A stretch of 64,000 nucleotides of DNA from Candidatus Latescibacterota bacterium (GTDB lineage: Bacteria; Latescibacterota; UBA2968; UBA8231). Where the stretch lies: the NCBI GenBank assembly GCA_965215195.1, contig CBDCDC010000002.1:3296001-3360000 (forward strand). The letters are read 5' to 3'. Under the pieces are notes generated by a model. That model ran no database searches. It was not told the origin of the DNA and worked only from the letters and a program-made list of their open reading frames with translations. The position numbers were made by a program, and so were the translations under genes. Below are positions 1 to 64,000 of the stretch, piece after piece (within the stretch, counting starts at the first letter, position 1; the number at the start of each line of letters is the position of its first letter).

Positions 1-1
1 C

Positions 2-2758
2 AACGCACGCACGGGGGTAGCATCGACGCGCGAATTTGGCGCTAAGGACAAAATCGCATTCCCGCTGTACGACTACGTCCAGCGCGTCGGCGTCAGCCGG
101 GTGGGTTCCAACGAGGCCCTAGCCCCCCACATTGTCGATGGCGACCGCACCACCTTTTGGGAACCGGATTTAGCGGCCACTCCAGACACGTGGTGGATCG
201 AAATCGACTTGGGCCGCGCGGTCGTGGTCGAGAAGGTCGTGCTGCACTTTGTCGATGAAACCTTGGGCGACCCCTTTCGCCAGTTCCGCGTCATGCTAGC
301 CCCCCAGCAAAAGCTCATTCAAGCCCAAAGCCGCGTACTCCAGTTCAAGGTGGTCGGCCAAACCCGGGCGCCCAATACGGACCAGCGGACCATGGCGTTT
401 TCTTCCGCGGACACGCCCGGCTTTTCCGAAGACGACGACGGCCGCACCGAGTGGACCGGCCGCATGGCCCAGACCGTGCGCATTCTCATCGGCGACAGCA
501 AGCTGGGGCGGGCACACCCAACCGACGAAGCCGCGTGGGAGGCCCTGCCGGCCGGCGAACGAGGCGATGTGCTCTACTACATCCGCGACGACGCCGGCTT
601 TGAAGAGCCAGTGGAGCAGGCCATTTACGAGAGCCTTCCCCAACAACAGCAGGGCCGCAAAGAGTACTATATCCGCGAGCGGCCCCGGCTGGCCGAAGTC
701 GAGGTCTGGGGCTGGGGCGACAACCTCTCGCCTAAGCTAATTGACGGCGGCGGCAGCGTTAGCTTTACCGGGCCGGAAGCCCCGGCTGGGGGCTTTGACG
801 GCGACTGGAACACCACCTTCCGCATGCCGGCGTGGTTTAGTACCAACCCCACCGCTGGCATTCTCACCGTTGATATTGGCGCCCGCGTCTGGCTCGACGC
901 CATGCGCTTGGCCGTTCCCTTTATCCCCGGCTACATTGCCGAGGCGGCCGATGGCAGCCGCGATCCCAACGGCCGGCTGCGCTGGCGACAGATCAGCCTA
1001 CCCGACCGCATGGAAGGGGGATTCACGCGCGCCGCCGACCTCTTTGACCCACCCCTAGATATCCGCTTCCTCAACCTGCGCCTGCCGGGCATCGCGCGGA
1101 CTTCGGGCTTTTTCTACGACCTGACCGAAGTCCTGCTCTACACCGAGGGGTTTGTCAGCCAAGCCGCGCTGGTGTCCGATATCATTCGCCTGCCGGGACC
1201 GCGCAACTTTGGTGCCATCCGCTGGGATCCGCCCCCCGGCACCCAGCCGCCCGGCACGACAGCCGAAGTGCGGACGCGCACCGGCGATCTGCTGGTGCAG
1301 CAAATTCGCCATTTCGACGTCAACGGCAACGAGAAAACCAAAGAAGAGTGGGACAAGCTGATCAGCAGTTGGAAGGGGCCTATCGACACTACCTTTGCCC
1401 TCGGCAGCGGCTGGAGTCCTTGGAGCCAGCAGTACCTCCAGCCGGGCGACCGGGTCCGTTCCCCCGGGCTGCGCAATTACATGCAGTTACAAGTGCGCTT
1501 TACCAGCCAAGATCGCCTGCAAGCTGCCTCAATCAGGTCAATCGAAGTAGAGCTGGCCCCGCCAGTGGCCCGCGCCCTCACGGCCGAAGTATGGCCCACC
1601 CAAGCCGCTGTCGGCCGCTTGGACACGTTCGACCTGTATCTGCGTCCGGTATTCATAGACGAGCCGGCGGCCGACCACACCCCGGGCTTTGACGAAATCC
1701 TCCTACAAGCTCCTCCCGGGCTCGCGCTGCACCTGTTGAGCCTAAGCATGGGGACCGAGGAAGAACTAGGCCGCGGAAACCCTTCGCAGACATTTGCCCT
1801 AGCAGCCGCTGGCCACCTGACCGACGCCGCTGGGGCCGTCGCCCAAGTGCGGCGCAACCACGCCGACTCTATCTGGGTCCTGCTGCCCCAACTACACCAG
1901 ACCCTACCGGCCGGGCAGGCGGTCCAGACCTATCACCGCATCACCCCCCAAGGGGCCGAAGTCGTAGTTGGCGAGGACGGCGACCCAATCACCGAGGCGG
2001 CCTACGGCCTGCTCACCGAGGCCGAGCGCGGAGCTATTCTCTTTTTGCGGCAGACCGCCGACGGCTTGGAAGCGGTTTCTGGCCGCGCCCAGTACGAGGC
2101 TCTGTCCCCAGCCGAACAAGGGCCGATTCGCTACTTTCGCAAATTGCGCGGCGGCGGGGCCCAATCGCCCTTTGACGCCTTGGGCGACTCCCTGACGCGC
2201 GCAGCCTACCGCGCTCTGCCCCCAGCCGAACGCGGGGCCGTGTTGGGGCAAGGCCGCCTGCTCCACTTGCGCTTTGCCGCGGCTGTCTTTCGCAACGGAA
2301 CCACGTTTAAGCCTTTTGTGCGCCGCGCTGCCGCCGGCGCCAACGGCAACTTGTGGCAGCAAGTAGATCCAGGCGACGCCACTTCCCTGACGGACAGCCG
2401 CCAACTGACCCTGAGCGTCCCGGTGGGGGGGCAAGTCCTCGGCGACCTGAGCTTGGCCCCCAACCCCTTTACGCCCAACGGCGATGGGGTCAACGACGAA
2501 CTGGTGGTCGCGTTTTCCATCTTCCAAGTGACCCAAGCGCGCCAAGCGCGTCTGCGCCTCTACTCGCTGGACGGACGCCTAGTATGGGAAAACAGCGCCC
2601 AAGTGGCAGGCGGGGCTCAGCAAATCCGCTGGAACGGCCGCGATGCGGCTGGCCGCACCGTGCCCATGGGACTCTATATATGCCGGATTGATTTCGAGGC
2701 CGATTCGCACCGCGCCACCGACCCGGCCTTGGCCCGCATCGTGGCCGTAGTCTATTAG
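2..2758 (+). CDS. Secreted discoidin (F5/8 type C-like) + FlgD-Ig / T9SS type-B-like CTD protein, 5'-truncated by window edge
   Basis: Frame is open from base 2, upstream of the GTG at 101. Motifs: VDGDRTTFW..WIEIDLGR..V.KVVL and LAEVEVWG (discoidin-like); C-terminal PNPFTPNGDGVND...LYSLDGRLV...WNGRDAAGRTVPMGLY ending IVAVVY. Confidence 0.8.
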   Translation, partial: NARTGVASTREFGAKDKIAFPLYDYVQRVGVSRVGSNEALAPHIVDGDRTTFWEPDLAATPDTWWIEIDLGRAVVVEKVVLHFVDETLGDPFRQFRVMLAPQQKLIQAQSRVLQFKVVGQTRAPNTDQRTMAFSSADTPGFSEDDDGRTEWTGRMAQTVRILIGDSKLGRAHPTDEAAWEALPAGERGDVLYYIRDDAGFEEPVEQAIYESLPQQQQGRKEYYIRERPRLAEVEVWGWGDNLSPKLIDGGGSVSFTGPEAPAGGFDGDWNTTFRMPAWFSTNPTAGILTVDIGARVWLDAMRLAVPFIPGYIAEAADGSRDPNGRLRWRQISLPDRMEGGFTRAADLFDPPLDIRFLNLRLPGIARTSGFFYDLTEVLLYTEGFVSQAALVSDIIRLPGPRNFGAIRWDPPPGTQPPGTTAEVRTRTGDLLVQQIRHFDVNGNEKTKEEWDKLISSWKGPIDTTFALGSGWSPWSQQYLQPGDRVRSPGLRNYMQLQVRFTSQDRLQAASIRSIEVELAPPVARALTAEVWPTQAAVGRLDTFDLYLRPVFIDEPAADHTPGFDEILLQAPPGLALHLLSLSMGTEEELGRGNPSQTFALAAAGHLTDAAGAVAQVRRNHADSIWVLLPQLHQTLPAGQAVQTYHRITPQGAEVVVGEDGDPITEAAYGLLTEAERGAILFLRQTADGLEAVSGRAQYEALSPAEQGPIRYFRKLRGGGAQSPFDALGDSLTRAAYRALPPAERGAVLGQGRLLHLRFAAAVFRNGTTFKPFVRRAAAGANGNLWQQVDPGDATSLTDSRQLTLSVPVGGQVLGDLSLAPNPFTPNGDGVNDELVVAFSIFQVTQARQARLRLYSLDGRLVWENSAQVAGGAQQIRWNGRDAAGRTVPMGLYICRIDFEADSHRATDPALARIVAVVY

Positions 2759-2782
2759 TTTACACCAGTCAAAGGGAACATT

Positions 2783-5446
2783 ATGGAAGCAATAAGGCGA
2801 AATACCGCGTCTGTCTTGGTGGTCTTGAGCTGCTTGCTAAGCCCGGCCCACAGCCAAACACCCGACTATGGCACGCGGCTGGGCGTCCCCCGCGGGAGCG
2901 GCGAGACCAGCTATGCCCCTTATGGCCCGGGCGTCCTCTTCGACGCGCTGGACCCGGCCGTCAAAAAGTGGTACGTGCCGCAGGAGCTGTACAACGAATA
3001 CCGCTGGCGCCAGTGGGAGTACAGCAACTACGCCCGCAACCAGTACCAACGCTACGTCGATATCCAGCTAGAGGGCGACTACTACTACGACCTATTTGGC
3101 AATGCCATCACCCGCGGCTGGCTCATCTTTAGCAACTCCCAGACCCAGCCGCGGCAATTTGGCAGCTCGCTGGTCAAGGCCACTCGCTTTAATAACTGGT
3201 TTTCGGGCGTGGCTATTGCCTCGGACAGCAAGGGCCAGTACCACTACGCCCTGACCGTGTCGAATCGCCTGCGCACCACGCTCACTCCCATGAGCTTTTC
3301 CAAACCCTCTTGGGACGGAGTCCAGTTTGACATGGCTACCGACAAGTACCAAGGCACCGTCATCTACTCGCGCCTTAGTTCGCCCGGCGGGGCCTCAACC
3401 GACAACACCGAGATTCTCACCACCAACCTCACCACCCTCATGGGCGGCCGGGCCACCGCCCAGATCGGCGACTTCACCCAAGTCGGTGCTCACTTCGTCA
3501 ACACCCACCAGTCCAATACCCTGCGCGACGGCTTTAAGGGCAACCCCATTGCCGGGGCCTTGACGGTTGACCAGACCCAGACCGTTTCCTTCATCGAACT
3601 GGTCCTGCGCGACGACTCGCCCGCCGATGGCAGCGGTGGTGCCGCCTTCTTCCCGGTGGGTTCGGACATCATCATTACCTACAACGACGGCACCGTGGAC
3701 CGCGGCCGGGAAATCCGCTTTGAACCAGCCAGCCAAGGGGGGTTCGTCCAAGAGGGCTTCATCTCGGCCGATGGCACCGAAGAGATCCGCCTGCTCTACG
3801 ACTTCGACACGCCGGCCTTCGTCAACCGAGCTTCGGGCCCCAAAGAAGAAATCGCCCAAGTCGAGTTCGAGCTGACCATTGGCAACGACTATCAGGTGTG
3901 GATGACCTCCAACAACCAGACCAATCGCAGCGGCGAGCCCGTGCTGCTGCTGGTGGCACAGGCCGAGGGCAATGTGCAGGACAACACCAACCTCCGCATC
4001 CTCAAATTCGAGTACGGCCTGCCTACGGCGACGCAAATTGTCGGGGCCACCCTAGAGCTGCGGGACGTGGCCGGCTTCAACTTTTACGGCGAGTACGATC
4101 TGAGTGTAGCCTACCGCAAATACCCCAGCGTGACGCGGACCAGCCACACCACTGCGGCGGGCGTGGCCGGGGAGCAGGTCGAGCCCGCGTGGATGGTCAA
4201 CCTGTCCAAGGTGGCCCATCCGTGGTTCTTTTTTGGCGAAGCGTACAGCATGGATCCGCTCTACAACACCCGCACCTTTGTCACCGGTTCGGCCGGCAAT
4301 ATCGACTACGAAAACGAGCGCTTCCACGTGGTGGAGCTGGTAGAGGACAACGACGACCAAGACCGCGCACCCGACCTAGTGCGCGCCGATTCCCAAGCCG
4401 GCGACCGCCGGGTCTTCCCCGGCTGGGACGAGAACTACGACTTCATCTCGGACTTCAACCAAAACGACAACCTAACCATCTCCAACGGCATCCCCGACTA
4501 CGACGAAGCCTTTCTCAGGCACCGCGTCGACCGACCCGACTTCCTCTACGGGATCGACATGAACAACAATCTGTGGGTCGACCGCTTTGAAAACGACGAA
4601 TCCCCAGACTACCCCTATCAGAAAGACCGCCGCGGTTTCAACGCATATATGGGATACCGGCTGACCCCGGACATCCGCTTGACCATCGGCCACCTGCGCG
4701 AGGAACTGATCTCGGCCGACAAGCGCAACCACACTTCCTACGCCCTGTTCGGCCTAGACCGGGACGATCCCCAACAAGGGCGCTTGCGCTTTATGCAGAT
4801 GGTCAAGCTGGCCCAAGACAACATCCCGGACGACCTGCTCCAGTGGTTCCCGGAAAACACCCAGCGCGATGGCCAGCTCCAAAAAGTGGTAGATCCCCTT
4901 TTGGCCCAAGACACTTGGATCAATACCACTTGGCTGGGACACACGTACAACCGCGGCGGCTTGGAGGCGTACAACTATCTCAACTTGGAGCTTTTCCACC
5001 AGCGCGACGACGCGGCCTTGCGCGAGACGGACTCCTTTTTTGGCGTCATCAACAAGCTCAGCTACCGCTACGATCTGGGCACTGTCCAACTCGAGCCGCG
5101 CTGGAAAAGCGAATATCGCCGCCAGACCGTGGGGCTGTTCACGGCCGACGAGGAGACGGTGCTGACCGAGATACTGGGGTTCCTCTTGGGGTTTCCCATC
5201 CTCAACAACACTCGCATTCAAACCGGGATCGAGTACTCTTTCGCCAACGACATGAAGCGCGACAACAACGATTTCACCGGGGTCGCCGGGGCCTTGCAGC
5301 TAGCCAATGTGAGTTCCTACTTGGGCTACGAGGTATCCGCCCAAGTGGGGCTCAAAGCAGATTGGCGCGACTTCAAAAGCATTGAACGCGAATCGGAAAT
5401 CCTGACCCAAGGCTTTATCACCCTATATGCTGGCTTGGGCAAATAG
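2783..5446 (+). CDS. Conserved ~890-aa secreted, possibly outer-membrane protein; paralog of 58254-60923
   Basis: Signal peptide (..LLSPAHS/Q). Long blocks near-identical to the paralog (GPGVLFDALDPAVKKWYVPQELY.EY.WRQWEYSNYAR). Asp/Asn-rich DENxDFISDFNQND and DMNNNxWxDRFEND motifs; C-terminal amphipathic beta-strands. Confidence 0.75.
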   Translation: MEAIRRNTASVLVVLSCLLSPAHSQTPDYGTRLGVPRGSGETSYAPYGPGVLFDALDPAVKKWYVPQELYNEYRWRQWEYSNYARNQYQRYVDIQLEGDYYYDLFGNAITRGWLIFSNSQTQPRQFGSSLVKATRFNNWFSGVAIASDSKGQYHYALTVSNRLRTTLTPMSFSKPSWDGVQFDMATDKYQGTVIYSRLSSPGGASTDNTEILTTNLTTLMGGRATAQIGDFTQVGAHFVNTHQSNTLRDGFKGNPIAGALTVDQTQTVSFIELVLRDDSPADGSGGAAFFPVGSDIIITYNDGTVDRGREIRFEPASQGGFVQEGFISADGTEEIRLLYDFDTPAFVNRASGPKEEIAQVEFELTIGNDYQVWMTSNNQTNRSGEPVLLLVAQAEGNVQDNTNLRILKFEYGLPTATQIVGATLELRDVAGFNFYGEYDLSVAYRKYPSVTRTSHTTAAGVAGEQVEPAWMVNLSKVAHPWFFFGEAYSMDPLYNTRTFVTGSAGNIDYENERFHVVELVEDNDDQDRAPDLVRADSQAGDRRVFPGWDENYDFISDFNQNDNLTISNGIPDYDEAFLRHRVDRPDFLYGIDMNNNLWVDRFENDESPDYPYQKDRRGFNAYMGYRLTPDIRLTIGHLREELISADKRNHTSYALFGLDRDDPQQGRLRFMQMVKLAQDNIPDDLLQWFPENTQRDGQLQKVVDPLLAQDTWINTTWLGHTYNRGGLEAYNYLNLELFHQRDDAALRETDSFFGVINKLSYRYDLGTVQLEPRWKSEYRRQTVGLFTADEETVLTEILGFLLGFPILNNTRIQTGIEYSFANDMKRDNNDFTGVAGALQLANVSSYLGYEVSAQVGLKADWRDFKSIERESEILTQGFITLYAGLGK

Positions 5447-7664
5447 GGCGCGGGCGCTGCACTGGCCCAAGCTGGCGGCCTTAGCTGTCTTGGCCCTAGG
5501 TCTGCGCTTGGGCTACCTGTTCCAAGCCACCGACAGTCCCTTTTTCGACGCGCCGATTGTAGATGCCCGCAGCTATACCGAATACGCCCGCGAACTGGCG
5601 GCCGGCTCTTGGGCTGGGCGTCCGATGCCGTTCTGGCAGGCCCCTTTTTACCCGTATTTCCTAGGCGTTCTCTTTTCTCTTTTTGGCGAAAACTACTACC
5701 TGCCGCGGCTACTCCAAGCCTTGGCCGGCACGGCCACCTGCCTGATCGTCTTCAAGCTAGGCCGCGAGACCTTTTCGCCGGCGGTGGGCTGGGTAGCTGC
5801 CCTAGGCGCGGCCCTGTACGGCCCCTTCCTCTACTTTGAGGGCGAACTTTTGCCCACGACTTGGGCCGTGCTTTTCGCCGCGGTGCTGCTGTTGGTCTTG
5901 TTGTGGGGCCAGCGCCGCGGCGGCGCACTTCCCGCGCTTGTCGCCGGACTCGTCCTAGGGCTGGGCACCTTGGCCGTGCCGAATGTGTTGCTCTTTGCGC
6001 CAGTAGCGGCTTGGTGGGTGTACCGCTGGTGGCCCCGCTGCCGCGGGCTCCACCTGGCGGTCTTTGCGGCCGGCCTGCTGCTGGTGGTAGGCCCGGTGAC
6101 CCTGCGCAACCGCATCGTCGGCGGCGAGTGGGTGCTCATCTCCTTCAACGCGGGCGTCAACTTCTACCTCGGCAACAACCCAGACTACGACCGCACCACA
6201 GCGGCGCGGCCCGGCGCGGGGTGGAGCGATGTGATCGACTTGCCTCAGCGCGAGGCCGGCATCACCCAGCCGGGCGCCGGTTCGAGCTACCTTTTGGGCA
6301 AATCTTGGGAGTATATACGCACCGAGCCGAGCAGCTATTTGGCCCTGCTTTTGCACAAGGGCTATCTGTTTTGGCACGGAGCCGAGATCCCCCGCAATAG
6401 TGATCCGTACTCCGCCGCTGAGTACTCGCCGCTGTTGCGCCTTTTGCTGTGGAAGTACGGGCTCGCGTTTCCCTTTGGCTTGGTCTCGGCCCTCGCCCTG
6501 CTCGGGGTGGCCTATGTCCTGCTCAAACCGGAACGCCGCACCCCAGCGGCCTATCTCGTCTTGCTCTTTGCCGGAGTCTATATGCTGTCGGTGGTGTTGT
6601 TTTTCGTCACGGGCCGCTACCGCTTGCCAGCCGTGCCTTGTCTCTTGCTGCTGGCCGCCTATGGCGCTTGCACTTTGGCTGGTTTGCGCCACAGACCCTT
6701 GTATCTGTCGGCTGGTGCCCTCGCCTTGCTGCTGTTGGCGACCAACGCCGGGACCGCGGCGACCAGCCCGCACGTGGCGGCTTTCCACCACTACTCGTTG
6801 GCGGCCGTCTATGAGAGCAAAGGCATGAAGACCAACGCCTTGCAGCACTACCGCCGTGCAGTTGAACTAGCCCCGGCTCACGACCGCGCCCTCCTCGGCC
6901 TAGCCCATATGTACGGGGCGACCCAGCGCTACGATGACGCTGCCCACACGTGGCGGCAATTCCTCGACCACTATCCCGACCAAGACGACGTCCGCCTCCA
7001 GCTAGCGGATTTTCTTCGGCTGCGGGGCCAACCCCAAGAGGCGGCGGCCGAGTACCAAAAGCTCCTAGTGCGGCAACCAGCCCAAGCCCACCTGTACCTC
7101 CGCCTCGGTCGGGCCGAAGCCGCGGCCGGCCGGCCGCAGCAAGCCGAAGCGGCCTATCTCCGCGCACTCGAACTGGACTCCCATGCGGCGTACTACCTGC
7201 TAGGTCAGCTATACGAAGGCCAAGGCCAGTCCGAGCGCGCCGAACAAGCCTATCGGCAGCTAGTAGCCCGTCAACCCGACCATCTCGCCGGGCTGTGCCA
7301 TTTGGCCGATCTGCTCCTAAAGCGGGGGGACGCGGAAGCAGCCAAAGGCCATTTGCTCGCGGCGCTGGTGCTCGAGCCCGACAACGCGCACGCCTTGCGC
7401 AGCATGGGGACCTTAGAGGCCAACCAAGGTCAGTACCGCCAAGCTCTCCAGCGCTTTGAGCGCATCTTGCAACACCACCCCGGCGATCTCCAAGCCCGTC
7501 GTGCCCTATCTCATCTTCTGCTCAAAATGGGTCAACGCGCACGCGCCGATGCCGAGTACGCCCGCTACCAGCACCTAAAGCGGCAGCAGCGCATGCAGCA
7601 ACAGACGTTGGAAAAAACCAAGGAGCTAGCCGACCAACTGCGGCAGATGTTCAAAGCGCCCTAG
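5427..7664 (+). CDS. GT-C fold membrane glycosyltransferase (PMT/ArnT-like, family 39/83) with C-terminal TPR repeats
   Basis: VDARSY...PFWQAPFYPYFL, many TM segments, ISFNAGVNFYLGNNP, GRYRLP, followed by multiple TPR helices. Confidence 0.8.
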   Translation: MLAWANRARALHWPKLAALAVLALGLRLGYLFQATDSPFFDAPIVDARSYTEYARELAAGSWAGRPMPFWQAPFYPYFLGVLFSLFGENYYLPRLLQALAGTATCLIVFKLGRETFSPAVGWVAALGAALYGPFLYFEGELLPTTWAVLFAAVLLLVLLWGQRRGGALPALVAGLVLGLGTLAVPNVLLFAPVAAWWVYRWWPRCRGLHLAVFAAGLLLVVGPVTLRNRIVGGEWVLISFNAGVNFYLGNNPDYDRTTAARPGAGWSDVIDLPQREAGITQPGAGSSYLLGKSWEYIRTEPSSYLALLLHKGYLFWHGAEIPRNSDPYSAAEYSPLLRLLLWKYGLAFPFGLVSALALLGVAYVLLKPERRTPAAYLVLLFAGVYMLSVVLFFVTGRYRLPAVPCLLLLAAYGACTLAGLRHRPLYLSAGALALLLLATNAGTAATSPHVAAFHHYSLAAVYESKGMKTNALQHYRRAVELAPAHDRALLGLAHMYGATQRYDDAAHTWRQFLDHYPDQDDVRLQLADFLRLRGQPQEAAAEYQKLLVRQPAQAHLYLRLGRAEAAAGRPQQAEAAYLRALELDSHAAYYLLGQLYEGQGQSERAEQAYRQLVARQPDHLAGLCHLADLLLKRGDAEAAKGHLLAALVLEPDNAHALRSMGTLEANQGQYRQALQRFERILQHHPGDLQARRALSHLLLKMGQRARADAEYARYQHLKRQQRMQQQTLEKTKELADQLRQMFKAP

Positions 7665-7682
7665 GGGATGCCCTTGCCGAAA

Positions 7683-8179
7683 TCACCTCTCTCGCCCACG
7701 CACGGCGAGGCGATACTTCTGATTTTTCGCGGTGGGCGATTCGGGGCGCGTCATTTCCACTAGCCCTGCGGACAGGGCCGGGCGAAGGTAGTTTTTGCGG
7801 AATGTGGGACGATGTGACAACCCCAGTGCCGCCATCAGTTCGGCGGCCGTTTTTGGACCGGTCCGCAAAGTCGCAAGCAGCCGCGCTACTTGGTCGCTTA
7901 CTTGGTCGCTTACTTGGTCGCTTACTTGGTCGCTTACTGTAGGTGTCTGAAGTTCAGCGGCGCGACAACGGGCTTGCCATCGAGAATGGTGGAAACTTGC
8001 TCCTCGCTGAGGATATTGCCTTCAATGGCCAGCGATCCGCAAACGGTGAGGATGCGATTGATTCGCCGCAGGCGCAAATCCTGCACAATGTCTGTCGCCC
8101 GGCCAATCGCCTCCCCGATTTCTTCAATGAGAAAAAGGGTATCCGACGCGATTGTGTATGGTGGTTTTTCAATTTTCAT
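7683..8179 (-). pseudogene. Fic family protein remnant (N-terminus plus C-terminal HTH; catalytic core missing, frameshifted)
   Basis: LRLRRINRILT..GSLAIEGNILSEEQV..ILDGKPV is joined out of frame to (SDQV)4-ARLL...LGLSHRPTFRKNYLRPAL..GLVEMT.P...KNQKYRL. No HPFxDGNGR motif. Confidence 0.8.
7887..7938. repeat. 12-bp tandem repeat TACTTGGTCGCT x4.3 (encodes SDQV repeats on the - strand)
   Basis: Read directly from the sequence; xDQV linker repeats are common before the C-terminal HTH of Fic proteins. Confidence 0.95.
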
Positions 8180-8218
8180 CTTCCATGCTCTGCCCGTGCC
8201 TCAGACCACAGCCGATGT

Positions 8219-8612
8219 TCAAAGTGCGCCAAGGCGGCAAGACCCTGTGCCGCAACCCCGCCTAGTCTCTCCTAATGTCCGGCAGGTCGGCAACAGCAAT
8301 GTCCTGAATGACGTTGGATTTGGAAAAGCCGTATCTGGATCGCAGGCTGTTGTTGCATCGGGAGCGCAATCAGCACCGTGCCGTTTCTTCTGCATACCGA
8401 CGAATAGATCGGCGAAATCCTGAATCTCGTCTGGAAATTTTGCGATGATGCTGGCGTTCGCAGCGTTGTCGTACGGGACCATGCTGTAATGCCCAGCCAC
8501 CGAAACAGGCCGCTAGGCAGTGGAACAGCGCATAGTACGTCGTGCTGACGGCGCGGCGGAGGTTCGCCTCTACCCACTTCAAACGCTTCTTTCGTAATTC
8601 TTCTATGTTCAT
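8219..8612 (-). pseudogene. Frameshifted HEPN-like protein remnant with an unrelated 17-aa N-terminus
   Basis: LRRAVSTTYYALFHCLA..ALQHGPVRQRC in one frame; FPDEIQDFADLFVGMQKKRHGAD in another frame. Confidence 0.6.
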
Positions 8613-11600
8613 TTTATCGCCTCAATGTCGAGAATCCCATACGCCACCGGCTCGGCGACAATATCGACTTTCTCCTCGGCCCTATCCAACTCCTCAATGC
8701 GCCGGTTGTAGTCAGCTTCTGCCCGGCCTATCTGCGACCGCCGCATCCTCTGTATCTTCTCATTACTTGCCTTTTCAAGCTGCTCCCTGAGAAGTGCCAT
8801 CTGCGCTTGGTGGCTCGTCGCCAAACTCTCTCTGCGGTACGCTGCCAACTCCTGAGTCCGTTGCTGGTGTTCTGTCCGTGCCTCAGACCACAGCCGATGA
8901 TGCTGCGTCTCCAGCTCGTCCCACTCGCCCTGTTCCCCTGTCTCGGCATCCTCCGCCCTTTCTAAAAGGCGGCCCAAATGCGGCGCTACTGCATCCGACG
9001 AGGCAATTAGCTTGAGCTTCAAATCTTCCCGAATGCCGTAAAACCGCCACTGATAAACGACGAATTGATACCGGCCAGCCGGCACATCATCGTCCCATAC
9101 CTTCAGATGAACAACGGTCCGTTCATCGCTATCAAAAAACCGGGCCGCCTGTTTCACCAAAGGATGCAGCGGCATGACGAAAGCAGCCTGTGGATGCTGG
9201 GTGGCACAATCCTGCTCAAAGGTTATTTGCAGATGCTGGTCGCCCCCTTTCAGCCACGTCTCCCACTCCCGATAGGTACTCTGCCTAGGGAGTTTTTGGA
9301 AATCTTGCAGTAAGCGGTTGCGCACATCCTGTGAAAGCCTCAGCGTTTTCAGAGGCTTCTCGCCGAGAATGAAATCTCGCTCTTCCTCGCACCGCTGCTG
9401 CAAATAGAGCGCGACGAGCCTTTGCAGCGAATCCGGCGTCAACCAAAAGCTCGAAGCGTCTCTAATCTCCCTCTTCATCTGGTCTTCAGGGAGACGAATG
9501 CCAAAAAGCTCCATCTGCTTCTGTTCCAACTCTTCCCGTTCTTGTATCAAGCGAATTTCATTGTCTGCCAACTGTTGGAGTTGGGCCTGACGCTCCGCTT
9601 CGCTCAAGGCATAGTTCTCGGCAATGTTCTTTATTTCTCTGGAAATCTCCCCGAGGATCTCTTCGCTAGCGCCGAGAGCCTGTTCAAATACGCCGATGCG
9701 TTTGAGGCAACGCTGATAAATGTCCGCGTCAACAGTGCCCGGCGTAATCAAGTTTACGATGGCGACACTCTTGCTCTTCTGGCCGTTGCGGTCAATGCGA
9801 CCAATCCGCTGCTCAACGCGCATCGGGTTCCAAGGCAAGTCGTAGTTCACAATGCAATCGCAGAATTGGTAATCCAAGCCCTCGCAACCAATCTCTGAAA
9901 ACAGCAAAACATCGAGAGCGTCGCTGTCCTCGCGCGGCTTCTCAAACAGACGCCGCAGTTCAACGCGCTCCTCATCCGGCGTCCCACCGTGGACCATGGC
10001 GACGCGCACACCATCCGCCCTGAGCTTCTCGTAAAGATAGTGCAGCGTATGGCGAAAGCTGCTGAACAGCATGACCTTGTTGTTGGGCCGGGCTTGCTTG
10101 CCCCGGATGCCTGTGCGTAGTGTATCGAACTTTGGATCGCGGGGATCAAGCCCACGCGCTTTCTCAAGTACGTCCTCGATCTGGGATCGGATCGCGCTGA
10201 CGGCATCACTTGGCGGAACGGATTCCCCGTCGTCGGCTTCTCCCCACTCCAATTCGTCGAGCCGGCGATGCAGAATGCTCTCTAAAAAAGGGGCCAATCC
10301 ATACAGACAACTCGCGGCTTGGCGTCTAATCGTGGTCATCATAAACTTGACGTTCCTATCCCCGTGCAGCCGGCTGAATATGTCCGCCTGAACAGCCAGT
10401 AATTCGTCGTGAAGCTGCTTTTGGCTAGCAGTAAACTCCACATGCACCGTCTCCGGCTTCCGCACGGCGAATGCCCCAATATCGCGCCGCCGCGTCCTGT
10501 TTATCATACTCGCAAAGGTATGCAGCGCTTCCGTGTCCGTGATGAGTTGGATGCGTTCATCCGCAGCTACGCAGCCCTCAGCAAGTTGCCCCCTGATCCG
10601 CTTAAATTCAGGATTGCGGCTGAGAATGGCTCGTCCCCAACCCGTAGCGGCCGCTTCGTCAAGTGCTTCTATGGCCTGAGTCGTCCAATCTGCCGCTTGG
10701 GTCCGCACGTGATCCACCGCTTTATTGATAAACGGATTCGGCGCGGCCATGTGCTCAAAGCTCTCCATACCCTGAATCAGGTCGGGCCGCAGCACGTTCA
10801 GCAGCACAAACAGGTCGTCGCTGCCAAGCTGGATCGGGGTTGCAGTCAAAAAGACTGCAGCCTCGGCGTAGTCACAGAAAAACCGGACGGCCTCGTAGGA
10901 ACGGGTGTTCGGATTGCGGATGTGATGCGCTTCGTCCACGATCACGAGGTCGAAACGCGGTGGCGGGTCCAAATCCAGCAGTCCTTTTCCCTTACTTCTT
11001 CTGCCTCTCCCCTCTGGCCCGTAAAGAAGTACTTCGTCGAACAGCGAGTACGGGAGAATCGCTTTCTGATGCTGAACGGGCCATTCGCCTTCCATATCCA
11101 TTTCCTTGATGCAGTACCTCAGCGTCGGGCCGTCCAAATGGGTGAACTGTTCGCCAAACCGCTTCATCTCATTTTTCCACTTGCCCTCGATCACCAACGG
11201 ACGGGGACATATAATGAGTACAGACTTGATCTCCCGCCTCGCTTGTAGCTCTCGCAGGATCAATCCGGCCTCAATGGTCTTGCCGACCCCGACGCCATCG
11301 GCGATCAACAGGCGCGGACGGTCCGACCGAATGAACCTCAGCACGGGTCGGAACTGATACGGGATGAAATTGACGCGCGCTGCATTCAGCGAATACAACG
11401 TCAATAGGCTGGGATGCCGAATCTGTAGCGCGGTCAGGTAAGCGTGAAACAAGTCGCACGAAAGCGGTTGCAACTCGTCATCGGGCTGCTCCGAGGCCTG
11501 CAACTGGGAGGCGTAATACGTCTGTACGCTGCTGCCCATAAATACCTCAACCCGATTTTCAGCCTGTCCCGAAAGCACCTTCATTACCGCGCCCCGCAGG

Positions 11601-12022
11601 GAAGGGTTGGACTTCAAGACGACCATTTGACCCGGTACAAACTCCGTTTGGTCTGGCATATACGTTGGCGCCTCTTCGGCTGTTTGCGAAACTAGAGAGC
11701 GGCGGGTATGCGTTAGCCCCCTTTCTGCGGTCATCTGCACGGCACTAGCGGCAAGCAGACGACCGAGCAGTTCCAGATCGATCATTCGCGCATGTCCGCA
11801 GACAGCTAGTACTTGTCTAAAATGCGTATCAAGCGATTGGCGTAGCTGGTATTTTTCGTCCGCGACATCATCGGTCATGTAGCGGACCAAAATCGCGGCT
11901 GCCTTGGCGAGGTGATAGAGTCCGATCAATTCGAGCGCGATAATTTTGGCATGGGCCGGTTCTCGTCCTGCTAGATGATTCTTTTCAAAATCAGATTGGT
12001 CATCGCGCGGGCTCTCAGCCAC
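8609..12022 (-). CDS. SNF2-family (RapA/DrmD-like) helicase; true start may be near 11660 (MPDQTEF)
   Basis: FIPYQ, LLIADGVGVGKTIEAG (motif I), VIVDEAHH (II), FLTATP (III), SEIGCEGLDYQFCD.IVNYDLPWNPMRVEQRIGRIDR (V/VI). Confidence 0.9.
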   Translation of the reverse strand: MAESPRDDQSDFEKNHLAGREPAHAKIIALELIGLYHLAKAAAILVRYMTDDVADEKYQLRQSLDTHFRQVLAVCGHARMIDLELLGRLLAASAVQMTAERGLTHTRRSLVSQTAEEAPTYMPDQTEFVPGQMVVLKSNPSLRGAVMKVLSGQAENRVEVFMGSSVQTYYASQLQASEQPDDELQPLSCDLFHAYLTALQIRHPSLLTLYSLNAARVNFIPYQFRPVLRFIRSDRPRLLIADGVGVGKTIEAGLILRELQARREIKSVLIICPRPLVIEGKWKNEMKRFGEQFTHLDGPTLRYCIKEMDMEGEWPVQHQKAILPYSLFDEVLLYGPEGRGRRSKGKGLLDLDPPPRFDLVIVDEAHHIRNPNTRSYEAVRFFCDYAEAAVFLTATPIQLGSDDLFVLLNVLRPDLIQGMESFEHMAAPNPFINKAVDHVRTQAADWTTQAIEALDEAAATGWGRAILSRNPEFKRIRGQLAEGCVAADERIQLITDTEALHTFASMINRTRRRDIGAFAVRKPETVHVEFTASQKQLHDELLAVQADIFSRLHGDRNVKFMMTTIRRQAASCLYGLAPFLESILHRRLDELEWGEADDGESVPPSDAVSAIRSQIEDVLEKARGLDPRDPKFDTLRTGIRGKQARPNNKVMLFSSFRHTLHYLYEKLRADGVRVAMVHGGTPDEERVELRRLFEKPREDSDALDVLLFSEIGCEGLDYQFCDCIVNYDLPWNPMRVEQRIGRIDRNGQKSKSVAIVNLITPGTVDADIYQRCLKRIGVFEQALGASEEILGEISREIKNIAENYALSEAERQAQLQQLADNEIRLIQEREELEQKQMELFGIRLPEDQMKREIRDASSFWLTPDSLQRLVALYLQQRCEEERDFILGEKPLKTLRLSQDVRNRLLQDFQKLPRQSTYREWETWLKGGDQHLQITFEQDCATQHPQAAFVMPLHPLVKQAARFFDSDERTVVHLKVWDDDVPAGRYQFVVYQWRFYGIREDLKLKLIASSDAVAPHLGRLLERAEDAETGEQGEWDELETQHHRLWSEARTEHQQRTQELAAYRRESLATSHQAQMALLREQLEKASNEKIQRMRRSQIGRAEADYNRRIEELDRAEEKVDIVAEPVAYGILDIEAIK

Positions 12023-12120
12023 GCTGCCATCTTAAAGAGCAATCCCGTCGCTCCCATCGAATAAATCTGATCCTGCTTCCGGCTCGGCATTGACATCGCG
12101 TAGGCAGTGAGCACCCTCCG

Positions 12121-12927
12121 TTAGTACCCCAACCCGCGCAAATAGTGGCGCATCCCCGCACTCCGCCGCGCCTCGCGGACCGCGTCCTCGCCCTCGTAGG
12201 CCGGCTCCCCCGGACAGCTTGTAACCCAGCGGTCAAAGCCCCGCTCGGCGAGCGCGTTGAGCACCCCGGCAAAGTCGAGGCACTCGCCCTCGCCGACCGA
12301 AACCCACTCGGGATTGTAGCGCCCGGGCTCGCGCACCGTGCAAGACGCATAGTCCTGTAGGTGGACATAGTTGAGCTGGCTCCAAAAGTCCGTCAGTGCC
12401 TGCACCGGATCGCAGCCCCACAACTCGGCGTGCGACACGTCAATGCACAGCCGCGTCTTGTCCAGCAAGCTCATGTACAGCCGCCAGTCCGCGGCCGAAT
12501 CCACCAGCAAGTTGGTGTGGATGTGGTAGCTTAGCTCCAGCCCGTACTGGGCCGCGTATTCGGCCCATTGCTCGGCCCCTTCGGCCGCCCGCTCGATATC
12601 GGCGCGTTCCACCGGCCGTCCCTCCGGCTTGCGCCCGCTCATAAACATAAAGCAATCCACGCCCATCTCGGCGGCGAAATCCATCCGCCGCTTGTTGCGC
12701 TCGGTGTGCTCCCAGTCGCGGTTTTCGGGCGATCCACTGGCCGTAAACACGCACAGCGGCATGTCCGCATCTTCGCACACTTGCTTCAGCCGCTTCGGCG
12801 GCCCCAACCAGTCGAGCGGCAACCGCCCCTCCCAGCCATCCCAGCCGGCCTTTTTGAGTTCGGTCAGGGCCTTGGTCAAATCCGGCTGCCGCCAGCGCAG
12901 GGTCGCGTATCCCATCTTGAGTCCCAT
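12121..12927 (-). CDS. Sugar phosphate isomerase/epimerase (xylose-isomerase-like TIM barrel, IolE-like)
   Basis: AGWDGWE, LSYHIH, LCIDVSH, YVHLQD, VGEG..DF motifs; AAGGAGG RBS upstream. Confidence 0.8.
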   Translation of the reverse strand: MGLKMGYATLRWRQPDLTKALTELKKAGWDGWEGRLPLDWLGPPKRLKQVCEDADMPLCVFTASGSPENRDWEHTERNKRRMDFAAEMGVDCFMFMSGRKPEGRPVERADIERAAEGAEQWAEYAAQYGLELSYHIHTNLLVDSAADWRLYMSLLDKTRLCIDVSHAELWGCDPVQALTDFWSQLNYVHLQDYASCTVREPGRYNPEWVSVGEGECLDFAGVLNALAERGFDRWVTSCPGEPAYEGEDAVREARRSAGMRHYLRGLGY

Positions 12928-13029
12928 AATCTGCCTCCTTTGTGGTGTGATCTAACTCAAAATCAAACAGAGAGCTACGGGCAAAGTTCGTTGCCCTTTT
13001 CTGGCATCGCAACGATATTTTTGCCCACC

Positions 13030-15321
13030 ATGGAAAATGCTCCTTCTCTCTCGCGCGGCCAAGTGCATCGCGCCCTCCGCTCCTTCGTCGTCGCCAGCGG
13101 CTTGTGGGGTGCTTGGGGGCAAGCCTGTGGGTTGGGGACAGCGGCCTTTACCGGTTTTGCCCTGTACTTAGGGGCCGACGGTGCCTTTATCGCCCTCTTC
13201 ACCTCGGCCGCGTACTTCCTCGCTTTGACGCAATTGCTCGCCCCCCTGTTGAGTGCCCGCGTCCGCGACAAGAAGCGCTTGGTCGTGGCCGGTGGCTACG
13301 TGGAAATCGCCTTCCGCGGGCTGCCGCTGGTCATTCCCCTCCTCGTCCCAGCGCAGTACCGGCTCGCGGCCTTGGTAGCCATGGTCTGCCTCAGCATGTT
13401 CAGCGGCTATGCAATTTCGCCCTTTTACAGCACTTGGATCGCCAACGCCGTGCCGGAGAATATCCGCGCGCGCTTTGCCAGCCGCCAGACCATCGTCAGC
13501 ACCCTAGTGGCGATGGTGGCCGGTTTCGCAATCGGCCAATTCCTCGACCTTTTCCCCGAAGGAGGCGGCTTTGTCTGGGTCTTTGCGGCCGGGACGCTCT
13601 TTGGACTCTTGGGCTACTCCAATCTCCTCCGCGCCCCCTTTCCCCAACAGACGACCGCCACCGACGAACAGAGCACGCGCTTGCGCGATCTCTTGCAGCC
13701 CTTCCACGACGCCAACTTCGGCCGCGCCGCCCTCTTTTTTGGCCTGTGGACCTTTGGCGTTGGGCTGGCCGGACCGCTCTACAGCGTCTTTATGCTCGAC
13801 CGCCTGCAGATCTCCTACACCGAGGTTTCGATTTTCAACGCCCTGTTCATGCTGACCAGCATCGCTGGCTACCGGCTCTGGGCCGGCCTCATCGACCGCT
13901 TCGGCGCCAGACCCGTCCTGCAAATCCTGATGACGCCGGCCGCGTTCCTACCTCTTGTCTGGGCCTTCAACCAGCCGGGGGCTTATCACCTAGTACCTGT
14001 GGCCTTAGTCCTGAGCGGCATCCTATTCTCCGGGATCGGAGTGGGCATCAACCCCCTGCTCTACGGTCTGTTGCCCCAAGGCGAGCGGCGCACGATGTAC
14101 TTGGCGACTTGGTCGGTGACGGTCAACTTAATGGGTGCGCTCGGTCCTTTGTTAGGCGGCCTGCTCGTGGCCCAACTAGAGGGCTTGCGCTTTTCCTTGT
14201 TCGGCGTGCCCATGGGCGATTTGCAGGTCATCTTTGCCCTCAGCGCCTTGACCCGGCTGGCCCCTTTGTTCATCCTCCGCACTGTCAGGGATGCGCGGAG
14301 CGCGACGTCGCGCAGCTTGCTATCGCGGATGCTGCGCGGCAATGTCCTCAGCTATGCGTACAACGCCACCATCTTCAGCCTAGCCACGGGCGAGGGAACC
14401 CGGGCGCGTGCGGCCGAAGCCCTCGGCCGTTCGGGCAACCCCCTCGCCATTGAGCAATTGGTCCAAGCCCTCGCCGACGCCAGTCCTCGAGTGCGCCGCG
14501 CCGCTGCCCGCGCCTTGGGCGAGAGCCGGTCGGAAAGCGCCACTGAACCCTTGGTGCGCGAGCTGCTCGACGGGGCCTCGGACATCCGCAGCGAAGCGGC
14601 CGAAGCCCTCGGCCGCTTGAGGTACTCCACGAGTATCGATCCGCTGGTCGATGCCCTGACCGACGCCGATCCCCGGGTGCGCATCAGCGCCATCCGCGGC
14701 CTAGCCAGCATCCGTGGAGACGAAGTCCGCGAGCTTCTATTCTGGCACTTTGGCGATGATTTCGACCCCCTGACGTTCCCAACGCTGGTCGATGTGCTCG
14801 GCGAGCGCCAAGACCACCGCATCGTCAAATCTGCGTTAAGCCACCTAGCCGACTTTCCCTCCCCAGCCGTGCGCTTGCAGCTACTCAACGGGGTCTGCCG
14901 TGCGTTGGGGGCCGGCGACCGGTTCTACCGCTTGCTCTCGCACGAGGATACCGACCGCGTCGCCGCCATCACCCGCCGGCTGCGCCGGGCAACCGACTCC
15001 TTGGGCGCGGCCCGCTGCATTGACGCTGTATACCGCACGCAGTTAAAGGCCCTGTGCCGGGAGGTGGTCGTCGCGTATGAAGAGGAAAAGGCCGAGGCGC
15101 TAGTCGAGGCCATGCGGCAGATTGTGCGCACGGTGCGCGATGGGCTTTTTACGGCCGGCGAGAAGACCCGCGAAGTGCTGTCAGTGTACGTGATCGTCGA
15201 GGCCATCGGCAGCTTCATCAACAGCCCGGTGCGACGAGAGTCGCCCGTTGTCGAGGAAATTTTTCTCACCGTGTGCCTAGCGCGCCTAGCCGCCTTGATC
15301 CGCCAGATCGACGACAGCTAG
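13030..15321 (+). CDS. MFS transporter fused to HEAT/PBS-lyase-like repeats
   Basis: About 12 TM segments with GLIDRFGARP loop, then RARAAEALG / VRRAAARALG / IRSEAAEALG / VRISAIRGL repeats. ATG at 13030 preferred to the 12568 start, which overlaps the divergent gene. Confidence 0.85.
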   Translation: MENAPSLSRGQVHRALRSFVVASGLWGAWGQACGLGTAAFTGFALYLGADGAFIALFTSAAYFLALTQLLAPLLSARVRDKKRLVVAGGYVEIAFRGLPLVIPLLVPAQYRLAALVAMVCLSMFSGYAISPFYSTWIANAVPENIRARFASRQTIVSTLVAMVAGFAIGQFLDLFPEGGGFVWVFAAGTLFGLLGYSNLLRAPFPQQTTATDEQSTRLRDLLQPFHDANFGRAALFFGLWTFGVGLAGPLYSVFMLDRLQISYTEVSIFNALFMLTSIAGYRLWAGLIDRFGARPVLQILMTPAAFLPLVWAFNQPGAYHLVPVALVLSGILFSGIGVGINPLLYGLLPQGERRTMYLATWSVTVNLMGALGPLLGGLLVAQLEGLRFSLFGVPMGDLQVIFALSALTRLAPLFILRTVRDARSATSRSLLSRMLRGNVLSYAYNATIFSLATGEGTRARAAEALGRSGNPLAIEQLVQALADASPRVRRAAARALGESRSESATEPLVRELLDGASDIRSEAAEALGRLRYSTSIDPLVDALTDADPRVRISAIRGLASIRGDEVRELLFWHFGDDFDPLTFPTLVDVLGERQDHRIVKSALSHLADFPSPAVRLQLLNGVCRALGAGDRFYRLLSHEDTDRVAAITRRLRRATDSLGAARCIDAVYRTQLKALCREVVVAYEEEKAEALVEAMRQIVRTVRDGLFTAGEKTREVLSVYVIVEAIGSFINSPVRRESPVVEEIFLTVCLARLAALIRQIDDS

Positions 15322-15730
15322 AAGCAGTGGCCAGTCCCCCCTGCCGGTGCGGGGCTTCACCGCGCCTTTAGGCGCGACCCTAACTACATGACACCAAGAT
15401 ATTGGTGACGTGTCGTATTTGATGTTGTTTTCTGGTTGGCCTTGCTCGGTCGTCGCGTCCCCGTCGCAAGAGAGAGGCTTTGTGCGGGGTCGCCATGCTT
15501 TTTAACAGGGGGCGGTTTGTGGCTCGATGGGTACGGACCCGCCCTTATAGCCCCAGCCCCGCAGGTGGGGGTTGCTCTTTGCGTTCATGTACTGAGGGCG
15601 CGACCTAACTACTAACCACTGGCCCTTGGTACACGACACTAAGGCTTCGACTTCGCATTCAAAGGCGTCCTACCATCGAGCACGAACGTACCCGCAGGAG
15701 GGGTCGCGTACTGAGCCACTGGCCACTAAC
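15322..15730. repeat. Intergenic REP/MITE-like repeat cluster between convergent genes
   Basis: GGCGCGACC(C)TAACTAC occurs twice, CCACTGGCC-type units recur, GGGCGG..CCGCCC inverted repeat, and a 23-bp element shared in inverted orientation with 40194-40216. Confidence 0.55.
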
Positions 15731-16447
15731 TCAGGCTCGGCCGCGATGCGCCCAGCGGATCCGCACCAGATCCTTGAGATTGGCAAGCGTCCCGGTTACC
15801 GGATTAAAGCGGCTGTCCGGGTCGAAACGCCACTTCACCGGAATTTTTGCGATGCGGTAGCCGGATTGGCGCGCCAGCAGCAGCAACTCCACGTCGAACA
15901 TGAAGCCGGCAATCTGCTGCCGAGTGCAGAGGTCGCGCACCACCGCAGCCTGAAAAAACTTAAATCCGCACTGGGTATCGCCGAACTCGCCCAAGCCCAT
16001 CAGCGCACGCAAGAGCCAGCCAAACGCCGCGGTCCCCCACTGTCGGTAGCGCCAGCGCGCGACGACGAATTCGGTCGCGCTCAGGGTCCGGTCGCCGATC
16101 ACTCCGTCCCACCCGGCTGCCAATAGGGGCATCACTTGGTCGAGCGCAGCGATGTCGGTCTTGTAGTCGCCGTCCATAAAGCCGATGTACCGGCCCCGGG
16201 CCTCGGCCACGCCGCGCTGCACGGAATAGCCCTTGCCGCGGTTGCGGCCATTCTGTACGCAGCGGACTTGCGGATACTCGCGGGCGCACTCGGCAATGCA
16301 GGCGGCCGTGCGGTCGGTGCTGCCGTCATCTACAGCCAGCAGCTCATAGGACCACGGCCGCTGCTGCAGCAACGCGAGCGTTTGCTCCAAGGCGATGAGA
16401 ATCCGCTTCTCCTCGTTGTACGCAGGTATGACGATGCTCAAATCCAT
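15731..16447 (-). CDS. GT2 glycosyltransferase (dolichyl/polyprenyl-phosphate glycosyltransferase-like)
   Basis: MDLSIVIPAYNEE, VDDGSTD, NRGKG, FMDGD, DTQCGFKFF, FDVELL. Confidence 0.9.
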   Translation of the reverse strand: MDLSIVIPAYNEEKRILIALEQTLALLQQRPWSYELLAVDDGSTDRTAACIAECAREYPQVRCVQNGRNRGKGYSVQRGVAEARGRYIGFMDGDYKTDIAALDQVMPLLAAGWDGVIGDRTLSATEFVVARWRYRQWGTAAFGWLLRALMGLGEFGDTQCGFKFFQAAVVRDLCTRQQIAGFMFDVELLLLARQSGYRIAKIPVKWRFDPDSRFNPVTGTLANLKDLVRIRWAHRGRA

Positions 16448-16468
16448 ATCGCAATCACAGCGACCCGC

Positions 16469-16497
16469 TTGACGTCGCCAGCCGCCGCGCCTATAAT
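16469..16497 (+). promoter_or_regulatory. Sigma70-type promoter for the HIT gene
   Basis: TTGACG-N17-TATAAT, ending 33 bp upstream of ATG 16531. Confidence 0.75.
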
Positions 16498-16530
16498 CCG
16501 CCAAACCCCTAAGCCCTGTGAGAAAGGCCG

Positions 16531-16908
16531 ATGAGCGAGGACGCGCTTTCCCCGCTGCCTTCAGGCAGTGCAACCATTTTTAGCAAAATCATCCGCCGCG
16601 AAATTCCCGCCGACATCGTCTATGAGGACTCCAACTGTTTGGCCTTCCGCGACATCCAGCCCCAAGCCCCGACGCACATTCTCGTCGTACCCAAGGAAGT
16701 CGTCGCCGGTGTGCAATACGCCGCTCCCGAGCACGGCCCCCTGCTCGGCCACCTGCTGCTCAAGGCCAGCCAGATTGCCGAGGAACAGGGCCTAGCCAAG
16801 GCGGGCTACCGCTTGGTCATCAACGCCGGCACCGATGGCGGGCAAACGGTCGCCCACCTCCACGTCCACCTGCTCGGCGGCCGCGCCATGCAGTGGCCGC
16901 CGGGATAA
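16531..16908 (+). CDS. hinT: Histidine triad nucleotide-binding protein (HinT-like)
   Basis: TIFSKII.REIPA, AFRDIQPQAPTHILVVPK, GGQTVAHLHVHLLGGR..WPPG. Confidence 0.93.
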   Translation: MSEDALSPLPSGSATIFSKIIRREIPADIVYEDSNCLAFRDIQPQAPTHILVVPKEVVAGVQYAAPEHGPLLGHLLLKASQIAEEQGLAKAGYRLVINAGTDGGQTVAHLHVHLLGGRAMQWPPG

Positions 16909-16941
16909 AAAAAGAGGCGATGCCACGCCGGGCACCGCCTC
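16907..16941 (-). terminator. Rho-independent terminator downstream of rplC
   Basis: On the - strand: GAGGCGGTGCC-cggcgt-GGCATCGCCTC-TTTTTTT (11-bp stem with one G-U pair). Confidence 0.85.
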
Positions 16942-16966
16942 GCAAGCACTCATAAAGGCAGGGGGT

Positions 16967-17584
16967 TTAGATGGTCTGTATCAGGACGTAGCCATTGGCC
17001 CCGCCCGGCACCGCTCCCTTGAGGAAGAGCAAGTTGCGATCCGCGTCGATCCGCTCGACGGTCAACCCCTTGGTGGAGACTCGCTTGTTGCCCATCTGGC
17101 CGGACATTTTCTTGCCCTTCCACACCTTGCCCGGGGTCGTGCCTTGGCCGATGGAGCCGCCGTGGCGTACGGTATTGGGCGTACCGTGGCTGGTGTTCTT
17201 GCCGCGGAAACCGTGGCGCTTGACCACCCCGGCAAACCCCTTGCCCTTGGATTTGCCCGTCACTTTGACTCGATGTCCCACCTCGAACTGGCTCACATCC
17301 AAAACTTGGCCAACCTCGAATTCGCCCTCTTCGCCGCGAAATTCGCGCAGGATGCGGTGCCCGCTCACGCCGGCCTTGGTCAGATGGCCCCGTTGCGGCT
17401 TGCTCAGCTTGCGCTCCGGCACTTCGTCGAATGCGAGCTGCAAAGCCGAGTATCCATTGTCCTCTTCGGTCCGCACTTGTACCACCGGGCAGGGGCCGGC
17501 CGCGACGATCGTCACCGGCGTGAGCTCCTCGCGGTTGTTGTACACCTGCGTCATTCCCAATTTTTTGCCAATCAAGGCCGCCAT
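16967..17584 (-). CDS. rplC: 50S ribosomal protein L3
   Basis: LIGKKLGMTQ, PVT, GYSALQL, LREFR, VTGKSKGKGFAGVVKRHGF, GSIG, PGKVWKGKKMSGQMG, LKGAVPG. Confidence 0.97.
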   Translation of the reverse strand: MAALIGKKLGMTQVYNNREELTPVTIVAAGPCPVVQVRTEEDNGYSALQLAFDEVPERKLSKPQRGHLTKAGVSGHRILREFRGEEGEFEVGQVLDVSQFEVGHRVKVTGKSKGKGFAGVVKRHGFRGKNTSHGTPNTVRHGGSIGQGTTPGKVWKGKKMSGQMGNKRVSTKGLTVERIDADRNLLFLKGAVPGGANGYVLIQTI

Positions 17585-17628
17585 AAGGCCAACTCCTTCA
17601 TATAGTTGTCGCGCAAACAGAATCGTAA

Positions 17629-17657
17629 AAATTACGCAAAAGTTTCCTAGCGGGCAA
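17629..17657 (-). promoter_or_regulatory. Putative sigma70 promoter of rplC
   Basis: - strand TTGCCC-N17-TAATTT, followed by an AAGGAG RBS before the ATG. Confidence 0.45.
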
Positions 17658-17683
17658 GAGACGCCCGCAGCAGGGCTGCAACA

Positions 17684-18565
17684 TTGAGCGCACTAACCAT
17701 ATTTCGCGGCGGGGCGATCGGCGACTTTGTCCTCACCCTGCCCGCCATTGATGCCGTGCGCCGGGCCTTTCCCGCCGCTCAATTGCGCCTCATCGGCCGC
17801 CCGGCCACCCTCGCGCTCGGCCCAGCGGCCTCCATCCTCGACAGCGAAGACCCGCGCCTGATTGCCTTGCACCGCACTGGACCGCTTCCCCCGGCCACGC
17901 GCCAGCTCTTCGCCACTACCCAGCGCGTGCTAGCCTATGCGGTGGATCAACACTTCGGTCCGCAACTGCGCCGAGCCGTAGCCGGCCCCCTGCTGCTGTG
18001 GGACCCACGCCCTCCAGCCGATTTCCGCGGCCACATCGTCGATCACTTGCTAAGCCCCTTGAGGCAATGGGGCTTGCCCGTCGGCAACCGCACTCCGCGC
18101 ATCGAGCTGGGGCCCGGCGACTACGGCTATGCAGACGCGCTCGCGTCCGCGTCCGAAGTCGTCATCCATCTAGGCAGCGGCTCGCCGGCCAAGTGCTGGC
18201 CCGCGGCGAAGTTCCACGCCCTCGCCCTCGCGCTGCAAAAAAGGGGCTGGCACACCGCGCTCCTGTGCGGCCCGGTCGAACGCGAACGCCAGCTCCCAGT
18301 CGGCACCCTACCCGTGCTCCACCCCCCAGACCTGCGCTCCCTCGCCGGCTTGCTCGCCAAGGCCGCGCTCTTCATTGGCAACGACTCCGGCCCCGGGCAC
18401 ATGGCCGCGGCCATCGGCACCCCGACCCTGACGCTGTTTGGCCCCACCGACCCCCGGCTGTGGGCACCGCGCGGCAAGTGCAGTCAAGTCCTGCAAGCAC
18501 CGGCCGCAGACATCGCTGCAATCCCCACTGCGGCCGCCATAGACGCTGCGCTAGCCCTCCTTTAG
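17684..18565 (+). CDS. GT9 glycosyltransferase (LPS heptosyltransferase family)
   Basis: GAIGDFVLTLP, IHLGSGSPAKCWP, FIGNDSGPGHMAAAIGTPTLTLFGPTDP. Confidence 0.9.
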   Translation: MSALTIFRGGAIGDFVLTLPAIDAVRRAFPAAQLRLIGRPATLALGPAASILDSEDPRLIALHRTGPLPPATRQLFATTQRVLAYAVDQHFGPQLRRAVAGPLLLWDPRPPADFRGHIVDHLLSPLRQWGLPVGNRTPRIELGPGDYGYADALASASEVVIHLGSGSPAKCWPAAKFHALALALQKRGWHTALLCGPVERERQLPVGTLPVLHPPDLRSLAGLLAKAALFIGNDSGPGHMAAAIGTPTLTLFGPTDPRLWAPRGKCSQVLQAPAADIAAIPTAAAIDAALALL

Positions 18566-18573
18566 AGTGCGCC

Positions 18574-19194
18574 ATGACTTCCTACGCCGACCAACGCCGC
18601 GCCATGGTGCGCGAGCAACTCCGCCACCGCGGCATTGGCGACCCGCACGTACTCGCCGCGTTCGCCCGCGTCCCAAGGCATTGCTACGTCCCGGAGGCCC
18701 TGCGCTCCCACGCGTATGCCGACCACCCGCTGGCCATCGGCTCAGACCAAACCATCTCGCAGCCGTACGTAGTGGCCTACATGCTCTCGGCACTCGGCCT
18801 ACAGGGCACAGAACGGGTCTTGGAGATTGGCACCGGCTCTGGATACCAAACCGCCCTGCTCGCCGAACTCGCCGGCCAAGTCTATAGCATTGAATGCTTC
18901 GCCGACCTCGCCGCACGGGCCCGTGGCGTACTCGCCGATGCGGGCTATAGCCACGTCGCCCTCCGCGTCGGCGATGGCCGCCTAGGCTGGCCCGAGGCCG
19001 CCCCTTTTGACGCCATCGCATGCTCGGCCGCACCCGCTACCATCCCGCCCGCCCTAACCGAACAACTAGCGCCCAACGGCCGCTTCATTCTCCCGCTAGG
19101 CACCCAACGCCAGCACTTGGTCTTGGTAGAGCGCAGCGCGACCGGCCTCAGCCAGCGCCAACTCCTACCCGTGCGCTTCGTGCCGATGCAATGA
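18574..19194 (+). CDS. pcm: Protein-L-isoaspartate O-methyltransferase
   Basis: MVREQL..RGI, VPRH, QTISQPYVVA, VLEIGTGSGYQTALLAEL, GDGRLGWPEAAPFD; start at ATG 18574. Confidence 0.93.
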   Translation: MTSYADQRRAMVREQLRHRGIGDPHVLAAFARVPRHCYVPEALRSHAYADHPLAIGSDQTISQPYVVAYMLSALGLQGTERVLEIGTGSGYQTALLAELAGQVYSIECFADLAARARGVLADAGYSHVALRVGDGRLGWPEAAPFDAIACSAAPATIPPALTEQLAPNGRFILPLGTQRQHLVLVERSATGLSQRQLLPVRFVPMQ

Positions 19195-19240
19195 GGAGAG
19201 AAATGTAGCGCAGAGTTGGCGCGTTCCCATGGTATAGGAT

Positions 19241-20431
19241 TCAATCACTGCCGCGCACTTGCTCGTAGAGCAACTCGGCCATAGCCCGCAGACCAATCGC
19301 TTCTACATCTGCTGATAGCGGGTAGCGGTCATCGCCCGAGTACACCACGAAGGCTCGTTGCGGCGCGACGTCCTCGCAGGCATTGTAGAACCCGCGGTCA
19401 ATGCTAGGCGTCAGCCCCAGTTTGACTTCAATGGCCCAAGGTGCGCGCTCGCTTGGCAACTCCAGTACCAAGTCGATCTCGGCCCCAGCTTGGGTGCGGT
19501 AGAAGTGCGCGACGGTTCCGGGTGGGGCCGCGACCAACAGGTTCTCGATGACAAACCCTTCCCAGCTAGCACCGGCAACGGGATGGCCAATGAGCGCATT
19601 GTAGCTAGCAAGGCCGAGTAGAGCGTGGACCAAACCGCTATCTCGGATGTAAATTTTGGGGGACTTCACGAGGCGCTTTTTAGTGTTGGCGTGGAATGGT
19701 CGCAGGCGGCGTACCAACAACAGATCAACCAGCAAATCGATGTAGCCGGCCACCGTTGGGCTGCTGACCATCAAGCTGGCGGCTAATTTCGATGCATTCA
19801 GCAGCGCACCTTGGCCATGCGCGAGCATGGTCCACAGCCGCTCCAGCGTCTCGGCCGGTATGCGCCGTCCGGTAAACTCGGATACGTCCCGTTCCAAGTA
19901 GGTGCGAATCAGGTTGCGGCGGAATATTAGGCTGTTGTCGCCGCTTGCCGCCAGAAGGCTGTCGGGAAATCCACCGCGCACCCACAGCTCGGTCGTGGAC
20001 GCGATCTCCGGCGACACGTCCAGCACGTCGAACGGGTGGAGCGGCACGTACTCGATCCGTCCCGCCAAACTCTCCCCCGACTGTCTGAGCAGCTCTACGG
20101 ACGCCGATCCGAGAATTAGGAAACGTCCCGTCCGCTTTCCGCGTCTCCGGCCTTGGTCGATCATGCCGCGGAGCTCGGTAAACAGCCCGGGCGCACGATG
20201 GATCTCGTCGAGAACAACCAAACTATCTTCGTACTCGGCGAGAAAAAGCCTCGCATCGGCGAGTTTCGCCCGATCGACACTCGATTCAAGATCTAGGTAC
20301 AGCGCGTCCGTACGCTCTGCGATCTCGTAAGCGAGCGTCGTCTTGCCAACCTGACGCGGCCCGATTAGGGCGACCGCTGCTTGTCGGTCCAAGGCGTTGG
20401 CAACGATTCTCTGGGTCCGGCGCGGAATCAT
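19241..20431 (-). CDS. AAA+ ATPase with DUF4143 C-terminal domain
   Basis: GPRQVGKTT, LDEIH, ILGSAS, ESLAGR, RGGFP, TYLERD, KSPKIYIRDSGL, FYRT..GAEIDLV, AIEVK. Confidence 0.9.
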   Translation of the reverse strand: MIPRRTQRIVANALDRQAAVALIGPRQVGKTTLAYEIAERTDALYLDLESSVDRAKLADARLFLAEYEDSLVVLDEIHRAPGLFTELRGMIDQGRRRGKRTGRFLILGSASVELLRQSGESLAGRIEYVPLHPFDVLDVSPEIASTTELWVRGGFPDSLLAASGDNSLIFRRNLIRTYLERDVSEFTGRRIPAETLERLWTMLAHGQGALLNASKLAASLMVSSPTVAGYIDLLVDLLLVRRLRPFHANTKKRLVKSPKIYIRDSGLVHALLGLASYNALIGHPVAGASWEGFVIENLLVAAPPGTVAHFYRTQAGAEIDLVLELPSERAPWAIEVKLGLTPSIDRGFYNACEDVAPQRAFVVYSGDDRYPLSADVEAIGLRAMAELLYEQVRGSD

Positions 20432-20584
20432 ACCTTGCAAACTTAAAGCGGCACTTTAAAAAAACAAGGATGTATGCACACAACGCCTCGGGCTGCAAGG
20501 ACGCGGGCAACGTCTGCGGTAAGCTGGCGGGGATTTTCGGTGGTCGGTTCGCGGTTGCGCGGATAAAAAAACCGAAAGCTCTAG

Positions 20585-21400
20585 CTAGGGAAGCCTCAAA
20601 AGAGCAACAACTGGTGCGGTGGCCGCGGCGAGACCGGCGTCCCCGGCTAGGGACGCTATGTTGAGCAACCGGCCGTTGTGGACCGCGCTCAACTGCATCA
20701 GCCGGCGAAATTCCATCAATTGGTCAATGGCCGATAACTGGCGCAGATCGCGCTCTAGATACGTCTGCACGTACCCGTCAAACCAGCGCGCCCGAAACCC
20801 CGCATCTTCGGCCAAGGCCGGCACTGGATAGCCGCCAGCCCATACGGCCTCCTCCAACGGCCTGTCAGGTGCTGGCACACTGGACGGCAACGCCCGTGCG
20901 ACTTGCTCTAGGGTCTCTTGCTCGAGGAGGAGATCCAGCGTCCGGCCGTAACCACGCTCCTCAATTTCGGCCCAAGTCAGCGGCGGCAGGGAAAAATAGA
21001 CCGCCCGACCCGCCAAGGTATCCGCCACCTGCTTCATCAACAGCAGATTGGCTGAACCCGTCAGCAAAAAGCGACCGGGCTGCCGGTGGCGATCGACATC
21101 GGCCTTTATGGCCAGCAGCAACTCGGGTTGTCGTTGGATTTCGTCGAGGGTAATGTGATCCCGGCCGATGAACAGAGCAGCCGGATCGCTCTGAGCCACA
21201 TCGCGCACGTCAAAGTCGTCGAGGGAAAGGAAAGTGCGTCCTTAGCCGAGGGGAGGCGATTGGACCAAGGTGGTCTTGCCGGTCTGACGGGCCCCGTGTA
21301 CCACGACGACCGGGTATTGCGTCAGGACTTGGGCCAGTACAGGGGTTTGCAGTCGCGGCCTGATTTTATGCAAATCGTTCACGCCTTGAACGATAATCAA
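20585..21400 (-). pseudogene. Second AAA-DUF4143 ATPase with internal stop and C-terminal truncation
   Basis: GARQTGKTT, then in-frame TAA (21242-21244), continuing LDEIQR, LLTGSA, TLAGR, GGYP, TYLERD; DUF4143 half is absent. Confidence 0.8.
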
Positions 21401-21464
21401 CCAAGACGAGATGCTCAATGCGCCCATCCAACCGCGCAGTAAACACCAACGCTAGCCAGCGTCT

Positions 21465-21749
21465 TCAAGTGGCTGGTGGAAGTAGTAACAAAGCCCGATT
21501 CATCACAATGTTCTTCGCTTCCGTACTACGCGACTCGTCAAAGAGACGAACCATAAAAGACGAATCCCATGTATACCAGTCTTCGCTATCAAGCCAGAAC
21601 TGGAACCCGTCCAAGTGGATGTCTTGCCCATCCGCTAGGCTCTCAAGTAAGGATTGGGGTATATCAGTTTTGAAAATCTTTGCCGTATAATGCAGACTGT
21701 AGTACAGTTCCTTCTTCAGAGAAAATTCCCGAGGGCGTTCTTCGACCAT
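21465..21749 (-). CDS. Hypothetical protein or gene fragment (possibly the C-terminus of a nucleotidyltransferase-family protein)
   Basis: 94-aa low-GC ORF abutting the ABC exporter; weak resemblance only. Confidence 0.35.
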   Translation of the reverse strand: MVEERPREFSLKKELYYSLHYTAKIFKTDIPQSLLESLADGQDIHLDGFQFWLDSEDWYTWDSSFMVRLFDESRSTEAKNIVMNRALLLLPPAT

Positions 21750-23582
21750 TTACCGATAGCGATCTGCCTGTACCTTGAACATCCGAGCATAGTGACCACC
21801 ACGGTTTATCAACTCATCGTGAGTACCCTCTTCCGCAATGGTACCACTCTTTAGCACGATTATCCGTCCTGCAGCTCTCACTGTAGAGAACCTATGTGAA
21901 ATGAAGATCTTCGTTTTTCCCGTTGCTAATTCAGAAAGTTTGTTGTAGACTTCGGCTTCAGCAAATGCGTCCAAGGCCGCAGTGGGCTCATCTAGGATTA
22001 AAAGATCGCTATCCCGCATGAACGCACGACTAAGGGCGATCTTTTGCCAGTCCCCCCCAGATAGGTCAGTGCCGTCCTCGAGAGTCCTGCCTAACATTGT
22101 CTCGAGTCCATTTGGTAGATTCTCAACTACGCTCTCCGCTCCTCCCTTGGCTATAGCCAATTTCACTCTCGTCTCATCTTGCAGTGCCTGTACCTGGCCA
22201 AAGCCGACGTTTTCTCGAACAGACAGTTCGTATCGAACGAAATCTTGGAAGACGACGCTAGTACGCTTCCACAGCTCCTTCTGCGAGTAGTTCACTATAT
22301 TCTTTCCGTCAAACAGGATCTCACCTTCCGTCGGATCATACAGCCTCACTAGCAACTTCACTAAAGTCGTCTTTCCTGCGCCGTTAGCACCCACCAATGC
22401 AATCGATTCTCCTGGGGATACTTTGAAAGACACGCCCCTGAGCACATCAGTGTCTGTCCCTGGATAGCGGAAGGACACCGCTCGGAACTCTATCCCGGTT
22501 CCGAGATTCTCCGGAAGTCTCAGTCCTTCGCCCTTCGCACTATGCGTCAGAGCCCCTTGAACGGCATCAGGCTCCATGTCGAGGAAATCCATGAGTAATC
22601 CTGCAAACAGGAGGTGCTCATAAAAAATACCCCCATTCTCAAACAGCGTCTTCATTCCGCTGCGAGACTGTTCGCTCGCCTGAAGGACAAGTGCGACATC
22701 TCCTACGCTCAACTGCCCTCGAATGCCCTGAATCGCTGCGTATCCCCAGATCACAACGGTTCCTAGGATCGACACACTGTCCCCGACTAGTCCGATACGC
22801 ACCTGCTTGAACCTAAGGCCTCTAGTCTCCTTGAGAAACCGCTGCCAATATGCCAAGAAGCGGCTCAGTAGCGTCTCGCGGAGACCAAGCAAGCGGATTT
22901 CCTTGGCAGCCTCTCTTGAACCAATCAGGTTGGATAGATAGGAGGCCATTCTTCGAGCGGGTGTGTGGGTTCCTACCAGCGAGAACCTTTTTCCTGCGAA
23001 GTATGCACTAATAATTACTTGGGGTAGAGCCGTAAGTATCACCAGCGGCACCGCCAAGGCATGTAACCGCACAAGTAGGGCACACACACCGAGGAGTGAT
23101 ATCATCGAGCCGAATAACTCGACCCAGAGGACCGCAAGGTTGTAAATGCGGTATCCGTCGCGGCGAGCTCTCTCCATCGTATCATGGAAGGAGGGGGTCT
23201 CGTAGAACGAGATATCCAACTGGCTTGCCTTCTTCAAGATCTCGTATTCTACCTTAATCCAGACTTGAAAACCCCAGATCTCTTTTACGCTGGAGAGCAT
23301 GGCTTGGCAAAGTGACCCGACAATCCACACAAGGAGGATTCCGCATAGTCCTACAGCGATCACTTGCCAGCTCTCCGAGAAGCTCTCTAAGCCCGCGCCA
23401 AATCCATCGACCACATCATCTATCAACACCTTGCTCAACCATATCTGTGTAGGGTAGACTAGGGCTTGAACGACAGTCAGTCCCATTGTGTAGAAAGTGA
23501 ACGTCTTGGTAGTTCTCCACACCAAGCCAAATACACGAGGATAGTACTTCAGTACACTGAGGAAGGCTCCTAGTCCCTCCAT
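21750..23582 (-). CDS. ABC exporter, fused permease + ATPase (peptide/RiPP exporter-like)
   Basis: TM domain with AAKEIRL, GANGAGKTT, VVFQDF, LSGGDWQKIALSRAF, ILDEPTAALD, ISHRFST. Confidence 0.9.
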   Translation of the reverse strand: MEGLGAFLSVLKYYPRVFGLVWRTTKTFTFYTMGLTVVQALVYPTQIWLSKVLIDDVVDGFGAGLESFSESWQVIAVGLCGILLVWIVGSLCQAMLSSVKEIWGFQVWIKVEYEILKKASQLDISFYETPSFHDTMERARRDGYRIYNLAVLWVELFGSMISLLGVCALLVRLHALAVPLVILTALPQVIISAYFAGKRFSLVGTHTPARRMASYLSNLIGSREAAKEIRLLGLRETLLSRFLAYWQRFLKETRGLRFKQVRIGLVGDSVSILGTVVIWGYAAIQGIRGQLSVGDVALVLQASEQSRSGMKTLFENGGIFYEHLLFAGLLMDFLDMEPDAVQGALTHSAKGEGLRLPENLGTGIEFRAVSFRYPGTDTDVLRGVSFKVSPGESIALVGANGAGKTTLVKLLVRLYDPTEGEILFDGKNIVNYSQKELWKRTSVVFQDFVRYELSVRENVGFGQVQALQDETRVKLAIAKGGAESVVENLPNGLETMLGRTLEDGTDLSGGDWQKIALSRAFMRDSDLLILDEPTAALDAFAEAEVYNKLSELATGKTKIFISHRFSTVRAAGRIIVLKSGTIAEEGTHDELINRGGHYARMFKVQADRYR

Positions 23583-23679
23583 TAGTCTCGTCACTGACAA
23601 AACTTGCCTCGCATATAACAGTATCCGATCTAACCTCAATCTTCGGGTTCTCTCATGCGCCAAGTGCTTCTTAGCGATC

Positions 23680-23885
23680 GTAAATCGGCGAGGCTCTCGA
23701 AGTCCTTAGCCAACCGCCGAAATCCACCCAACCACGCCCCGGGGCGTTCGACAATCCACCGTTTGGGCATCCCTTGGCATCCTAACGCTGATTTAGAGGC
23801 GATGTTGAGTCGTAATCCCAACATGGTCTCTACGAATTCAAGCGTGGTGCCGCGATAAGCCGCATCGCCCGAAAAGGGCCGCCCA
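23680..23885 (-). mobile_element. IS5-family transposase C-terminal remnant
   Basis: GDAAYRG...PKRWIVERPGAWLGGFRRLAKDFE matches the DxGY ... RWxVERxxAW..RRLxKD(F/Y)E signature; N-terminus missing. Confidence 0.75.
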
Positions 23886-23894
23886 CCCCATCCG

Positions 23895-24806
23895 CTAACC
23901 CCGCAAACTGCCCACCAGCGAGGCGAGGCGGTCGATGCCGCGCTCGTCGCAATAGGCGCGAAGCCCCTCCGCGATTTCGACGCCGGCATTCGGATTGACG
24001 AAATTGGCCGTGCCCACTTGAACGGCCGAAGCCCCCGCCACCATGAATTCGAGCGCGTCGCCGGCGGTGGCAATGCCGCCGATGCCCATGACGGGCACGT
24101 CAACCGCCTGCCCCACCTTCCACACCATGGCGAGGGCCACGGGCTTGATGGCCGGGCCGGATAAGCCGCCGGTAATCCCGCCCAAGACCGGCCGCCGCCG
24201 CTCCACGTCAATGGCCATGCCCACGAGCGTATTGATCAGGGAGACCGCATCCGCACCCGCATCCACTACGGCGCGGGCAATTTCGCCAATATCTGTGACA
24301 TTGGGCGTCAGCTTGGCGATGACCGGCCGCTCGGTGTGGCCGCGGACTGCGGCAATGGCTGCGGCCGCAGTCTGAGGTCGCGTGGCGAAATTGTCGCCCC
24401 CGGCCTCGACATTGGGACAGGATATATTGACCTCGAGCGCGGCAATGCCTTCCAACGCTTCGAGACTCGCTGCCATCTGCCCAAATTCCTCAACCGCAAA
24501 TCCGGCGATATTCACCACCACCTGCGCGTCCAAACCGGCCAACAAGGGCCATTGCTCCCCAACGAAAGCCGCCAGCCCGGGGTTTTGCAAGCCAATGGAA
24601 TTGAGCATGCCGGCCGGGGTCTCGACGATGCGCTGGGGAGGGTTGCCGCCGCGAGGCTGCGGGGTAATGGTCTTGGTGACCAGCCCACCCAAGCGCGCAA
24701 AATCGGTCAGCGGCAAAAGCTCCTGACCGTAGTTGCAGGTGCCCGAGGCCAGCAGCACTGGGTTGCGCAGCCGCATGCCGGCAAAGTCTATACTCAGGTC
24801 GGCCAT
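23895..24806 (-). CDS. pyrD: Dihydroorotate dehydrogenase family 1B, catalytic subunit
   Basis: NPVLLASGT, GMLNSIGLQNPG, EVNISCPN, KLTPNVTDI, INT, GGLSGPAIKP. Confidence 0.95.
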   Translation of the reverse strand: MADLSIDFAGMRLRNPVLLASGTCNYGQELLPLTDFARLGGLVTKTITPQPRGGNPPQRIVETPAGMLNSIGLQNPGLAAFVGEQWPLLAGLDAQVVVNIAGFAVEEFGQMAASLEALEGIAALEVNISCPNVEAGGDNFATRPQTAAAAIAAVRGHTERPVIAKLTPNVTDIGEIARAVVDAGADAVSLINTLVGMAIDVERRRPVLGGITGGLSGPAIKPVALAMVWKVGQAVDVPVMGIGGIATAGDALEFMVAGASAVQVGTANFVNPNAGVEIAEGLRAYCDERGIDRLASLVGSLRG

Positions 24807-25606
24807 GCGCCGCCCCATTTTATTTGCCGTGCGTCAAACGCCGGTCCATCCACGCAGACGCGGGCGTAGCGGCCGTAGTCTGTGTCGCCTTTGGCCGTCG
24901 CCAACTCAACGGCGCAGCCCACGCAGATGCCGATGCCGCACGCCATGTACTCTTCGAGGGAAACCTGACATGGAACTTGGGCCTCTAAGCAGATGGCGGC
25001 GACGGCCTGCATCATCCCGTGCGGACCGCAGCAATAGACCGCGCACGGCCCTTTTACAGCTAGCTCGTGCTGCAACAGATCGGTGACTAAGCCCGCGTGC
25101 CCAAGGCTGCCGTCGTCGGTGGCGCGGCGCACTAGGTCCGCGGCCGGCGCGAGCAATTCGCTGGGCAGGTGCTTGTCCGCAGTCCGCGCCCCAACCAGCA
25201 GCGCGGTCTGATATGCCCGCTGCCTCAGTTCCAATCCCCAGTACAGCAGCGGCGGTACGCCAATGCCGCCCCCGACCAAGGCGACGCGCGTATCCGCAGG
25301 CGGCAGTGCGAACCCCGTGCCCAGTGGGCCGAGGGTCGGCAGGATTGCGCCCGGCCCGAGTTGGCGCAGCGCTCGGGTCTTAGGCCCTACCTCTTCGTAC
25401 AATACCTCGATAATACCGGCCTCGAGATCTGCGCCGCTCACGCTCAGGGGGATGCGCAACAAGGGAGCGATCCCCGCGCCGACTTGGATGTTGACGAACT
25501 GACCCGGCTCGATCCGCGCTGCAATGTGGGGTGCGCTCAGACGCGCCAAATAGAAATCCGCGGCCACTTCGCGGTTGCTCAACAGGCGCGCTTGCTCGTC
25601 AATCAC
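24794..25606 (-). CDS. pyrK: Dihydroorotate dehydrogenase electron transfer subunit
   Basis: PGQFV, LRIPLS, GPLGTGF, GGGIGVPP, TDDGS, CGP, EEYMACGIGICVGC...VCVDGP; GTG start overlaps the upstream stop (GTGA). Confidence 0.92.
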   Translation of the reverse strand: MIDEQARLLSNREVAADFYLARLSAPHIAARIEPGQFVNIQVGAGIAPLLRIPLSVSGADLEAGIIEVLYEEVGPKTRALRQLGPGAILPTLGPLGTGFALPPADTRVALVGGGIGVPPLLYWGLELRQRAYQTALLVGARTADKHLPSELLAPAADLVRRATDDGSLGHAGLVTDLLQHELAVKGPCAVYCCGPHGMMQAVAAICLEAQVPCQVSLEEYMACGIGICVGCAVELATAKGDTDYGRYARVCVDGPAFDARQIKWGGAWPT

Positions 25607-28227
25607 GGCTCTTTCTCTTCGCCTTGCGGCAATCCAAACGGCACGGCCAGCTCGACCCAAGACTTGATTTCCTCGCCGTTGCGGCGCACCGCGGGATAGA
25701 AGCTATAGCCATACGCCGCGGCCACCGCGCTCTCGACGAAAGGAGGGTCTCCGCGAAAGACCTCCACTTGCTCGGGCCGCCCCTCGCGGTCGATTAGCAC
25801 GTCGAGCAACACCTCGGCCGAATCCCCGGCAGCCGCCGGATAGACGGGCCGCACCACCTGCCGGACCAGCGGCCAATCACTCAGCGACAGGTCGGCCTCC
25901 TTCCACCCTAGCTCGTCGGGGGGAATCGCCAAGTCGAGCGCGATCATCGCTTCTATATCCAAGTCCTCTCGGTCCTGGCCCGCCTGAAAATCCGGGTGTT
26001 TCTCCAGCAGGAAGCGGATTTGCGGGCTGTTGCGATCGCGCCGCGCGACCTCCCGCAGGTAGTGGTTGGCCGAGTCCTCTAGGCCCTGCTCGGCAAAGGC
26101 GCGCCAGAGCCGGTAGTAGAGGTTGAGGTTGCGCTTGTCAAAGGACAGGGCTTGGCGGTAAAACTCGGTGGCGTCGTCGTAATAGCCTTCCTCCCAGTTG
26201 ATATTGCCAAGTTGGTACAGGGCGCGCGGGTTGGCGGCCTGCTGGTCGATGCTCCGCTCGAAAAAATCGCGGGCTAGCGCGGCGGCCCCGCGCCGCTGGG
26301 CGCGCTCGGCAAAGCCGATGTATTTGCGCGCCAAGGCCACCGAGTCGAGCGTGTCTGGCTCCAAGGCGAGCAGCTCGATTCGCTCCCCCGGGCCGAGCTG
26401 GCCGCCGACCGCCTTCAGGCTGCGCTCCAGCTTGTCGATGAGCTTTTCTTCGCGCACTTCCCGCCGCTGCTGGGCCAGCTTGCCAAACCGCGTCTCGGCG
26501 AACTCTTCGCGCAACAATTGATAGCGCTGCTCGGCCGCGACCGTATCCCCGACCACATTCTCGTAGGTATTGGCCGCCAAAAACGCCGCTTGCGCCCCGG
26601 TGTGCGTTCCGGCGAAGGCATGGCTCAAACTGTCCAACAGGGGGATGTACGCCTCGGTGTTTTCAGGCTGCGCTAAGCGCAGTGTTTCGATCCGCGCAAA
26701 CGCGCGGGCCGCCAGCTCTTCGGCGGTGACCTCGGACTTTTGCCCCAGCAGACGGCGGGCCTCGTTGGCATGGGCCGTGGTGGGAAACTCCTCGATTAGC
26801 CGCAGCAAATAGGGCTTAGCGCCCTGTTCGTCGCCGCGCATTTGCAGCTCGATCCAAGCGAGGCTGTACACGGCGCGGGGCAATTGGTCGCTGTGGGGGA
26901 AGCGGCGGATTACCTCCTCGTAGTACGCGCGGGCCGAATCGGCTTGGCCGATGTCGTCGCGATACAGCTCGCACGCGCTGAACAGGTCGTCCAGCACATC
27001 CAAACTCCGCGCCACCACCACTGTGTCGGCCGGGGCCTCCTCTGCCTGCCACAACAGCGGGCCCTGTACGACGCCCAGCGAGTCGGCGTAGAGCGAATCG
27101 GCGCGGTGGACCTCGCGCTGGAACTGCTGCAGCCGGCGCATGTGCCCCAGCATCTCCTGCGCCAAGAGCACGCCTTGGGCTCCCGGGCTCTCGCGGCTGC
27201 TTTCTTCAAGGTACTCGCGCGCCAGCTCGGTATCCCCGTATTCCTGCAGATGCAGCAAACCAATGCGATACAGGGCCATGGACGCCGAGGACGTCTGGGG
27301 AAAGTCGTTGCGCACCTGCTCGTACTCGGCCAGCGCCTCGTCGAGCAAGCGGCGGCCCTGATACCACTCGCCGATTAGGAGCCGGGTGCGGCCCTCAAAG
27401 CGGCGAAAGCGGCCCTCGTCGAGCAGGCTGACGTATGTGGCTAGGGCCTCTTCCTGCGCGCCCGTGGCGTAGAGCGCACGGCCGCTGTTGAGCTGGGCGC
27501 GGTACTTTTGATCCGCGCTTGGATCGGCCTGCTGCACCTCGCCGAAGGCCGCTAGGGCCTCGTCTAAGCGGGCCGGGTCCTCTAAGGCCATCAGGGCCTC
27601 GCCCAAGCGCAACCACAACTGGGCGCGCACCGCGCTCTTGGGAAAGGCCGTTAGCGTCGCCCGATATTCCCGCATGGCCGCGACGTAGTCCTCGCGGTCG
27701 TGCGCCATCTCGGCCAAGCGCAGGCCCGCTTGGACGGCGATCTTTTCTTTGGCCTCGTCAAAAAGCGCTCGGTAGAGCGACTGGGCTTGGTCGTCAATCT
27801 GCTGCTCCTCTAGGCAGCGGGCGCGCCAGTAGCGGGCTTGGTCGAAGTGCGGACTGGACGGGAAAAAGGTCTCCAAGTCGCGGAACGACTCTTGGGCGTT
27901 GAGGTATTCGCCGCGCCAGTAATACGCCCGGCCGATCAGGAACATGGCGTCGTCGACCAAGTCGCTCTCCTTGTACTCGTCGAGCACCTTGGACGCCTTG
28001 CGCACCGCTTTGTCGTAGAGTTGGTCGGCCTGCGGCGAGCGCCGCCGCTGCAATTCGGGACCGGCCCGGTCAAAGGCCCAGTCGGCGTAGGTCTCTTCGT
28101 GTTTGCGCCGCTCTTTCTCGGCCTCGCGGAACAGTTTCTTGGCGTTGTAAAACGTATTGAAATAGACGCAGGCCGAAATCGCCAGACAACAAGCCAGCAA
28201 CAGGCGGCAGGTGGGCGCAATCGTCAC
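25603..28227 (-). CDS. TPR-repeat lipoprotein (SprE/PorW- or BamD-like N-terminus) with C-terminal TonB-C domain
   Basis: Lipobox ISAC then VYFNTFYNAKK; many TPRs; C-terminal P.YP...VLIDREG...AV.AA...F.PA..NG....WV..VPF. Confidence 0.75.
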   Translation of the reverse strand: MTIAPTCRLLLACCLAISACVYFNTFYNAKKLFREAEKERRKHEETYADWAFDRAGPELQRRRSPQADQLYDKAVRKASKVLDEYKESDLVDDAMFLIGRAYYWRGEYLNAQESFRDLETFFPSSPHFDQARYWRARCLEEQQIDDQAQSLYRALFDEAKEKIAVQAGLRLAEMAHDREDYVAAMREYRATLTAFPKSAVRAQLWLRLGEALMALEDPARLDEALAAFGEVQQADPSADQKYRAQLNSGRALYATGAQEEALATYVSLLDEGRFRRFEGRTRLLIGEWYQGRRLLDEALAEYEQVRNDFPQTSSASMALYRIGLLHLQEYGDTELAREYLEESSRESPGAQGVLLAQEMLGHMRRLQQFQREVHRADSLYADSLGVVQGPLLWQAEEAPADTVVVARSLDVLDDLFSACELYRDDIGQADSARAYYEEVIRRFPHSDQLPRAVYSLAWIELQMRGDEQGAKPYLLRLIEEFPTTAHANEARRLLGQKSEVTAEELAARAFARIETLRLAQPENTEAYIPLLDSLSHAFAGTHTGAQAAFLAANTYENVVGDTVAAEQRYQLLREEFAETRFGKLAQQRREVREEKLIDKLERSLKAVGGQLGPGERIELLALEPDTLDSVALARKYIGFAERAQRRGAAALARDFFERSIDQQAANPRALYQLGNINWEEGYYDDATEFYRQALSFDKRNLNLYYRLWRAFAEQGLEDSANHYLREVARRDRNSPQIRFLLEKHPDFQAGQDREDLDIEAMIALDLAIPPDELGWKEADLSLSDWPLVRQVVRPVYPAAAGDSAEVLLDVLIDREGRPEQVEVFRGDPPFVESAVAAAYGYSFYPAVRRNGEEIKSWVELAVPFGLPQGEEKEP

Positions 28228-28237
28228 GGGCCGTCTC

Positions 28238-31200
28238 CTAGCCCCGATGGTAATCCTGCAGGGACTGCACGCCTAGCTCGGCGCGTTGCAGGGCCTCAAT
28301 ACCCGCGGCCGCGGCCCGGGCCCCGGCCATCGTCGTGGTGTAGGGTACGCCGGTTACAACTGCGGCCCGGCGCACTGCAAAGTCGTCGTAGTGCGAAGGC
28401 TCGTCGAGGGGGGTGTTGATAATCAGGTCGATCTGGCGGCTGCGAATCGCGTCTTCGATGTGCGGGCGGCCCTCGTGGATTTTGTGTACCCGCTCGGCGG
28501 CGATGCCGTGCTGGCCGAGGAAGTCGCGCGTACCCTGCGTGGCCACCAACTCGAACCCGGCCGCGCACAGCCGGCGCGCCACCGGCAAGACCTCCTCTTT
28601 ATCGCAGTCGGCCACGCTGATAAAGATCCGCCCGCGCGACGGCAGCAGCGAACCCGCCCCCATCTGCGCCTTGAGAAAGGCCGTGCCAAAGTCGCGGCCA
28701 ATGCCCATGACTTCGCCGGTGGACTTCATCTCCGGCCCTAGCAGGCTATCGGCCCCGGGGAATTTTATAAAGGGCAGCACGGCCTCCTTGACGGATATGT
28801 GCGCGGGCGCGACCTCCTCCATAAAGCCCTGCTCGCGCAAGCTCATCCCCACCATGGCTCGCGCGGCGATCTTGGCCAGCGGGCGGCCAATGGCCTTGCT
28901 GACAAAAGGCACGGTGCGCGAAGCGCGGGGATTTACTTCAATCGCATAGACCTCGCCTTGATAGACGGCGTATTGCACGTTCATCAGGCCGATCACCCCG
29001 AGGGCGCGCGCCAGTGCGTGGGTGCATTCGCGCATGGTCTCGATGTGTTTGGCCGGCGTGTCGTAGGGCGGCAGGGCGCAGGCGCTGTCGCCCGAATGGA
29101 CGCCAGCGTGCTCAATGTGCTGCATGATCCCGCCGACGACCACGTCCGTCCCGTCGGCCACGGCATCCACGTCGAATTCCTCCGCGCCTTGCAAGTAGCG
29201 GTCGATGAGCACGGGCCGCTCGGGCGCTATCTCAATGGCCTCGTTCATGTAGGTTTCGAGGCCCCGGACATCGTAGGCCACGACCATGGCCCGCCCGCCC
29301 AGCACATAGGAAGGCCGCACCAAGACCGGGAAGCCGATCTGCTCGGCAACCGCGCAGGCCTCGGCACAACTGGCGGCCATGCCATTGGCCGGCTGGCGGA
29401 TGCCCAGCTCGTTGAGCAGTTGGCCGAAGCGCTGGCGATCCTCGGCCAAGTCGATGCTGCTGGGCGAGGTGCCGATAATGGGCACACCCTCGCGCTCTAG
29501 TTCGGCCGCCAAGTTCAGCGGGGTCTGCCCCCCGAACTGCACGATGACGCCGTCTGGGGCTTCGCGCTCGACGATGTGCAGCACGTCTTCGATGGTCAGC
29601 GGCTCAAAGTAGAGCTTGTCGGCCGTGTCGTAATCCGTGCTGACCGTCTCGGGATTGGAGTTGACCATGATGGTCTCATAGCCGATTTCGCGCAGGGCGA
29701 AACACGCGTGTACGCAGCAGTAATCGAACTCGATCCCCTGGCCGATGCGGTTCGGCCCCCCGCCGAGGATGGCGATTTTCTTGCGCGGCGAGCGCTGCAC
29801 CTCGTCCTCGCGGTCGTACGTGGAATAGTGGTAGGGCGTGTGGGCCTCGAACTCAGCGGCGCAGGTATCGACCGTTTTGTACACCGGGCGAATGGCCAAA
29901 TCGAGGCGACGGCGGCGGACGCCAGTCTCGTCGCAGCCCTTGAGATGCGCTAGCTGGCGGTCGCTAAATCCCCACTCCTTGGCGCGGCGCAACAAGGCCG
30001 CGTCGGCGAGCACGTCTGCCCGCGCTAGCTGTTGTTCGAGTTCAAAAAGCTGGTAGAGCTGGTCGAGAAACCACGGATCAATGCCCGTGAGGCCGTAGAT
30101 CTCGTCGTGGGTGTAGCCTTTGGCAATGGCCAGCTTGAGGTAGGACATGCGCTGGGAGTTGGGACGCAGCAATTTTTCGCGCAGTTCCTTGTCGGCCACC
30201 TTGGCCGCGCTGAGGTCCTTGCCGTCGGCACCAAAACCCGCCCGGCCAACCTCCAGCGAGCGCAGGCCCTTTTGCAGGGACTCCTTAAAGGTGCGGCCAA
30301 TGGCCATGGTTTCTCCCACCGAGCGCATCTGGGTGTCGAGTGCATCCGGCGTGCTGGGAAATTTCTCAAAGGTAAAGCGCGGAATTTTGGTCACCACGTA
30401 GTCGATGGTCGGCTCAAAGGAGGCCGGGGTCTCGCGAGTAATGTCGTTGCGGATTTCGTCCAGACTGTAGCCCACGGCCAGTTTGGCGGCGATCTTGGCG
30501 ATGGGAAAGCCCGTTGCCTTGGACGCCAGCGCCGAGGAGCGCGAGACCCGGGGGTTCATCTCGATGACGACCATGCGGCCGTCTGCGGGATTGACCGCGA
30601 ACTGGATATTGGACCCGCCGGTATCTACGCCGATCTCGCGCATGATGCCGATGGCCGCGTCGCGCATGTGCTGATATTCCTTGTCGGACAAGGTCTGGGC
30701 CGGCGCGACCGTGATGCTGTCGCCGGTGTGGATCCCCATGGGGTCGAAGTTTTCAATCGAGCAGATAATGACCACGTTGTCGCGGTGGTCGCGCATGACC
30801 TCCAGTTCAAATTCCTTCCACCCAATGACCGATTCCTCGATTAGCACCTCGTCGATCGGACTTAGGTCGAGGCCGTGGCGCACGATCCGCTCGAATTCCT
30901 CGGCATTGTACGCCACGCCGCCGCCAGAGCCTCCGAGGGTAAAAGAGGGGCGGATGATCGTCGGATAGCCCAAGTCGGCTTGGTGCTTTTGGGCCTCTGC
31001 GAGGCTGTGGACAAAGGCCCCGCGCGGCATGGCCAACCCGGCCCGATCCATGGCGGCTTTGAAGAGTTGGCGGTCTTCGGCCATCTGGATGGCCGCGAGG
31101 GGAGCGCCGATCAGCTCGACGTTGTGCTCGGCGAGGGTGCCGCTTTCGGCCAAGGCCACCGCTGTGTTGAGCGCGGTTTGGCCCCCGAGCGTCGGCAGGA

Positions 31201-31456
31201 GGGCCTGCGGCTTTTCCGCGGCCATGATCCGCGCACAAATTTCCGGCGTAATCGGCTCAATGTAGGTCCGGTCGGCCACCTCGGGATCGGTCATAATCGT
31301 GGCCGGATTGCTGTTGACCAAGACGATGTCGTAGCCCTCTTCAGCTAGCGCCTTACAGGCTTGCGTTCCCGAATAGTCGAACTCGCAGGCTTGGCCAATG
31401 ACGATGGGGCCAGAGCCGATGAGCATTATTTTTTGAATGTCTGTGCGTTTGGGCAT
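28238..31456 (-). CDS. carB: Carbamoyl-phosphate synthase large subunit
   Basis: [66 protein letters not shown] domain. Confidence 0.98.
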
Positions 31457-31482
31457 GGAGTGCTTTCGACAGAGCAGCAGGA

Positions 31483-32130
31483 TCAAAGGAGGGGAAGCTG
31501 GGCGGTGGGTGCTGCGTTGGCCTGCGAGTGGTTCGAGTACGTGTCCCACTTAGGGGAGTACGCGTCGGCCTGATCCCCCCACCCGAACCAACCTTTCCGC
31601 GGCCCTCGTGCGAACAACTCGATGAAGGGACCCGGACTACACGCCTCGATCAAATCGTACTGTTCGTCCGGCTTCCTGCTGTGTTCTCGCTTTTGCGAGA
31701 CGATGATGTTTTCTTGACTTCGCCCGGGCTGTAGCGTTCTGGCGTTTTTGCCCCGGATGCCGAACAGGATCATTTCCGTCACATTGCGAAAGTAGAATCC
31801 CACGCCCCGCCGATCTGGCCCCCCGTCCTTTCGCACTTTGTACCAGACGATGTTCGTCTTGTAATTGAATCCCCAACTATCCATCACACGCAGCCCATGC
31901 GCCAACAGCGCGTTGGGTATCCACAGGTACAGGTGCGCGGTTTCCATCGCAATTGATTCGACCGGCAAGCTCTCAATGTCCTGCAAGGCCATCGTCGAAT
32001 ACCGAGACAGCCGCCGGTGTTCCGGTGCCATCTTGCCCGTCCGGTTGTGGAACTGCCACGGCGGATCGGCGAGAATGGTCGAAAATTTCCTTTTGCCGAC
32101 TGCGTTGAGCAAATCGTTCGCTGCGGTCAT
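31483..32130 (-). CDS. MT-A70 family adenine-N6 DNA methyltransferase
   Basis: [49 protein letters not shown]. Confidence 0.92.
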
Positions 32131-32721
32131 TCACTCATCCTCTACGTACAGCTTTTTCGAGATACCAAATACCAAGAGGGGACAGCCGCCACCTCCGCCT
32201 CCTTCGATTCGCGGGAGCAACTTGCTCATGTGCGTTGTCGATGCCCCGTAAGACGGCCCTTTGTTCAGGGCATTGAAGAGGTACTGGAGTTCATCGCATC
32301 GGGTGATGATGACGCCGACGCTGATAGCGCGAAGGTCGAAAAGCAGCCTGAAGTTATTCAAGTCCCGGTCGTAGAATGGATCCTTGTTGTTCCATTCTAT
32401 TTCGAGAGCCACTCGATTGCGGAAACAATCGATTTTGTGAGTTGGCGCGTCGCGGATAGCTCCGTCTATTACGACCCTCGTCGAGAATTCCTTTTCTTGC
32501 CAGTTTCTTTCGTATAGATATTTGTCAATGAAAGCTGAAATCGCAGACTTCCGGCCACCGGGATTTACTATCCAGCTCTTTTTAAGGCGAAATTCCTGCA
32601 AAACCGAAAGGATGTCGTTCCACTCATCGGGAAAGTCCTCGTTCAGTATCGCGCAGGCGTGCTTCCACTCGTGGACTTCGTAGTGCTCGCGGATGAAATA
32701 GGGCAGTAAATCCGTAGTCAT
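32131..32721 (-). CDS. BglII/BstYI-family type II restriction endonuclease
   Basis: HEWKHACAIL, PGGRKS, THKIDCFRNRVALEIEWNNKDPFYDRDLNNFR, YGASTTH; adjacent to the MTase. Confidence 0.85.
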   Translation of the reverse strand: MTTDLLPYFIREHYEVHEWKHACAILNEDFPDEWNDILSVLQEFRLKKSWIVNPGGRKSAISAFIDKYLYERNWQEKEFSTRVVIDGAIRDAPTHKIDCFRNRVALEIEWNNKDPFYDRDLNNFRLLFDLRAISVGVIITRCDELQYLFNALNKGPSYGASTTHMSKLLPRIEGGGGGGCPLLVFGISKKLYVEDE

Positions 32722-32766
32722 TGCGAATTTGCGCAACCTCTATAAAGGCAAATTTTGGCTATAGAT

Positions 32767-33117
32767 TTACGCTGATTTGCGCTGGTGCCGTATCTGCACA
32801 GTCCTGATGCCAGCAGGCCAAGCGTCCCAACTTGTAATGGTGCTGACGACAAACTGCGTTTTCACTTTTTTAGGTACATCGTTGTGTATGCGGAACAGGA
32901 TTACGCCATAGGGTGCCGGCGCGTTGTCGCGGCAGATTAATTCCCCAAAATCCGTGTCGTAGGTTATCAGTGTGCGTTGTTCCTGCGTTCCCAACTCCAG
33001 TAGATTGGCATCTTCTTCACTTCTGTTGGTTGCTGTGGCCCAAAGTATGTCGTAGCCACAAGCACGGAGGCCATCTACGACATCCTTATCCACATCCTCG
33101 TCAACTAGTATTCTCAT
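32767..33117 (-). CDS. DUF5615 PIN-like protein (VapC45-type toxin)
   Basis: MRILVDEDV...LR..GYD...D..LL...R.LITYD.DFGEL...GVILFR. Confidence 0.85.
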   Translation of the reverse strand: MRILVDEDVDKDVVDGLRACGYDILWATATNRSEEDANLLELGTQEQRTLITYDTDFGELICRDNAPAPYGVILFRIHNDVPKKVKTQFVVSTITSWDAWPAGIRTVQIRHQRKSA

Positions 33118-33470
33118 GCCCTTTCGCCGTCCATAATGGCGTCGAGGTCTTCCCAAGTAACATTGGACAACTTGGCACCGGTGGCCTTGTACTGTCGGCA
33201 AGCCTCAATATCTTTCTCGTCTATGAGCGGGTAGCTATGCATAATGTCATCTACGGTACTGCCGCTTTCCAACAGGTCGGTTATCAGTTCCACAGAGATG
33301 CGAGTACCTCTCACCGTGGGCTTGCCCGCCAGTATCTGCGGGTTGCAGATGATGCGATCCTTATAGAGTGTAGGCGAGATTTGCTCTTTATCGGCCCTAG
33401 CGCGTCTTTGCGAACGGGCCTGACGTGTAGCTTGTGCTTTCTCGCGCTTTCTCGCGATGCCCCTATCAAT
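33114..33470 (-). CDS. DUF433 antitoxin; start codon uncertain
   Basis: In-frame DRIICNPQILAGKPTVRGTRISVELI.DLLE.G.T.DDI..SYP.I...DI.AC; stop overlaps the DUF5615 start (ATGA). Confidence 0.75.
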   Translation of the reverse strand: MDRGIARKREKAQATRQARSQRRARADKEQISPTLYKDRIICNPQILAGKPTVRGTRISVELITDLLESGSTVDDIMHSYPLIDEKDIEACRQYKATGAKLSNVTWEDLDAIMDGERA

Positions 33471-33615
33471 CGCTCCTTGATATGGACGTAGAAATCGGCA
33501 GACATTTCAATCCGTCCTTTATTCGATTAAAAATCTGGAATCCAAATTGCTCCCCTATGGGGCTTCTGAATACAAGCTGTCTGGCGCCGTGGCTCTTACC
33601 GCCCGATGCAAGCGG

Positions 33616-34107
33616 TTAAAGCCTTAAATATAGGAGGAGCAGGAGGAGCGCGATCACAGTGGTAAAGCCGGCCTTGAGCAAAAGCTGGCCGCAGCGCTCC
33701 CAATCATAGCTCGGATCGGCCTTGAACTTGGGACGCACCACTTCCTTGAAAGCTACCTGAAAGCGCTGCTCATTGATGAGGCGGACGAGGTGGGGGTCGT
33801 AGTCGGCAATGGCCTTTAGGACCATGCGCTTGCGGCGCGCTGCTTTTTCGGCGCAGGCCCGCTGGGAGTCCTTGGCCGCGATCTCGCCCAGCGCGGTGGA
33901 GTCATCGGCGCTGCGAGTACTGGTCTTCTCCCGCGCCAAATTCTCGGCCAAGCAGCTAAGAGCTTCGCGGCTTTTTACGTTGTCTTGGATAACCGTATAA
34001 CAGGTATCGATAAAGCGGCTGAAATCCGCGAGGATCTCCTCTTCCGAAAGCCCCAGCAAGTAGGACTCTTCGATCATTTCTTCAATGGCGTCTTTGACGT
34101 CGGCCAT
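33616..34107 (-). CDS. Hypothetical protein with C-terminal TM helix
   Basis: MADVKDAIEEM... ORF ending in a hydrophobic stretch. Confidence 0.55.
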   Translation of the reverse strand: MADVKDAIEEMIEESYLLGLSEEEILADFSRFIDTCYTVIQDNVKSREALSCLAENLAREKTSTRSADDSTALGEIAAKDSQRACAEKAARRKRMVLKAIADYDPHLVRLINEQRFQVAFKEVVRPKFKADPSYDWERCGQLLLKAGFTTVIALLLLLLYLRL

Positions 34108-34208
34108 AGCGCAAGCCCTGTAAATTAAAGGTGCAAAAGCCAAGAAGCGCCCACACCGGCACCCCGTTTCCATTTCCATTTTCACAGTACAGCATCGCCC
34201 CAAACATG

Positions 34209-35771
34209 TCAAGCAGACCGCGCCGCATCCACCATGGCCAAGGCGATTTCGTCGGCTATATCGCCCGCCCGCATTCCCCATTCCCCCAGCCGCTCAACCG
34301 CCCGATCCCCGGCCCGGCCGTGGACATAGACCCCGAGGCAGGCCGCAGCCTCTGCATCCAACCCTTGGGCCAGCAGCCCGGCGATGATCCCGGTCAGCAC
34401 GTCGCCCGACCCGGCCGTGGCCATGCCCGCATTGCCCGTGGAGTTGACCGCCACGCGCCCATCGCTCGAGGCCACGACGGTCGGCGCACCCTTCAACACG
34501 AGCGTCGCGCCGAATTCGCCGGCAAAGTCGCGGGCCACCGCTATGGGCGCGGCGGCAATCCGCCGCTTGTCCAACCCGCTCAAGCGGGCAAACTCGCCCA
34601 CGTGGGGCGTGAGGACCAGCGGTGCCGAGCGGCCCTTTAGCACATCGGCTTGCCCGGCGCAAGCACTAAGCCCGTCCGCATCCAAAACGAGGGGCAGTTC
34701 GGTTTGCAACACCAGCCGCCGCACCAGCTCCGCAGTCTCTCGATAGCGGCCCAAACCCGGCCCCAACGCCAAGACATCGGCCCGCGTCAACATAGCGCGC
34801 ACTTCGCCCAAGGCCCGCAGCGACAAACAGCGCCGCTTGCGCACTTCGGGCAACGGCCGGGTCATCACCTCAGAGAGCTTGACTTCGAGAATGTCGTTGA
34901 GACTTGCGGGCACCCCTAGATGGACGCGACCGGCCCCGCTCCTGAGCGCGGCATCTGCCGTCAGCGCGGCCGCCCCGGTCATGCCCACCGAGCCCGCTAC
35001 CACGGCCACCGCCCCGCAGCTTCCCTTGTGCTCATCGCCGCGGCGGCGCGGCACGAGCGGCCCCAGCCCCTCGGCGGAAAGCAGCAGGGCCTCGGCCACC
35101 GCAGTGCGCAGGATGGGCTCGGGGAAGCCGATATTGGCCAAGTGCAGCGCACCGCAATGGGACCGGCCGGGATAGAATAGCTGCCCGACTTTGACCAATC
35201 CGAAGGTCACCGTCAGTGCGGCTTGGACGACCGCGCCGTGAACCCTTCCGGTGTCGGCTTCGACCCCCGAGGGAATATCCACGGCCACTACCGGCCGCGA
35301 GCAATTGGCAATGCGCTCAATGACGCGCGCCACGGCCGGGCGGGGTGCCCCGCGCAATCCGGTTCCCAAAAGCGCGTCAATCACCAAGTCAGCTTCGCCG
35401 AGGGCGTCGTCGAGCCGGGCCAAGTCCTCGCCGAGCACTTCGACGGCACAGCCCGCCTGTTCGCAGCACCGCAAGTGCTCGGCCGCGGCCCCTTGCACGG
35501 CCGCACGATCGGCCGCGAGGAAGACGCGCACCGAGCCACCGCCAGCACACAAGAGCCGGGCCGCGGCAAACCCGTCGCCGCCATTGTTGCCCTTGCCGCA
35601 CAGAACCACGGCCTGCAAACCGGCCAAGCCATCCCAGCGCGCCGCAATGGCCGCAACTACCTCTGCGCCCGCCCGCTCTATGAGTTCGGCGCTAGATATG
35701 CCCGCCTCGGCGATGGTGCGCCGATCGACCGCCGCCATTTCGCGGCCCGTTACCAGTTTGGGCAAGTCCAA
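34209..35771 (-). CDS. nnr: Bifunctional NAD(P)H-hydrate epimerase/dehydratase
   Basis: CGKGNNGGDG, DALLGTG, AVDIPSG, HKG..G, LDADGL, LTPHVGEF, MATAGSGDVLTG. Confidence 0.95.
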   Translation of the reverse strand: MDLPKLVTGREMAAVDRRTIAEAGISSAELIERAGAEVVAAIAARWDGLAGLQAVVLCGKGNNGGDGFAAARLLCAGGGSVRVFLAADRAAVQGAAAEHLRCCEQAGCAVEVLGEDLARLDDALGEADLVIDALLGTGLRGAPRPAVARVIERIANCSRPVVAVDIPSGVEADTGRVHGAVVQAALTVTFGLVKVGQLFYPGRSHCGALHLANIGFPEPILRTAVAEALLLSAEGLGPLVPRRRGDEHKGSCGAVAVVAGSVGMTGAAALTADAALRSGAGRVHLGVPASLNDILEVKLSEVMTRPLPEVRKRRCLSLRALGEVRAMLTRADVLALGPGLGRYRETAELVRRLVLQTELPLVLDADGLSACAGQADVLKGRSAPLVLTPHVGEFARLSGLDKRRIAAAPIAVARDFAGEFGATLVLKGAPTVVASSDGRVAVNSTGNAGMATAGSGDVLTGIIAGLLAQGLDAEAAACLGVYVHGRAGDRAVERLGEWGMRAGDIADEIALAMVDAARSA

Positions 35772-35774
35772 TGC

Positions 35775-36515
35775 TCAAGCCTCCCAAGGGCGGATCAGTT
35801 CGCGCAGCCGGCGCGGAGCTTCGCGGGGCAGGGGCTGGCCCGTGTACTTGGGCAAGAGCGCGCGAAAGCCGACGCTGACCCACAAGGCCCAAGCGGCCAA
35901 ACCGCCGCAGAACAACCCCAACCCAGAAGCGACGCCAAGGCCCAAGGCCAAGCCTGCGCTCAGTAGAAAGACCAGCGAGAGCTTTACATTATCGACCGAC
36001 AGGAGAAAGCTGTGGCGCACGGTGGCCCACACCGACCCCTCCTGAGTGACCAGCACTGGAAAAACATAGACCGCAACCATGCCTATCAGCAGCAGGAACC
36101 AGACCATTAGCCCGCCCAAAAACACCCCCAGCCAGCCGCCGATCTGCTGGTAAAAGACCACGTTGGCCAGCACCAGCGCGACCGCCGCGACCATTAGCAA
36201 CCCCAGCGCGAGGGCGCGCCAAAAAAGCGCGCGGCCAACCGCCCAGAACTCCCGCAGGCCGAAGTCCCGGCCCCGCGCCCAAGCCGCCCCAGCGGCGAAT
36301 AGAACGGCCGTGGCCGGTGCGCCCAACAGCAGGGCACCGGCTAAGACAGCGGCCCCCACCAAGCCCAAGCCGCCGAGCCCAAATCCCAGTTGCAAAAGCG
36401 CGTAAGCCCCTCCGATCCAAGGCAGACTCAACGCGCTCCACAGCAGGTTGTAGCCCACCAGCCCGCCCAAGCGATCGTACGCCGTCCACAAGAAGCGTTG
36501 CAGGTTTTCGCTCAC
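35775..36515 (-). CDS. Integral membrane protein (DUF624/YesL-like)
   Basis: NLLW, GAPATA, several TM segments. Confidence 0.55.
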   Translation of the reverse strand: MSENLQRFLWTAYDRLGGLVGYNLLWSALSLPWIGGAYALLQLGFGLGGLGLVGAAVLAGALLLGAPATAVLFAAGAAWARGRDFGLREFWAVGRALFWRALALGLLMVAAVALVLANVVFYQQIGGWLGVFLGGLMVWFLLLIGMVAVYVFPVLVTQEGSVWATVRHSFLLSVDNVKLSLVFLLSAGLALGLGVASGLGLFCGGLAAWALWVSVGFRALLPKYTGQPLPREAPRRLRELIRPWEA

Positions 36516-37750
36516 TGGACCTCCAAGCCGCGCAGCATAAACTCGGCGTACGTGCGGGCCGTCAACACCAAGTCGCGCACCCGTACGCGCTCATCCACTC
36601 CGTGAATGCGCTCGCCTTTTACGCCATAGCCAATGCCGGGCAGGCCGCCGGCAACCGCAAAGTAGTGCAAATCCGTAAAACCAGAGCTGAGCCGATAGCC
36701 AGCGGCGCGGCGGCGCACGGCTTGCACGGCCCGCGCAAAGGCCCGGGGCAGCGCGTGATCGGCATCGACGACGCAAGGCTCGATCCGCAAAGGCGCTGCC
36801 ACTTGGCAGGGTGAACCAGCGGCTTGCACCACCGCGCGTCTCAGCTCGCGCTCGACTGCCGCGAGCTGCTCGCCGGGCACTAAGCGGCGGTCGAGCGAAA
36901 AGCGGGCGCGGGCGGGCACGGTGTTGATTTTATCGCCCGCCCCGCCCGAGAACGTGCCGCCGATGTTGAGCGTAGGGTTGCGCACCTCGCCGTCAAAATC
37001 CACATAGCGGAGCTCGGCCGCGTTGAGTTGCGCCTTGTAGGCTTGTAGCTTTTGCACCACATCCGCCATGGCTTCAAACGCATTGACCCCCTGCTCGGGC
37101 CTAGAGGCGTGAGCGGCCTTGCCCGTCAGCTCGACCTCTAACCAGAGTACGCCGTTGTGGCCGCAGCCGACCTGCGTCCCGGCTGCCCCCTCGCAGACGA
37201 CCGCGAAGTCGGCGTTTACCAGCCCCTTGTTTACAATCCATCCCGCGCCCAATTGGCCGCCGGTTTCTTCGTCGGCCGTGAAAGAACATTCGATGTTGAA
37301 AGCCGGCTCAGCCCCCGTTGCCTTGAGCGCCTCCACGGCCATCAGCAACGCGGCGATCGCGCCTTTCATATCGCCAGCACCGCGGCCGTAGAGCGCACCA
37401 GCGGACAGGCCCGGCTCGAAAGGGTCGCCGAATTTCCACTGCCCGGCGCAGGGCACCACGTCGTAGTGGGCATTGAAATGCGCGGTCTGCGGCCGGCCGA
37501 CGTCCCAGCGAGCGATCAGGTTGTAGCGCGGGAACTCGACCGAGCCGAGCACGCGGCGCACCTCTTGGTCGGGGACGCGGTGGACTTTGGCCCGCAGGCC
37601 CAAGCCCTGACAGCACTCCAAGAGCGCGTCGGCCATCGCTCGGTAGTTCCGTCCCGGCGGATTGACCGTATTCACGCGCACTAGCGCCTGCGCACTGTCG
37701 AGCAATTGCTCTTGGTGCTCTTCGACGTATTGGTGGACCCTAGACTTCAC
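36512..37750 (-). CDS. M20 metallopeptidase (ArgE/DapE family)
   Basis: TVNPPG, FNAHYDVVP, YGRGAGDMKG, DEETGG, AHAS, GFTD, IHGVDE; GTG start after AGGAG. Confidence 0.9.
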   Translation of the reverse strand: MKSRVHQYVEEHQEQLLDSAQALVRVNTVNPPGRNYRAMADALLECCQGLGLRAKVHRVPDQEVRRVLGSVEFPRYNLIARWDVGRPQTAHFNAHYDVVPCAGQWKFGDPFEPGLSAGALYGRGAGDMKGAIAALLMAVEALKATGAEPAFNIECSFTADEETGGQLGAGWIVNKGLVNADFAVVCEGAAGTQVGCGHNGVLWLEVELTGKAAHASRPEQGVNAFEAMADVVQKLQAYKAQLNAAELRYVDFDGEVRNPTLNIGGTFSGGAGDKINTVPARARFSLDRRLVPGEQLAAVERELRRAVVQAAGSPCQVAAPLRIEPCVVDADHALPRAFARAVQAVRRRAAGYRLSSGFTDLHYFAVAGGLPGIGYGVKGERIHGVDERVRVRDLVLTARTYAEFMLRGLEVQ

Positions 37751-37761
37751 AAGCGCTCCTC

Positions 37762-39243
37762 TCAGAACGTGGTCTCCTTGGTCGTTATGGGGCACCAACG
37801 CGCCGCCGTCAAATGGTGCAGCAATACGCCTTGGGCCTCGGGCGTACCAATCTGTTGCAGGGCGGCCGTGCTGTGCCCTTGGACGTAGCGATTCTCGTCG
37901 CTGAGGGCCGCGGCCAACGCGTCTGTGGCGGCCGCAGCCGCCGGACCAAAGTGGGCCAGCGCATAGGCGGCGTTGAAGCGCACCTGCTCGTCCTCGTCCG
38001 CCAGCAGCGCGGCCAGCGCGGGCACGGCTTCCTCTCGATGCAGTTCAATGGTTCCGAGGGCCTCGGCTGCGTTGCGCCGCACCCATGCATCCGGGTCGCT
38101 GCATAGCGCACACAGGGCGGCCGCAGCCGCAGCACCCGCCCGCGCCCCCATGTCGCCCAGCGCGTATGCGGCAAAACCCCGCACGTGGGTGCGCTCATCG
38201 CCGAGGGCCGCGATCAAGGCGGGCACGGCCACCTCCCCGACCACACCGAGCGCATAGGCCGCGTGTTCGCGCACGGGTTCGCGCTCGTCGTCGAGGGCTG
38301 CAAGCAACGGACCTACTGCGGCCGCCCCCACAGCACCGAGTGCATAGGCGGCGTTGAGGCACACCGGCTCGGCCTCGTCGCCTAGCGCACCGAGCAGCGC
38401 GTCCAGTGCAGGAGCGGCCTTTTCCCTCAACGCGCCAAGGGCATTGGTCGCGGCGAGGCGTTGTGCCAATGTCCCTTTCAGCGACTCGATCAGTTGCTCG
38501 ATTTGCCCGTTGGCCTCGGCGCGACTTTGGCTGCCCGCGTGCCAATCCCATATCCGCGACCACACGACTCGGTGCTTGGTGGAGGGCAGCGAGCCGTTGG
38601 CCGGCCACTCTGCGCTCTGGATATTCCAACTGGGCCGACTCGGCTCGCCGAGGCGGGTGAACTGGAACTTCATCATGTAGCGATTGGCGTCCGTGCTATT
38701 GGCCATGGCCCGGTGCCACAAGTCAAAATGCACCAAGGTACAGGTGCCGGCTTCGCCGCAGACTGGCAAGTGGCGCTCGTCCTTCTCGTCGGCTGCGCGG
38801 TCGTTGTAGTAATGCGTACCGGGCATGACCGCGGTGGGGCCGTTTTCCAAGGTGACGTCTTGTGGGTAGTAGAAGATCATCACCCAGCGATTGCGGTGGT
38901 AGCGCACCTTGCGATAGCCCCAATAGCTGTCCTTGTGCCAGCCGCCGCCTTGGCTGCCGGGCCGATTGATGTGGCAGTGGCGGTGGACGTGCATGATGGA
39001 ATCCGGCCCTACCACCGACGCGAGCGCACCGCGTATAACTGGATCGTCAAAGACCTGTTGCAAGGCCGGGATGCGAGGCAGGATGTTGTTGCCGGGATTG
39101 CCCTCCTTGGCAAAGACCTCTTCGGTGCGCTGGTAGATGTCTTGGTGGAGGGAAACGGGCAAAGAGGATTTGAGCGTGAGATAGCCCTCGGCAATGAACT
39201 GCTGCATCTCCTCGTCGCCGAGGAGGTACTGAGGGTCTAACAT
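37762..39243 (-). CDS. Phytanoyl-CoA dioxygenase (Fe/2OG) fused to HEAT repeats
   Basis: FIAEGY, WHKD (HxD), YYPQDVT..NGPT.V.PGTH, HFDLWHRA..N, then several V...AA.ALG repeats. Confidence 0.88.
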   Translation of the reverse strand: MLDPQYLLGDEEMQQFIAEGYLTLKSSLPVSLHQDIYQRTEEVFAKEGNPGNNILPRIPALQQVFDDPVIRGALASVVGPDSIMHVHRHCHINRPGSQGGGWHKDSYWGYRKVRYHRNRWVMIFYYPQDVTLENGPTAVMPGTHYYNDRAADEKDERHLPVCGEAGTCTLVHFDLWHRAMANSTDANRYMMKFQFTRLGEPSRPSWNIQSAEWPANGSLPSTKHRVVWSRIWDWHAGSQSRAEANGQIEQLIESLKGTLAQRLAATNALGALREKAAPALDALLGALGDEAEPVCLNAAYALGAVGAAAVGPLLAALDDEREPVREHAAYALGVVGEVAVPALIAALGDERTHVRGFAAYALGDMGARAGAAAAAALCALCSDPDAWVRRNAAEALGTIELHREEAVPALAALLADEDEQVRFNAAYALAHFGPAAAAATDALAAALSDENRYVQGHSTAALQQIGTPEAQGVLLHHLTAARWCPITTKETTF

Positions 39244-39317
39244 GAGAAGTCTCCTGAGATAGGGAACAAGGGCGAGTTCGGCCCAGAAAGTATCGCTGGA
39301 GGCCGGGTAGGGCAATC

Positions 39318-39896
39318 CTAAGCTAAGGGCCGCGCGGTCCCCCATTGGGGCAGCTTATTCAACAGGTGGCGCAGGGCCGCCTCTAAGGTCATCTCGTCCA
39401 TGTCCAGCGTCACGTGGGCTTGGTCAAAGCCGCCTTGGCGCTCGGCCAACAGCGGCCTCAGTTGCGCCGTACTTGCGGGCGGTTGCCGCAGCAGCGGATG
39501 CGGCCCTAGGGCTTGGTGGCGCAGCTTCCAATAGGTGCTGGCCAGCGACGATTTGAGGTACACCAAGGTCGCTTTGGCCAGTACCTGCCGGAGGTTGGCT
39601 TTTCTGAGCAGCGCCCCATCGCCCAAGACGACGATCCCGGGCGGACGAGCGGCCAGTGCTTGGGCGAGAAAGCGATCCTCCAATTGGCGCAGAGCGGCTA
39701 TGCCTTGCGTCTGCACGAGGGCGACCAAGGACTGGCCGGCCTCGTGTTCGATCCAGCGATCCACTTCAATGAGAGGCAGGCCGCTCAAGGCGGCCAAGTC
39801 GCGGCCCAAGCCGTGTTGGTCAACGCCTAAGAAGCCAATGAGGGCCACCGGACGCGGCAACAGGACCAGCGGCATAGGCTCGTAGTAATTGGACAA
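39318..39896 (-). CDS. Shikimate kinase-like protein with degenerate Walker A
   Basis: LIGFLGVDQHGLGR, D..IE..AG, LRQLE, LGDG, VYLK, LAER. Confidence 0.65.
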   Translation of the reverse strand: MSNYYEPMPLVLLPRPVALIGFLGVDQHGLGRDLAALSGLPLIEVDRWIEHEAGQSLVALVQTQGIAALRQLEDRFLAQALAARPPGIVVLGDGALLRKANLRQVLAKATLVYLKSSLASTYWKLRHQALGPHPLLRQPPASTAQLRPLLAERQGGFDQAHVTLDMDEMTLEAALRHLLNKLPQWGTARPLA

Positions 39897-40144
39897 GGCG
39901 TTCAGCGGCTGTCTGGGCTGTGCCTGATACTACAGGCATCATCGGCGTGGCTTTGAGCCAAGGCGTCTTGGACAATTGAGGTCGGATCGCTCATGGCCTA
40001 TCTCCTAAACCTAAAATAGCTAAGTACCCGACCCCTCCTGTGGGTGCGTTCGTGCTTGATGGTAAGACGCCCTTGAATGCGAATGCGTTATCAATTCTTT
40101 TAATCATACTATTAATTTTATTGAGTTATATAGCCGTAAAATTG

Positions 40145-40220
40145 GCGGGCAGACTGCCCGCGCACCCGGCGGAAACCCTTTGGCTGAGCTCAGGTCGAAG
40201 CCTTAGTGTCGTGTACTAAG
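40145..40220. repeat. REP-like palindromes
   Basis: GCGGGCAG-A-CTGCCCGC, GGCTGAGCTCAGGTCGAAGCC, and the 23-bp element shared with 15629-15651. Confidence 0.55.
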
Positions 40221-40368
40221 CTAAATAGTTAAAAGTCAAGCAGTTCCCGCTCTCGCCGGCACGTTCCAAATTAAACCGAGAATCTTTGCTGTATCAAGGC
40301 CGGATCGGGCGGATCGGCGTTGTCGCGGCAACGGCTAGATACAAGCTGTTTTCTTTGTATTTTTCTTC

Positions 40369-40397
40369 TTGACAACTAAACATTTGTTCAGTATTAT
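40369..40397 (+). promoter_or_regulatory. Near-consensus sigma70 promoter with an operator-like palindrome in the spacer
   Basis: TTGACA-N17-TATTAT; overlapping imperfect palindrome ACTAAACA-TT-TGTTCAGT. Confidence 0.7.
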
Positions 40398-40656
40398 TGT
40401 TCGGGAAAGGAACCGGCTGAGGCAAACGCCTATTGCCGATATTGCCGAGTATTGCCGAGCCGGCATGGGAGAGAGAACTTATCCCCTAGCCCCCTTCCTG
40501 CCTCGGCGCGTCAGGCGTTGGAGGCGGCCATGAAACAGGGGCCCTTTAAGAAGCCCGCTTGGATTTAAAGTATCGTCCGCCTTGGGTGAGGCAAAATCGC
40601 TAACTTGCCCAACTTTCCGTTCACTTCAATCATTATTATAAATAAAAAAAAATCCT

Positions 40657-41532
40657 GTGCTCAACCGCCAGAAAGTCCTCTTATTCATGATCGATAGACT
40701 CGGTGGCTCAGTTGACCGATTGCAGCTCACCAAGCTGTGTTTTCTGCTCTCTCGAGAAGCTCCCCATTGCGGTGGAGGCTCCTTCTACCAGTTCGTTCCT
40801 TATAAGTACGGTCCCTTTTCATTTACGCTCTACTACGAAGTAGGATCTCTAGTGCGAGATGGACTGCTCAGCGAACCTGACCCTCGTCGATGGATGCTCA
40901 CGCCAATGGCCAGAAAGACGCTCGCAGGGCTACCCAATCTTCTTGGGACAGACGTCTTGTGGACTGTGGAACAGTATGGAAGGATCTCCTCTTGTGATCT
41001 ACCTGATTTGGTCTATTGGAAATATCCTTGGTTTACCATAAATAGCCAAGATGTTTCAAAGCGTCTTGAGGAACAACCTGTTGTTGATCCCGCCGTGTAC
41101 ACCATCGGATACGAAAAATTGCTCGTCGATGGTTTTTTGAACCATCTCCTGAGAGCCGGAATCCAGACTCTCATAGACGTTCGAGAGAACGCTGTCTCTC
41201 GGCAATACGGCTATCATAGATCTACTCTGAGCAGACTGTGCAGTGGGCTCGCTATCGAGTATCGTCATTACCCAGAACTGGGTGTGCCCAGCAATCATCG
41301 GGCGAACCTGCAGACGCTAGAGGACTATGAGGATCTTTTTCATCTCTATAAGGAAGAAATGCTGCTCCAGCGAATCATCACCTTGAAGGAGGTGACTACG
41401 CTTATAAAAAGAAAGCCGGGTGCATTGATGTGCATGGAGGCGAATCCTACTTTATGCCACAGGTCCATACTGGCGGAGAGGATTGCTCAACAAAACTCTC
41501 TGCCTACCGTCCATCTGGGATGGCCGCGCTGA
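40657..41532 (+). CDS. DUF488 family protein with N-terminal SocA/Panacea-like helical domain
   Basis: QLTKLCFL, FVPYKYGPFS (N-terminal); YTIGYE, LIDVR, Y.H.PELG, LMCMEANPTLCHR (DUF488 CxE..CHR motif). Confidence 0.8.
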   Translation: MLNRQKVLLFMIDRLGGSVDRLQLTKLCFLLSREAPHCGGGSFYQFVPYKYGPFSFTLYYEVGSLVRDGLLSEPDPRRWMLTPMARKTLAGLPNLLGTDVLWTVEQYGRISSCDLPDLVYWKYPWFTINSQDVSKRLEEQPVVDPAVYTIGYEKLLVDGFLNHLLRAGIQTLIDVRENAVSRQYGYHRSTLSRLCSGLAIEYRHYPELGVPSNHRANLQTLEDYEDLFHLYKEEMLLQRIITLKEVTTLIKRKPGALMCMEANPTLCHRSILAERIAQQNSLPTVHLGWPR

Positions 41533-41541
41533 AGGTCCATC

Positions 41542-42306
41542 ATGGAGCGGACTAAAGAGTACAGAGAAATCGTCTGTACCGCCGGTCTCACGAAAACAGG
41601 AGAGTGGGTACGCCTCTATCCCATCAACCATAGAGACCTTCCGCAATACCAGAAGTTCAGAAAATTTCAATGGATTGAGGTGGGCTTAGATGCACAAGGC
41701 AGTGGAAATGACAGCCGCAGAGAAAGCCGAAGGCCAGATGTGAATTCGATTCGGATCTGTGGATTGCCTCTCCGTCCGGAAAGTAGATGGAAGGAGAGGC
41801 GGAAGATAATCGACTCGCTCCCCCACCATACCCTGAATCAGTTGATGGATCTGTATGAGAAAGATAAAACTTCGCTGGGAATAGTCAGACCTACCCGAGT
41901 GATTGATATCGAAATCGAAGACGACAGTACAGACTGGGATCCGAAATACCAAGCGACATTCGATCAGCTCAATCTATTCGCCGAAGATGATCGAAAACTG
42001 ACTCTGAGAAAAATTCCCTACAAATTCAGCTATGTTTTCGAGTGCGAAGACACCGATAAACCTCATCGTGCGAAGATCACTGATTGGGAGTTGGGGGTAC
42101 TCTGGCTAAAAGAGGCAAAACGGCTAGGCGAAGACGGCAAAGCTGCTGAAAGTGTTCGAGATAAATTCCTGAAGGAACTCTGCTCTCCAGTGAAAGATAC
42201 GCGCTTTTTCATGGGCACAGTTTTTCCATATAATAGTTGGATCGTGGTAGGAGTTTTCTGGCCGCCGAAAGAAGACGCATCCCAATTAGAGTTCGCACTG
42301 AATTAG
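41542..42306 (+). CDS. Conserved hypothetical protein (VCTAG..WVRLYP family), DUF488 partner
   Basis: EIVCTAG..GEWVRLYP, DSRRES, SLGIVRP, KIPYKFSY.F.C, DWE, FFMGT, GVFWPP. Confidence 0.7.
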   Translation: MERTKEYREIVCTAGLTKTGEWVRLYPINHRDLPQYQKFRKFQWIEVGLDAQGSGNDSRRESRRPDVNSIRICGLPLRPESRWKERRKIIDSLPHHTLNQLMDLYEKDKTSLGIVRPTRVIDIEIEDDSTDWDPKYQATFDQLNLFAEDDRKLTLRKIPYKFSYVFECEDTDKPHRAKITDWELGVLWLKEAKRLGEDGKAAESVRDKFLKELCSPVKDTRFFMGTVFPYNSWIVVGVFWPPKEDASQLEFALN

Positions 42307-42321
42307 GACTGAAATGTAACC

Positions 42322-44265
42322 ATGGCTACAAAACCGACAAAATCCAAAGAATCCGTGGCAGCAACCTCCCCGAACTTCGTGGAAGATCGCATCGAGCGAC
42401 TCAGAGCCTTGTTTCCAGAGGCCGTCAGCGAGGGTGAGGTCGATTTTGAAAAACTCCGCCAGTCCTTGGGCGAGATCGCAGACGACCGGCTCGAGCGATA
42501 CGCATTCACTTGGGCAGGTAAGAAAGACGCGATTCGACTCCTGCAGACCCCGAGCCGTGCGACGTTGATTCCGGCACCAGAGGAATCCGTCGACTTCGCC
42601 GCGACCCAGCACCTCTTTCTCGAGGGCGACAACCTCGAAGTCCTCAAACTCCTGTACAAGTGCTATGCCGGCCGGGTGAAGATGATCTACATTGACCCAC
42701 CATACAACACAGGCAAGGACTTCGTATATCCCGACAACTTCGCCGATCCGCTGGACACCTATCTCAAGATCACGGGCCAGAAGGACGATAATGGCAATCA
42801 CCTTTCGAGCAACTTGGAGACCAATGGGCACTATCATTCGGCATGGCTCAATATGATGTATCCCCGGCTTTTCGTCGCCCGTCAGTTGCTCAGTGAAGAG
42901 GGTGTTATATTCGTATCGATTGATGATCGTGAACTAGCAAACTTACGACTGTTAATGAACGAAATTTTTGGAGAAGAGAATTTCGTATCGGAACTGGTGT
43001 GGAATCTTGGCACGGGGACAGAGGCCGGTCACTTTACTAGATCACATGAATACATCCTTGTATATGCAAGAAGTAAGCCTGCTTTACCCTATTTTCCGAC
43101 AATTGACCGTACGCCAATTAAACATGGTGCACTTAAAAAGATCTCTCGTGCAAACCCTGCAAGCGAGATCACTTTTCCAGCAGGAATGGGCTTCGAAGGC
43201 AAAGATGCTACATTTTTTGGGGAACTTGGAGGGTCTGAGAAACAGATAATCGTAAGTGATAAGATGATATTTGAAAACGGAAAGCTCAAGATGCCTGTGA
43301 CTTTAAGAGCTGGTTGGGCCATGAAGAACCAGATACTATCGTGGCTCTCGGATGAGGAAACCTTTGATAGCAAAGGGCAAAAAGTCAAACAATTCTACTT
43401 CAATTCTCAGGGAATTCTTTGGTACGAAAAAGAAAGAGGGACCAAGCATCCCAAAACAGTTATAAACAACATTGCGAAAACAAAGGATGGGACAAATGAA
43501 ATGAAGTCATTTTTTGGGCAGAGCTTGGTCGATTATCCTAAACCGGTTGAATTGGTCAAGTTTTTAATTAGCCTAAATACTCAAAGCAATGATATCGTCT
43601 TCGACTTCTTTGCTGGTTCGAGCACGACCGCTCAAGCCGTACTCGATCTCAACCGCGAGGATGGCGGCAATCGGCGTTTTATTATGGTGCAACTTCCAGA
43701 GCCAACTAAAGAGAAGTCGTCCGCCAAAAAGGCCGGCTTTGACACCATTGCTGATATCGGCAAAGAGCGCATTCGCCGCGTCATCAACAGGATGAATGAC
43801 GAGAAGAATGGCGAACTTCCGCTCCAAGACCACCCAACTCCGGAGGATCTCGGCTTCAAGGTCTTTAAGCTAGCCGAAAGCAACTACCGTCAGTGGACCG
43901 GGGTGGAAGAGAAAGACCCTAAAAAATACATCCAGACGTTGGAACTATTCGAGGATCCGCTTCTGCCGGGCTGGGAGGCAGAAAATGTGCGGTACGAAGT
44001 CGCCCTCAAGGAAGGCTACAGCCTCAACGCCGGGATTGAGGAACTCACGGAAATCAAGACCAATACCATTCACCGCGTTATGGATGCAGAAAAAGATCAG
44101 TTCTTCTATATTTGTCTCGATCCCAAGTTCGAACTCCAAACCGTCAAGACGCTGGAAGTGAAACTGGGATTGGAACTTGACGACCTGCTCATTGTCCGCG
44201 ATGTTGCCCTCACGGATGAACTGGCGAACAATATCGTGCAGTACTGTCGGCTCAAGGTCATATGA
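42322..44265 (+). CDS. mod: Type III RM methyltransferase subunit Mod
   Basis: W.GK, EGDNLEVLKLL, MIYIDPPYNTG, WLNMMYPRL, YPKPV, DFFAGSSTT, RRFIMVQL, GKERI. Confidence 0.93.
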   Translation: MATKPTKSKESVAATSPNFVEDRIERLRALFPEAVSEGEVDFEKLRQSLGEIADDRLERYAFTWAGKKDAIRLLQTPSRATLIPAPEESVDFAATQHLFLEGDNLEVLKLLYKCYAGRVKMIYIDPPYNTGKDFVYPDNFADPLDTYLKITGQKDDNGNHLSSNLETNGHYHSAWLNMMYPRLFVARQLLSEEGVIFVSIDDRELANLRLLMNEIFGEENFVSELVWNLGTGTEAGHFTRSHEYILVYARSKPALPYFPTIDRTPIKHGALKKISRANPASEITFPAGMGFEGKDATFFGELGGSEKQIIVSDKMIFENGKLKMPVTLRAGWAMKNQILSWLSDEETFDSKGQKVKQFYFNSQGILWYEKERGTKHPKTVINNIAKTKDGTNEMKSFFGQSLVDYPKPVELVKFLISLNTQSNDIVFDFFAGSSTTAQAVLDLNREDGGNRRFIMVQLPEPTKEKSSAKKAGFDTIADIGKERIRRVINRMNDEKNGELPLQDHPTPEDLGFKVFKLAESNYRQWTGVEEKDPKKYIQTLELFEDPLLPGWEAENVRYEVALKEGYSLNAGIEELTEIKTNTIHRVMDAEKDQFFYICLDPKFELQTVKTLEVKLGLELDDLLIVRDVALTDELANNIVQYCRLKVI

Positions 44266-47081
44266 AATTTAAGTTCGACCCCAATCAAGCATACCAAGTC
44301 CAAGCTGTTGAGGCGGCGGTGGAGCTCCTGCGAGGCCAACCTCGCTTTGAGGCCGCAGTGCCATTCCAATTCGGCACTCTCTCGGCCGTGGCCAATCACC
44401 TCGATTTAACCCAAGTAGCTCTGCTCAAAAATCTCCAGCGCGTCCAAGCCCGTAACCACATCACCCCGGACCAAGCACTCCAGCGCATCGAGGCGGAAAT
44501 CGAGACCGCAAGGGGAAACCACACTGTCCGATTCCCTAATTTCTCCATTGAGATGGAGACCGGTACGGGCAAGACGTATGTATACTTACGCACCATCTTG
44601 GAACTCCATAAACGCTACGGCCTGCGCAAGTTCATTGTGGTAGTGCCTTCGGTAGCGGTGCGCGAGGGAGTACTCAAAACCCTGAGCATTACCCAAGACC
44701 ACTTTGTTCGCTACTATGGCAACCCGATCCTGCGCTATTACCAGTACGACTCCGCGAATCTGTCCCAAGTGCGCCAGTTTGCCCTGTCGGATGCCATTGA
44801 AATCATGGTTATGACCATTGGTTCTTTCAATAGGTCCGCCAATGTCATCCGTCAGAGCATGGACCGGCTCCAAGGCGAGACCCCGCTCCATCTCATTCAG
44901 ACTGCCCGCCCCATCCTCATTCTCGACGAACCCCAGAACATGGAGAGCGAAAAGAGTATCGCGGCCCTCTCTTCGCTCAATCCCTTATTCGCCTTACGCT
45001 ACAGCGCCACTCACCGCAATCCCTACAACCTCGTCAACCGGCTCACGCCGTACGAGGCCTATCGCCAAGGCTTGGTTAAGCGCATTGAGGTGGACGCTGT
45101 CGTCGCTGAAAACGACGCCAACCAAGTCTTTATTCGAGTCGAGGATATCCAGACGCGAAAACGCACACTGATGACGCGTCTGGCCGTGCATCGGCTCCTG
45201 AAAAGCGGGCAGGTCAAAGAAGTGGTGGTCACGGTCAAGCCTGGCGACTCGCTGGAACAGAAGACCAGCCGCCCCGAATACCAAGGCTTTGAGATCGACG
45301 AAATCAACTTCGGCTTGGGTTTTGTCCGCTTTGCCAACAATGTCGAGTTGCAACTGGGCGAGGAGCAGGGCACGGACAAAGAAGCCATCTTCAAAGCGCA
45401 AATTTACCATACCATTGAGGAACACTTCAGAAAACAGGCCCGCCTTAGAGCGCGGGGTATCAAGGTGCTCTCGCTTTTCTTTATTGACCGGGTCGGCAAC
45501 TATATCGAGGAGGATGGCCTCGTCCGCCGCCTCTTCAACCAGTCCTTCGCCGCGCTCAAGGGACGCTATCCAGATTGGCAAGATGTAGAGCCGGAGGATG
45601 TGCAGACGGGGTATTTTGCACAGAAGCAGCGCAAAGGTGGAGTAGTCGAGATCTTGGACTCGAGATCGGGCGAAACGCGGGAGGATGAGGCGGCCTACGA
45701 TCTGATTATGAAGGACAAGGAAGCCCTGCTCTCATTTCCAGCGGCCAGTGACGATGAGGAAACCAAACGCAAAAAGCAGGTGAGTTTTATCTTTTCGCAC
45801 TCGGCCTTGCGCGAGGGATGGGACAATCCCAATGTCTTCCAGATATGCACCTTGAATCAATCCGTCTCATCCGTCAAAAAGCGCCAAGAGGTCGGCCGCG
45901 GCGTGCGGCTGGCCGTAGATCAGACCGGCGAACGAATCCACGACGAGCAGGTCAATATTCTCACCGTGATAGCCAATGAGAGCTATCGCCGGTACGTGGA
46001 AACCCTCCAGAGCGAGATTGCCTTTGAGTATCAAGAGGAGATTGAGGCCCGCTTTGGTAAGTCCCTAACGGATTTGAGCGCAGAGGAACGGCGAAGGGTC
46101 GAAGAGGAATACGGCCAAGAGATTCTGCCGCCCCCGCCTCGGCAGGCCGGTGCCTCCAAAGCCAAGTTGCAAAGGGCACGGGTGTTGAATCCCGGATTTG
46201 AGGAACTGTGGGAGCGGATTAAGCAGAAAACCCGCTACACCCTTTCCATAAATGCCGAACAGCTTTTAGACGAGGTAGTGGCTGAGATCAATAAAGGCGA
46301 CATTTCGGCACCGCGCGTAACCATTACTAGGGCGTCTGTGCAGGTGGATGATCGGGCCAGCGCGTTTGAGGCTCTCCAGAGGAGCGCAGTCAAGACGGTG
46401 GCCTACCTAGCGGGCCGTTTTCCCTTGCCCAATCTCATCGACGTCATGGCGAATCTACTGGAGTACACGGCTCCACCCATCCGGCTCACGCGCCGCATAT
46501 TGCTCGAAATCCTCCGTCGCGTCGAGGATCGACAGGCGGCCGTGGAGAATCCGCATGAGTTTGCCACCCTAGCCATCGCTACCCTCAAGGAGAAATTGGC
46601 CGATCACTTGATGCACGGCATTCGCTACGAAAAGATCGGTCAGTGGTACGAGATGTCGCAGATCTTGGACGAGGATGAAATCGAACTCTTCAGCAAGCAC
46701 ACCCAGAGTAGCCAGAAAGCACCTTATGACTTCATTCCCTGCGATTCAGAGGTGGAACGTCAATTCGTTGAGGAGTTGGAGGGTAGGAGCGATGTGAAAC
46801 TCTATGCAAAACTGCCGGCATGGTTCACGGTGCCCACCCCCATAGGCGACTACAACCCGGACTGGGCTGTGGTTATTGCGGACGGAGACGGTAAGGACAC
46901 CCTGTACTTGGTCGCCGAAACCAAATCCACCCTCCACTTCGACGACCTCCGGCCCGATGAGCGCCGCAAAATCTACTGCGGTGCCGCCCATTTCGGCTCT
47001 ACCCAACCCCCAATCGTCCGCGACGGTGCCCTGGAGGGGATCAGCTACAAGGTCGTAACTTCTGCCAGCGAACTGCCGTGA
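44262..47081 (+). CDS. res: Type III RM restriction subunit Res
   Basis: NFSIEMETGTGKTYVY, ILDEPQ, RYSATH, SHSALREGWDNPNVFQIC, QEVGRGVRL, YNPDWA..VAETK; ATGA overlap with mod. Confidence 0.93.
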   Translation: MKFKFDPNQAYQVQAVEAAVELLRGQPRFEAAVPFQFGTLSAVANHLDLTQVALLKNLQRVQARNHITPDQALQRIEAEIETARGNHTVRFPNFSIEMETGTGKTYVYLRTILELHKRYGLRKFIVVVPSVAVREGVLKTLSITQDHFVRYYGNPILRYYQYDSANLSQVRQFALSDAIEIMVMTIGSFNRSANVIRQSMDRLQGETPLHLIQTARPILILDEPQNMESEKSIAALSSLNPLFALRYSATHRNPYNLVNRLTPYEAYRQGLVKRIEVDAVVAENDANQVFIRVEDIQTRKRTLMTRLAVHRLLKSGQVKEVVVTVKPGDSLEQKTSRPEYQGFEIDEINFGLGFVRFANNVELQLGEEQGTDKEAIFKAQIYHTIEEHFRKQARLRARGIKVLSLFFIDRVGNYIEEDGLVRRLFNQSFAALKGRYPDWQDVEPEDVQTGYFAQKQRKGGVVEILDSRSGETREDEAAYDLIMKDKEALLSFPAASDDEETKRKKQVSFIFSHSALREGWDNPNVFQICTLNQSVSSVKKRQEVGRGVRLAVDQTGERIHDEQVNILTVIANESYRRYVETLQSEIAFEYQEEIEARFGKSLTDLSAEERRRVEEEYGQEILPPPPRQAGASKAKLQRARVLNPGFEELWERIKQKTRYTLSINAEQLLDEVVAEINKGDISAPRVTITRASVQVDDRASAFEALQRSAVKTVAYLAGRFPLPNLIDVMANLLEYTAPPIRLTRRILLEILRRVEDRQAAVENPHEFATLAIATLKEKLADHLMHGIRYEKIGQWYEMSQILDEDEIELFSKHTQSSQKAPYDFIPCDSEVERQFVEELEGRSDVKLYAKLPAWFTVPTPIGDYNPDWAVVIADGDGKDTLYLVAETKSTLHFDDLRPDERRKIYCGAAHFGSTQPPIVRDGALEGISYKVVTSASELP

Positions 47082-47152
47082 TGTTGGATGAATGGGACGC
47101 AACGTATATAAACGTATATATATGAAATCTACTACTGTAAAGAGGAGGTGCC

Positions 47153-48883
47153 ATGTCCGCACAGAAAACCCAGTGGGTAAACGCCGCTCCGCTCGAATCC
47201 GTGCCGCCGGGCCAAGCCCGGGCCGTGCGATTGGGCCGCGAGCGCAGCATTGCTTTGTTCAACGAGGGAAAAAATATCTACGCCACCGACAACCAGTGCC
47301 CCCACATGGGGTATCCGCTAGTGCGCGGCGTGGTGCGGCACGGGGTGCTCACCTGCGACTGGCACGGCCGCAGTTTCGACTTGGAGGGCGGCGGTTGTTT
47401 CAACCGCGAGTGCGACGATCTGCAGACTTTTGCCGTGGAGGTGCGCGGGCCCGATATCTGGGTTGAGGTGCCCGAGCCGAGCTATCGGCGGCGCGAAGAA
47501 CACCTGAGTCTCCTGTGGGAGGGCCTGTTGAGTTGCGACCGCTGGACCCAGTCCAAGGCCATCGCCCTGCTGTTGCGCGGAGACGTGCCCCAAGACGATA
47601 TCGTGGAGTTGGTCGTGCGCCACTTGGGCCGCCACATCGCCAGTTCCCACGGGGCCGAGGGAGGCCAAGACGTGGTCCTCCTGCTGTCCGGCCTCCAAGT
47701 GGGGAGGCACTACGAGGGAGCAGATCGCCTGATCGCCTTGACCACGGCGGCCGGAGCCGCGGCCGGGGGAGCGGCCGAGCGCTTGGATGTGGTCCCCCTG
47801 CCCGATCCGGTCGATTGGGCCTCCATTGCGCGTTGGGTGCGCGCTTTTTCCCGCGACAGCCAAGCCGGGCGCATTGAACGCTGTCTGTTCACCGCTGGCC
47901 ACGCCGGGCATCAGGAGAAAATTCTCCCCCTGCTCTTCGGCTGCGCGACGGCCCCCTACTTTCTCGGCTTTGCCGACCACGTCATCTATCTGCACCACTT
48001 GGCCCGAGTACAGGAGGAATTCGGCTGGGATCGGGCCGGGGAGTTGGTTTTCAACTTAGGGGCCAAGCTGGTGGGTCGGGGTCGGGGCGAGCCTGAGCGC
48101 TTTCGCCGGGACGCCATTGCCCTCATGGGCGATATGGAGCCGATCTTGGCCCAAGCCCGAGCCGGCGACCCGGAGGTCCCCTACGACGAAGACAGCTTGG
48201 CCAAGGCCCTATTGAGCGCCGATTTGGAGACCGCTTTTGGTGCCTTGACCCAGCAGCTAGAGGCCGGAGTTAGTCTCGACCGCCTCATCGACACCTGCCT
48301 GCTGCTGGCGGCCGACCGCATGGCCCGGGTGCCGGTGAACGTGGAGGCGAGCTGGCCCTGCCTCACCCGGGAATTCAACTTGGCCGCGGCCCTGCGCACC
48401 GTGCGGTGCTACGGAGGCCCTGCGGCCGCGGCCCGGGGGCTGGTCCACGCGGCTTGGCAGTTTTTCGACGACCGCTGGCTCAACATTCCCTTCCGCCCTC
48501 TGAGCGAGCCTTTGACCACCTCGGCGACCGCAGAGGATCCAGCGTCCATTGTGGAGGCCATTCAGACGCTCAATGTCCAAGAGGTAGGGGGCCGCGTCTT
48601 GGCCTATGGACTGTCCGGCCACCCGGGAGAACCCCTGCTAGAAGCCATGGGCCGGGCCATCCTGTGGGACGACACGGCCCATCAGTTACTCCCCACGCTG
48701 GGGACCGTCTTTGCGGAGTGGGAGCATTTTGCCAACAGCGACCACCCGGCCCGGCTGCAAATTTTGGCGGGACTAGCCCGCTTTGCCACGGATGTGTGCA
48801 CCAACAAAGACAGCGGCTCGGCCGCCCGCGCCGCCCTGCGCTTTGCCCAAGGCCACACGGCCGTAGATATCTTTGACGACTAA
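47153..48883 (+). CDS. Rieske [2Fe-2S] domain + large helical C-terminal domain protein (paralog 1)
   Basis: DNQCPHMGYPL..G...LTCDWHG; AGAGGAGG RBS. Confidence 0.85.
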   Translation: MSAQKTQWVNAAPLESVPPGQARAVRLGRERSIALFNEGKNIYATDNQCPHMGYPLVRGVVRHGVLTCDWHGRSFDLEGGGCFNRECDDLQTFAVEVRGPDIWVEVPEPSYRRREEHLSLLWEGLLSCDRWTQSKAIALLLRGDVPQDDIVELVVRHLGRHIASSHGAEGGQDVVLLLSGLQVGRHYEGADRLIALTTAAGAAAGGAAERLDVVPLPDPVDWASIARWVRAFSRDSQAGRIERCLFTAGHAGHQEKILPLLFGCATAPYFLGFADHVIYLHHLARVQEEFGWDRAGELVFNLGAKLVGRGRGEPERFRRDAIALMGDMEPILAQARAGDPEVPYDEDSLAKALLSADLETAFGALTQQLEAGVSLDRLIDTCLLLAADRMARVPVNVEASWPCLTREFNLAAALRTVRCYGGPAAAARGLVHAAWQFFDDRWLNIPFRPLSEPLTTSATAEDPASIVEAIQTLNVQEVGGRVLAYGLSGHPGEPLLEAMGRAILWDDTAHQLLPTLGTVFAEWEHFANSDHPARLQILAGLARFATDVCTNKDSGSAARAALRFAQGHTAVDIFDD

Positions 48884-48893
48884 GGAGAAAAAT

Positions 48894-50621
48894 ATGTCCG
48901 AACAAGCGAGTACTTTTGTACCGGTGGCCCGCGCCGACGAGGTAGAGGAGGGGCGGCCCAAGGCCGTGCGGATCGAGGGCCGCAGCGTGGCACTCTTTCG
49001 CCACCAAGGCACCTTGTACGCCACGGACAACCAATGTCCGCACATGGGCTACCCCCTCACCCGGGGGCGGGTGCGCAATGGCGTACTCACCTGCGACTGG
49101 CACGGCTGGAGCTACGACATGCGGGGCGGTGGCTGTTTCACCGGGGGCTGCGACGATCTGGACACTTATCCGGTGGAAGAGCGCAACGGCCAAGTATTCG
49201 TCGATGTGGCCGCGGCCAACTCCAAGCGCAAAGACGCCCACTTCCTGCTCCTGAAGGAAGGCCTGCTCAGCGGCGACAACTGGACCTTGTCCAAAGCCAT
49301 CGCCATTCTGCTGGCCCGGGGGGTCTCCGAGGATGAGACGCTGAACCTGCTGATGGAGCACATGGGCCGCTTTATCGCCACCGAGCGCGGCCCCGACGGA
49401 GGCCGCGACGTGGCCCTGCTGGTCAACGGCGTAAAGGTGGCCCGCCTGTACGAGCCGGCTGACCGCCTCATCCCGCTCATGATGGCGGCCTCCGGGGCCG
49501 CGGGCCGGGCCGGGGACCGCCCCCAGATCCACCCGCTACCGCAACCAATAACTTGGGACAAACTGGCCCGCTGGATCCGCGTCTTCAGCACCGACAAGAC
49601 TTGGGAAGGCATTGAGAAGTGCTTGGTGACCGCTCGGCATTTGGGCGACTGCGACGACCGCATTGTGCCGCTGTTGTACGAGTGCGCGGTCGAGTCTTAT
49701 TTGCTGGGCATGACCGACAATCTGATCCACTTGGGCTATCTGGCCGAGTTGCTGGAGGAATTCGGCTGGGACCGGGCCCAACTCTTGGTGTGCAATCTGG
49801 CCGCCAAAATGCTGGGCCGCAATCGGCCAGCTCCTCACGAGGCCCGCCGAGAGGCCATAGACTTGTTCGCCGAGGTGGAGCCGGTGGTCGCCCAGTACGC
49901 GTCCGGTTCCGGGGATTTCGACGCGGATCGGCTGGCCGCCGGCTTGGTCAGCGGCGATTTGGAAGAGACCTTTGGGGCGGTGACGCGGGTGCTAAAAGCG
50001 GGTGCCGATATCGAGCAGGTGGTTTCCACCATGGTGCTGTTGGCGGCCGACCGCATGGCCCGCACGCCGGTGAATATGAGCCCCGGCTGGGGCGATTTGA
50101 ACCGCGAATTGATCCTGTCGGCGTCCGTGCGCACGGCTCGGCGTTGCGCCGGCGATCAGGTGGCAGCCCGCGCCTTGTACCACGCGGCTTGGCAATTCTT
50201 CGACAACCGCTGGCTCAACATCGCGCCCCGGCCCTTGAGGGCGCACCCGGCCCCGCAAGAGGCTTCTACTGGCCAAGACGAGGCCCTGGCCGCGGTGATC
50301 GAGGCGATTGAGACCATCCAGATCCGCGAGGTGGGCCGCTTGGTGCGCGAGTACTTGCAGCGCGGCTTTGACGGGGGCTACCTGCTGCGCGAATTGGGCC
50401 AGACCATCCTCAGGGACGACAATGGCTGGAATTTGCTGCACGCCTTGCGCACGGTCAGCGAGGAGTGGAGCCGTTGCGCTGGTCATCCTGCCCGGGGGCA
50501 GTTGCTGGTGGGGCTGGCCCGGTGGGCTACGGATGTGCGGCGCAATACCGGGAGTCAGTCGGCCGTGCAGACGGCGCAGCGCTTTGCCCGGGGCGAGACC
50601 GCAGTGGAGCTGTACGAGTAG
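48894..50621 (+). CDS. Rieske [2Fe-2S] domain + large helical C-terminal domain protein (paralog 2)
   Basis: Same CPH...CDWH motif; shares LLAADRMAR.PVN and HAAWQFFD.RWLNI with paralog 1; AAGGAGA RBS before ATG 48894. Confidence 0.85.
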   Translation: MSEQASTFVPVARADEVEEGRPKAVRIEGRSVALFRHQGTLYATDNQCPHMGYPLTRGRVRNGVLTCDWHGWSYDMRGGGCFTGGCDDLDTYPVEERNGQVFVDVAAANSKRKDAHFLLLKEGLLSGDNWTLSKAIAILLARGVSEDETLNLLMEHMGRFIATERGPDGGRDVALLVNGVKVARLYEPADRLIPLMMAASGAAGRAGDRPQIHPLPQPITWDKLARWIRVFSTDKTWEGIEKCLVTARHLGDCDDRIVPLLYECAVESYLLGMTDNLIHLGYLAELLEEFGWDRAQLLVCNLAAKMLGRNRPAPHEARREAIDLFAEVEPVVAQYASGSGDFDADRLAAGLVSGDLEETFGAVTRVLKAGADIEQVVSTMVLLAADRMARTPVNMSPGWGDLNRELILSASVRTARRCAGDQVAARALYHAAWQFFDNRWLNIAPRPLRAHPAPQEASTGQDEALAAVIEAIETIQIREVGRLVREYLQRGFDGGYLLRELGQTILRDDNGWNLLHALRTVSEEWSRCAGHPARGQLLVGLARWATDVRRNTGSQSAVQTAQRFARGETAVELYE

Positions 50622-50678
50622 GGAGCGGTGGGGAACGAGGAACAGACTTGGTCCAAAACCCTCGGCGGACCGCGTTTT

Positions 50679-50699
50679 TCGAGGGCGAGACGCCCTCGA
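50679..50699. repeat. REP-like hairpin between convergent genes
   Basis: TCGAGGGCG-AGA-CGCCCTCGA. Confidence 0.55.
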
Positions 50700-50776
50700 T
50701 CCTAGATTTTCTGCACACAAGGGACGATACCCGGAATTTTCAGACAGATTGTGCGGCCGGTGACGGAGCGCAAAAC

Positions 50777-53472
50777 TCAATACGCCACCCCCACTAGGCG
50801 GGCAGCCGAGTTGTCAGCCCTCGCGTCGTCATCTACCTCAATACGGGCGAGGTAAAGGCCCGGGGATACTAAAATTCCCCCTGCATCTCGTCCGTCCCAG
50901 ACGAGGCGATACAGCCCGTTTGCCATGTTGCGCCTCTCAGAAAGACGCCTCACTTTCCTGCCTGCCAAGTCGTAGAATTCCACCGCTACTTGCCGGGCTA
51001 CATTGACTTTGAGCACGGCAAACGAAAAGACAGCCGCGTCGTTGATGCCGTCGCCATTTGGGGTAAAAGTGGTGGGATCCACCTCGATCATCCCGATCTG
51101 CCCGCGGCGGTCGGTCGTCAACACTGTCAACCCCTCACCTGCAGCCAATTCGTCGCCTACCGGGTTCGCTGGATCCACCCGTTGCCAGTTGTCCGCTTGC
51201 GTCGAACGCCCAACCTCGGCCGCAAAAGTGGCACCGCTCAGGAAAACGCGCGACGAAAAAGAGAGCCGCACAATATCCGCACTGCCTCGCCGCAGTATCC
51301 TTGGCAAGCCAAGTTGCAGCGTGTCGCTTGTCGCCCTAACCAACTCCAGCCTCTCCCCCACCCCATTCTCAAAACGTCCTTTTGCCACCTCGGCAAATAC
51401 TTCCTCGTTTCCGGCTGCAAATTCGCTTTCGTCTCCCAAGCTCACTTGGCGCAGTTCGATAGTCGCTTGCGAAGGAGCGATGAGACGGATGCGGTCAAAT
51501 CCCGGGTCTCGAGCGGCAAAGGAGGGGCGGATGAAGAGGTCGAAATCGATGAGTTCGCCGAGGGAGACATTCCGCTTGGGCTCTATTTCTCCGCCGATGC
51601 GCTCTACCAGCGGGGCCGTGAAGTGGACTTGGATCGACTGCAAGCTGGCGGCCGCGGCCGCGTCTTCACTGAGCAGTCTCGTCTGGAGCATCATATAGCG
51701 CCGGGGATTGGGGGAACGTATGACTTCGCCCGGTTTGACGTAGGCTTGACTCCAGTTGCTCCAGCCCGCTCCCGGCAGAAACTCGGTAAGGATCTCCCCT
51801 CTGTAGAAGGACGGCTGAGCTTCGTATTCTTCTTTGTTGGCTACTTCTGTGCCGTCTTTCTTGAAATAGCGGTTTACCTCGCGCAGATCGTTTCCCGTGC
51901 GGGTGCGGATTTCCACCGCTGTGCCCGGGGGGGTGTTAGCTTCCCATTCGATGGTAGAAAGCGTCTTGGAACTCTCCAGATCGATGAGGTCGGAAGTCAT
52001 CTCGAGGATCGGCAAGTGCCCGTTGGCGAAGACTTGGATTTCGGTCACCGTGCTCAGTATCCGGTGCCCTTCATGGGCCCTAGTGCGGCGGGCAATATCT
52101 AGGTTGCGGAATTCTAGAAAGCGCATCGGGCGCGGTGCAAAGCGATCCTCGAACAGGCGCGTATTCTGGTTTAGCTGCCGCGTCTCACCACTCAATTCCT
52201 CCCAGATTAAACTGCCATCGGATGCTAGCGAGCCGTCCGAACCGCGCAATAGATAACCAATCAGGTTTCTTCCTCCGACGCGGGTAATGATGCGCACGGC
52301 GTGGACTAGGAAGTGGGTGCCCAGATCCACGTTCAACAGACCCCATTCGGCGGTCTCCCCAGTGGGAAAATAGACCATGCCCTGCCACTCGGTACGCACG
52401 TTGCCGTCAACGGCAAGTTCGGGCGAAGAATTGGGATTGACGTCGTGCAGACTGCCGCCGCGCTCTACGATCCCCAAGGCAATGTTCTCGCCCACACTCA
52501 CACCTCCACCTCGGCGAGTTGAGGCCGTTCGCGGCGGTAATAGCGCACCCCGCCCTGCTGCTCAAATGGCAACTGGTCGTAGCGCTCGGCCGTTACTAGA
52601 CGCTCTTCGCTGGCGATTTTCCAGACGTATTCCACAGCACCTTGGTCCTCTGCTGCCAGCGCCTGATACTCCTCGGCCGAGAGCTGTTGCGCCCGCTCGC
52701 CGTTGGTGGCCGTGACCGCGATGCGCAGGTACTGCATAATGCGGCCGGCCCACTCCTCTGCATAGGTGCCCAGCGGTGCGAGATCGAACTCAAAGACCCG
52801 CTGGGCGCGATTGGGCTGGGTAGTGCTGCCGACCAAGGCGTAGTCCAAGGCGCCGCTGCGGTCGGCCGTGCCAAAGGGATTTTGCCCCCCTGCCGAATGC
52901 ACCCTGAATTGCAGGAACGGATCCCCTTCTTCGGCAAAGCGCACGACGACCTTGGTGGCCGACACCAGACGGCCCAGATCGATCTCCAACACCCAGTCCT
53001 GTAGGGGGTCCGCCGGATCCGGCTCCCAAGCTGTCGCCGGATCTGCGTCAATGGCCCACTCTGCGAGTTGCGGATTTGAACCGGCCCTTTTGATACCGCC
53101 GTGCGCCAGCAGCGCGTTGTTTTCGTCTTGGAACGAATTGGCGTACTGATCCCGCAAGCTGCCATCAATGGGATAGCTAAAGTCGGCCGCATTCAATATG
53201 GCGTTGTGCGGTACTTGTACAAATCTGGACTGCACTGAGCCAGATGGCGTTATCGCCACCATGTCCCGCGGAAAATCCCAAGCCTGCCAGTGCGCCTCGG
53301 TTCGCACCTCCACCTGACCCGCGCCCATACTGTAACCCCTCGACTGGGCCCATACCCCGTTTAGAGCCATAGGGAGAAGGGCTACACAATAGAGAGCCGC
53401 GGACAAAAGACCCAATCGCCGCACGGCGGTCGCCAAAATCATCGAGTACTGTGCAAGCAAGCAGCGTTTCAT
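50777..53472 (-). pseudogene. Discoidin + FlgD-Ig CTD protein split by a 1-bp frameshift near 52499 (or sequencing error)
   Basis: ORF 52498-53472 ends RERPQLAEVEV* and ORF 50777-52501 continues SVGENIALG; the paralog at 2-2758 reads RERPRLAEVEVWGWGDNL. One missing G turns TGG AGT into TGA GT. Confidence 0.85.
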
Positions 53473-53502
53473 AACCTGTTGTCCCGGATAAGACGCATCT
53501 GT

Positions 53503-55248
53503 TTATCGCGAATCATCGCCCTTGGTTGGGGCTTCCCATGTATGGCGTTGCAGGAACGCATCGGGCAGGGCCGCCTCCAACGCGCTGTCAGATACGGCGA
53601 GCCGCTCTTTGTACTTGTCCAGCAGATCGTCGATCAGTTCCTCAAAAAGCTGCTCTCGCTTCTGTCCGCGCACCAAAGCCCGCGCCTTTTTCTCGACTTG
53701 AAAAAAGGGCGCTAACTCTCCCCCCTCGCGGTTGAGAACCTTAAAAATGCTGTATCCGCCTTTGACGCGCTCCGGGCCGGTTATTTCGTCGAGAGCGGCC
53801 GCCTTTACTGCTTTGAAGAGCCGCGGCTGGGTCAAACGCTCGTACTCGCCCAGAGGCATCAAGCCATCCTCTTCCTTCATACCCGGGCGAATAGTGTGCT
53901 TTTGCGCGAGCATTCCGAGGGTCGCACCTCGTTCAATGGTGCGCAGCAAACCAGCGGCTTCCACCTCGGTCTCGACCAGTACTTCAACGACGATGTATTG
54001 GGCCGGCTCCCTGAACAACCCCTCATTGTTCTCGTAAAAATCCCTCGCTTCCTCCCGGCTCGCCGCGGATTGGTCGATGATCTCTTCCTCGCGTAGCTGT
54101 TTGATCATGAATTCCGCGTGCATTTCCTCCAATCGCTGTTGTCCACCCGCCATCTCCGCCAATCCGGCCCGCTGCGCCGCCTCTGCCAACAAGGCCGGTA
54201 TCAGTACCAGTTCCCTCGCTGTATTGACTACTTCAGCACTGTCCCGCACACCCCAGCCGGACATGGCCCGCATATCCTTCCACAGGGCATTGAGGTAATC
54301 GCCCAGCGTGATCTGCCCCCCCTCATAGGTAAAGAGGGGCTGGTCCGCCTCCTCGGCGGCCAGATGGGCGCGTCGCACCCGGGGGTGGAGGGCCGCTTTA
54401 TTCAACAGGAGCTCCACGCCCTCTGGCACTAGCTGCACGTCCAGCTTGCGGGTGAGGGCCGCGATTTCCGCCCTCTCCTGCTCTAGTCGCTTGCGTTCGT
54501 AAAGTATATCGCGGATCTGCTGTCGTCTCTCCTCGAGCGCAACGGGCTGGTCTTGGAGAAAACGCACGATCTGGTAGCGCGTACCCATGGGCATGATCGG
54601 GGATAGCTGTCCACTCGGCAGACTGCGGAACACCTCGTCTGGAATCTGCAACCTGCGAGCCTGCTCCAGATCGATAAATCCCAGTACGCCCCCCTGAGAA
54701 GCCGACCGTTCGTCTATGGTGTATTCGGCGGCCAGCCGGGCAAAATCCCCGCCCGCTTCGAGTTGCTCATAGATTTGCTTTGCAGTGCTGTCTTCTTCCA
54801 CCAGAATGCCCGCCATCTGGCGCTTGCGGTCCAAGCCGCTGTGGGCGAAATAGGCGCGTACCTCCTCCTCGGAAACCTGTACGTTGGGTGCCAGTGCGAG
54901 CCGGCGATAGGTGTTGACCAAGTGCTGGCGCCAGTAGGGCATCACCTTAGTCTGTACCACCTCGGCGGTATCCAATCCCCGCTCTTTGGCCTCCAATACG
55001 AGCAGGTGCTTGGCCAGCAGACTGCGCAGGTAGTGCTTCCGCACCGGGTCGCCCTGCCCTTTGAGGCGCAAGGGCTGGGGCATCTGGACGACGAAATCGC
55101 GCATCTCGGCAGCCGAGATGGACGTGGAATCAATGCGCGCCACCACCCCGGGTTCGAGTACGACCTCCGCACCCGGAGAACACGCCGCGAGGCTCCATAC
55201 GAGTGCCAGTTCGCATCCTTGCCAAGTCCATGGTTTTCTGTGTCCCAT
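53503..55248 (-). CDS. SurA/PrsA-like peptidyl-prolyl isomerase lipoprotein with two parvulin domains
   Basis: LAAC lipobox; ILV...A..I...L..G.DFA.LA.EY......GG.LGFI, and a second parvulin-like repeat. Confidence 0.8.
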   Translation of the reverse strand: MGHRKPWTWQGCELALVWSLAACSPGAEVVLEPGVVARIDSTSISAAEMRDFVVQMPQPLRLKGQGDPVRKHYLRSLLAKHLLVLEAKERGLDTAEVVQTKVMPYWRQHLVNTYRRLALAPNVQVSEEEVRAYFAHSGLDRKRQMAGILVEEDSTAKQIYEQLEAGGDFARLAAEYTIDERSASQGGVLGFIDLEQARRLQIPDEVFRSLPSGQLSPIMPMGTRYQIVRFLQDQPVALEERRQQIRDILYERKRLEQERAEIAALTRKLDVQLVPEGVELLLNKAALHPRVRRAHLAAEEADQPLFTYEGGQITLGDYLNALWKDMRAMSGWGVRDSAEVVNTARELVLIPALLAEAAQRAGLAEMAGGQQRLEEMHAEFMIKQLREEEIIDQSAASREEARDFYENNEGLFREPAQYIVVEVLVETEVEAAGLLRTIERGATLGMLAQKHTIRPGMKEEDGLMPLGEYERLTQPRLFKAVKAAALDEITGPERVKGGYSIFKVLNREGGELAPFFQVEKKARALVRGQKREQLFEELIDDLLDKYKERLAVSDSALEAALPDAFLQRHTWEAPTKGDDSR

Positions 55249-55256
55249 GTCTTCTA

Positions 55257-57107
55257 TCAGTACGCCAGAGCGATAGACCCCAAGCGCTCCTCCCGCCCGC
55301 TGCCTGCTTCTACCGCGACGCGGTAAATGTACAGTCCTGGAGCTACCAATTCGCCTTGGTCATCCCGCCCGTCCCAAGCAGTTTTATAGAGTGCGCTACC
55401 CCCCTCCCTGCCGCCCAAGGTGCGCACTCGGTTTCCCGCCAGCGCGTAGATTTCCGTCGCGAGAGGCACGACATCGGTCAGACGCAGTAAAGTATAGGAG
55501 AACTGCACTCGGTCGTTGACCCCGTCTCCATTGGGTGAGAATGGGTTGGGAACCACCTGCACGGCGCTGAGCAGACGGCCCTTGAGCGGCGTGCGGACGT
55601 TCAAGGCGTCGCTCAACAACTCGCTCATAGCATCTCCGGGAATCACGCTCTGGGGTACTTCGTCGCGGTCCGCATCCGACACCGCGCCGCTGAAGGTCGT
55701 TCCATAGCTGAAGACTCGGGCGTCGAAATCTACTTCTAACAGCGTCTGGTCTTGGTCGATGCGGTCAAATTGGATGGCGAATTGGTGGGGATCTGCCGGA
55801 GCGAAACTCGGGGTAAAATCTTCTACTTCGCGGTCGATGCGCACCTCGTGGATGGCCTCCAGACGAGCGGGCGTATGCACCTCGAGAACATTGAAACCCG
55901 ATTGCCCGGCCTCTAGTCGAGTCCGCACTGCATAAGTAAACCGAACCGGGTCGGATGACTCAACAAAAGAAGGGTAGATCTCGCCAATCGCCTCGGCGAC
56001 TACCGGGGGTTGGGAAAATTCAAAAAACAGCGAGTCAATCTGTCCTCCCGCCAAGCTAGCAGAAAAAAAAGCGATGCGTAGCTGCACGTACTGCCGGGGG
56101 CTGGGAGAAAGCATCCGGGTGCCGGCGAGTCCGTCCGCATACTCATAGGTGTGCCATACGCTCCAGTTTTCCAGATCCGGGGTAATGCGCCCCTGCACGT
56201 TCTGGGGCATAGCCTCATACGCTTGGCGGCTCATGGGCCGACCGTTGATCCCGAGTGGCACTTCCTCTGCCCCCACGCCGGTCTTGCGCCAGTAGATTTC
56301 GGGCTGGTCATCGCGGCCGCTGCGGCTCTGGATGACTGTTTTCGCTCCTATATCGAGTTGGCCGCTCCACCAGATGCGTCCCAAACTCGATGCTCGTCCT
56401 AGATCGATCGGGTCGGACAGAAATGAGGCATGGGGAACAAACCCCTGACCGTACACCTCGAACTCGGCCACTTCCCAAGTCTCCCCCACTTCCACAGGGT
56501 GGAGATAGACGTGGCGTGCTATCTGGGGTTCGATATCCAGTTCGACCGCCGGGTTCAAGTTGTCTTTCTCGTCGCGGACTAAGGTCCAGATGAGATTCCC
56601 TTTTTCGTTTTTGCTCTCTTCCCTGCCGTCGTTGATATAAAGCCTAAACTGGCGGATCTTGTGCCCCGGATGATCGGCGCGGGTTGCAAAGCGGACCCCT
56701 TCAATGGGGAATGGGGCCCCCAGATCGAAGAACAGCGGCGTGGTATAGAAGAACCCGGGGCCGCGAAAGAAATTGATGCGCGGCGGATGTACAAAAGCCG
56801 TAGTCGAATCGCCATCTACTATCAGTACGCGGTCGTCTAGCCAATTGGCCGGCAGGGTGTAAATGCTCACCAAGCTGGTAATATCGCCATTCCGCTCGCC
56901 CATCGAGGCAATCAGATTCTCGCCGCTTTCGGCGCTGAATGGGCGGATGGCACCCGGCACTTTTTTCACGTCGATAGAACTCAGGGCACCGCTTCCACTC
57001 CAAGGGTTTCCGGCGCGGCCCCCCAGTTGGTAAAATTGGCGCGCCTCGGCCCGATAGCCCGCTCCCGCCATCAACCCTGTCAGGACTACAATCAGGACCT
57101 GTCTCAC
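55257..57107 (-). CDS. Secreted discoidin + FlgD-Ig CTD protein
   Basis: GTG start after AAGGAGG; signal peptide; VDGDSTT, FDLG, VAEFEVYGQGF, PNPFSPNGDGVND, WDGRD..G.LV.PGLY, ends IALAY. Confidence 0.8.
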   Translation of the reverse strand: MRQVLIVVLTGLMAGAGYRAEARQFYQLGGRAGNPWSGSGALSSIDVKKVPGAIRPFSAESGENLIASMGERNGDITSLVSIYTLPANWLDDRVLIVDGDSTTAFVHPPRINFFRGPGFFYTTPLFFDLGAPFPIEGVRFATRADHPGHKIRQFRLYINDGREESKNEKGNLIWTLVRDEKDNLNPAVELDIEPQIARHVYLHPVEVGETWEVAEFEVYGQGFVPHASFLSDPIDLGRASSLGRIWWSGQLDIGAKTVIQSRSGRDDQPEIYWRKTGVGAEEVPLGINGRPMSRQAYEAMPQNVQGRITPDLENWSVWHTYEYADGLAGTRMLSPSPRQYVQLRIAFFSASLAGGQIDSLFFEFSQPPVVAEAIGEIYPSFVESSDPVRFTYAVRTRLEAGQSGFNVLEVHTPARLEAIHEVRIDREVEDFTPSFAPADPHQFAIQFDRIDQDQTLLEVDFDARVFSYGTTFSGAVSDADRDEVPQSVIPGDAMSELLSDALNVRTPLKGRLLSAVQVVPNPFSPNGDGVNDRVQFSYTLLRLTDVVPLATEIYALAGNRVRTLGGREGGSALYKTAWDGRDDQGELVAPGLYIYRVAVEAGSGREERLGSIALAY

Positions 57108-57144
57108 CGAGTGCCTCCTTTGCTTGGTTGCCAACCAAGAGAAC

Positions 57145-57176
57145 GGCGGGGTTCACAGTCGCCCGCGAACCCCGCC
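57145..57176 (-). terminator. Strong stem-loop after the 57221-58096 gene (terminator or mRNA stabiliser)
   Basis: - strand GGCGGGGTTCGCGG-GCGA-CTGTGAACCCCGCC: 14-bp stem including G-U pairs, GNRA tetraloop, weak U-tract. Confidence 0.6.
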
Positions 57177-57220
57177 TAAAACGATCCTTCGACCTCTGTG
57201 GTGCAGACAGTCGGGTCGGC

Positions 57221-58096
57221 CTATTTGAAGGTGGACTTGATCTGGCCCCAAGTGTTGGCCTCGACCGCGGTAGCTCTAGCCTCGGGCAATCCCTCTTCGA
57301 TTGGTGCCAACAAATAGTCGCCGAACTGGTCGGCATCCCTAGAAGCGCCTATGCCACCGAAACCGGACCAATAGGCATCGTCGTAGGAGCCGGGATCGGC
57401 ATCCTTGTCGCCCCAGTTGACCTCTATGCCGACGACTGTGCCTTCGACCCAATTGTGTCTGACACTCTGGTCGGGGCCGTCGGGATGGATGTCGTCAAAG
57501 GGCACAATGGAGTACTCGCCGAACATTTCGGCCGGCTCTTGGGTATTGACGTCGCCGCGGAGAAACTTGCCGGCCCACTCTACGTAAGGGGACTGGCCCG
57601 CCCACGCTTTGGAGCCATCGATAATCCGGGTATAATAGCCGGAAGAGCTGAAAATCGGGCCGGCCAGATCGTAGCGCTGGGCTTGGGCACTGGCCCAACG
57701 GGTCTCGAAGTCATCCCCTTGGTCAAAGCCGCGAAAGATGCCGCCGGTGTGATCCCAATCCGTGGTCGTCGACCACTTCTCGGTGTCGTTGATAAAGTCG
57801 TCGGCGATCCAAGCGCCAAAATAGGCCTTGCCGTCGTTGATGTTGTAGCCCCAGACGAGCCAGGCGTTGAAATCGCTCAAATCCATGGGCGCACCGAACT
57901 GGTTGAACATGGTTTCGGCTTTGATCTTGTACACATCGCCGACAATGTCCCAGTCCGACATATCGCCGTCCAACTCCGGCGTCAGGTGATCCGGGAACTG
58001 GAACATGAACCTGATCTCGCCTTGGTGGCCAAAAGCCGCGCCGACCACGAGGGCCGAGACCAATAAAGCAATGGACACCTGATTGATTCTCTTCAT
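57221..58096 (-). CDS. Secreted DOMON/CBM9-like protein with C-terminal TAVExxTWGxIK motif
   Basis: Signal peptide; P.LDGDMSDW; Trp/Asp-rich beta content; ends TAVEANTWGQIKSTFK. Confidence 0.7.
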   Translation of the reverse strand: MKRINQVSIALLVSALVVGAAFGHQGEIRFMFQFPDHLTPELDGDMSDWDIVGDVYKIKAETMFNQFGAPMDLSDFNAWLVWGYNINDGKAYFGAWIADDFINDTEKWSTTTDWDHTGGIFRGFDQGDDFETRWASAQAQRYDLAGPIFSSSGYYTRIIDGSKAWAGQSPYVEWAGKFLRGDVNTQEPAEMFGEYSIVPFDDIHPDGPDQSVRHNWVEGTVVGIEVNWGDKDADPGSYDDAYWSGFGGIGASRDADQFGDYLLAPIEEGLPEARATAVEANTWGQIKSTFK

Positions 58097-58253
58097 TGTA
58101 ATACCTCTTTTTCAGTTAGTGTGTGGACATTGCGCCCTTTGCTGCTCCAAGCGGGCCTGAAACGACGCCTGTTTCTTTCTCCTCCTTTCAGTTGCCAACA
58201 GATCGTCTGTTAAAAATATATCTTGAATTCAACTTTGAGGCAGGTCAAATCCA

Positions 58254-60923
58254 CTAGCGTTCCAGCCCTGCATAGGCCGTCATGAATATCTTGCTGGTCG
58301 TGCTAGAGGGCAAATTTTCAAACGTCAGCTTCTGTAGGCGAAATCCCGTCTGTAGATGGAGCCTGTAGCCGAGGTAATCCGAGGCGTTATTAAATTGCAG
58401 CGCGACGATGCGACTGAAGGAATCCGGCTCTAGGTCGCGCTTGACTGGCACCCCCTCGTCGTCGTCGCGGAACTGCTCAAAGTGGGATAGTTCTAGTCCC
58501 AATTCGATGAGCGTATGGGAGAGCAGGGGAATGCGGGCAATGAGAAAAAGCGTCTCGGTCAACTCGCGGCGCTCCGGGTCGCGCTTGCGAACGGGACGCT
58601 CGCGCAAAAATTCGCTCTTGAAGCGCGGTTCAAGTTCGATGTTTCCCACCGGGAAGGTGTAATCGACTTTGTTGATGAGACCGACAAAGCTGGCCGTGCT
58701 GCGTAGGTCGCGCTGATCCCGGCGCTGGTTGTAGGTTTCAGTCTTGAGCTTGTTGATTACGTTGAGGTTTCCTATGCGCGTGAAGTCGAACTGTACATAG
58801 GACGTGTTGACCCAAGTGTCGCGGGCCGGGAGCAAATCGAAAACGCGCTGTTGAGTGCCGCGGGAATTAGACGGCTGCACCCACTGGAAGAGGTTGTCGG
58901 GAATATCGTCCTCGACCAGCTTGAAGTTGTCGAACACCCGCAAGCGGCCCAACCGGGCAAAATCCCTTTCGTAGGTGAAGAGCAGGTACGTGGATTCGTT
59001 TTTGCGATCCCCGGCCAGCAGTTTTTCGCGCAAATGCCCGACGGTCAGCCGGGCCTCGGGGCCGATGTGGGTTCCCGCGTACATATTGTAGCCGCGGTGG
59101 TCGCGCCCGTAGGGATAATCGGGTTCTTCGTCGTTTTCAAAGCGGTCGATCCAGCCGTTGTTGTTCATGTCAACGCCAAAGAGGTATTCGGGTCTATCGG
59201 AGTGATAGCGCAGGAAGGGCTCTTCGTAATCGGGAATGAAGTTCTGTCGATCCTCGGTATCGTTCTGGTTGAAATCCGAGACGAAATCGTTGTTCTCGTC
59301 AAAACCTGGAAAGACCGCATTGTCCGACAGCATACTATAGCGGTTCCAGTCCGGCCGGCGGTCTTGGTCATCGTTGTCCTCGACGAACTCGTAGATATAG
59401 GATATTTCGTCTTCGTAATCGATTTCGTCCTGTCCCCGAGTACCCGCCAAAAAGGTGCGGGTAGAATAGTCGTCGTCCATGCTGTAGCCTTCGAGAAAGA
59501 CAAACCAAGGATAGGACGCCTTGGACAGGTTGAACATCCATGCCTCGGCGTCGTCAACCGCCTTGCGATGATCCTTTAGGTTGAGATTGGGATACTGGCG
59601 GTACTGCTTGTTGAAATCGTACTCCCCGTAAAAGTCAAAACCCCAGATCTTATTGGTCTCTAAGGTAACGCCGAGGATGGTATTGGCCGTGGGCAGGCCG
59701 TAGTCGAATTGCAACAGGCGCTGGTTGGAGTTGTCGCGGATATTATCCTCGGCCCGTTCGATCAGCAAAAAGACGGGCTGCGAGTCCCGGTTGGTCTGCC
59801 GGTCGGACGTGATTTCCACCTTGTAGTCGTTGGAGATCACCAATTCAAAGGATACTCTCTCAATAACCGTAGGATCGGGTCCTATGTACAAAGGGTCCGT
59901 AAAATCGTAGGTGAGGGTAATGCGCTCGTCCCCGTCGGCGGCTAAAAACCCCACCCGTTGGAATCCCCCTTCGCGTATGGGCTCGAATCCTATGGCACTG
60001 CCTCTGAAAACGTTGCCATCGACATCCTCGATGATGATTTCGTCGTCGAACAGGGCCGCCCCACCCACCCCGTCGGCAGGCGAGTCGTCCGACAGCCGGA
60101 TAATGATGCGGGATATGGGCAGCGCATTCTGGTCGGTGGTCAAGGCCCCGCCCGTGAAAGGGTTGCCGGTGAAATCGTCGAACAGCGTCTGGCCTTGGAA
60201 GGCGGTCACATAGGTCGCCCCGACCTCGACGAAGTCGCCAACCTGAACGATGCCCCGCCCACCAAGCAAGTTGGTGACACTGGTCTTCTGATCGGGAATA
60301 TCCAGCGAAGTGGCCACGGCCGGCCGACTGGGCCGGGCCAACAGGAGAGTACCCTGGTACTTATCGGCAGCAAAGTCCCACTGAATGCCGTTGAATGTGG
60401 GTTTAGAAAAGGTCATCGGTGTCAAAGTGGTGCGGATCTCATCGCCAATCGTGATGCTATAGTAGTATTGTCCCTTGTGGTCCGAGGAGACGACTACTCG
60501 GTTGAACCACTGGTTGAACCTGTTGGTCTTGAGGATGCTACTGCCGAATTGCTGGGGACGATCTTGCTGCCAATCGTAGATCAACCAGCCCCGGGCGACT
60601 AGATTGCCGAAGAAATCGTAGAAGTAATCGCCCTCTAACGCGGTGTCCACATAGCGCTGATAGGGCTCGCGGGCGTAGTTGGAGTACTCCCACTGTCTCC
60701 ATTGGTACTCCCTATACAGTTCTTGGGGGACGTACCATTTGCGCACTGCCGGATCCAGCGCATCGAATAATACCCCCGGTCCCTGCGGGGAAAAATCCAC
60801 CTCTCCACCTTGCTTCACTCTACCGAGGCGCGAGCCGTATGCTTGGGCACCAACCGGAGTCGGCGCACTCCAGCCTAGCGCGCAAAAAACAGCACCTACC
60901 ACAATCAGATAGCACTTGCTCAA
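58254..60923 (-). CDS. Conserved ~890-aa secreted, possibly outer-membrane protein; paralog of 2783-5446
   Basis: TTG start after GAGGAGG; signal peptide; colinear homology with 2783-5446; ends IFMTAYAGLER. Confidence 0.75.
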   Translation of the reverse strand: MSKCYLIVVGAVFCALGWSAPTPVGAQAYGSRLGRVKQGGEVDFSPQGPGVLFDALDPAVRKWYVPQELYREYQWRQWEYSNYAREPYQRYVDTALEGDYFYDFFGNLVARGWLIYDWQQDRPQQFGSSILKTNRFNQWFNRVVVSSDHKGQYYYSITIGDEIRTTLTPMTFSKPTFNGIQWDFAADKYQGTLLLARPSRPAVATSLDIPDQKTSVTNLLGGRGIVQVGDFVEVGATYVTAFQGQTLFDDFTGNPFTGGALTTDQNALPISRIIIRLSDDSPADGVGGAALFDDEIIIEDVDGNVFRGSAIGFEPIREGGFQRVGFLAADGDERITLTYDFTDPLYIGPDPTVIERVSFELVISNDYKVEITSDRQTNRDSQPVFLLIERAEDNIRDNSNQRLLQFDYGLPTANTILGVTLETNKIWGFDFYGEYDFNKQYRQYPNLNLKDHRKAVDDAEAWMFNLSKASYPWFVFLEGYSMDDDYSTRTFLAGTRGQDEIDYEDEISYIYEFVEDNDDQDRRPDWNRYSMLSDNAVFPGFDENNDFVSDFNQNDTEDRQNFIPDYEEPFLRYHSDRPEYLFGVDMNNNGWIDRFENDEEPDYPYGRDHRGYNMYAGTHIGPEARLTVGHLREKLLAGDRKNESTYLLFTYERDFARLGRLRVFDNFKLVEDDIPDNLFQWVQPSNSRGTQQRVFDLLPARDTWVNTSYVQFDFTRIGNLNVINKLKTETYNQRRDQRDLRSTASFVGLINKVDYTFPVGNIELEPRFKSEFLRERPVRKRDPERRELTETLFLIARIPLLSHTLIELGLELSHFEQFRDDDEGVPVKRDLEPDSFSRIVALQFNNASDYLGYRLHLQTGFRLQKLTFENLPSSTTSKIFMTAYAGLER

Positions 60924-60948
60924 AATCCTCCTCCTCGCTTGGCTGGCA

Positions 60949-62982
60949 CTAGTATACCACGGACACACTGTTGGAACGCCGCTCAATCTCCCGGTCGGAG
61001 CGGATTTCCACTACTGCTAGGTAGATGCCCGGCGGTACTAGGCGGTCGTCGTCGCCGCGACCGTCCCACTGTAGCTCAATGCGGCCGTTTTGCACCTCAA
61101 CAGAGCTGAGCCGCCGCACGCGGCCACCGGCCAAATCGTAAATAGTTACCTCGGCCGGCGATGGTTCGAGCAAGTGCAAAACCGCATAGCTTATTTCCAC
61201 TACGTCGTTGGCCCCATCTCCGTTGGGGGTGAAGGTCCGCGGCTGGATTGCCAGCGGACCAGCCACCTGCGAGCCCACGGGAATTCGCACCAGCAACTCG
61301 TCGGTATCCTGTTCGGCTGAAGCATCCCCGCCCTCGGTCTGCAGCGGCACTTGTACGCTGGCATCGGCAAAAGCCCGCCCTTGGAAACGCGTACCATAGC
61401 GGAACACGGCCGCATCAAAGACAATTTTCAAAAGAGTGCCATCGGCGTCGATCAGAGGTAAGCCTAGGGCAAAGTGGTCTTTTTCCACCGCCTCAATGGA
61501 GAACGATCCGACGCGCAGGGGCAAAGACACACCGGCCAGATCGCCGCCGAACTCGGCTCCAGCTAGGCGATTGCCCGCCCCATCTTGGATTTCTACCGAA
61601 TGGATGGCCGCGATGCGGGCCGGGGTTTCGATTTCAAAGCGCGTAAATCCCGGCCGGCCCGTAGTATTGGCGATGCGGGCGAAGTACGTAAAAGTCGTCT
61701 GTTCGCCGACCTCGGTCCGCGGCGGTCCCACCTCGGCGATGATGCGGTCAACCGGGGGCTGTGCGGACTGGAAGCCCAAGTCGGCGACAGCGCGGCCGGC
61801 ATCCAAGCTCAGATTGGTGAAATCGATGCGGAACTGGAAGTAGCGCCGCGGTGCCGGCACAGTCAGGGGAGTGCCGTTATCGACTAGTTGCCACTGGACC
61901 CAGCCGTTGTCGGTGTCGGCTTTGATGGGGCCCCGCTGATTTTTCGCCAGTTTCTCGAAGGTTTCCTCGGTCAGCGCATTGCCCTCGCTGTCAGTGGACA
62001 CATATTCGGATTGTCGGCCTCCTACATTGGCATTGCGGAAAAAGATATCAGGCGTCGTATCCTGCCCGCTGCGCACGCGAACTTCCATCTTGGAATCCGC
62101 GCTATTGCCGGCGGCCACTTCGCTCCAAGCGATTCGGCCCCAGACCACCTCCTCGCCCAGATCCAGCACATTGGACACATAGCTGGCCGTTGGTACGAAT
62201 CCCCTGCCGTACACCTCTATCTCGTCAATTTCAAATCCGAGGGTGGAAATCGACTTGAGTTGCAGAAAGCGGACAAATTGGGGGCTGATCTGTGCTTCTA
62301 CTCTGGCCTCGCGGTTGTCCGGCTCGCGCCGCACCGGCGAGGTGAAAATGGGCTGCCCACTGGCAAAGAGGTTTTGCGGCAAGCCATCGTTGAGGAACAA
62401 CTCATATCCCCGCATGAATTCGTTCCCAAAGGGAAACGACGCCGTCATCCGCGGATAGAACGCAATCCGGTCCACGCCAAAGCGCGCACCAAGGTCAATG
62501 CGAATGGTGACGCCGTTGTTGCGCACGATGCGGCCGGCCACGAACTTGCGGTCAAAAGCTACCCGGTGGTCGCCATTGAGCATGCCCGCCAATTGCTCTG
62601 GATCTTTCTGGCTGGCATCCAGCCCTGGAACATCTATAGTGCCCCCTCGCTCGAGAATACCGAGCGAAATGTTGAAGTCGGAGCGCAAGCGCAGCGGCGT
62701 GATCCAGTTCCGCAGAGAATCCGCGCCAACGGCGAACACTCTTCCGCCGTTGGCATCCTCGATAGTTCCGAGTTGCTCGACAAAATCGATCACGCCCCCG
62801 GGTGTTGTGCCAGAATTGCGCCAAGGACGTTCGTCGCCGCCGACCGTAAAAACATCCTGTGCGCTGGTTGGGCACACGGACAGCAGTAGCAGTAGGTGAA
62901 GAAAAATTGGCGCAGGAGGGACGCGTTTTTCACGTAGCGATTGCAGCAGCTTGAAAAGGGGACCGATGGGATGATATTCCAT
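60949..62982 (-). CDS. Secreted discoidin + FlgD-Ig CTD protein
   Basis: Signal-like N-terminus; IDLGARF, IDEIEVYGRGF, FTPNGDGAND, IYDLAG, WDGR....LVPPGIY, ends VSVVY. Confidence 0.8.
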   Translation of the reverse strand: MEYHPIGPLFKLLQSLREKRVPPAPIFLHLLLLLSVCPTSAQDVFTVGGDERPWRNSGTTPGGVIDFVEQLGTIEDANGGRVFAVGADSLRNWITPLRLRSDFNISLGILERGGTIDVPGLDASQKDPEQLAGMLNGDHRVAFDRKFVAGRIVRNNGVTIRIDLGARFGVDRIAFYPRMTASFPFGNEFMRGYELFLNDGLPQNLFASGQPIFTSPVRREPDNREARVEAQISPQFVRFLQLKSISTLGFEIDEIEVYGRGFVPTASYVSNVLDLGEEVVWGRIAWSEVAAGNSADSKMEVRVRSGQDTTPDIFFRNANVGGRQSEYVSTDSEGNALTEETFEKLAKNQRGPIKADTDNGWVQWQLVDNGTPLTVPAPRRYFQFRIDFTNLSLDAGRAVADLGFQSAQPPVDRIIAEVGPPRTEVGEQTTFTYFARIANTTGRPGFTRFEIETPARIAAIHSVEIQDGAGNRLAGAEFGGDLAGVSLPLRVGSFSIEAVEKDHFALGLPLIDADGTLLKIVFDAAVFRYGTRFQGRAFADASVQVPLQTEGGDASAEQDTDELLVRIPVGSQVAGPLAIQPRTFTPNGDGANDVVEISYAVLHLLEPSPAEVTIYDLAGGRVRRLSSVEVQNGRIELQWDGRGDDDRLVPPGIYLAVVEIRSDREIERRSNSVSVVY

Positions 62983-63412
62983 GGTGAGAGTCGGCTCCTT
63001 AGTAGATTTCAGCCTTAGGCACCGAAGGCTGCCCTTCCCTAAAGCGCGACGTTCGTTGCAGGTTGTAGGACGCTATATATATGATGAATCAAGTATGATA
63101 AATCAAGGCGTCTGGAAACTCTAGGTGGAGAGCGCATATACGCTGCCTTTTCCGGCCGGGATTGACGTGTTTTTTATGTCCCATGTAATCCACGATTGGG
63201 ATGCTGAACACTGCATCAAATTGCTGCGTCGGTGTCCCTAAGCCTTGCCAGAAGGCTCGCCGGCGCTCGTGCAGGAATGCCTATGGTAGCGGTGTTTCAA
63301 CGGAACGACTGGGGACCAGCGCACCGGGCCAGAAATCGAAGTGCTGAGGCCGGCTTTCGCGAAACGGAGTGCCGCCCTCTCGACCACGAGCAGGGGATCG
63401 CTATCGGCTCCG

Positions 63413-63715
63413 TTAGCTGTCCTTCTGCGGTGCCAACCAAACCAAGGTCGCCCCCCAACCGCCGCCCCCTTCGCCGGCCAAGCGGAAAGTCTCCACTTCG
63501 GGCAAGCGGCCCAAAATGGCGTGGACCGAGCGCCGCAACTGGCCCGTGCCCTTGCCGTGGATGACGCGCACCTGCAAAATGCCCGCCTGGCGACAGGCAT
63601 CCAAATAGTCGGGCAAAAGCTCTTTGAGGTCGCGTGGATGAAAGGTGTGCAGGTCCAGCGTGCCGTCGATGGGCACTTCCACCGCTTCGGGCTCTTCCCA
63701 TTTTTCTTCGCTCAT
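63413..63715 (-). CDS. Smr domain protein
   Basis: LDLHTF, VRVIHGKGTGQLR, GGWGAT.V.L. Confidence 0.9.
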   Translation of the reverse strand: MSEEKWEEPEAVEVPIDGTLDLHTFHPRDLKELLPDYLDACRQAGILQVRVIHGKGTGQLRRSVHAILGRLPEVETFRLAGEGGGGWGATLVWLAPQKDS

Positions 63716-63772
63716 CGTCCTAACTCTGGCCCAAAAGCCTGCGCCCGTGAAAACGGGTTTGGTCGTCAGTGG

Positions 63773-64000
63773 TCAGTAATTTGGGTCCGTAGGGCGTGGG
63801 GTCTGGGCGCGAAGCTCCGTAGAGCTGATATCCATCCTAAAGGGCACCGGCGCGAAAAGGTCCGCGTATTGTGCCGGTACATCTATATCCGCTAAGGTGC
63901 GGTACGCATCTCCATCTACTCGACCAGCAACCCAAAAGCGACAGCCCCCAGCGGCAAACTCCTTTAGGGCCGCAACCACGCCCCGCTCCTTTTCATTATA
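63773..64000 (-). CDS. C-terminal part of a cytidylyltransferase/NadD-like nucleotidyltransferase (truncated by window edge)
   Basis: F.VAGR...FRMDISSTELR (SSTxxR motif). Confidence 0.6.
   Translation of the reverse strand, partial: YNEKERGVVAALKEFAAGGCRFWVAGRVDGDAYRTLADIDVPAQYADLFAPVPFRMDISSTELRAQTPRPTDPNY

Follow-up and report, generated by a model that had tools for sequence, protein, structure and literature searches.

PorP/SprF proteins are outer-membrane (OM) barrels of ~300 aa whose gene lies directly downstream of that of their type-B CTD cargo. The genetic linkage of an OM barrel gene to the gene of a CTD surface protein in the T9SS of Bacteroidota is described in two articles (PMC12618676, PMC9143113). 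Further described systems close to the locus analysed here are the SusC/SusD loci of Bacteroidota, LptD-LptE, a 26-strand barrel with a lipoprotein inside, and Deinococcus SlpA of the S-layer deinoxanthin-binding complex (SDBC). The window, a stretch of 64,000 nucleotides from an uncultured Latescibacterota bacterium, carries at 50777-62982 a gene cluster that is best explained as one copy of a heavily amplified, lineage-specific Latescibacterota surface module. The genome has ~40 copies of this cassette, which pair an unclassified, predicted OM barrel (family F890) with secreted sugar-binding proteins. The cassettes are probably a lineage-specific means of holding or taking up polysaccharides at the cell surface. 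The six co-oriented genes of the first-pass annotation were recovered, all on the minus strand (Table 1), and their spacing (8 to 157 bases) suggests a single operon. The third CTD gene is read as two ORFs, 52498-53472 (324 aa) and 50777-52501 (574 aa, with the CTD), because the window is one base short at 52498/52499. Both align in order with a single 1086-aa paralog, at its residues 12-403 and 407-1086. In contigs from runs X1 and X5, which belong to two other studies, an additional base after 52498 joins the two ORFs in frame, and the cluster thus counts six genes in seven ORFs.

Table 1. Coordinates of the two F890 cassettes found in the window.
Feature	Position	Strand	Evidence or remark
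CBM32 + CTD protein, 3' part	2-2758	+	F5_F8_type_C_2 31.2 bits, CHU_C 36.2 bits (Pfam)
F890 paralog P0002, 887 aa	2783-5446	+	next after CTD gene; sequence used for modelling
745-aa membrane protein	5427-7664	+	PMT_2 29.5 bits, TPR families (Pfam)
Third CTD gene, ~899 aa, two CBM32-like domains + CTD	50777-53472	-	paralog collinearity, X1/X5 contigs
Double-parvulin lipoprotein, 581 aa	53503-55248	-	Rotamase 154-229, Rotamase_2 397-519, N-terminal lipobox
CBM32-like/Ig-like protein + T9SS-type CTD, 625 aa	55257-57134	-	CHU_C 28, FlgD_ig 23.7 bits
CBM9-like secreted protein, 291 aa	57221-58096	-	C-terminal tag TAVEANTWGQIKSTFK (translation)
F890 barrel gene, longest ORF 910 aa	58254-60986	-	no Pfam/NCBIfam match, E<=0.01
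CTD protein, 677 aa	60949-62982	-	CHU_C 33.2 bits + FlgD_ig 35.5 bits, C-terminal (Pfam)

The cluster resembles PorP/SprF pairs (SprB-SprF, PG1035-PorP) in that the genes for an OM barrel and for a surface protein with a CTD are linked, in that the cargo is adhesin- or lectin-like and carries an FTPNGDGxND-type CHU_C signal, and in that a genome has multiple such barrel-cargo pairs. The three discoidin-FlgD paralogs with a CTD that had been noticed in the cluster are confirmed by CHU_C/FlgD_ig and CBM32 profile matches. The 677-aa protein, a member of a cassette family of 127 paralogs, has a CBM32/discoidin-like amino-terminal domain, Ig-like middle domains and a T9SS-type CTD; the 625-aa protein is its paralog (34% identity, alignment A2). 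The family profile (A2) matches CBM32 domains (E 3.8e-6) and FlgD Ig (5e-8) in the PDB. The AF2 model of the 677-aa protein is all-beta (pLDDT 87.1), and its fold matches comprise galactose oxidase, Ig-like and MG domains, and PorU, but no enzyme core is among them. By sequence and model the cassette CTD proteins are non-enzymatic and lectin-like. CHU_C matched all 54 CTDs tested. The CTD differs from that of PorP/SprF cargo in its intermediate character, as it also matches FlgD_ig, the carboxyl terminus of PorU itself and the type-A model. The barrel differs as well: at ~890 aa F890 is about three times larger, has 24-26 predicted strands and two inserts, and matches neither PF11751 nor TIGR03519 (E<=0.01). 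The cassettes add a parvulin lipoprotein, a CBM9-tag protein, a small lipoprotein and TPR proteins, and the genome has 52 F890 barrels, whereas F. johnsoniae has about a dozen type-B substrates (PMC12618676).

The genome was searched for T9SS core genes, which were found in part. SprA_N is matched in a 1969-aa ORF (51.5 and 42.3 bits), and PorU (628.6 bits, above cut-off) is adjoined by a PorV-like gene; the motor genes GldL/GldM and PorP/SprF were not detected in the genome by searches run without a positive control. Quite possibly, and this is the reading tentatively preferred here, F890 serves a T9SS-delivered lectin complex as its membrane platform. The lectin-like proteins would pass the inner membrane through Sec and the OM through the T9SS translocon (SprA, PorU and a PorV-like protein being encoded), and would then be held at the surface on, or beside, the co-encoded barrel, which would act for them as the much smaller PorP/SprF does for the type-B CTD cargo of Bacteroidota. 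Barrel or cargo may have a periplasmic chaperone in the parvulin lipoprotein, and the ~40 diverged cassettes would provide a repertoire of glycan-binding surface complexes.

The F890 protein itself has no sequence match in Pfam, NCBIfam (E<=0.01) or the PDB and belongs to a family without curated relatives. For the gene at 58254-60986, an 889-aa form with a signal peptide is more likely than the 910-aa ORF because a TTG codon at 60923 stands six bases behind an AGGAGG box. The AF2 model of the 887-aa paralog P0002 (pLDDT 79.8, pTM 0.79) predicts a large OM beta-barrel of 24-26 strands, with 24 strands of at least 8 residues outside the inserts and two short strands. A conserved amino-terminal aromatic segment, a beta domain inserted after about the eighth strand of the model and a conserved Asp-rich insert are further features of the family. 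The top Foldseek matches (MtrB, Deinococcus SlpA, FimD, LptD) are all OM barrels; VIA places the SlpA complex (7zgx_A) first, followed by porins. The barrel suspected at first pass is thus predicted by the model and agrees with both comparisons; the protein is neither predicted to be soluble nor matched by any characterised enzyme or curated family. LptD-LptE offers a similar barrel size, a place among the fold matches and a lipoprotein partner, paralleled by the small conserved lipoprotein that is cassette-encoded in 17 of its 21 occurrences. LptD depends on SurA in E. coli, which parallels the parvulin foldase co-encoded in F890 cassettes. F890 differs by having no LptD Pfam match, low TM-scores (0.17-0.20) and 52 copies versus one, while the small cassette lipoprotein has no relative in the PDB or Pfam.

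Ranked by aligned length, the SlpA/SDBC barrel is the top structural match (Z 13.7, rmsd 7.5, 423 residues) and, in the F890 family, the C-terminal barrel strands are most variable and the inserts conserved. Both observations would suit an abundant OM or surface-layer scaffold like SlpA, whose lectin-like neighbours would be functionally associated adhesins without specific barrel contact and whose paralog diversity would be surface variation, e.g. against phages or grazers. F890 is 11% identical to SlpA with no sequence-level match, and the resemblance is a general likeness among large barrels. The scaffold role is improbable. F890 carries no SLH or peptidoglycan-binding domain (Pfam), the paralogs, at 23-63% identity, have diverged further than simple phase or antigenic variation would explain, and the tight co-divergence of barrel and neighbouring gene argues for a specific functional pairing. 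FimD/PapC ushers are also found among the fold matches (E ~1e-7; 3ohn_B Z 10.7, 347 residues), and the beta domain inserted in F890 may parallel the usher plug. Together with the periplasmic foldase co-encoded in ~25 cassettes and the undetected GldL/GldM (no positive control), these features could point to a dedicated export channel, usher-like or a mini-translocon, for the co-encoded proteins, with the parvulin lipoprotein as its periplasmic chaperone. This is very improbable, since the SprA, PorU and PorV-like genes would serve 225 CTD proteins, 98 of which have no nearby barrel, since usher fold scores are no better than those of porins or LptD, and since the usher amino- and carboxyl-terminal domains were not found by Pfam.

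The platform role draws on the linkage between barrel and cargo genes. The repeated unit proposed from the window is borne out by at least 52 F890 paralogs (phmmer) at 38 loci of the genome, with 66 tblastn matches. A same-strand CTD gene is immediately upstream in 30 of 42 F890 gene runs, against a background of 184/4077 genes (4.5%; binomial p ~3e-31), and at most three genes away in 39 of 42. Note that these linkage counts are approximate because they rest on crude longest-ORF gene calls, which missed the TWG gene of the window, and that paralogs and related genomes lack independence, so that the statistics on adjacency and correlation make the support look stronger than it is. Linkage is specific to one of the CTD protein families: 90 of its 127 members are within four genes of a barrel versus 4 of the 98 other CTD proteins. 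Tandem barrels share a single CTD gene, and one to three CTD proteins share a single barrel, which weighs against the platform role. Barrel identity correlates with identity of the upstream protein body (Mantel r 0.66; 0/5000 permutations as high), and barrel and lectin genes have duplicated and diverged together. CTD identity co-varies only weakly with barrel identity (r 0.23, 6/5000 permutations), which counts against the platform role because in Flavobacterium the CTD specifies the cognate shuttle. The recurrence of the core pair at 2-5446 also stands: P0002 is 50% identical to the 910-aa ORF over 898 columns, and the CTD protein preceding it starts 502 bases ahead of the window (1086 aa in full). 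On its downstream side P0002 is adjoined by the 745-aa protein, which has a PMT_2 (glycosyltransferase 39-like) amino terminus and TPR repeats. Other cassettes are flanked by three more PMT_2/TMTC+TPR proteins, of which two come directly after the barrel and one precedes it, and a neighbour scan found further TPR proteins adjoining F890 cassettes.

Frequent additional members of the cassettes are a CBM9-like tagged protein, a ~230-aa lipoprotein, a double-parvulin lipoprotein and TPR or glycosyltransferase-like proteins. The translation of the 291-aa TWG protein ends in TWGQIKSTFK. Its family profile (alignment A3) matches the CBM9 of xylanase 1i82 (E 2.6e-4) and 7nwn (8.7e-4), and Pfam CBM9_1 is matched in 2 of 22 members; of the 51 occurrences of the TWG tag in the proteome, 49 fall within the final 25 residues. 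The 581-aa lipoprotein is a putative SurA/PrsA-like foldase with ~25 paralogs adjoining other F890 genes. Some cassettes code in addition for DUF6785+DUF6784 membrane proteins, which are possible permeases, a GFO/IDH/MocA oxidoreductase, GDSL esterases, an FGE-type sulfatase maturase or FG-GAP/ASPIC proteins. This content bears on the main alternative, a rather unlikely one, in which F890 is a channel that takes up oligosaccharides or other polymers caught by the CBM32 and CBM9 proteins. The cassettes would then correspond in Latescibacterota to polysaccharide-utilisation loci but use a non-TonB barrel. Like SusC/SusD loci, they are diverged loci repeated in dozens of copies per genome that combine a large OM barrel with surface glycan-binding proteins; the F890 paralogs outnumber the 15 TonB-dependent receptors of the genome. 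Two kinds of carbohydrate-binding modules, the accessory genes listed above and a barrel wide enough for uptake, with two conserved inserts as potential gates, would agree with such a channel. The cassettes differ from SusC/SusD by having no TonB box, Plug, TonB_dep_Rec or SusD and by binders that are T9SS cargo rather than lipoproteins, and no energy-coupling element was identified. Neither glycoside hydrolase or polysaccharide lyase domains nor PUL-type regulators were found among the 111 non-CTD, 67 CTD and 18 further neighbours scanned in this genome. The label PUL-like given at first pass fits the layout of the unit rather than a demonstrated catabolic role because the scanned neighbours include no hydrolase or lyase. 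The two roles overlap, as F890 could serve as platform and channel together.

F890 is restricted to Latescibacterota-type MAGs, in keeping with the lineage specificity supposed earlier. It is found in 40/40 genomes of family f1, 0/29 of f2 and 0/13 of f3; the counts for the cassette CTD family are the same, and both have nearly the same phyletic pattern. The adjacency expected in other genomes is consistent: F890 adjoins CTD genes in 48 of 57 evaluable loci of other MAGs, and the canonical order [TWG][~255 aa][CTD x3][barrel] is found in the distant families f6 and f9. In genome G003 (family f7), a CTD gene is present in 2 of 10 loci and directly upstream of the barrel in 0 of 10; CTD cargo can therefore not be a strict requirement for the barrel to function. 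At 8 of the 10 G003 loci examined, the partner of the barrel is a ~445-aa protein that has a hydrophobic amino-terminal stretch; DUF4159 is matched in all 3 of these 8 proteins that were scanned.

The F890 family, predicted outer-membrane barrels of about 890 residues, is a new giant-barrel family. It is amplified in its host genome, shows conserved and specific linkage to and co-divergence with one family of lectin-like proteins carrying a T9SS-type carboxyl-terminal domain (CTD), and is accompanied by recurrent accessory genes. One six-gene cassette and a second core pair lie in the window. The NCBIfam scan of the cassette proteins is consistent with the Pfam assignments listed below and adds weak matches to the carboxyl-terminal domain of PorU.

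Genes of the F890 cassette in the window, in order of transcription
Product	Coordinates	Strand	Pfam
677-aa CTD protein	60949-62982	minus	CHU_C + FlgD-Ig at C-terminus
F890 barrel, longest ORF 910 aa	58254-60986	minus	no match
TWG protein, 291 aa	57221-58096	minus	no match
625-aa CTD protein	55257-57134	minus	CHU_C + FlgD-Ig at C-terminus
581-aa protein	53503-55248	minus	two parvulin domains
324-aa ORF	52498-53472	minus	no match
574-aa ORF	50777-52501	minus	CHU_C + FlgD-Ig at C-terminus

The 324- and 574-aa ORFs, which share four bases but are read in different frames, are a single CTD gene of about 899 codons that suffered a one-base loss in the window. This follows from their collinearity with one 1086-aa paralog, aligned end to end by the first ORF (residues 12-403) and the second (407-1086), and from the presence of one extra base behind position 52498 in contigs of two public sequencing runs from two separate studies. 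Either a fault of the assembly or strain variation probably explains the missing base at 52498-52499. In the barrel gene an AGGAGG box stands six bases ahead of a TTG codon at 60923, suggesting a start there that would give a protein of 889 aa including a signal peptide. This TTG lies 26 bases past the stop of the upstream gene. The gaps across the six cassette genes span 8-157 bases and their sizes are compatible with one operon. At 90-95% likeness, RNA-library contigs of two runs (X15 and X17) cover parts of the cassette, for instance 3307 nt over 54770-58072 and 2144 nt over 55425-57567; they come from relatives, may include DNA and are no proof of a transcript. The recurrence of the core pair at 2-5446 noticed in the first-pass annotation is real: a protein with discoidin and CTD parts precedes an 887-aa F890 protein that is 50% identical to the first barrel, and a membrane protein with PMT_2 and TPR regions comes third.

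The first-pass annotation had also called the ~890-aa protein barrel-like, a reading that structure prediction bears out. The AlphaFold2 model of the 887-aa paralog, made from a 69-sequence alignment, has a pLDDT of 79.8 and a pTM of 0.79. It features 24 strands that are 8 residues or longer and two short ones, interrupted by a beta domain at residues 246-404 and by a mostly coil, Asp-rich segment at 491-615. A signal peptide is also present. The top Foldseek matches of the model are all outer-membrane barrels (MtrB at E 2e-10, Deinococcus SlpA, FimD, LptD), with TM-scores of only 0.14-0.37. An all-against-all VIA search ranks the SlpA complex first (Z 13.7, with 423 aligned residues); porins, BAM and T9SS barrels come next, at Z 9-13. 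The Foldseek matches listed at E<=5e-5 and all 50 VIA matches listed are membrane beta-barrels, nearly all from bacterial outer membranes. The family profile has no match among PDB sequences at E<=1, and both window barrels lack Pfam and NCBIfam matches at E<=0.01. F890 is thus predicted to be a giant outer-membrane beta-barrel outside the solved families, new to structural biology. ESM Atlas leads only to clusters without a name, the nearest named one (DUF6029) scoring 0.88 against a lead threshold of 0.9.

Database relatives of F890 are all labelled "hypothetical protein". Judged by sequence searches the family is small and lineage-bound, since only 1297 of 1.84 billion 50%-identity representatives match at E<=0.001 (479 at E<=1e-30). 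Its best conserved parts are the Asp-rich insert, which holds invariant Asp/Asn positions, and an amino-terminal aromatic segment, while the carboxyl-terminal strands vary most. Motifs such as DxNxNxxVDxxE, read against EF-hand loops, suggest calcium sites, and the conserved inserts probably bind calcium.

The proteins encoded next to the barrels end in a domain found by an HMM, iterated locally from a window CTD, in 225 proteins of the genome. In 216 of them it lies at the extreme carboxyl terminus, ending within 15 residues of it. When these proteins are clustered on their non-CTD parts, one family of 127 emerges, with subfamilies of ~670 and ~820 aa. Its profile matches CBM32 modules of the PDB at the amino terminus (4a41, 3.8e-6; 4lks, 5.2e-6; 2v72, 5.8e-6) and FlgD-Ig, C5a-peptidase and PorU domains at the carboxyl terminus. 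The model of the 677-aa protein (pLDDT 87.1) is a chain of beta-sandwich domains whose fold matches are the lectin domain of galactose oxidase, Ig-like and macroglobulin domains, and PorU. Pfam finds only discoidin and CTD families in 67 cassette members. In the protein encoded at 2-2758, F5_F8_type_C_2 scores 31.2 bits (cut-off 27.8), and comparable matches occur in many of the 67. The family is non-enzymatic, and its CBM32/discoidin domains are putative sugar binders. A second CTD family comprises 28 paralogs with a median length of 726 aa; it is at least partly arranged in tandem arrays, and not one member is encoded close to a barrel. Outside the window, the segment at ~2.146-2.191 Mb of contig C2 of the same genome holds about nine CTD ORFs of ~715-755 aa.

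CHU_C (PF13585) matches all 54 cassette CTDs at E<=0.01, and the first of them scores 41.7 bits (cut-off 27); the whole-protein scores of the three window CTD proteins are 33.2, 28 and 23 bits. FlgD_ig matches 53 of the 54, the PorU carboxyl terminus 51, the type-B model TIGR04131 47 and the type-A model TIGR04183 37. By these scores the cassette CTD appears closest to type B, with the window members, at 16-21 bits for TIGR04131 against 35, missing the curated NCBIfam cut-offs.

Export by a T9SS-type route is plausible in the genome and incompletely documented. SprA_N is found above its cut-off in a 1969-aa ORF, PorU scores 628.6 bits (cut-off 420), and an adjoining PorV-like gene gives 147.6 bits against 250. 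GldL, GldM and PorP/SprF (TIGR03519, PF11751) gave no match in this genome or in the control genomes, so that the search had no positive control and absence is not claimed. The only candidate for a gldKLMN-like operon reached through FGE-sulfatase paralogs was discarded, as NCBIfam identifies it as a Ser/Thr kinase-FGE fusion, with FHA and HtrA-like proteins behind it. This locus (L149, C2:2887425-2894910) codes for the kinase fusion with its FGE-sulfatase-like part, then for one FHA protein and for two more proteins that each combine HtrA-like and FHA parts.

The host genome (6.13 Mb in two contigs, completeness 95.2%, contamination 8.5%) yields 66 tblastn matches to the barrel, and phmmer finds 52 F890 proteins in 38 loci of the ORF set. 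Counts are approximate, as this set consists of 5005 greedy longest-ORF calls and omitted the 291-aa TWG gene of the window. At ~2.7 kb each, the 52 genes amount to ~2% of the genome. A same-strand CTD gene stands directly upstream in 30 of 42 barrel-gene runs, against a background of 184 in 4077 genes, and a CTD gene lies within three genes in 39 of the runs. The linkage is specific to the 127-member family, 90 of which are encoded within four genes of a barrel, compared with 4 of the 98 other CTD proteins. Identity between barrels correlates with that between the bodies of their upstream proteins (Mantel r 0.66, 0 of 5000 permutations), and far more weakly with that of the upstream CTDs (r 0.23, 6 of 5000). 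Note that these figures describe co-duplication rather than prove an interaction between barrel and CTD protein, because the paralogs are not independent.

The adjacency of F890 and CTD genes supposed from the window also holds in other genomes. Representative GTDB genomes contain 619 stretches coding F890 relatives. The best 76 of them all lie in MAGs that carry the title Latescibacterota/-bacteria or Gemmatimonad-, except for one "uncultured bacterium" (L108) and one "Woeseia". Upstream sequence suffices for a judgement in 57 of these 76; a same-strand CTD gene directly precedes the barrel in 48 of the 57 and a CTD gene occurs somewhere in 56, many of these loci being orthologs of one cassette. 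F890 thus shares with the PorP/SprF barrels the gene adjacency to CTD cargo, while neither window barrel has a sequence match to PF11751 or TIGR03519 at E<=0.01. The Woeseia barrel (L119; JABIUH010000423.1, a 12.8-kb contig) is 58% identical to the query; its presence there is better explained by misbinning than by gene transfer.

The 111 other, non-CTD cassette neighbours scanned with Pfam comprise ~25 double-parvulin proteins, about a dozen TPR proteins (four with PMT_2/TMTC-type amino termini), four DUF6785+DUF6784 proteins and five FG-GAP/ASPIC proteins. No glycoside hydrolase was found among the 111. All ten double-parvulin amino termini read show a lipobox or lipobox-like Cys motif. In the 581-aa window protein both Rotamase-family stretches (154-229 and 397-519) exceed their cut-offs. 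Its earlier description as a SurA-like PPIase stands for the two parvulin domains and describes architecture only, because the SurA equivalog NF008038 scores far under its cut-off (20.4 versus 394 bits). A family of ~250-aa lipoproteins has 21 members, 17 of them encoded no more than 12 kb from a barrel; the family bears no Pfam name and its profile finds nothing under E 0.04 in PDB and Pfam.

The TWG proteins (~300 aa) are another recurrent partner without a Pfam name. They feature a signal peptide, a weakly CBM9-like body and the conserved end TAVExxSWGxIKxxF, coded at 57221-57270 for the 291-aa window member. Their profile matches the CBM9 structures 1i82 (E 2.6e-4) and 7nwn (8.7e-4); Pfam CBM9_1 (PF06452) is hit by 2 of 22 members, at best with E 3.8e-5, and not by that of the window. 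Across the proteome the pattern [STA]WGx[IVLM]K turns up 51 times, 49 of them inside the last 25 residues, and 56 of 60 occurrences in all ORFs of at least 80 aa are placed likewise. Its carriers are 27 CBM9-like proteins forming one BLAST cluster and 22 others in 19 further clusters (three pairs, 16 singletons). Tagged proteins are encoded within 10 kb of a barrel in 22 of 49 cases, against 9.9% of all genes, and a tagged protein is present at 21 of the 38 barrel loci. The tag is also found in distant families of the phylum (loci L058, L060, L061, L069, L071 and L072). It is unlike exosortase-type signals, because no transmembrane stretch follows it. No paper was found with the strings SWGRIK, WGRIKA, SWGxIK or TWGxIK. 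Our guess is that the tag may be a new, apparently undescribed sorting signal or a docking strand. One idea, drawn from a strand count on the DSSP string of the model, is that the F890 barrel would have an odd number of strands and be completed by the TWG tail.

By analogy with the PorP/SprF barrels and their type-B cargo, as presented in the available text of two studies (PMC9143113; PMC12618676), the F890 barrel may, on the reading that we tentatively favour, serve a lectin complex at the cell surface as its platform in the outer membrane. Prediction of a complex between the barrel (residues 25-887) and the 110-aa CTD of the protein encoded upstream gave ipSAE values of 0.00 and 0.00, which speak neither for nor against contact. 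The main rival is a SusC-like role in uptake, which would be compatible with a platform and which we hold to be somewhat less likely: it is weakened by the absence of enzymes, plug and regulators among the cassette genes scanned, F890 has no Plug or TonB_dep_Rec match, no SusD-like protein occurs among the 111 neighbours, and the TonB-dependent receptors of the genome (15 ORFs, 16 matches) are encoded apart from the F890 cassettes. An usher-like role in export and a purely structural role of the barrel are less likely still. The platform reading can be widened to one in which Latescibacterota would have exchanged both the small PorP/SprF anchors and the SusC-type transporters of the related Bacteroidota for a single new class of giant barrel with ~50 paralogs. 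Each would build its own surface machine from CBM32 lectins delivered by the T9SS, a private parvulin chaperone with a small lipoprotein, and a CBM9 protein docking through the carboxyl-terminal strand signal TAVExxSWGxIKxxF, the signal being a general sorting or docking tag on ~50 otherwise unrelated secreted proteins. Taken as a whole this scheme is improbable.

Latescibacterota, uncultured polymer degraders of wide distribution, have a cell surface that is hardly characterised. The available text of a Latescibacteria genome study assumes only non-specific porins and holds nothing on the F890 family (PMC4454575). A literature search, supplements not covered, found nothing on type IX secretion in Latescibacteria/Latescibacterota or on the F890 family and its cassette. 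If the barrels anchor or serve the lectins, they would represent a third way, beside SusCD and PorP/SprF, to couple surface binders to an outer-membrane barrel, and would extend T9SS cargo handling beyond Bacteroidota. Five families, all now named "hypothetical protein", become available to annotation pipelines.

Within the phylum the barrel profile matches 72 of 121 sampled genomes, including all of families f1 (40/40) and f10 (13/13) and none of f2 (0/29) and f3 (0/13), with first-look candidate counts of up to 84 per genome. The CTD-protein profile (E<=1e-30) matches 65 of the 121 with nearly the same family pattern, the exceptions being f7 (barrel only) and f10 (7/13). In a comparison of 20 loci from seven distant genomes, a CTD gene lies at most two genes upstream of the barrel in 8. 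The order [TWG][~255 aa][CTD x3][barrel] is found in a genome of family f9 (G016) and, without the ~255-aa gene, in one of f6 (G009). In the f7 genome (G003), proteins of ~445 aa with a hydrophobic amino-terminal stretch adjoin the barrels in 8 of the 10 loci examined; they take the place of CTD proteins at L054, L056-L059, L061 and L062, and all 3 of those scanned have a DUF4159 match. In the host genome, DUF4159 proteins likewise accompany the barrel triplets that have diverged most (L031 and L040), together with TPR proteins of 1040-1090 aa that have a YfiO/BamD-like region.

The segment between the two cassettes of the window codes for two restriction-modification systems, at 31486-32736 and 42322-47078. 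One pairs a BglII-like endonuclease with an MT-A70 methylase, and the other consists of an N6_N4 methylase and a ResIII/endonuclease protein. Two adjoining paralogs of ~580 aa at 47153-50618 have an amino-terminal Rieske [2Fe-2S] domain, their other ~480 residues being without Pfam match. A 917-aa protein encoded at 12568-15318 has both an MFS transporter region and HEAT repeats.
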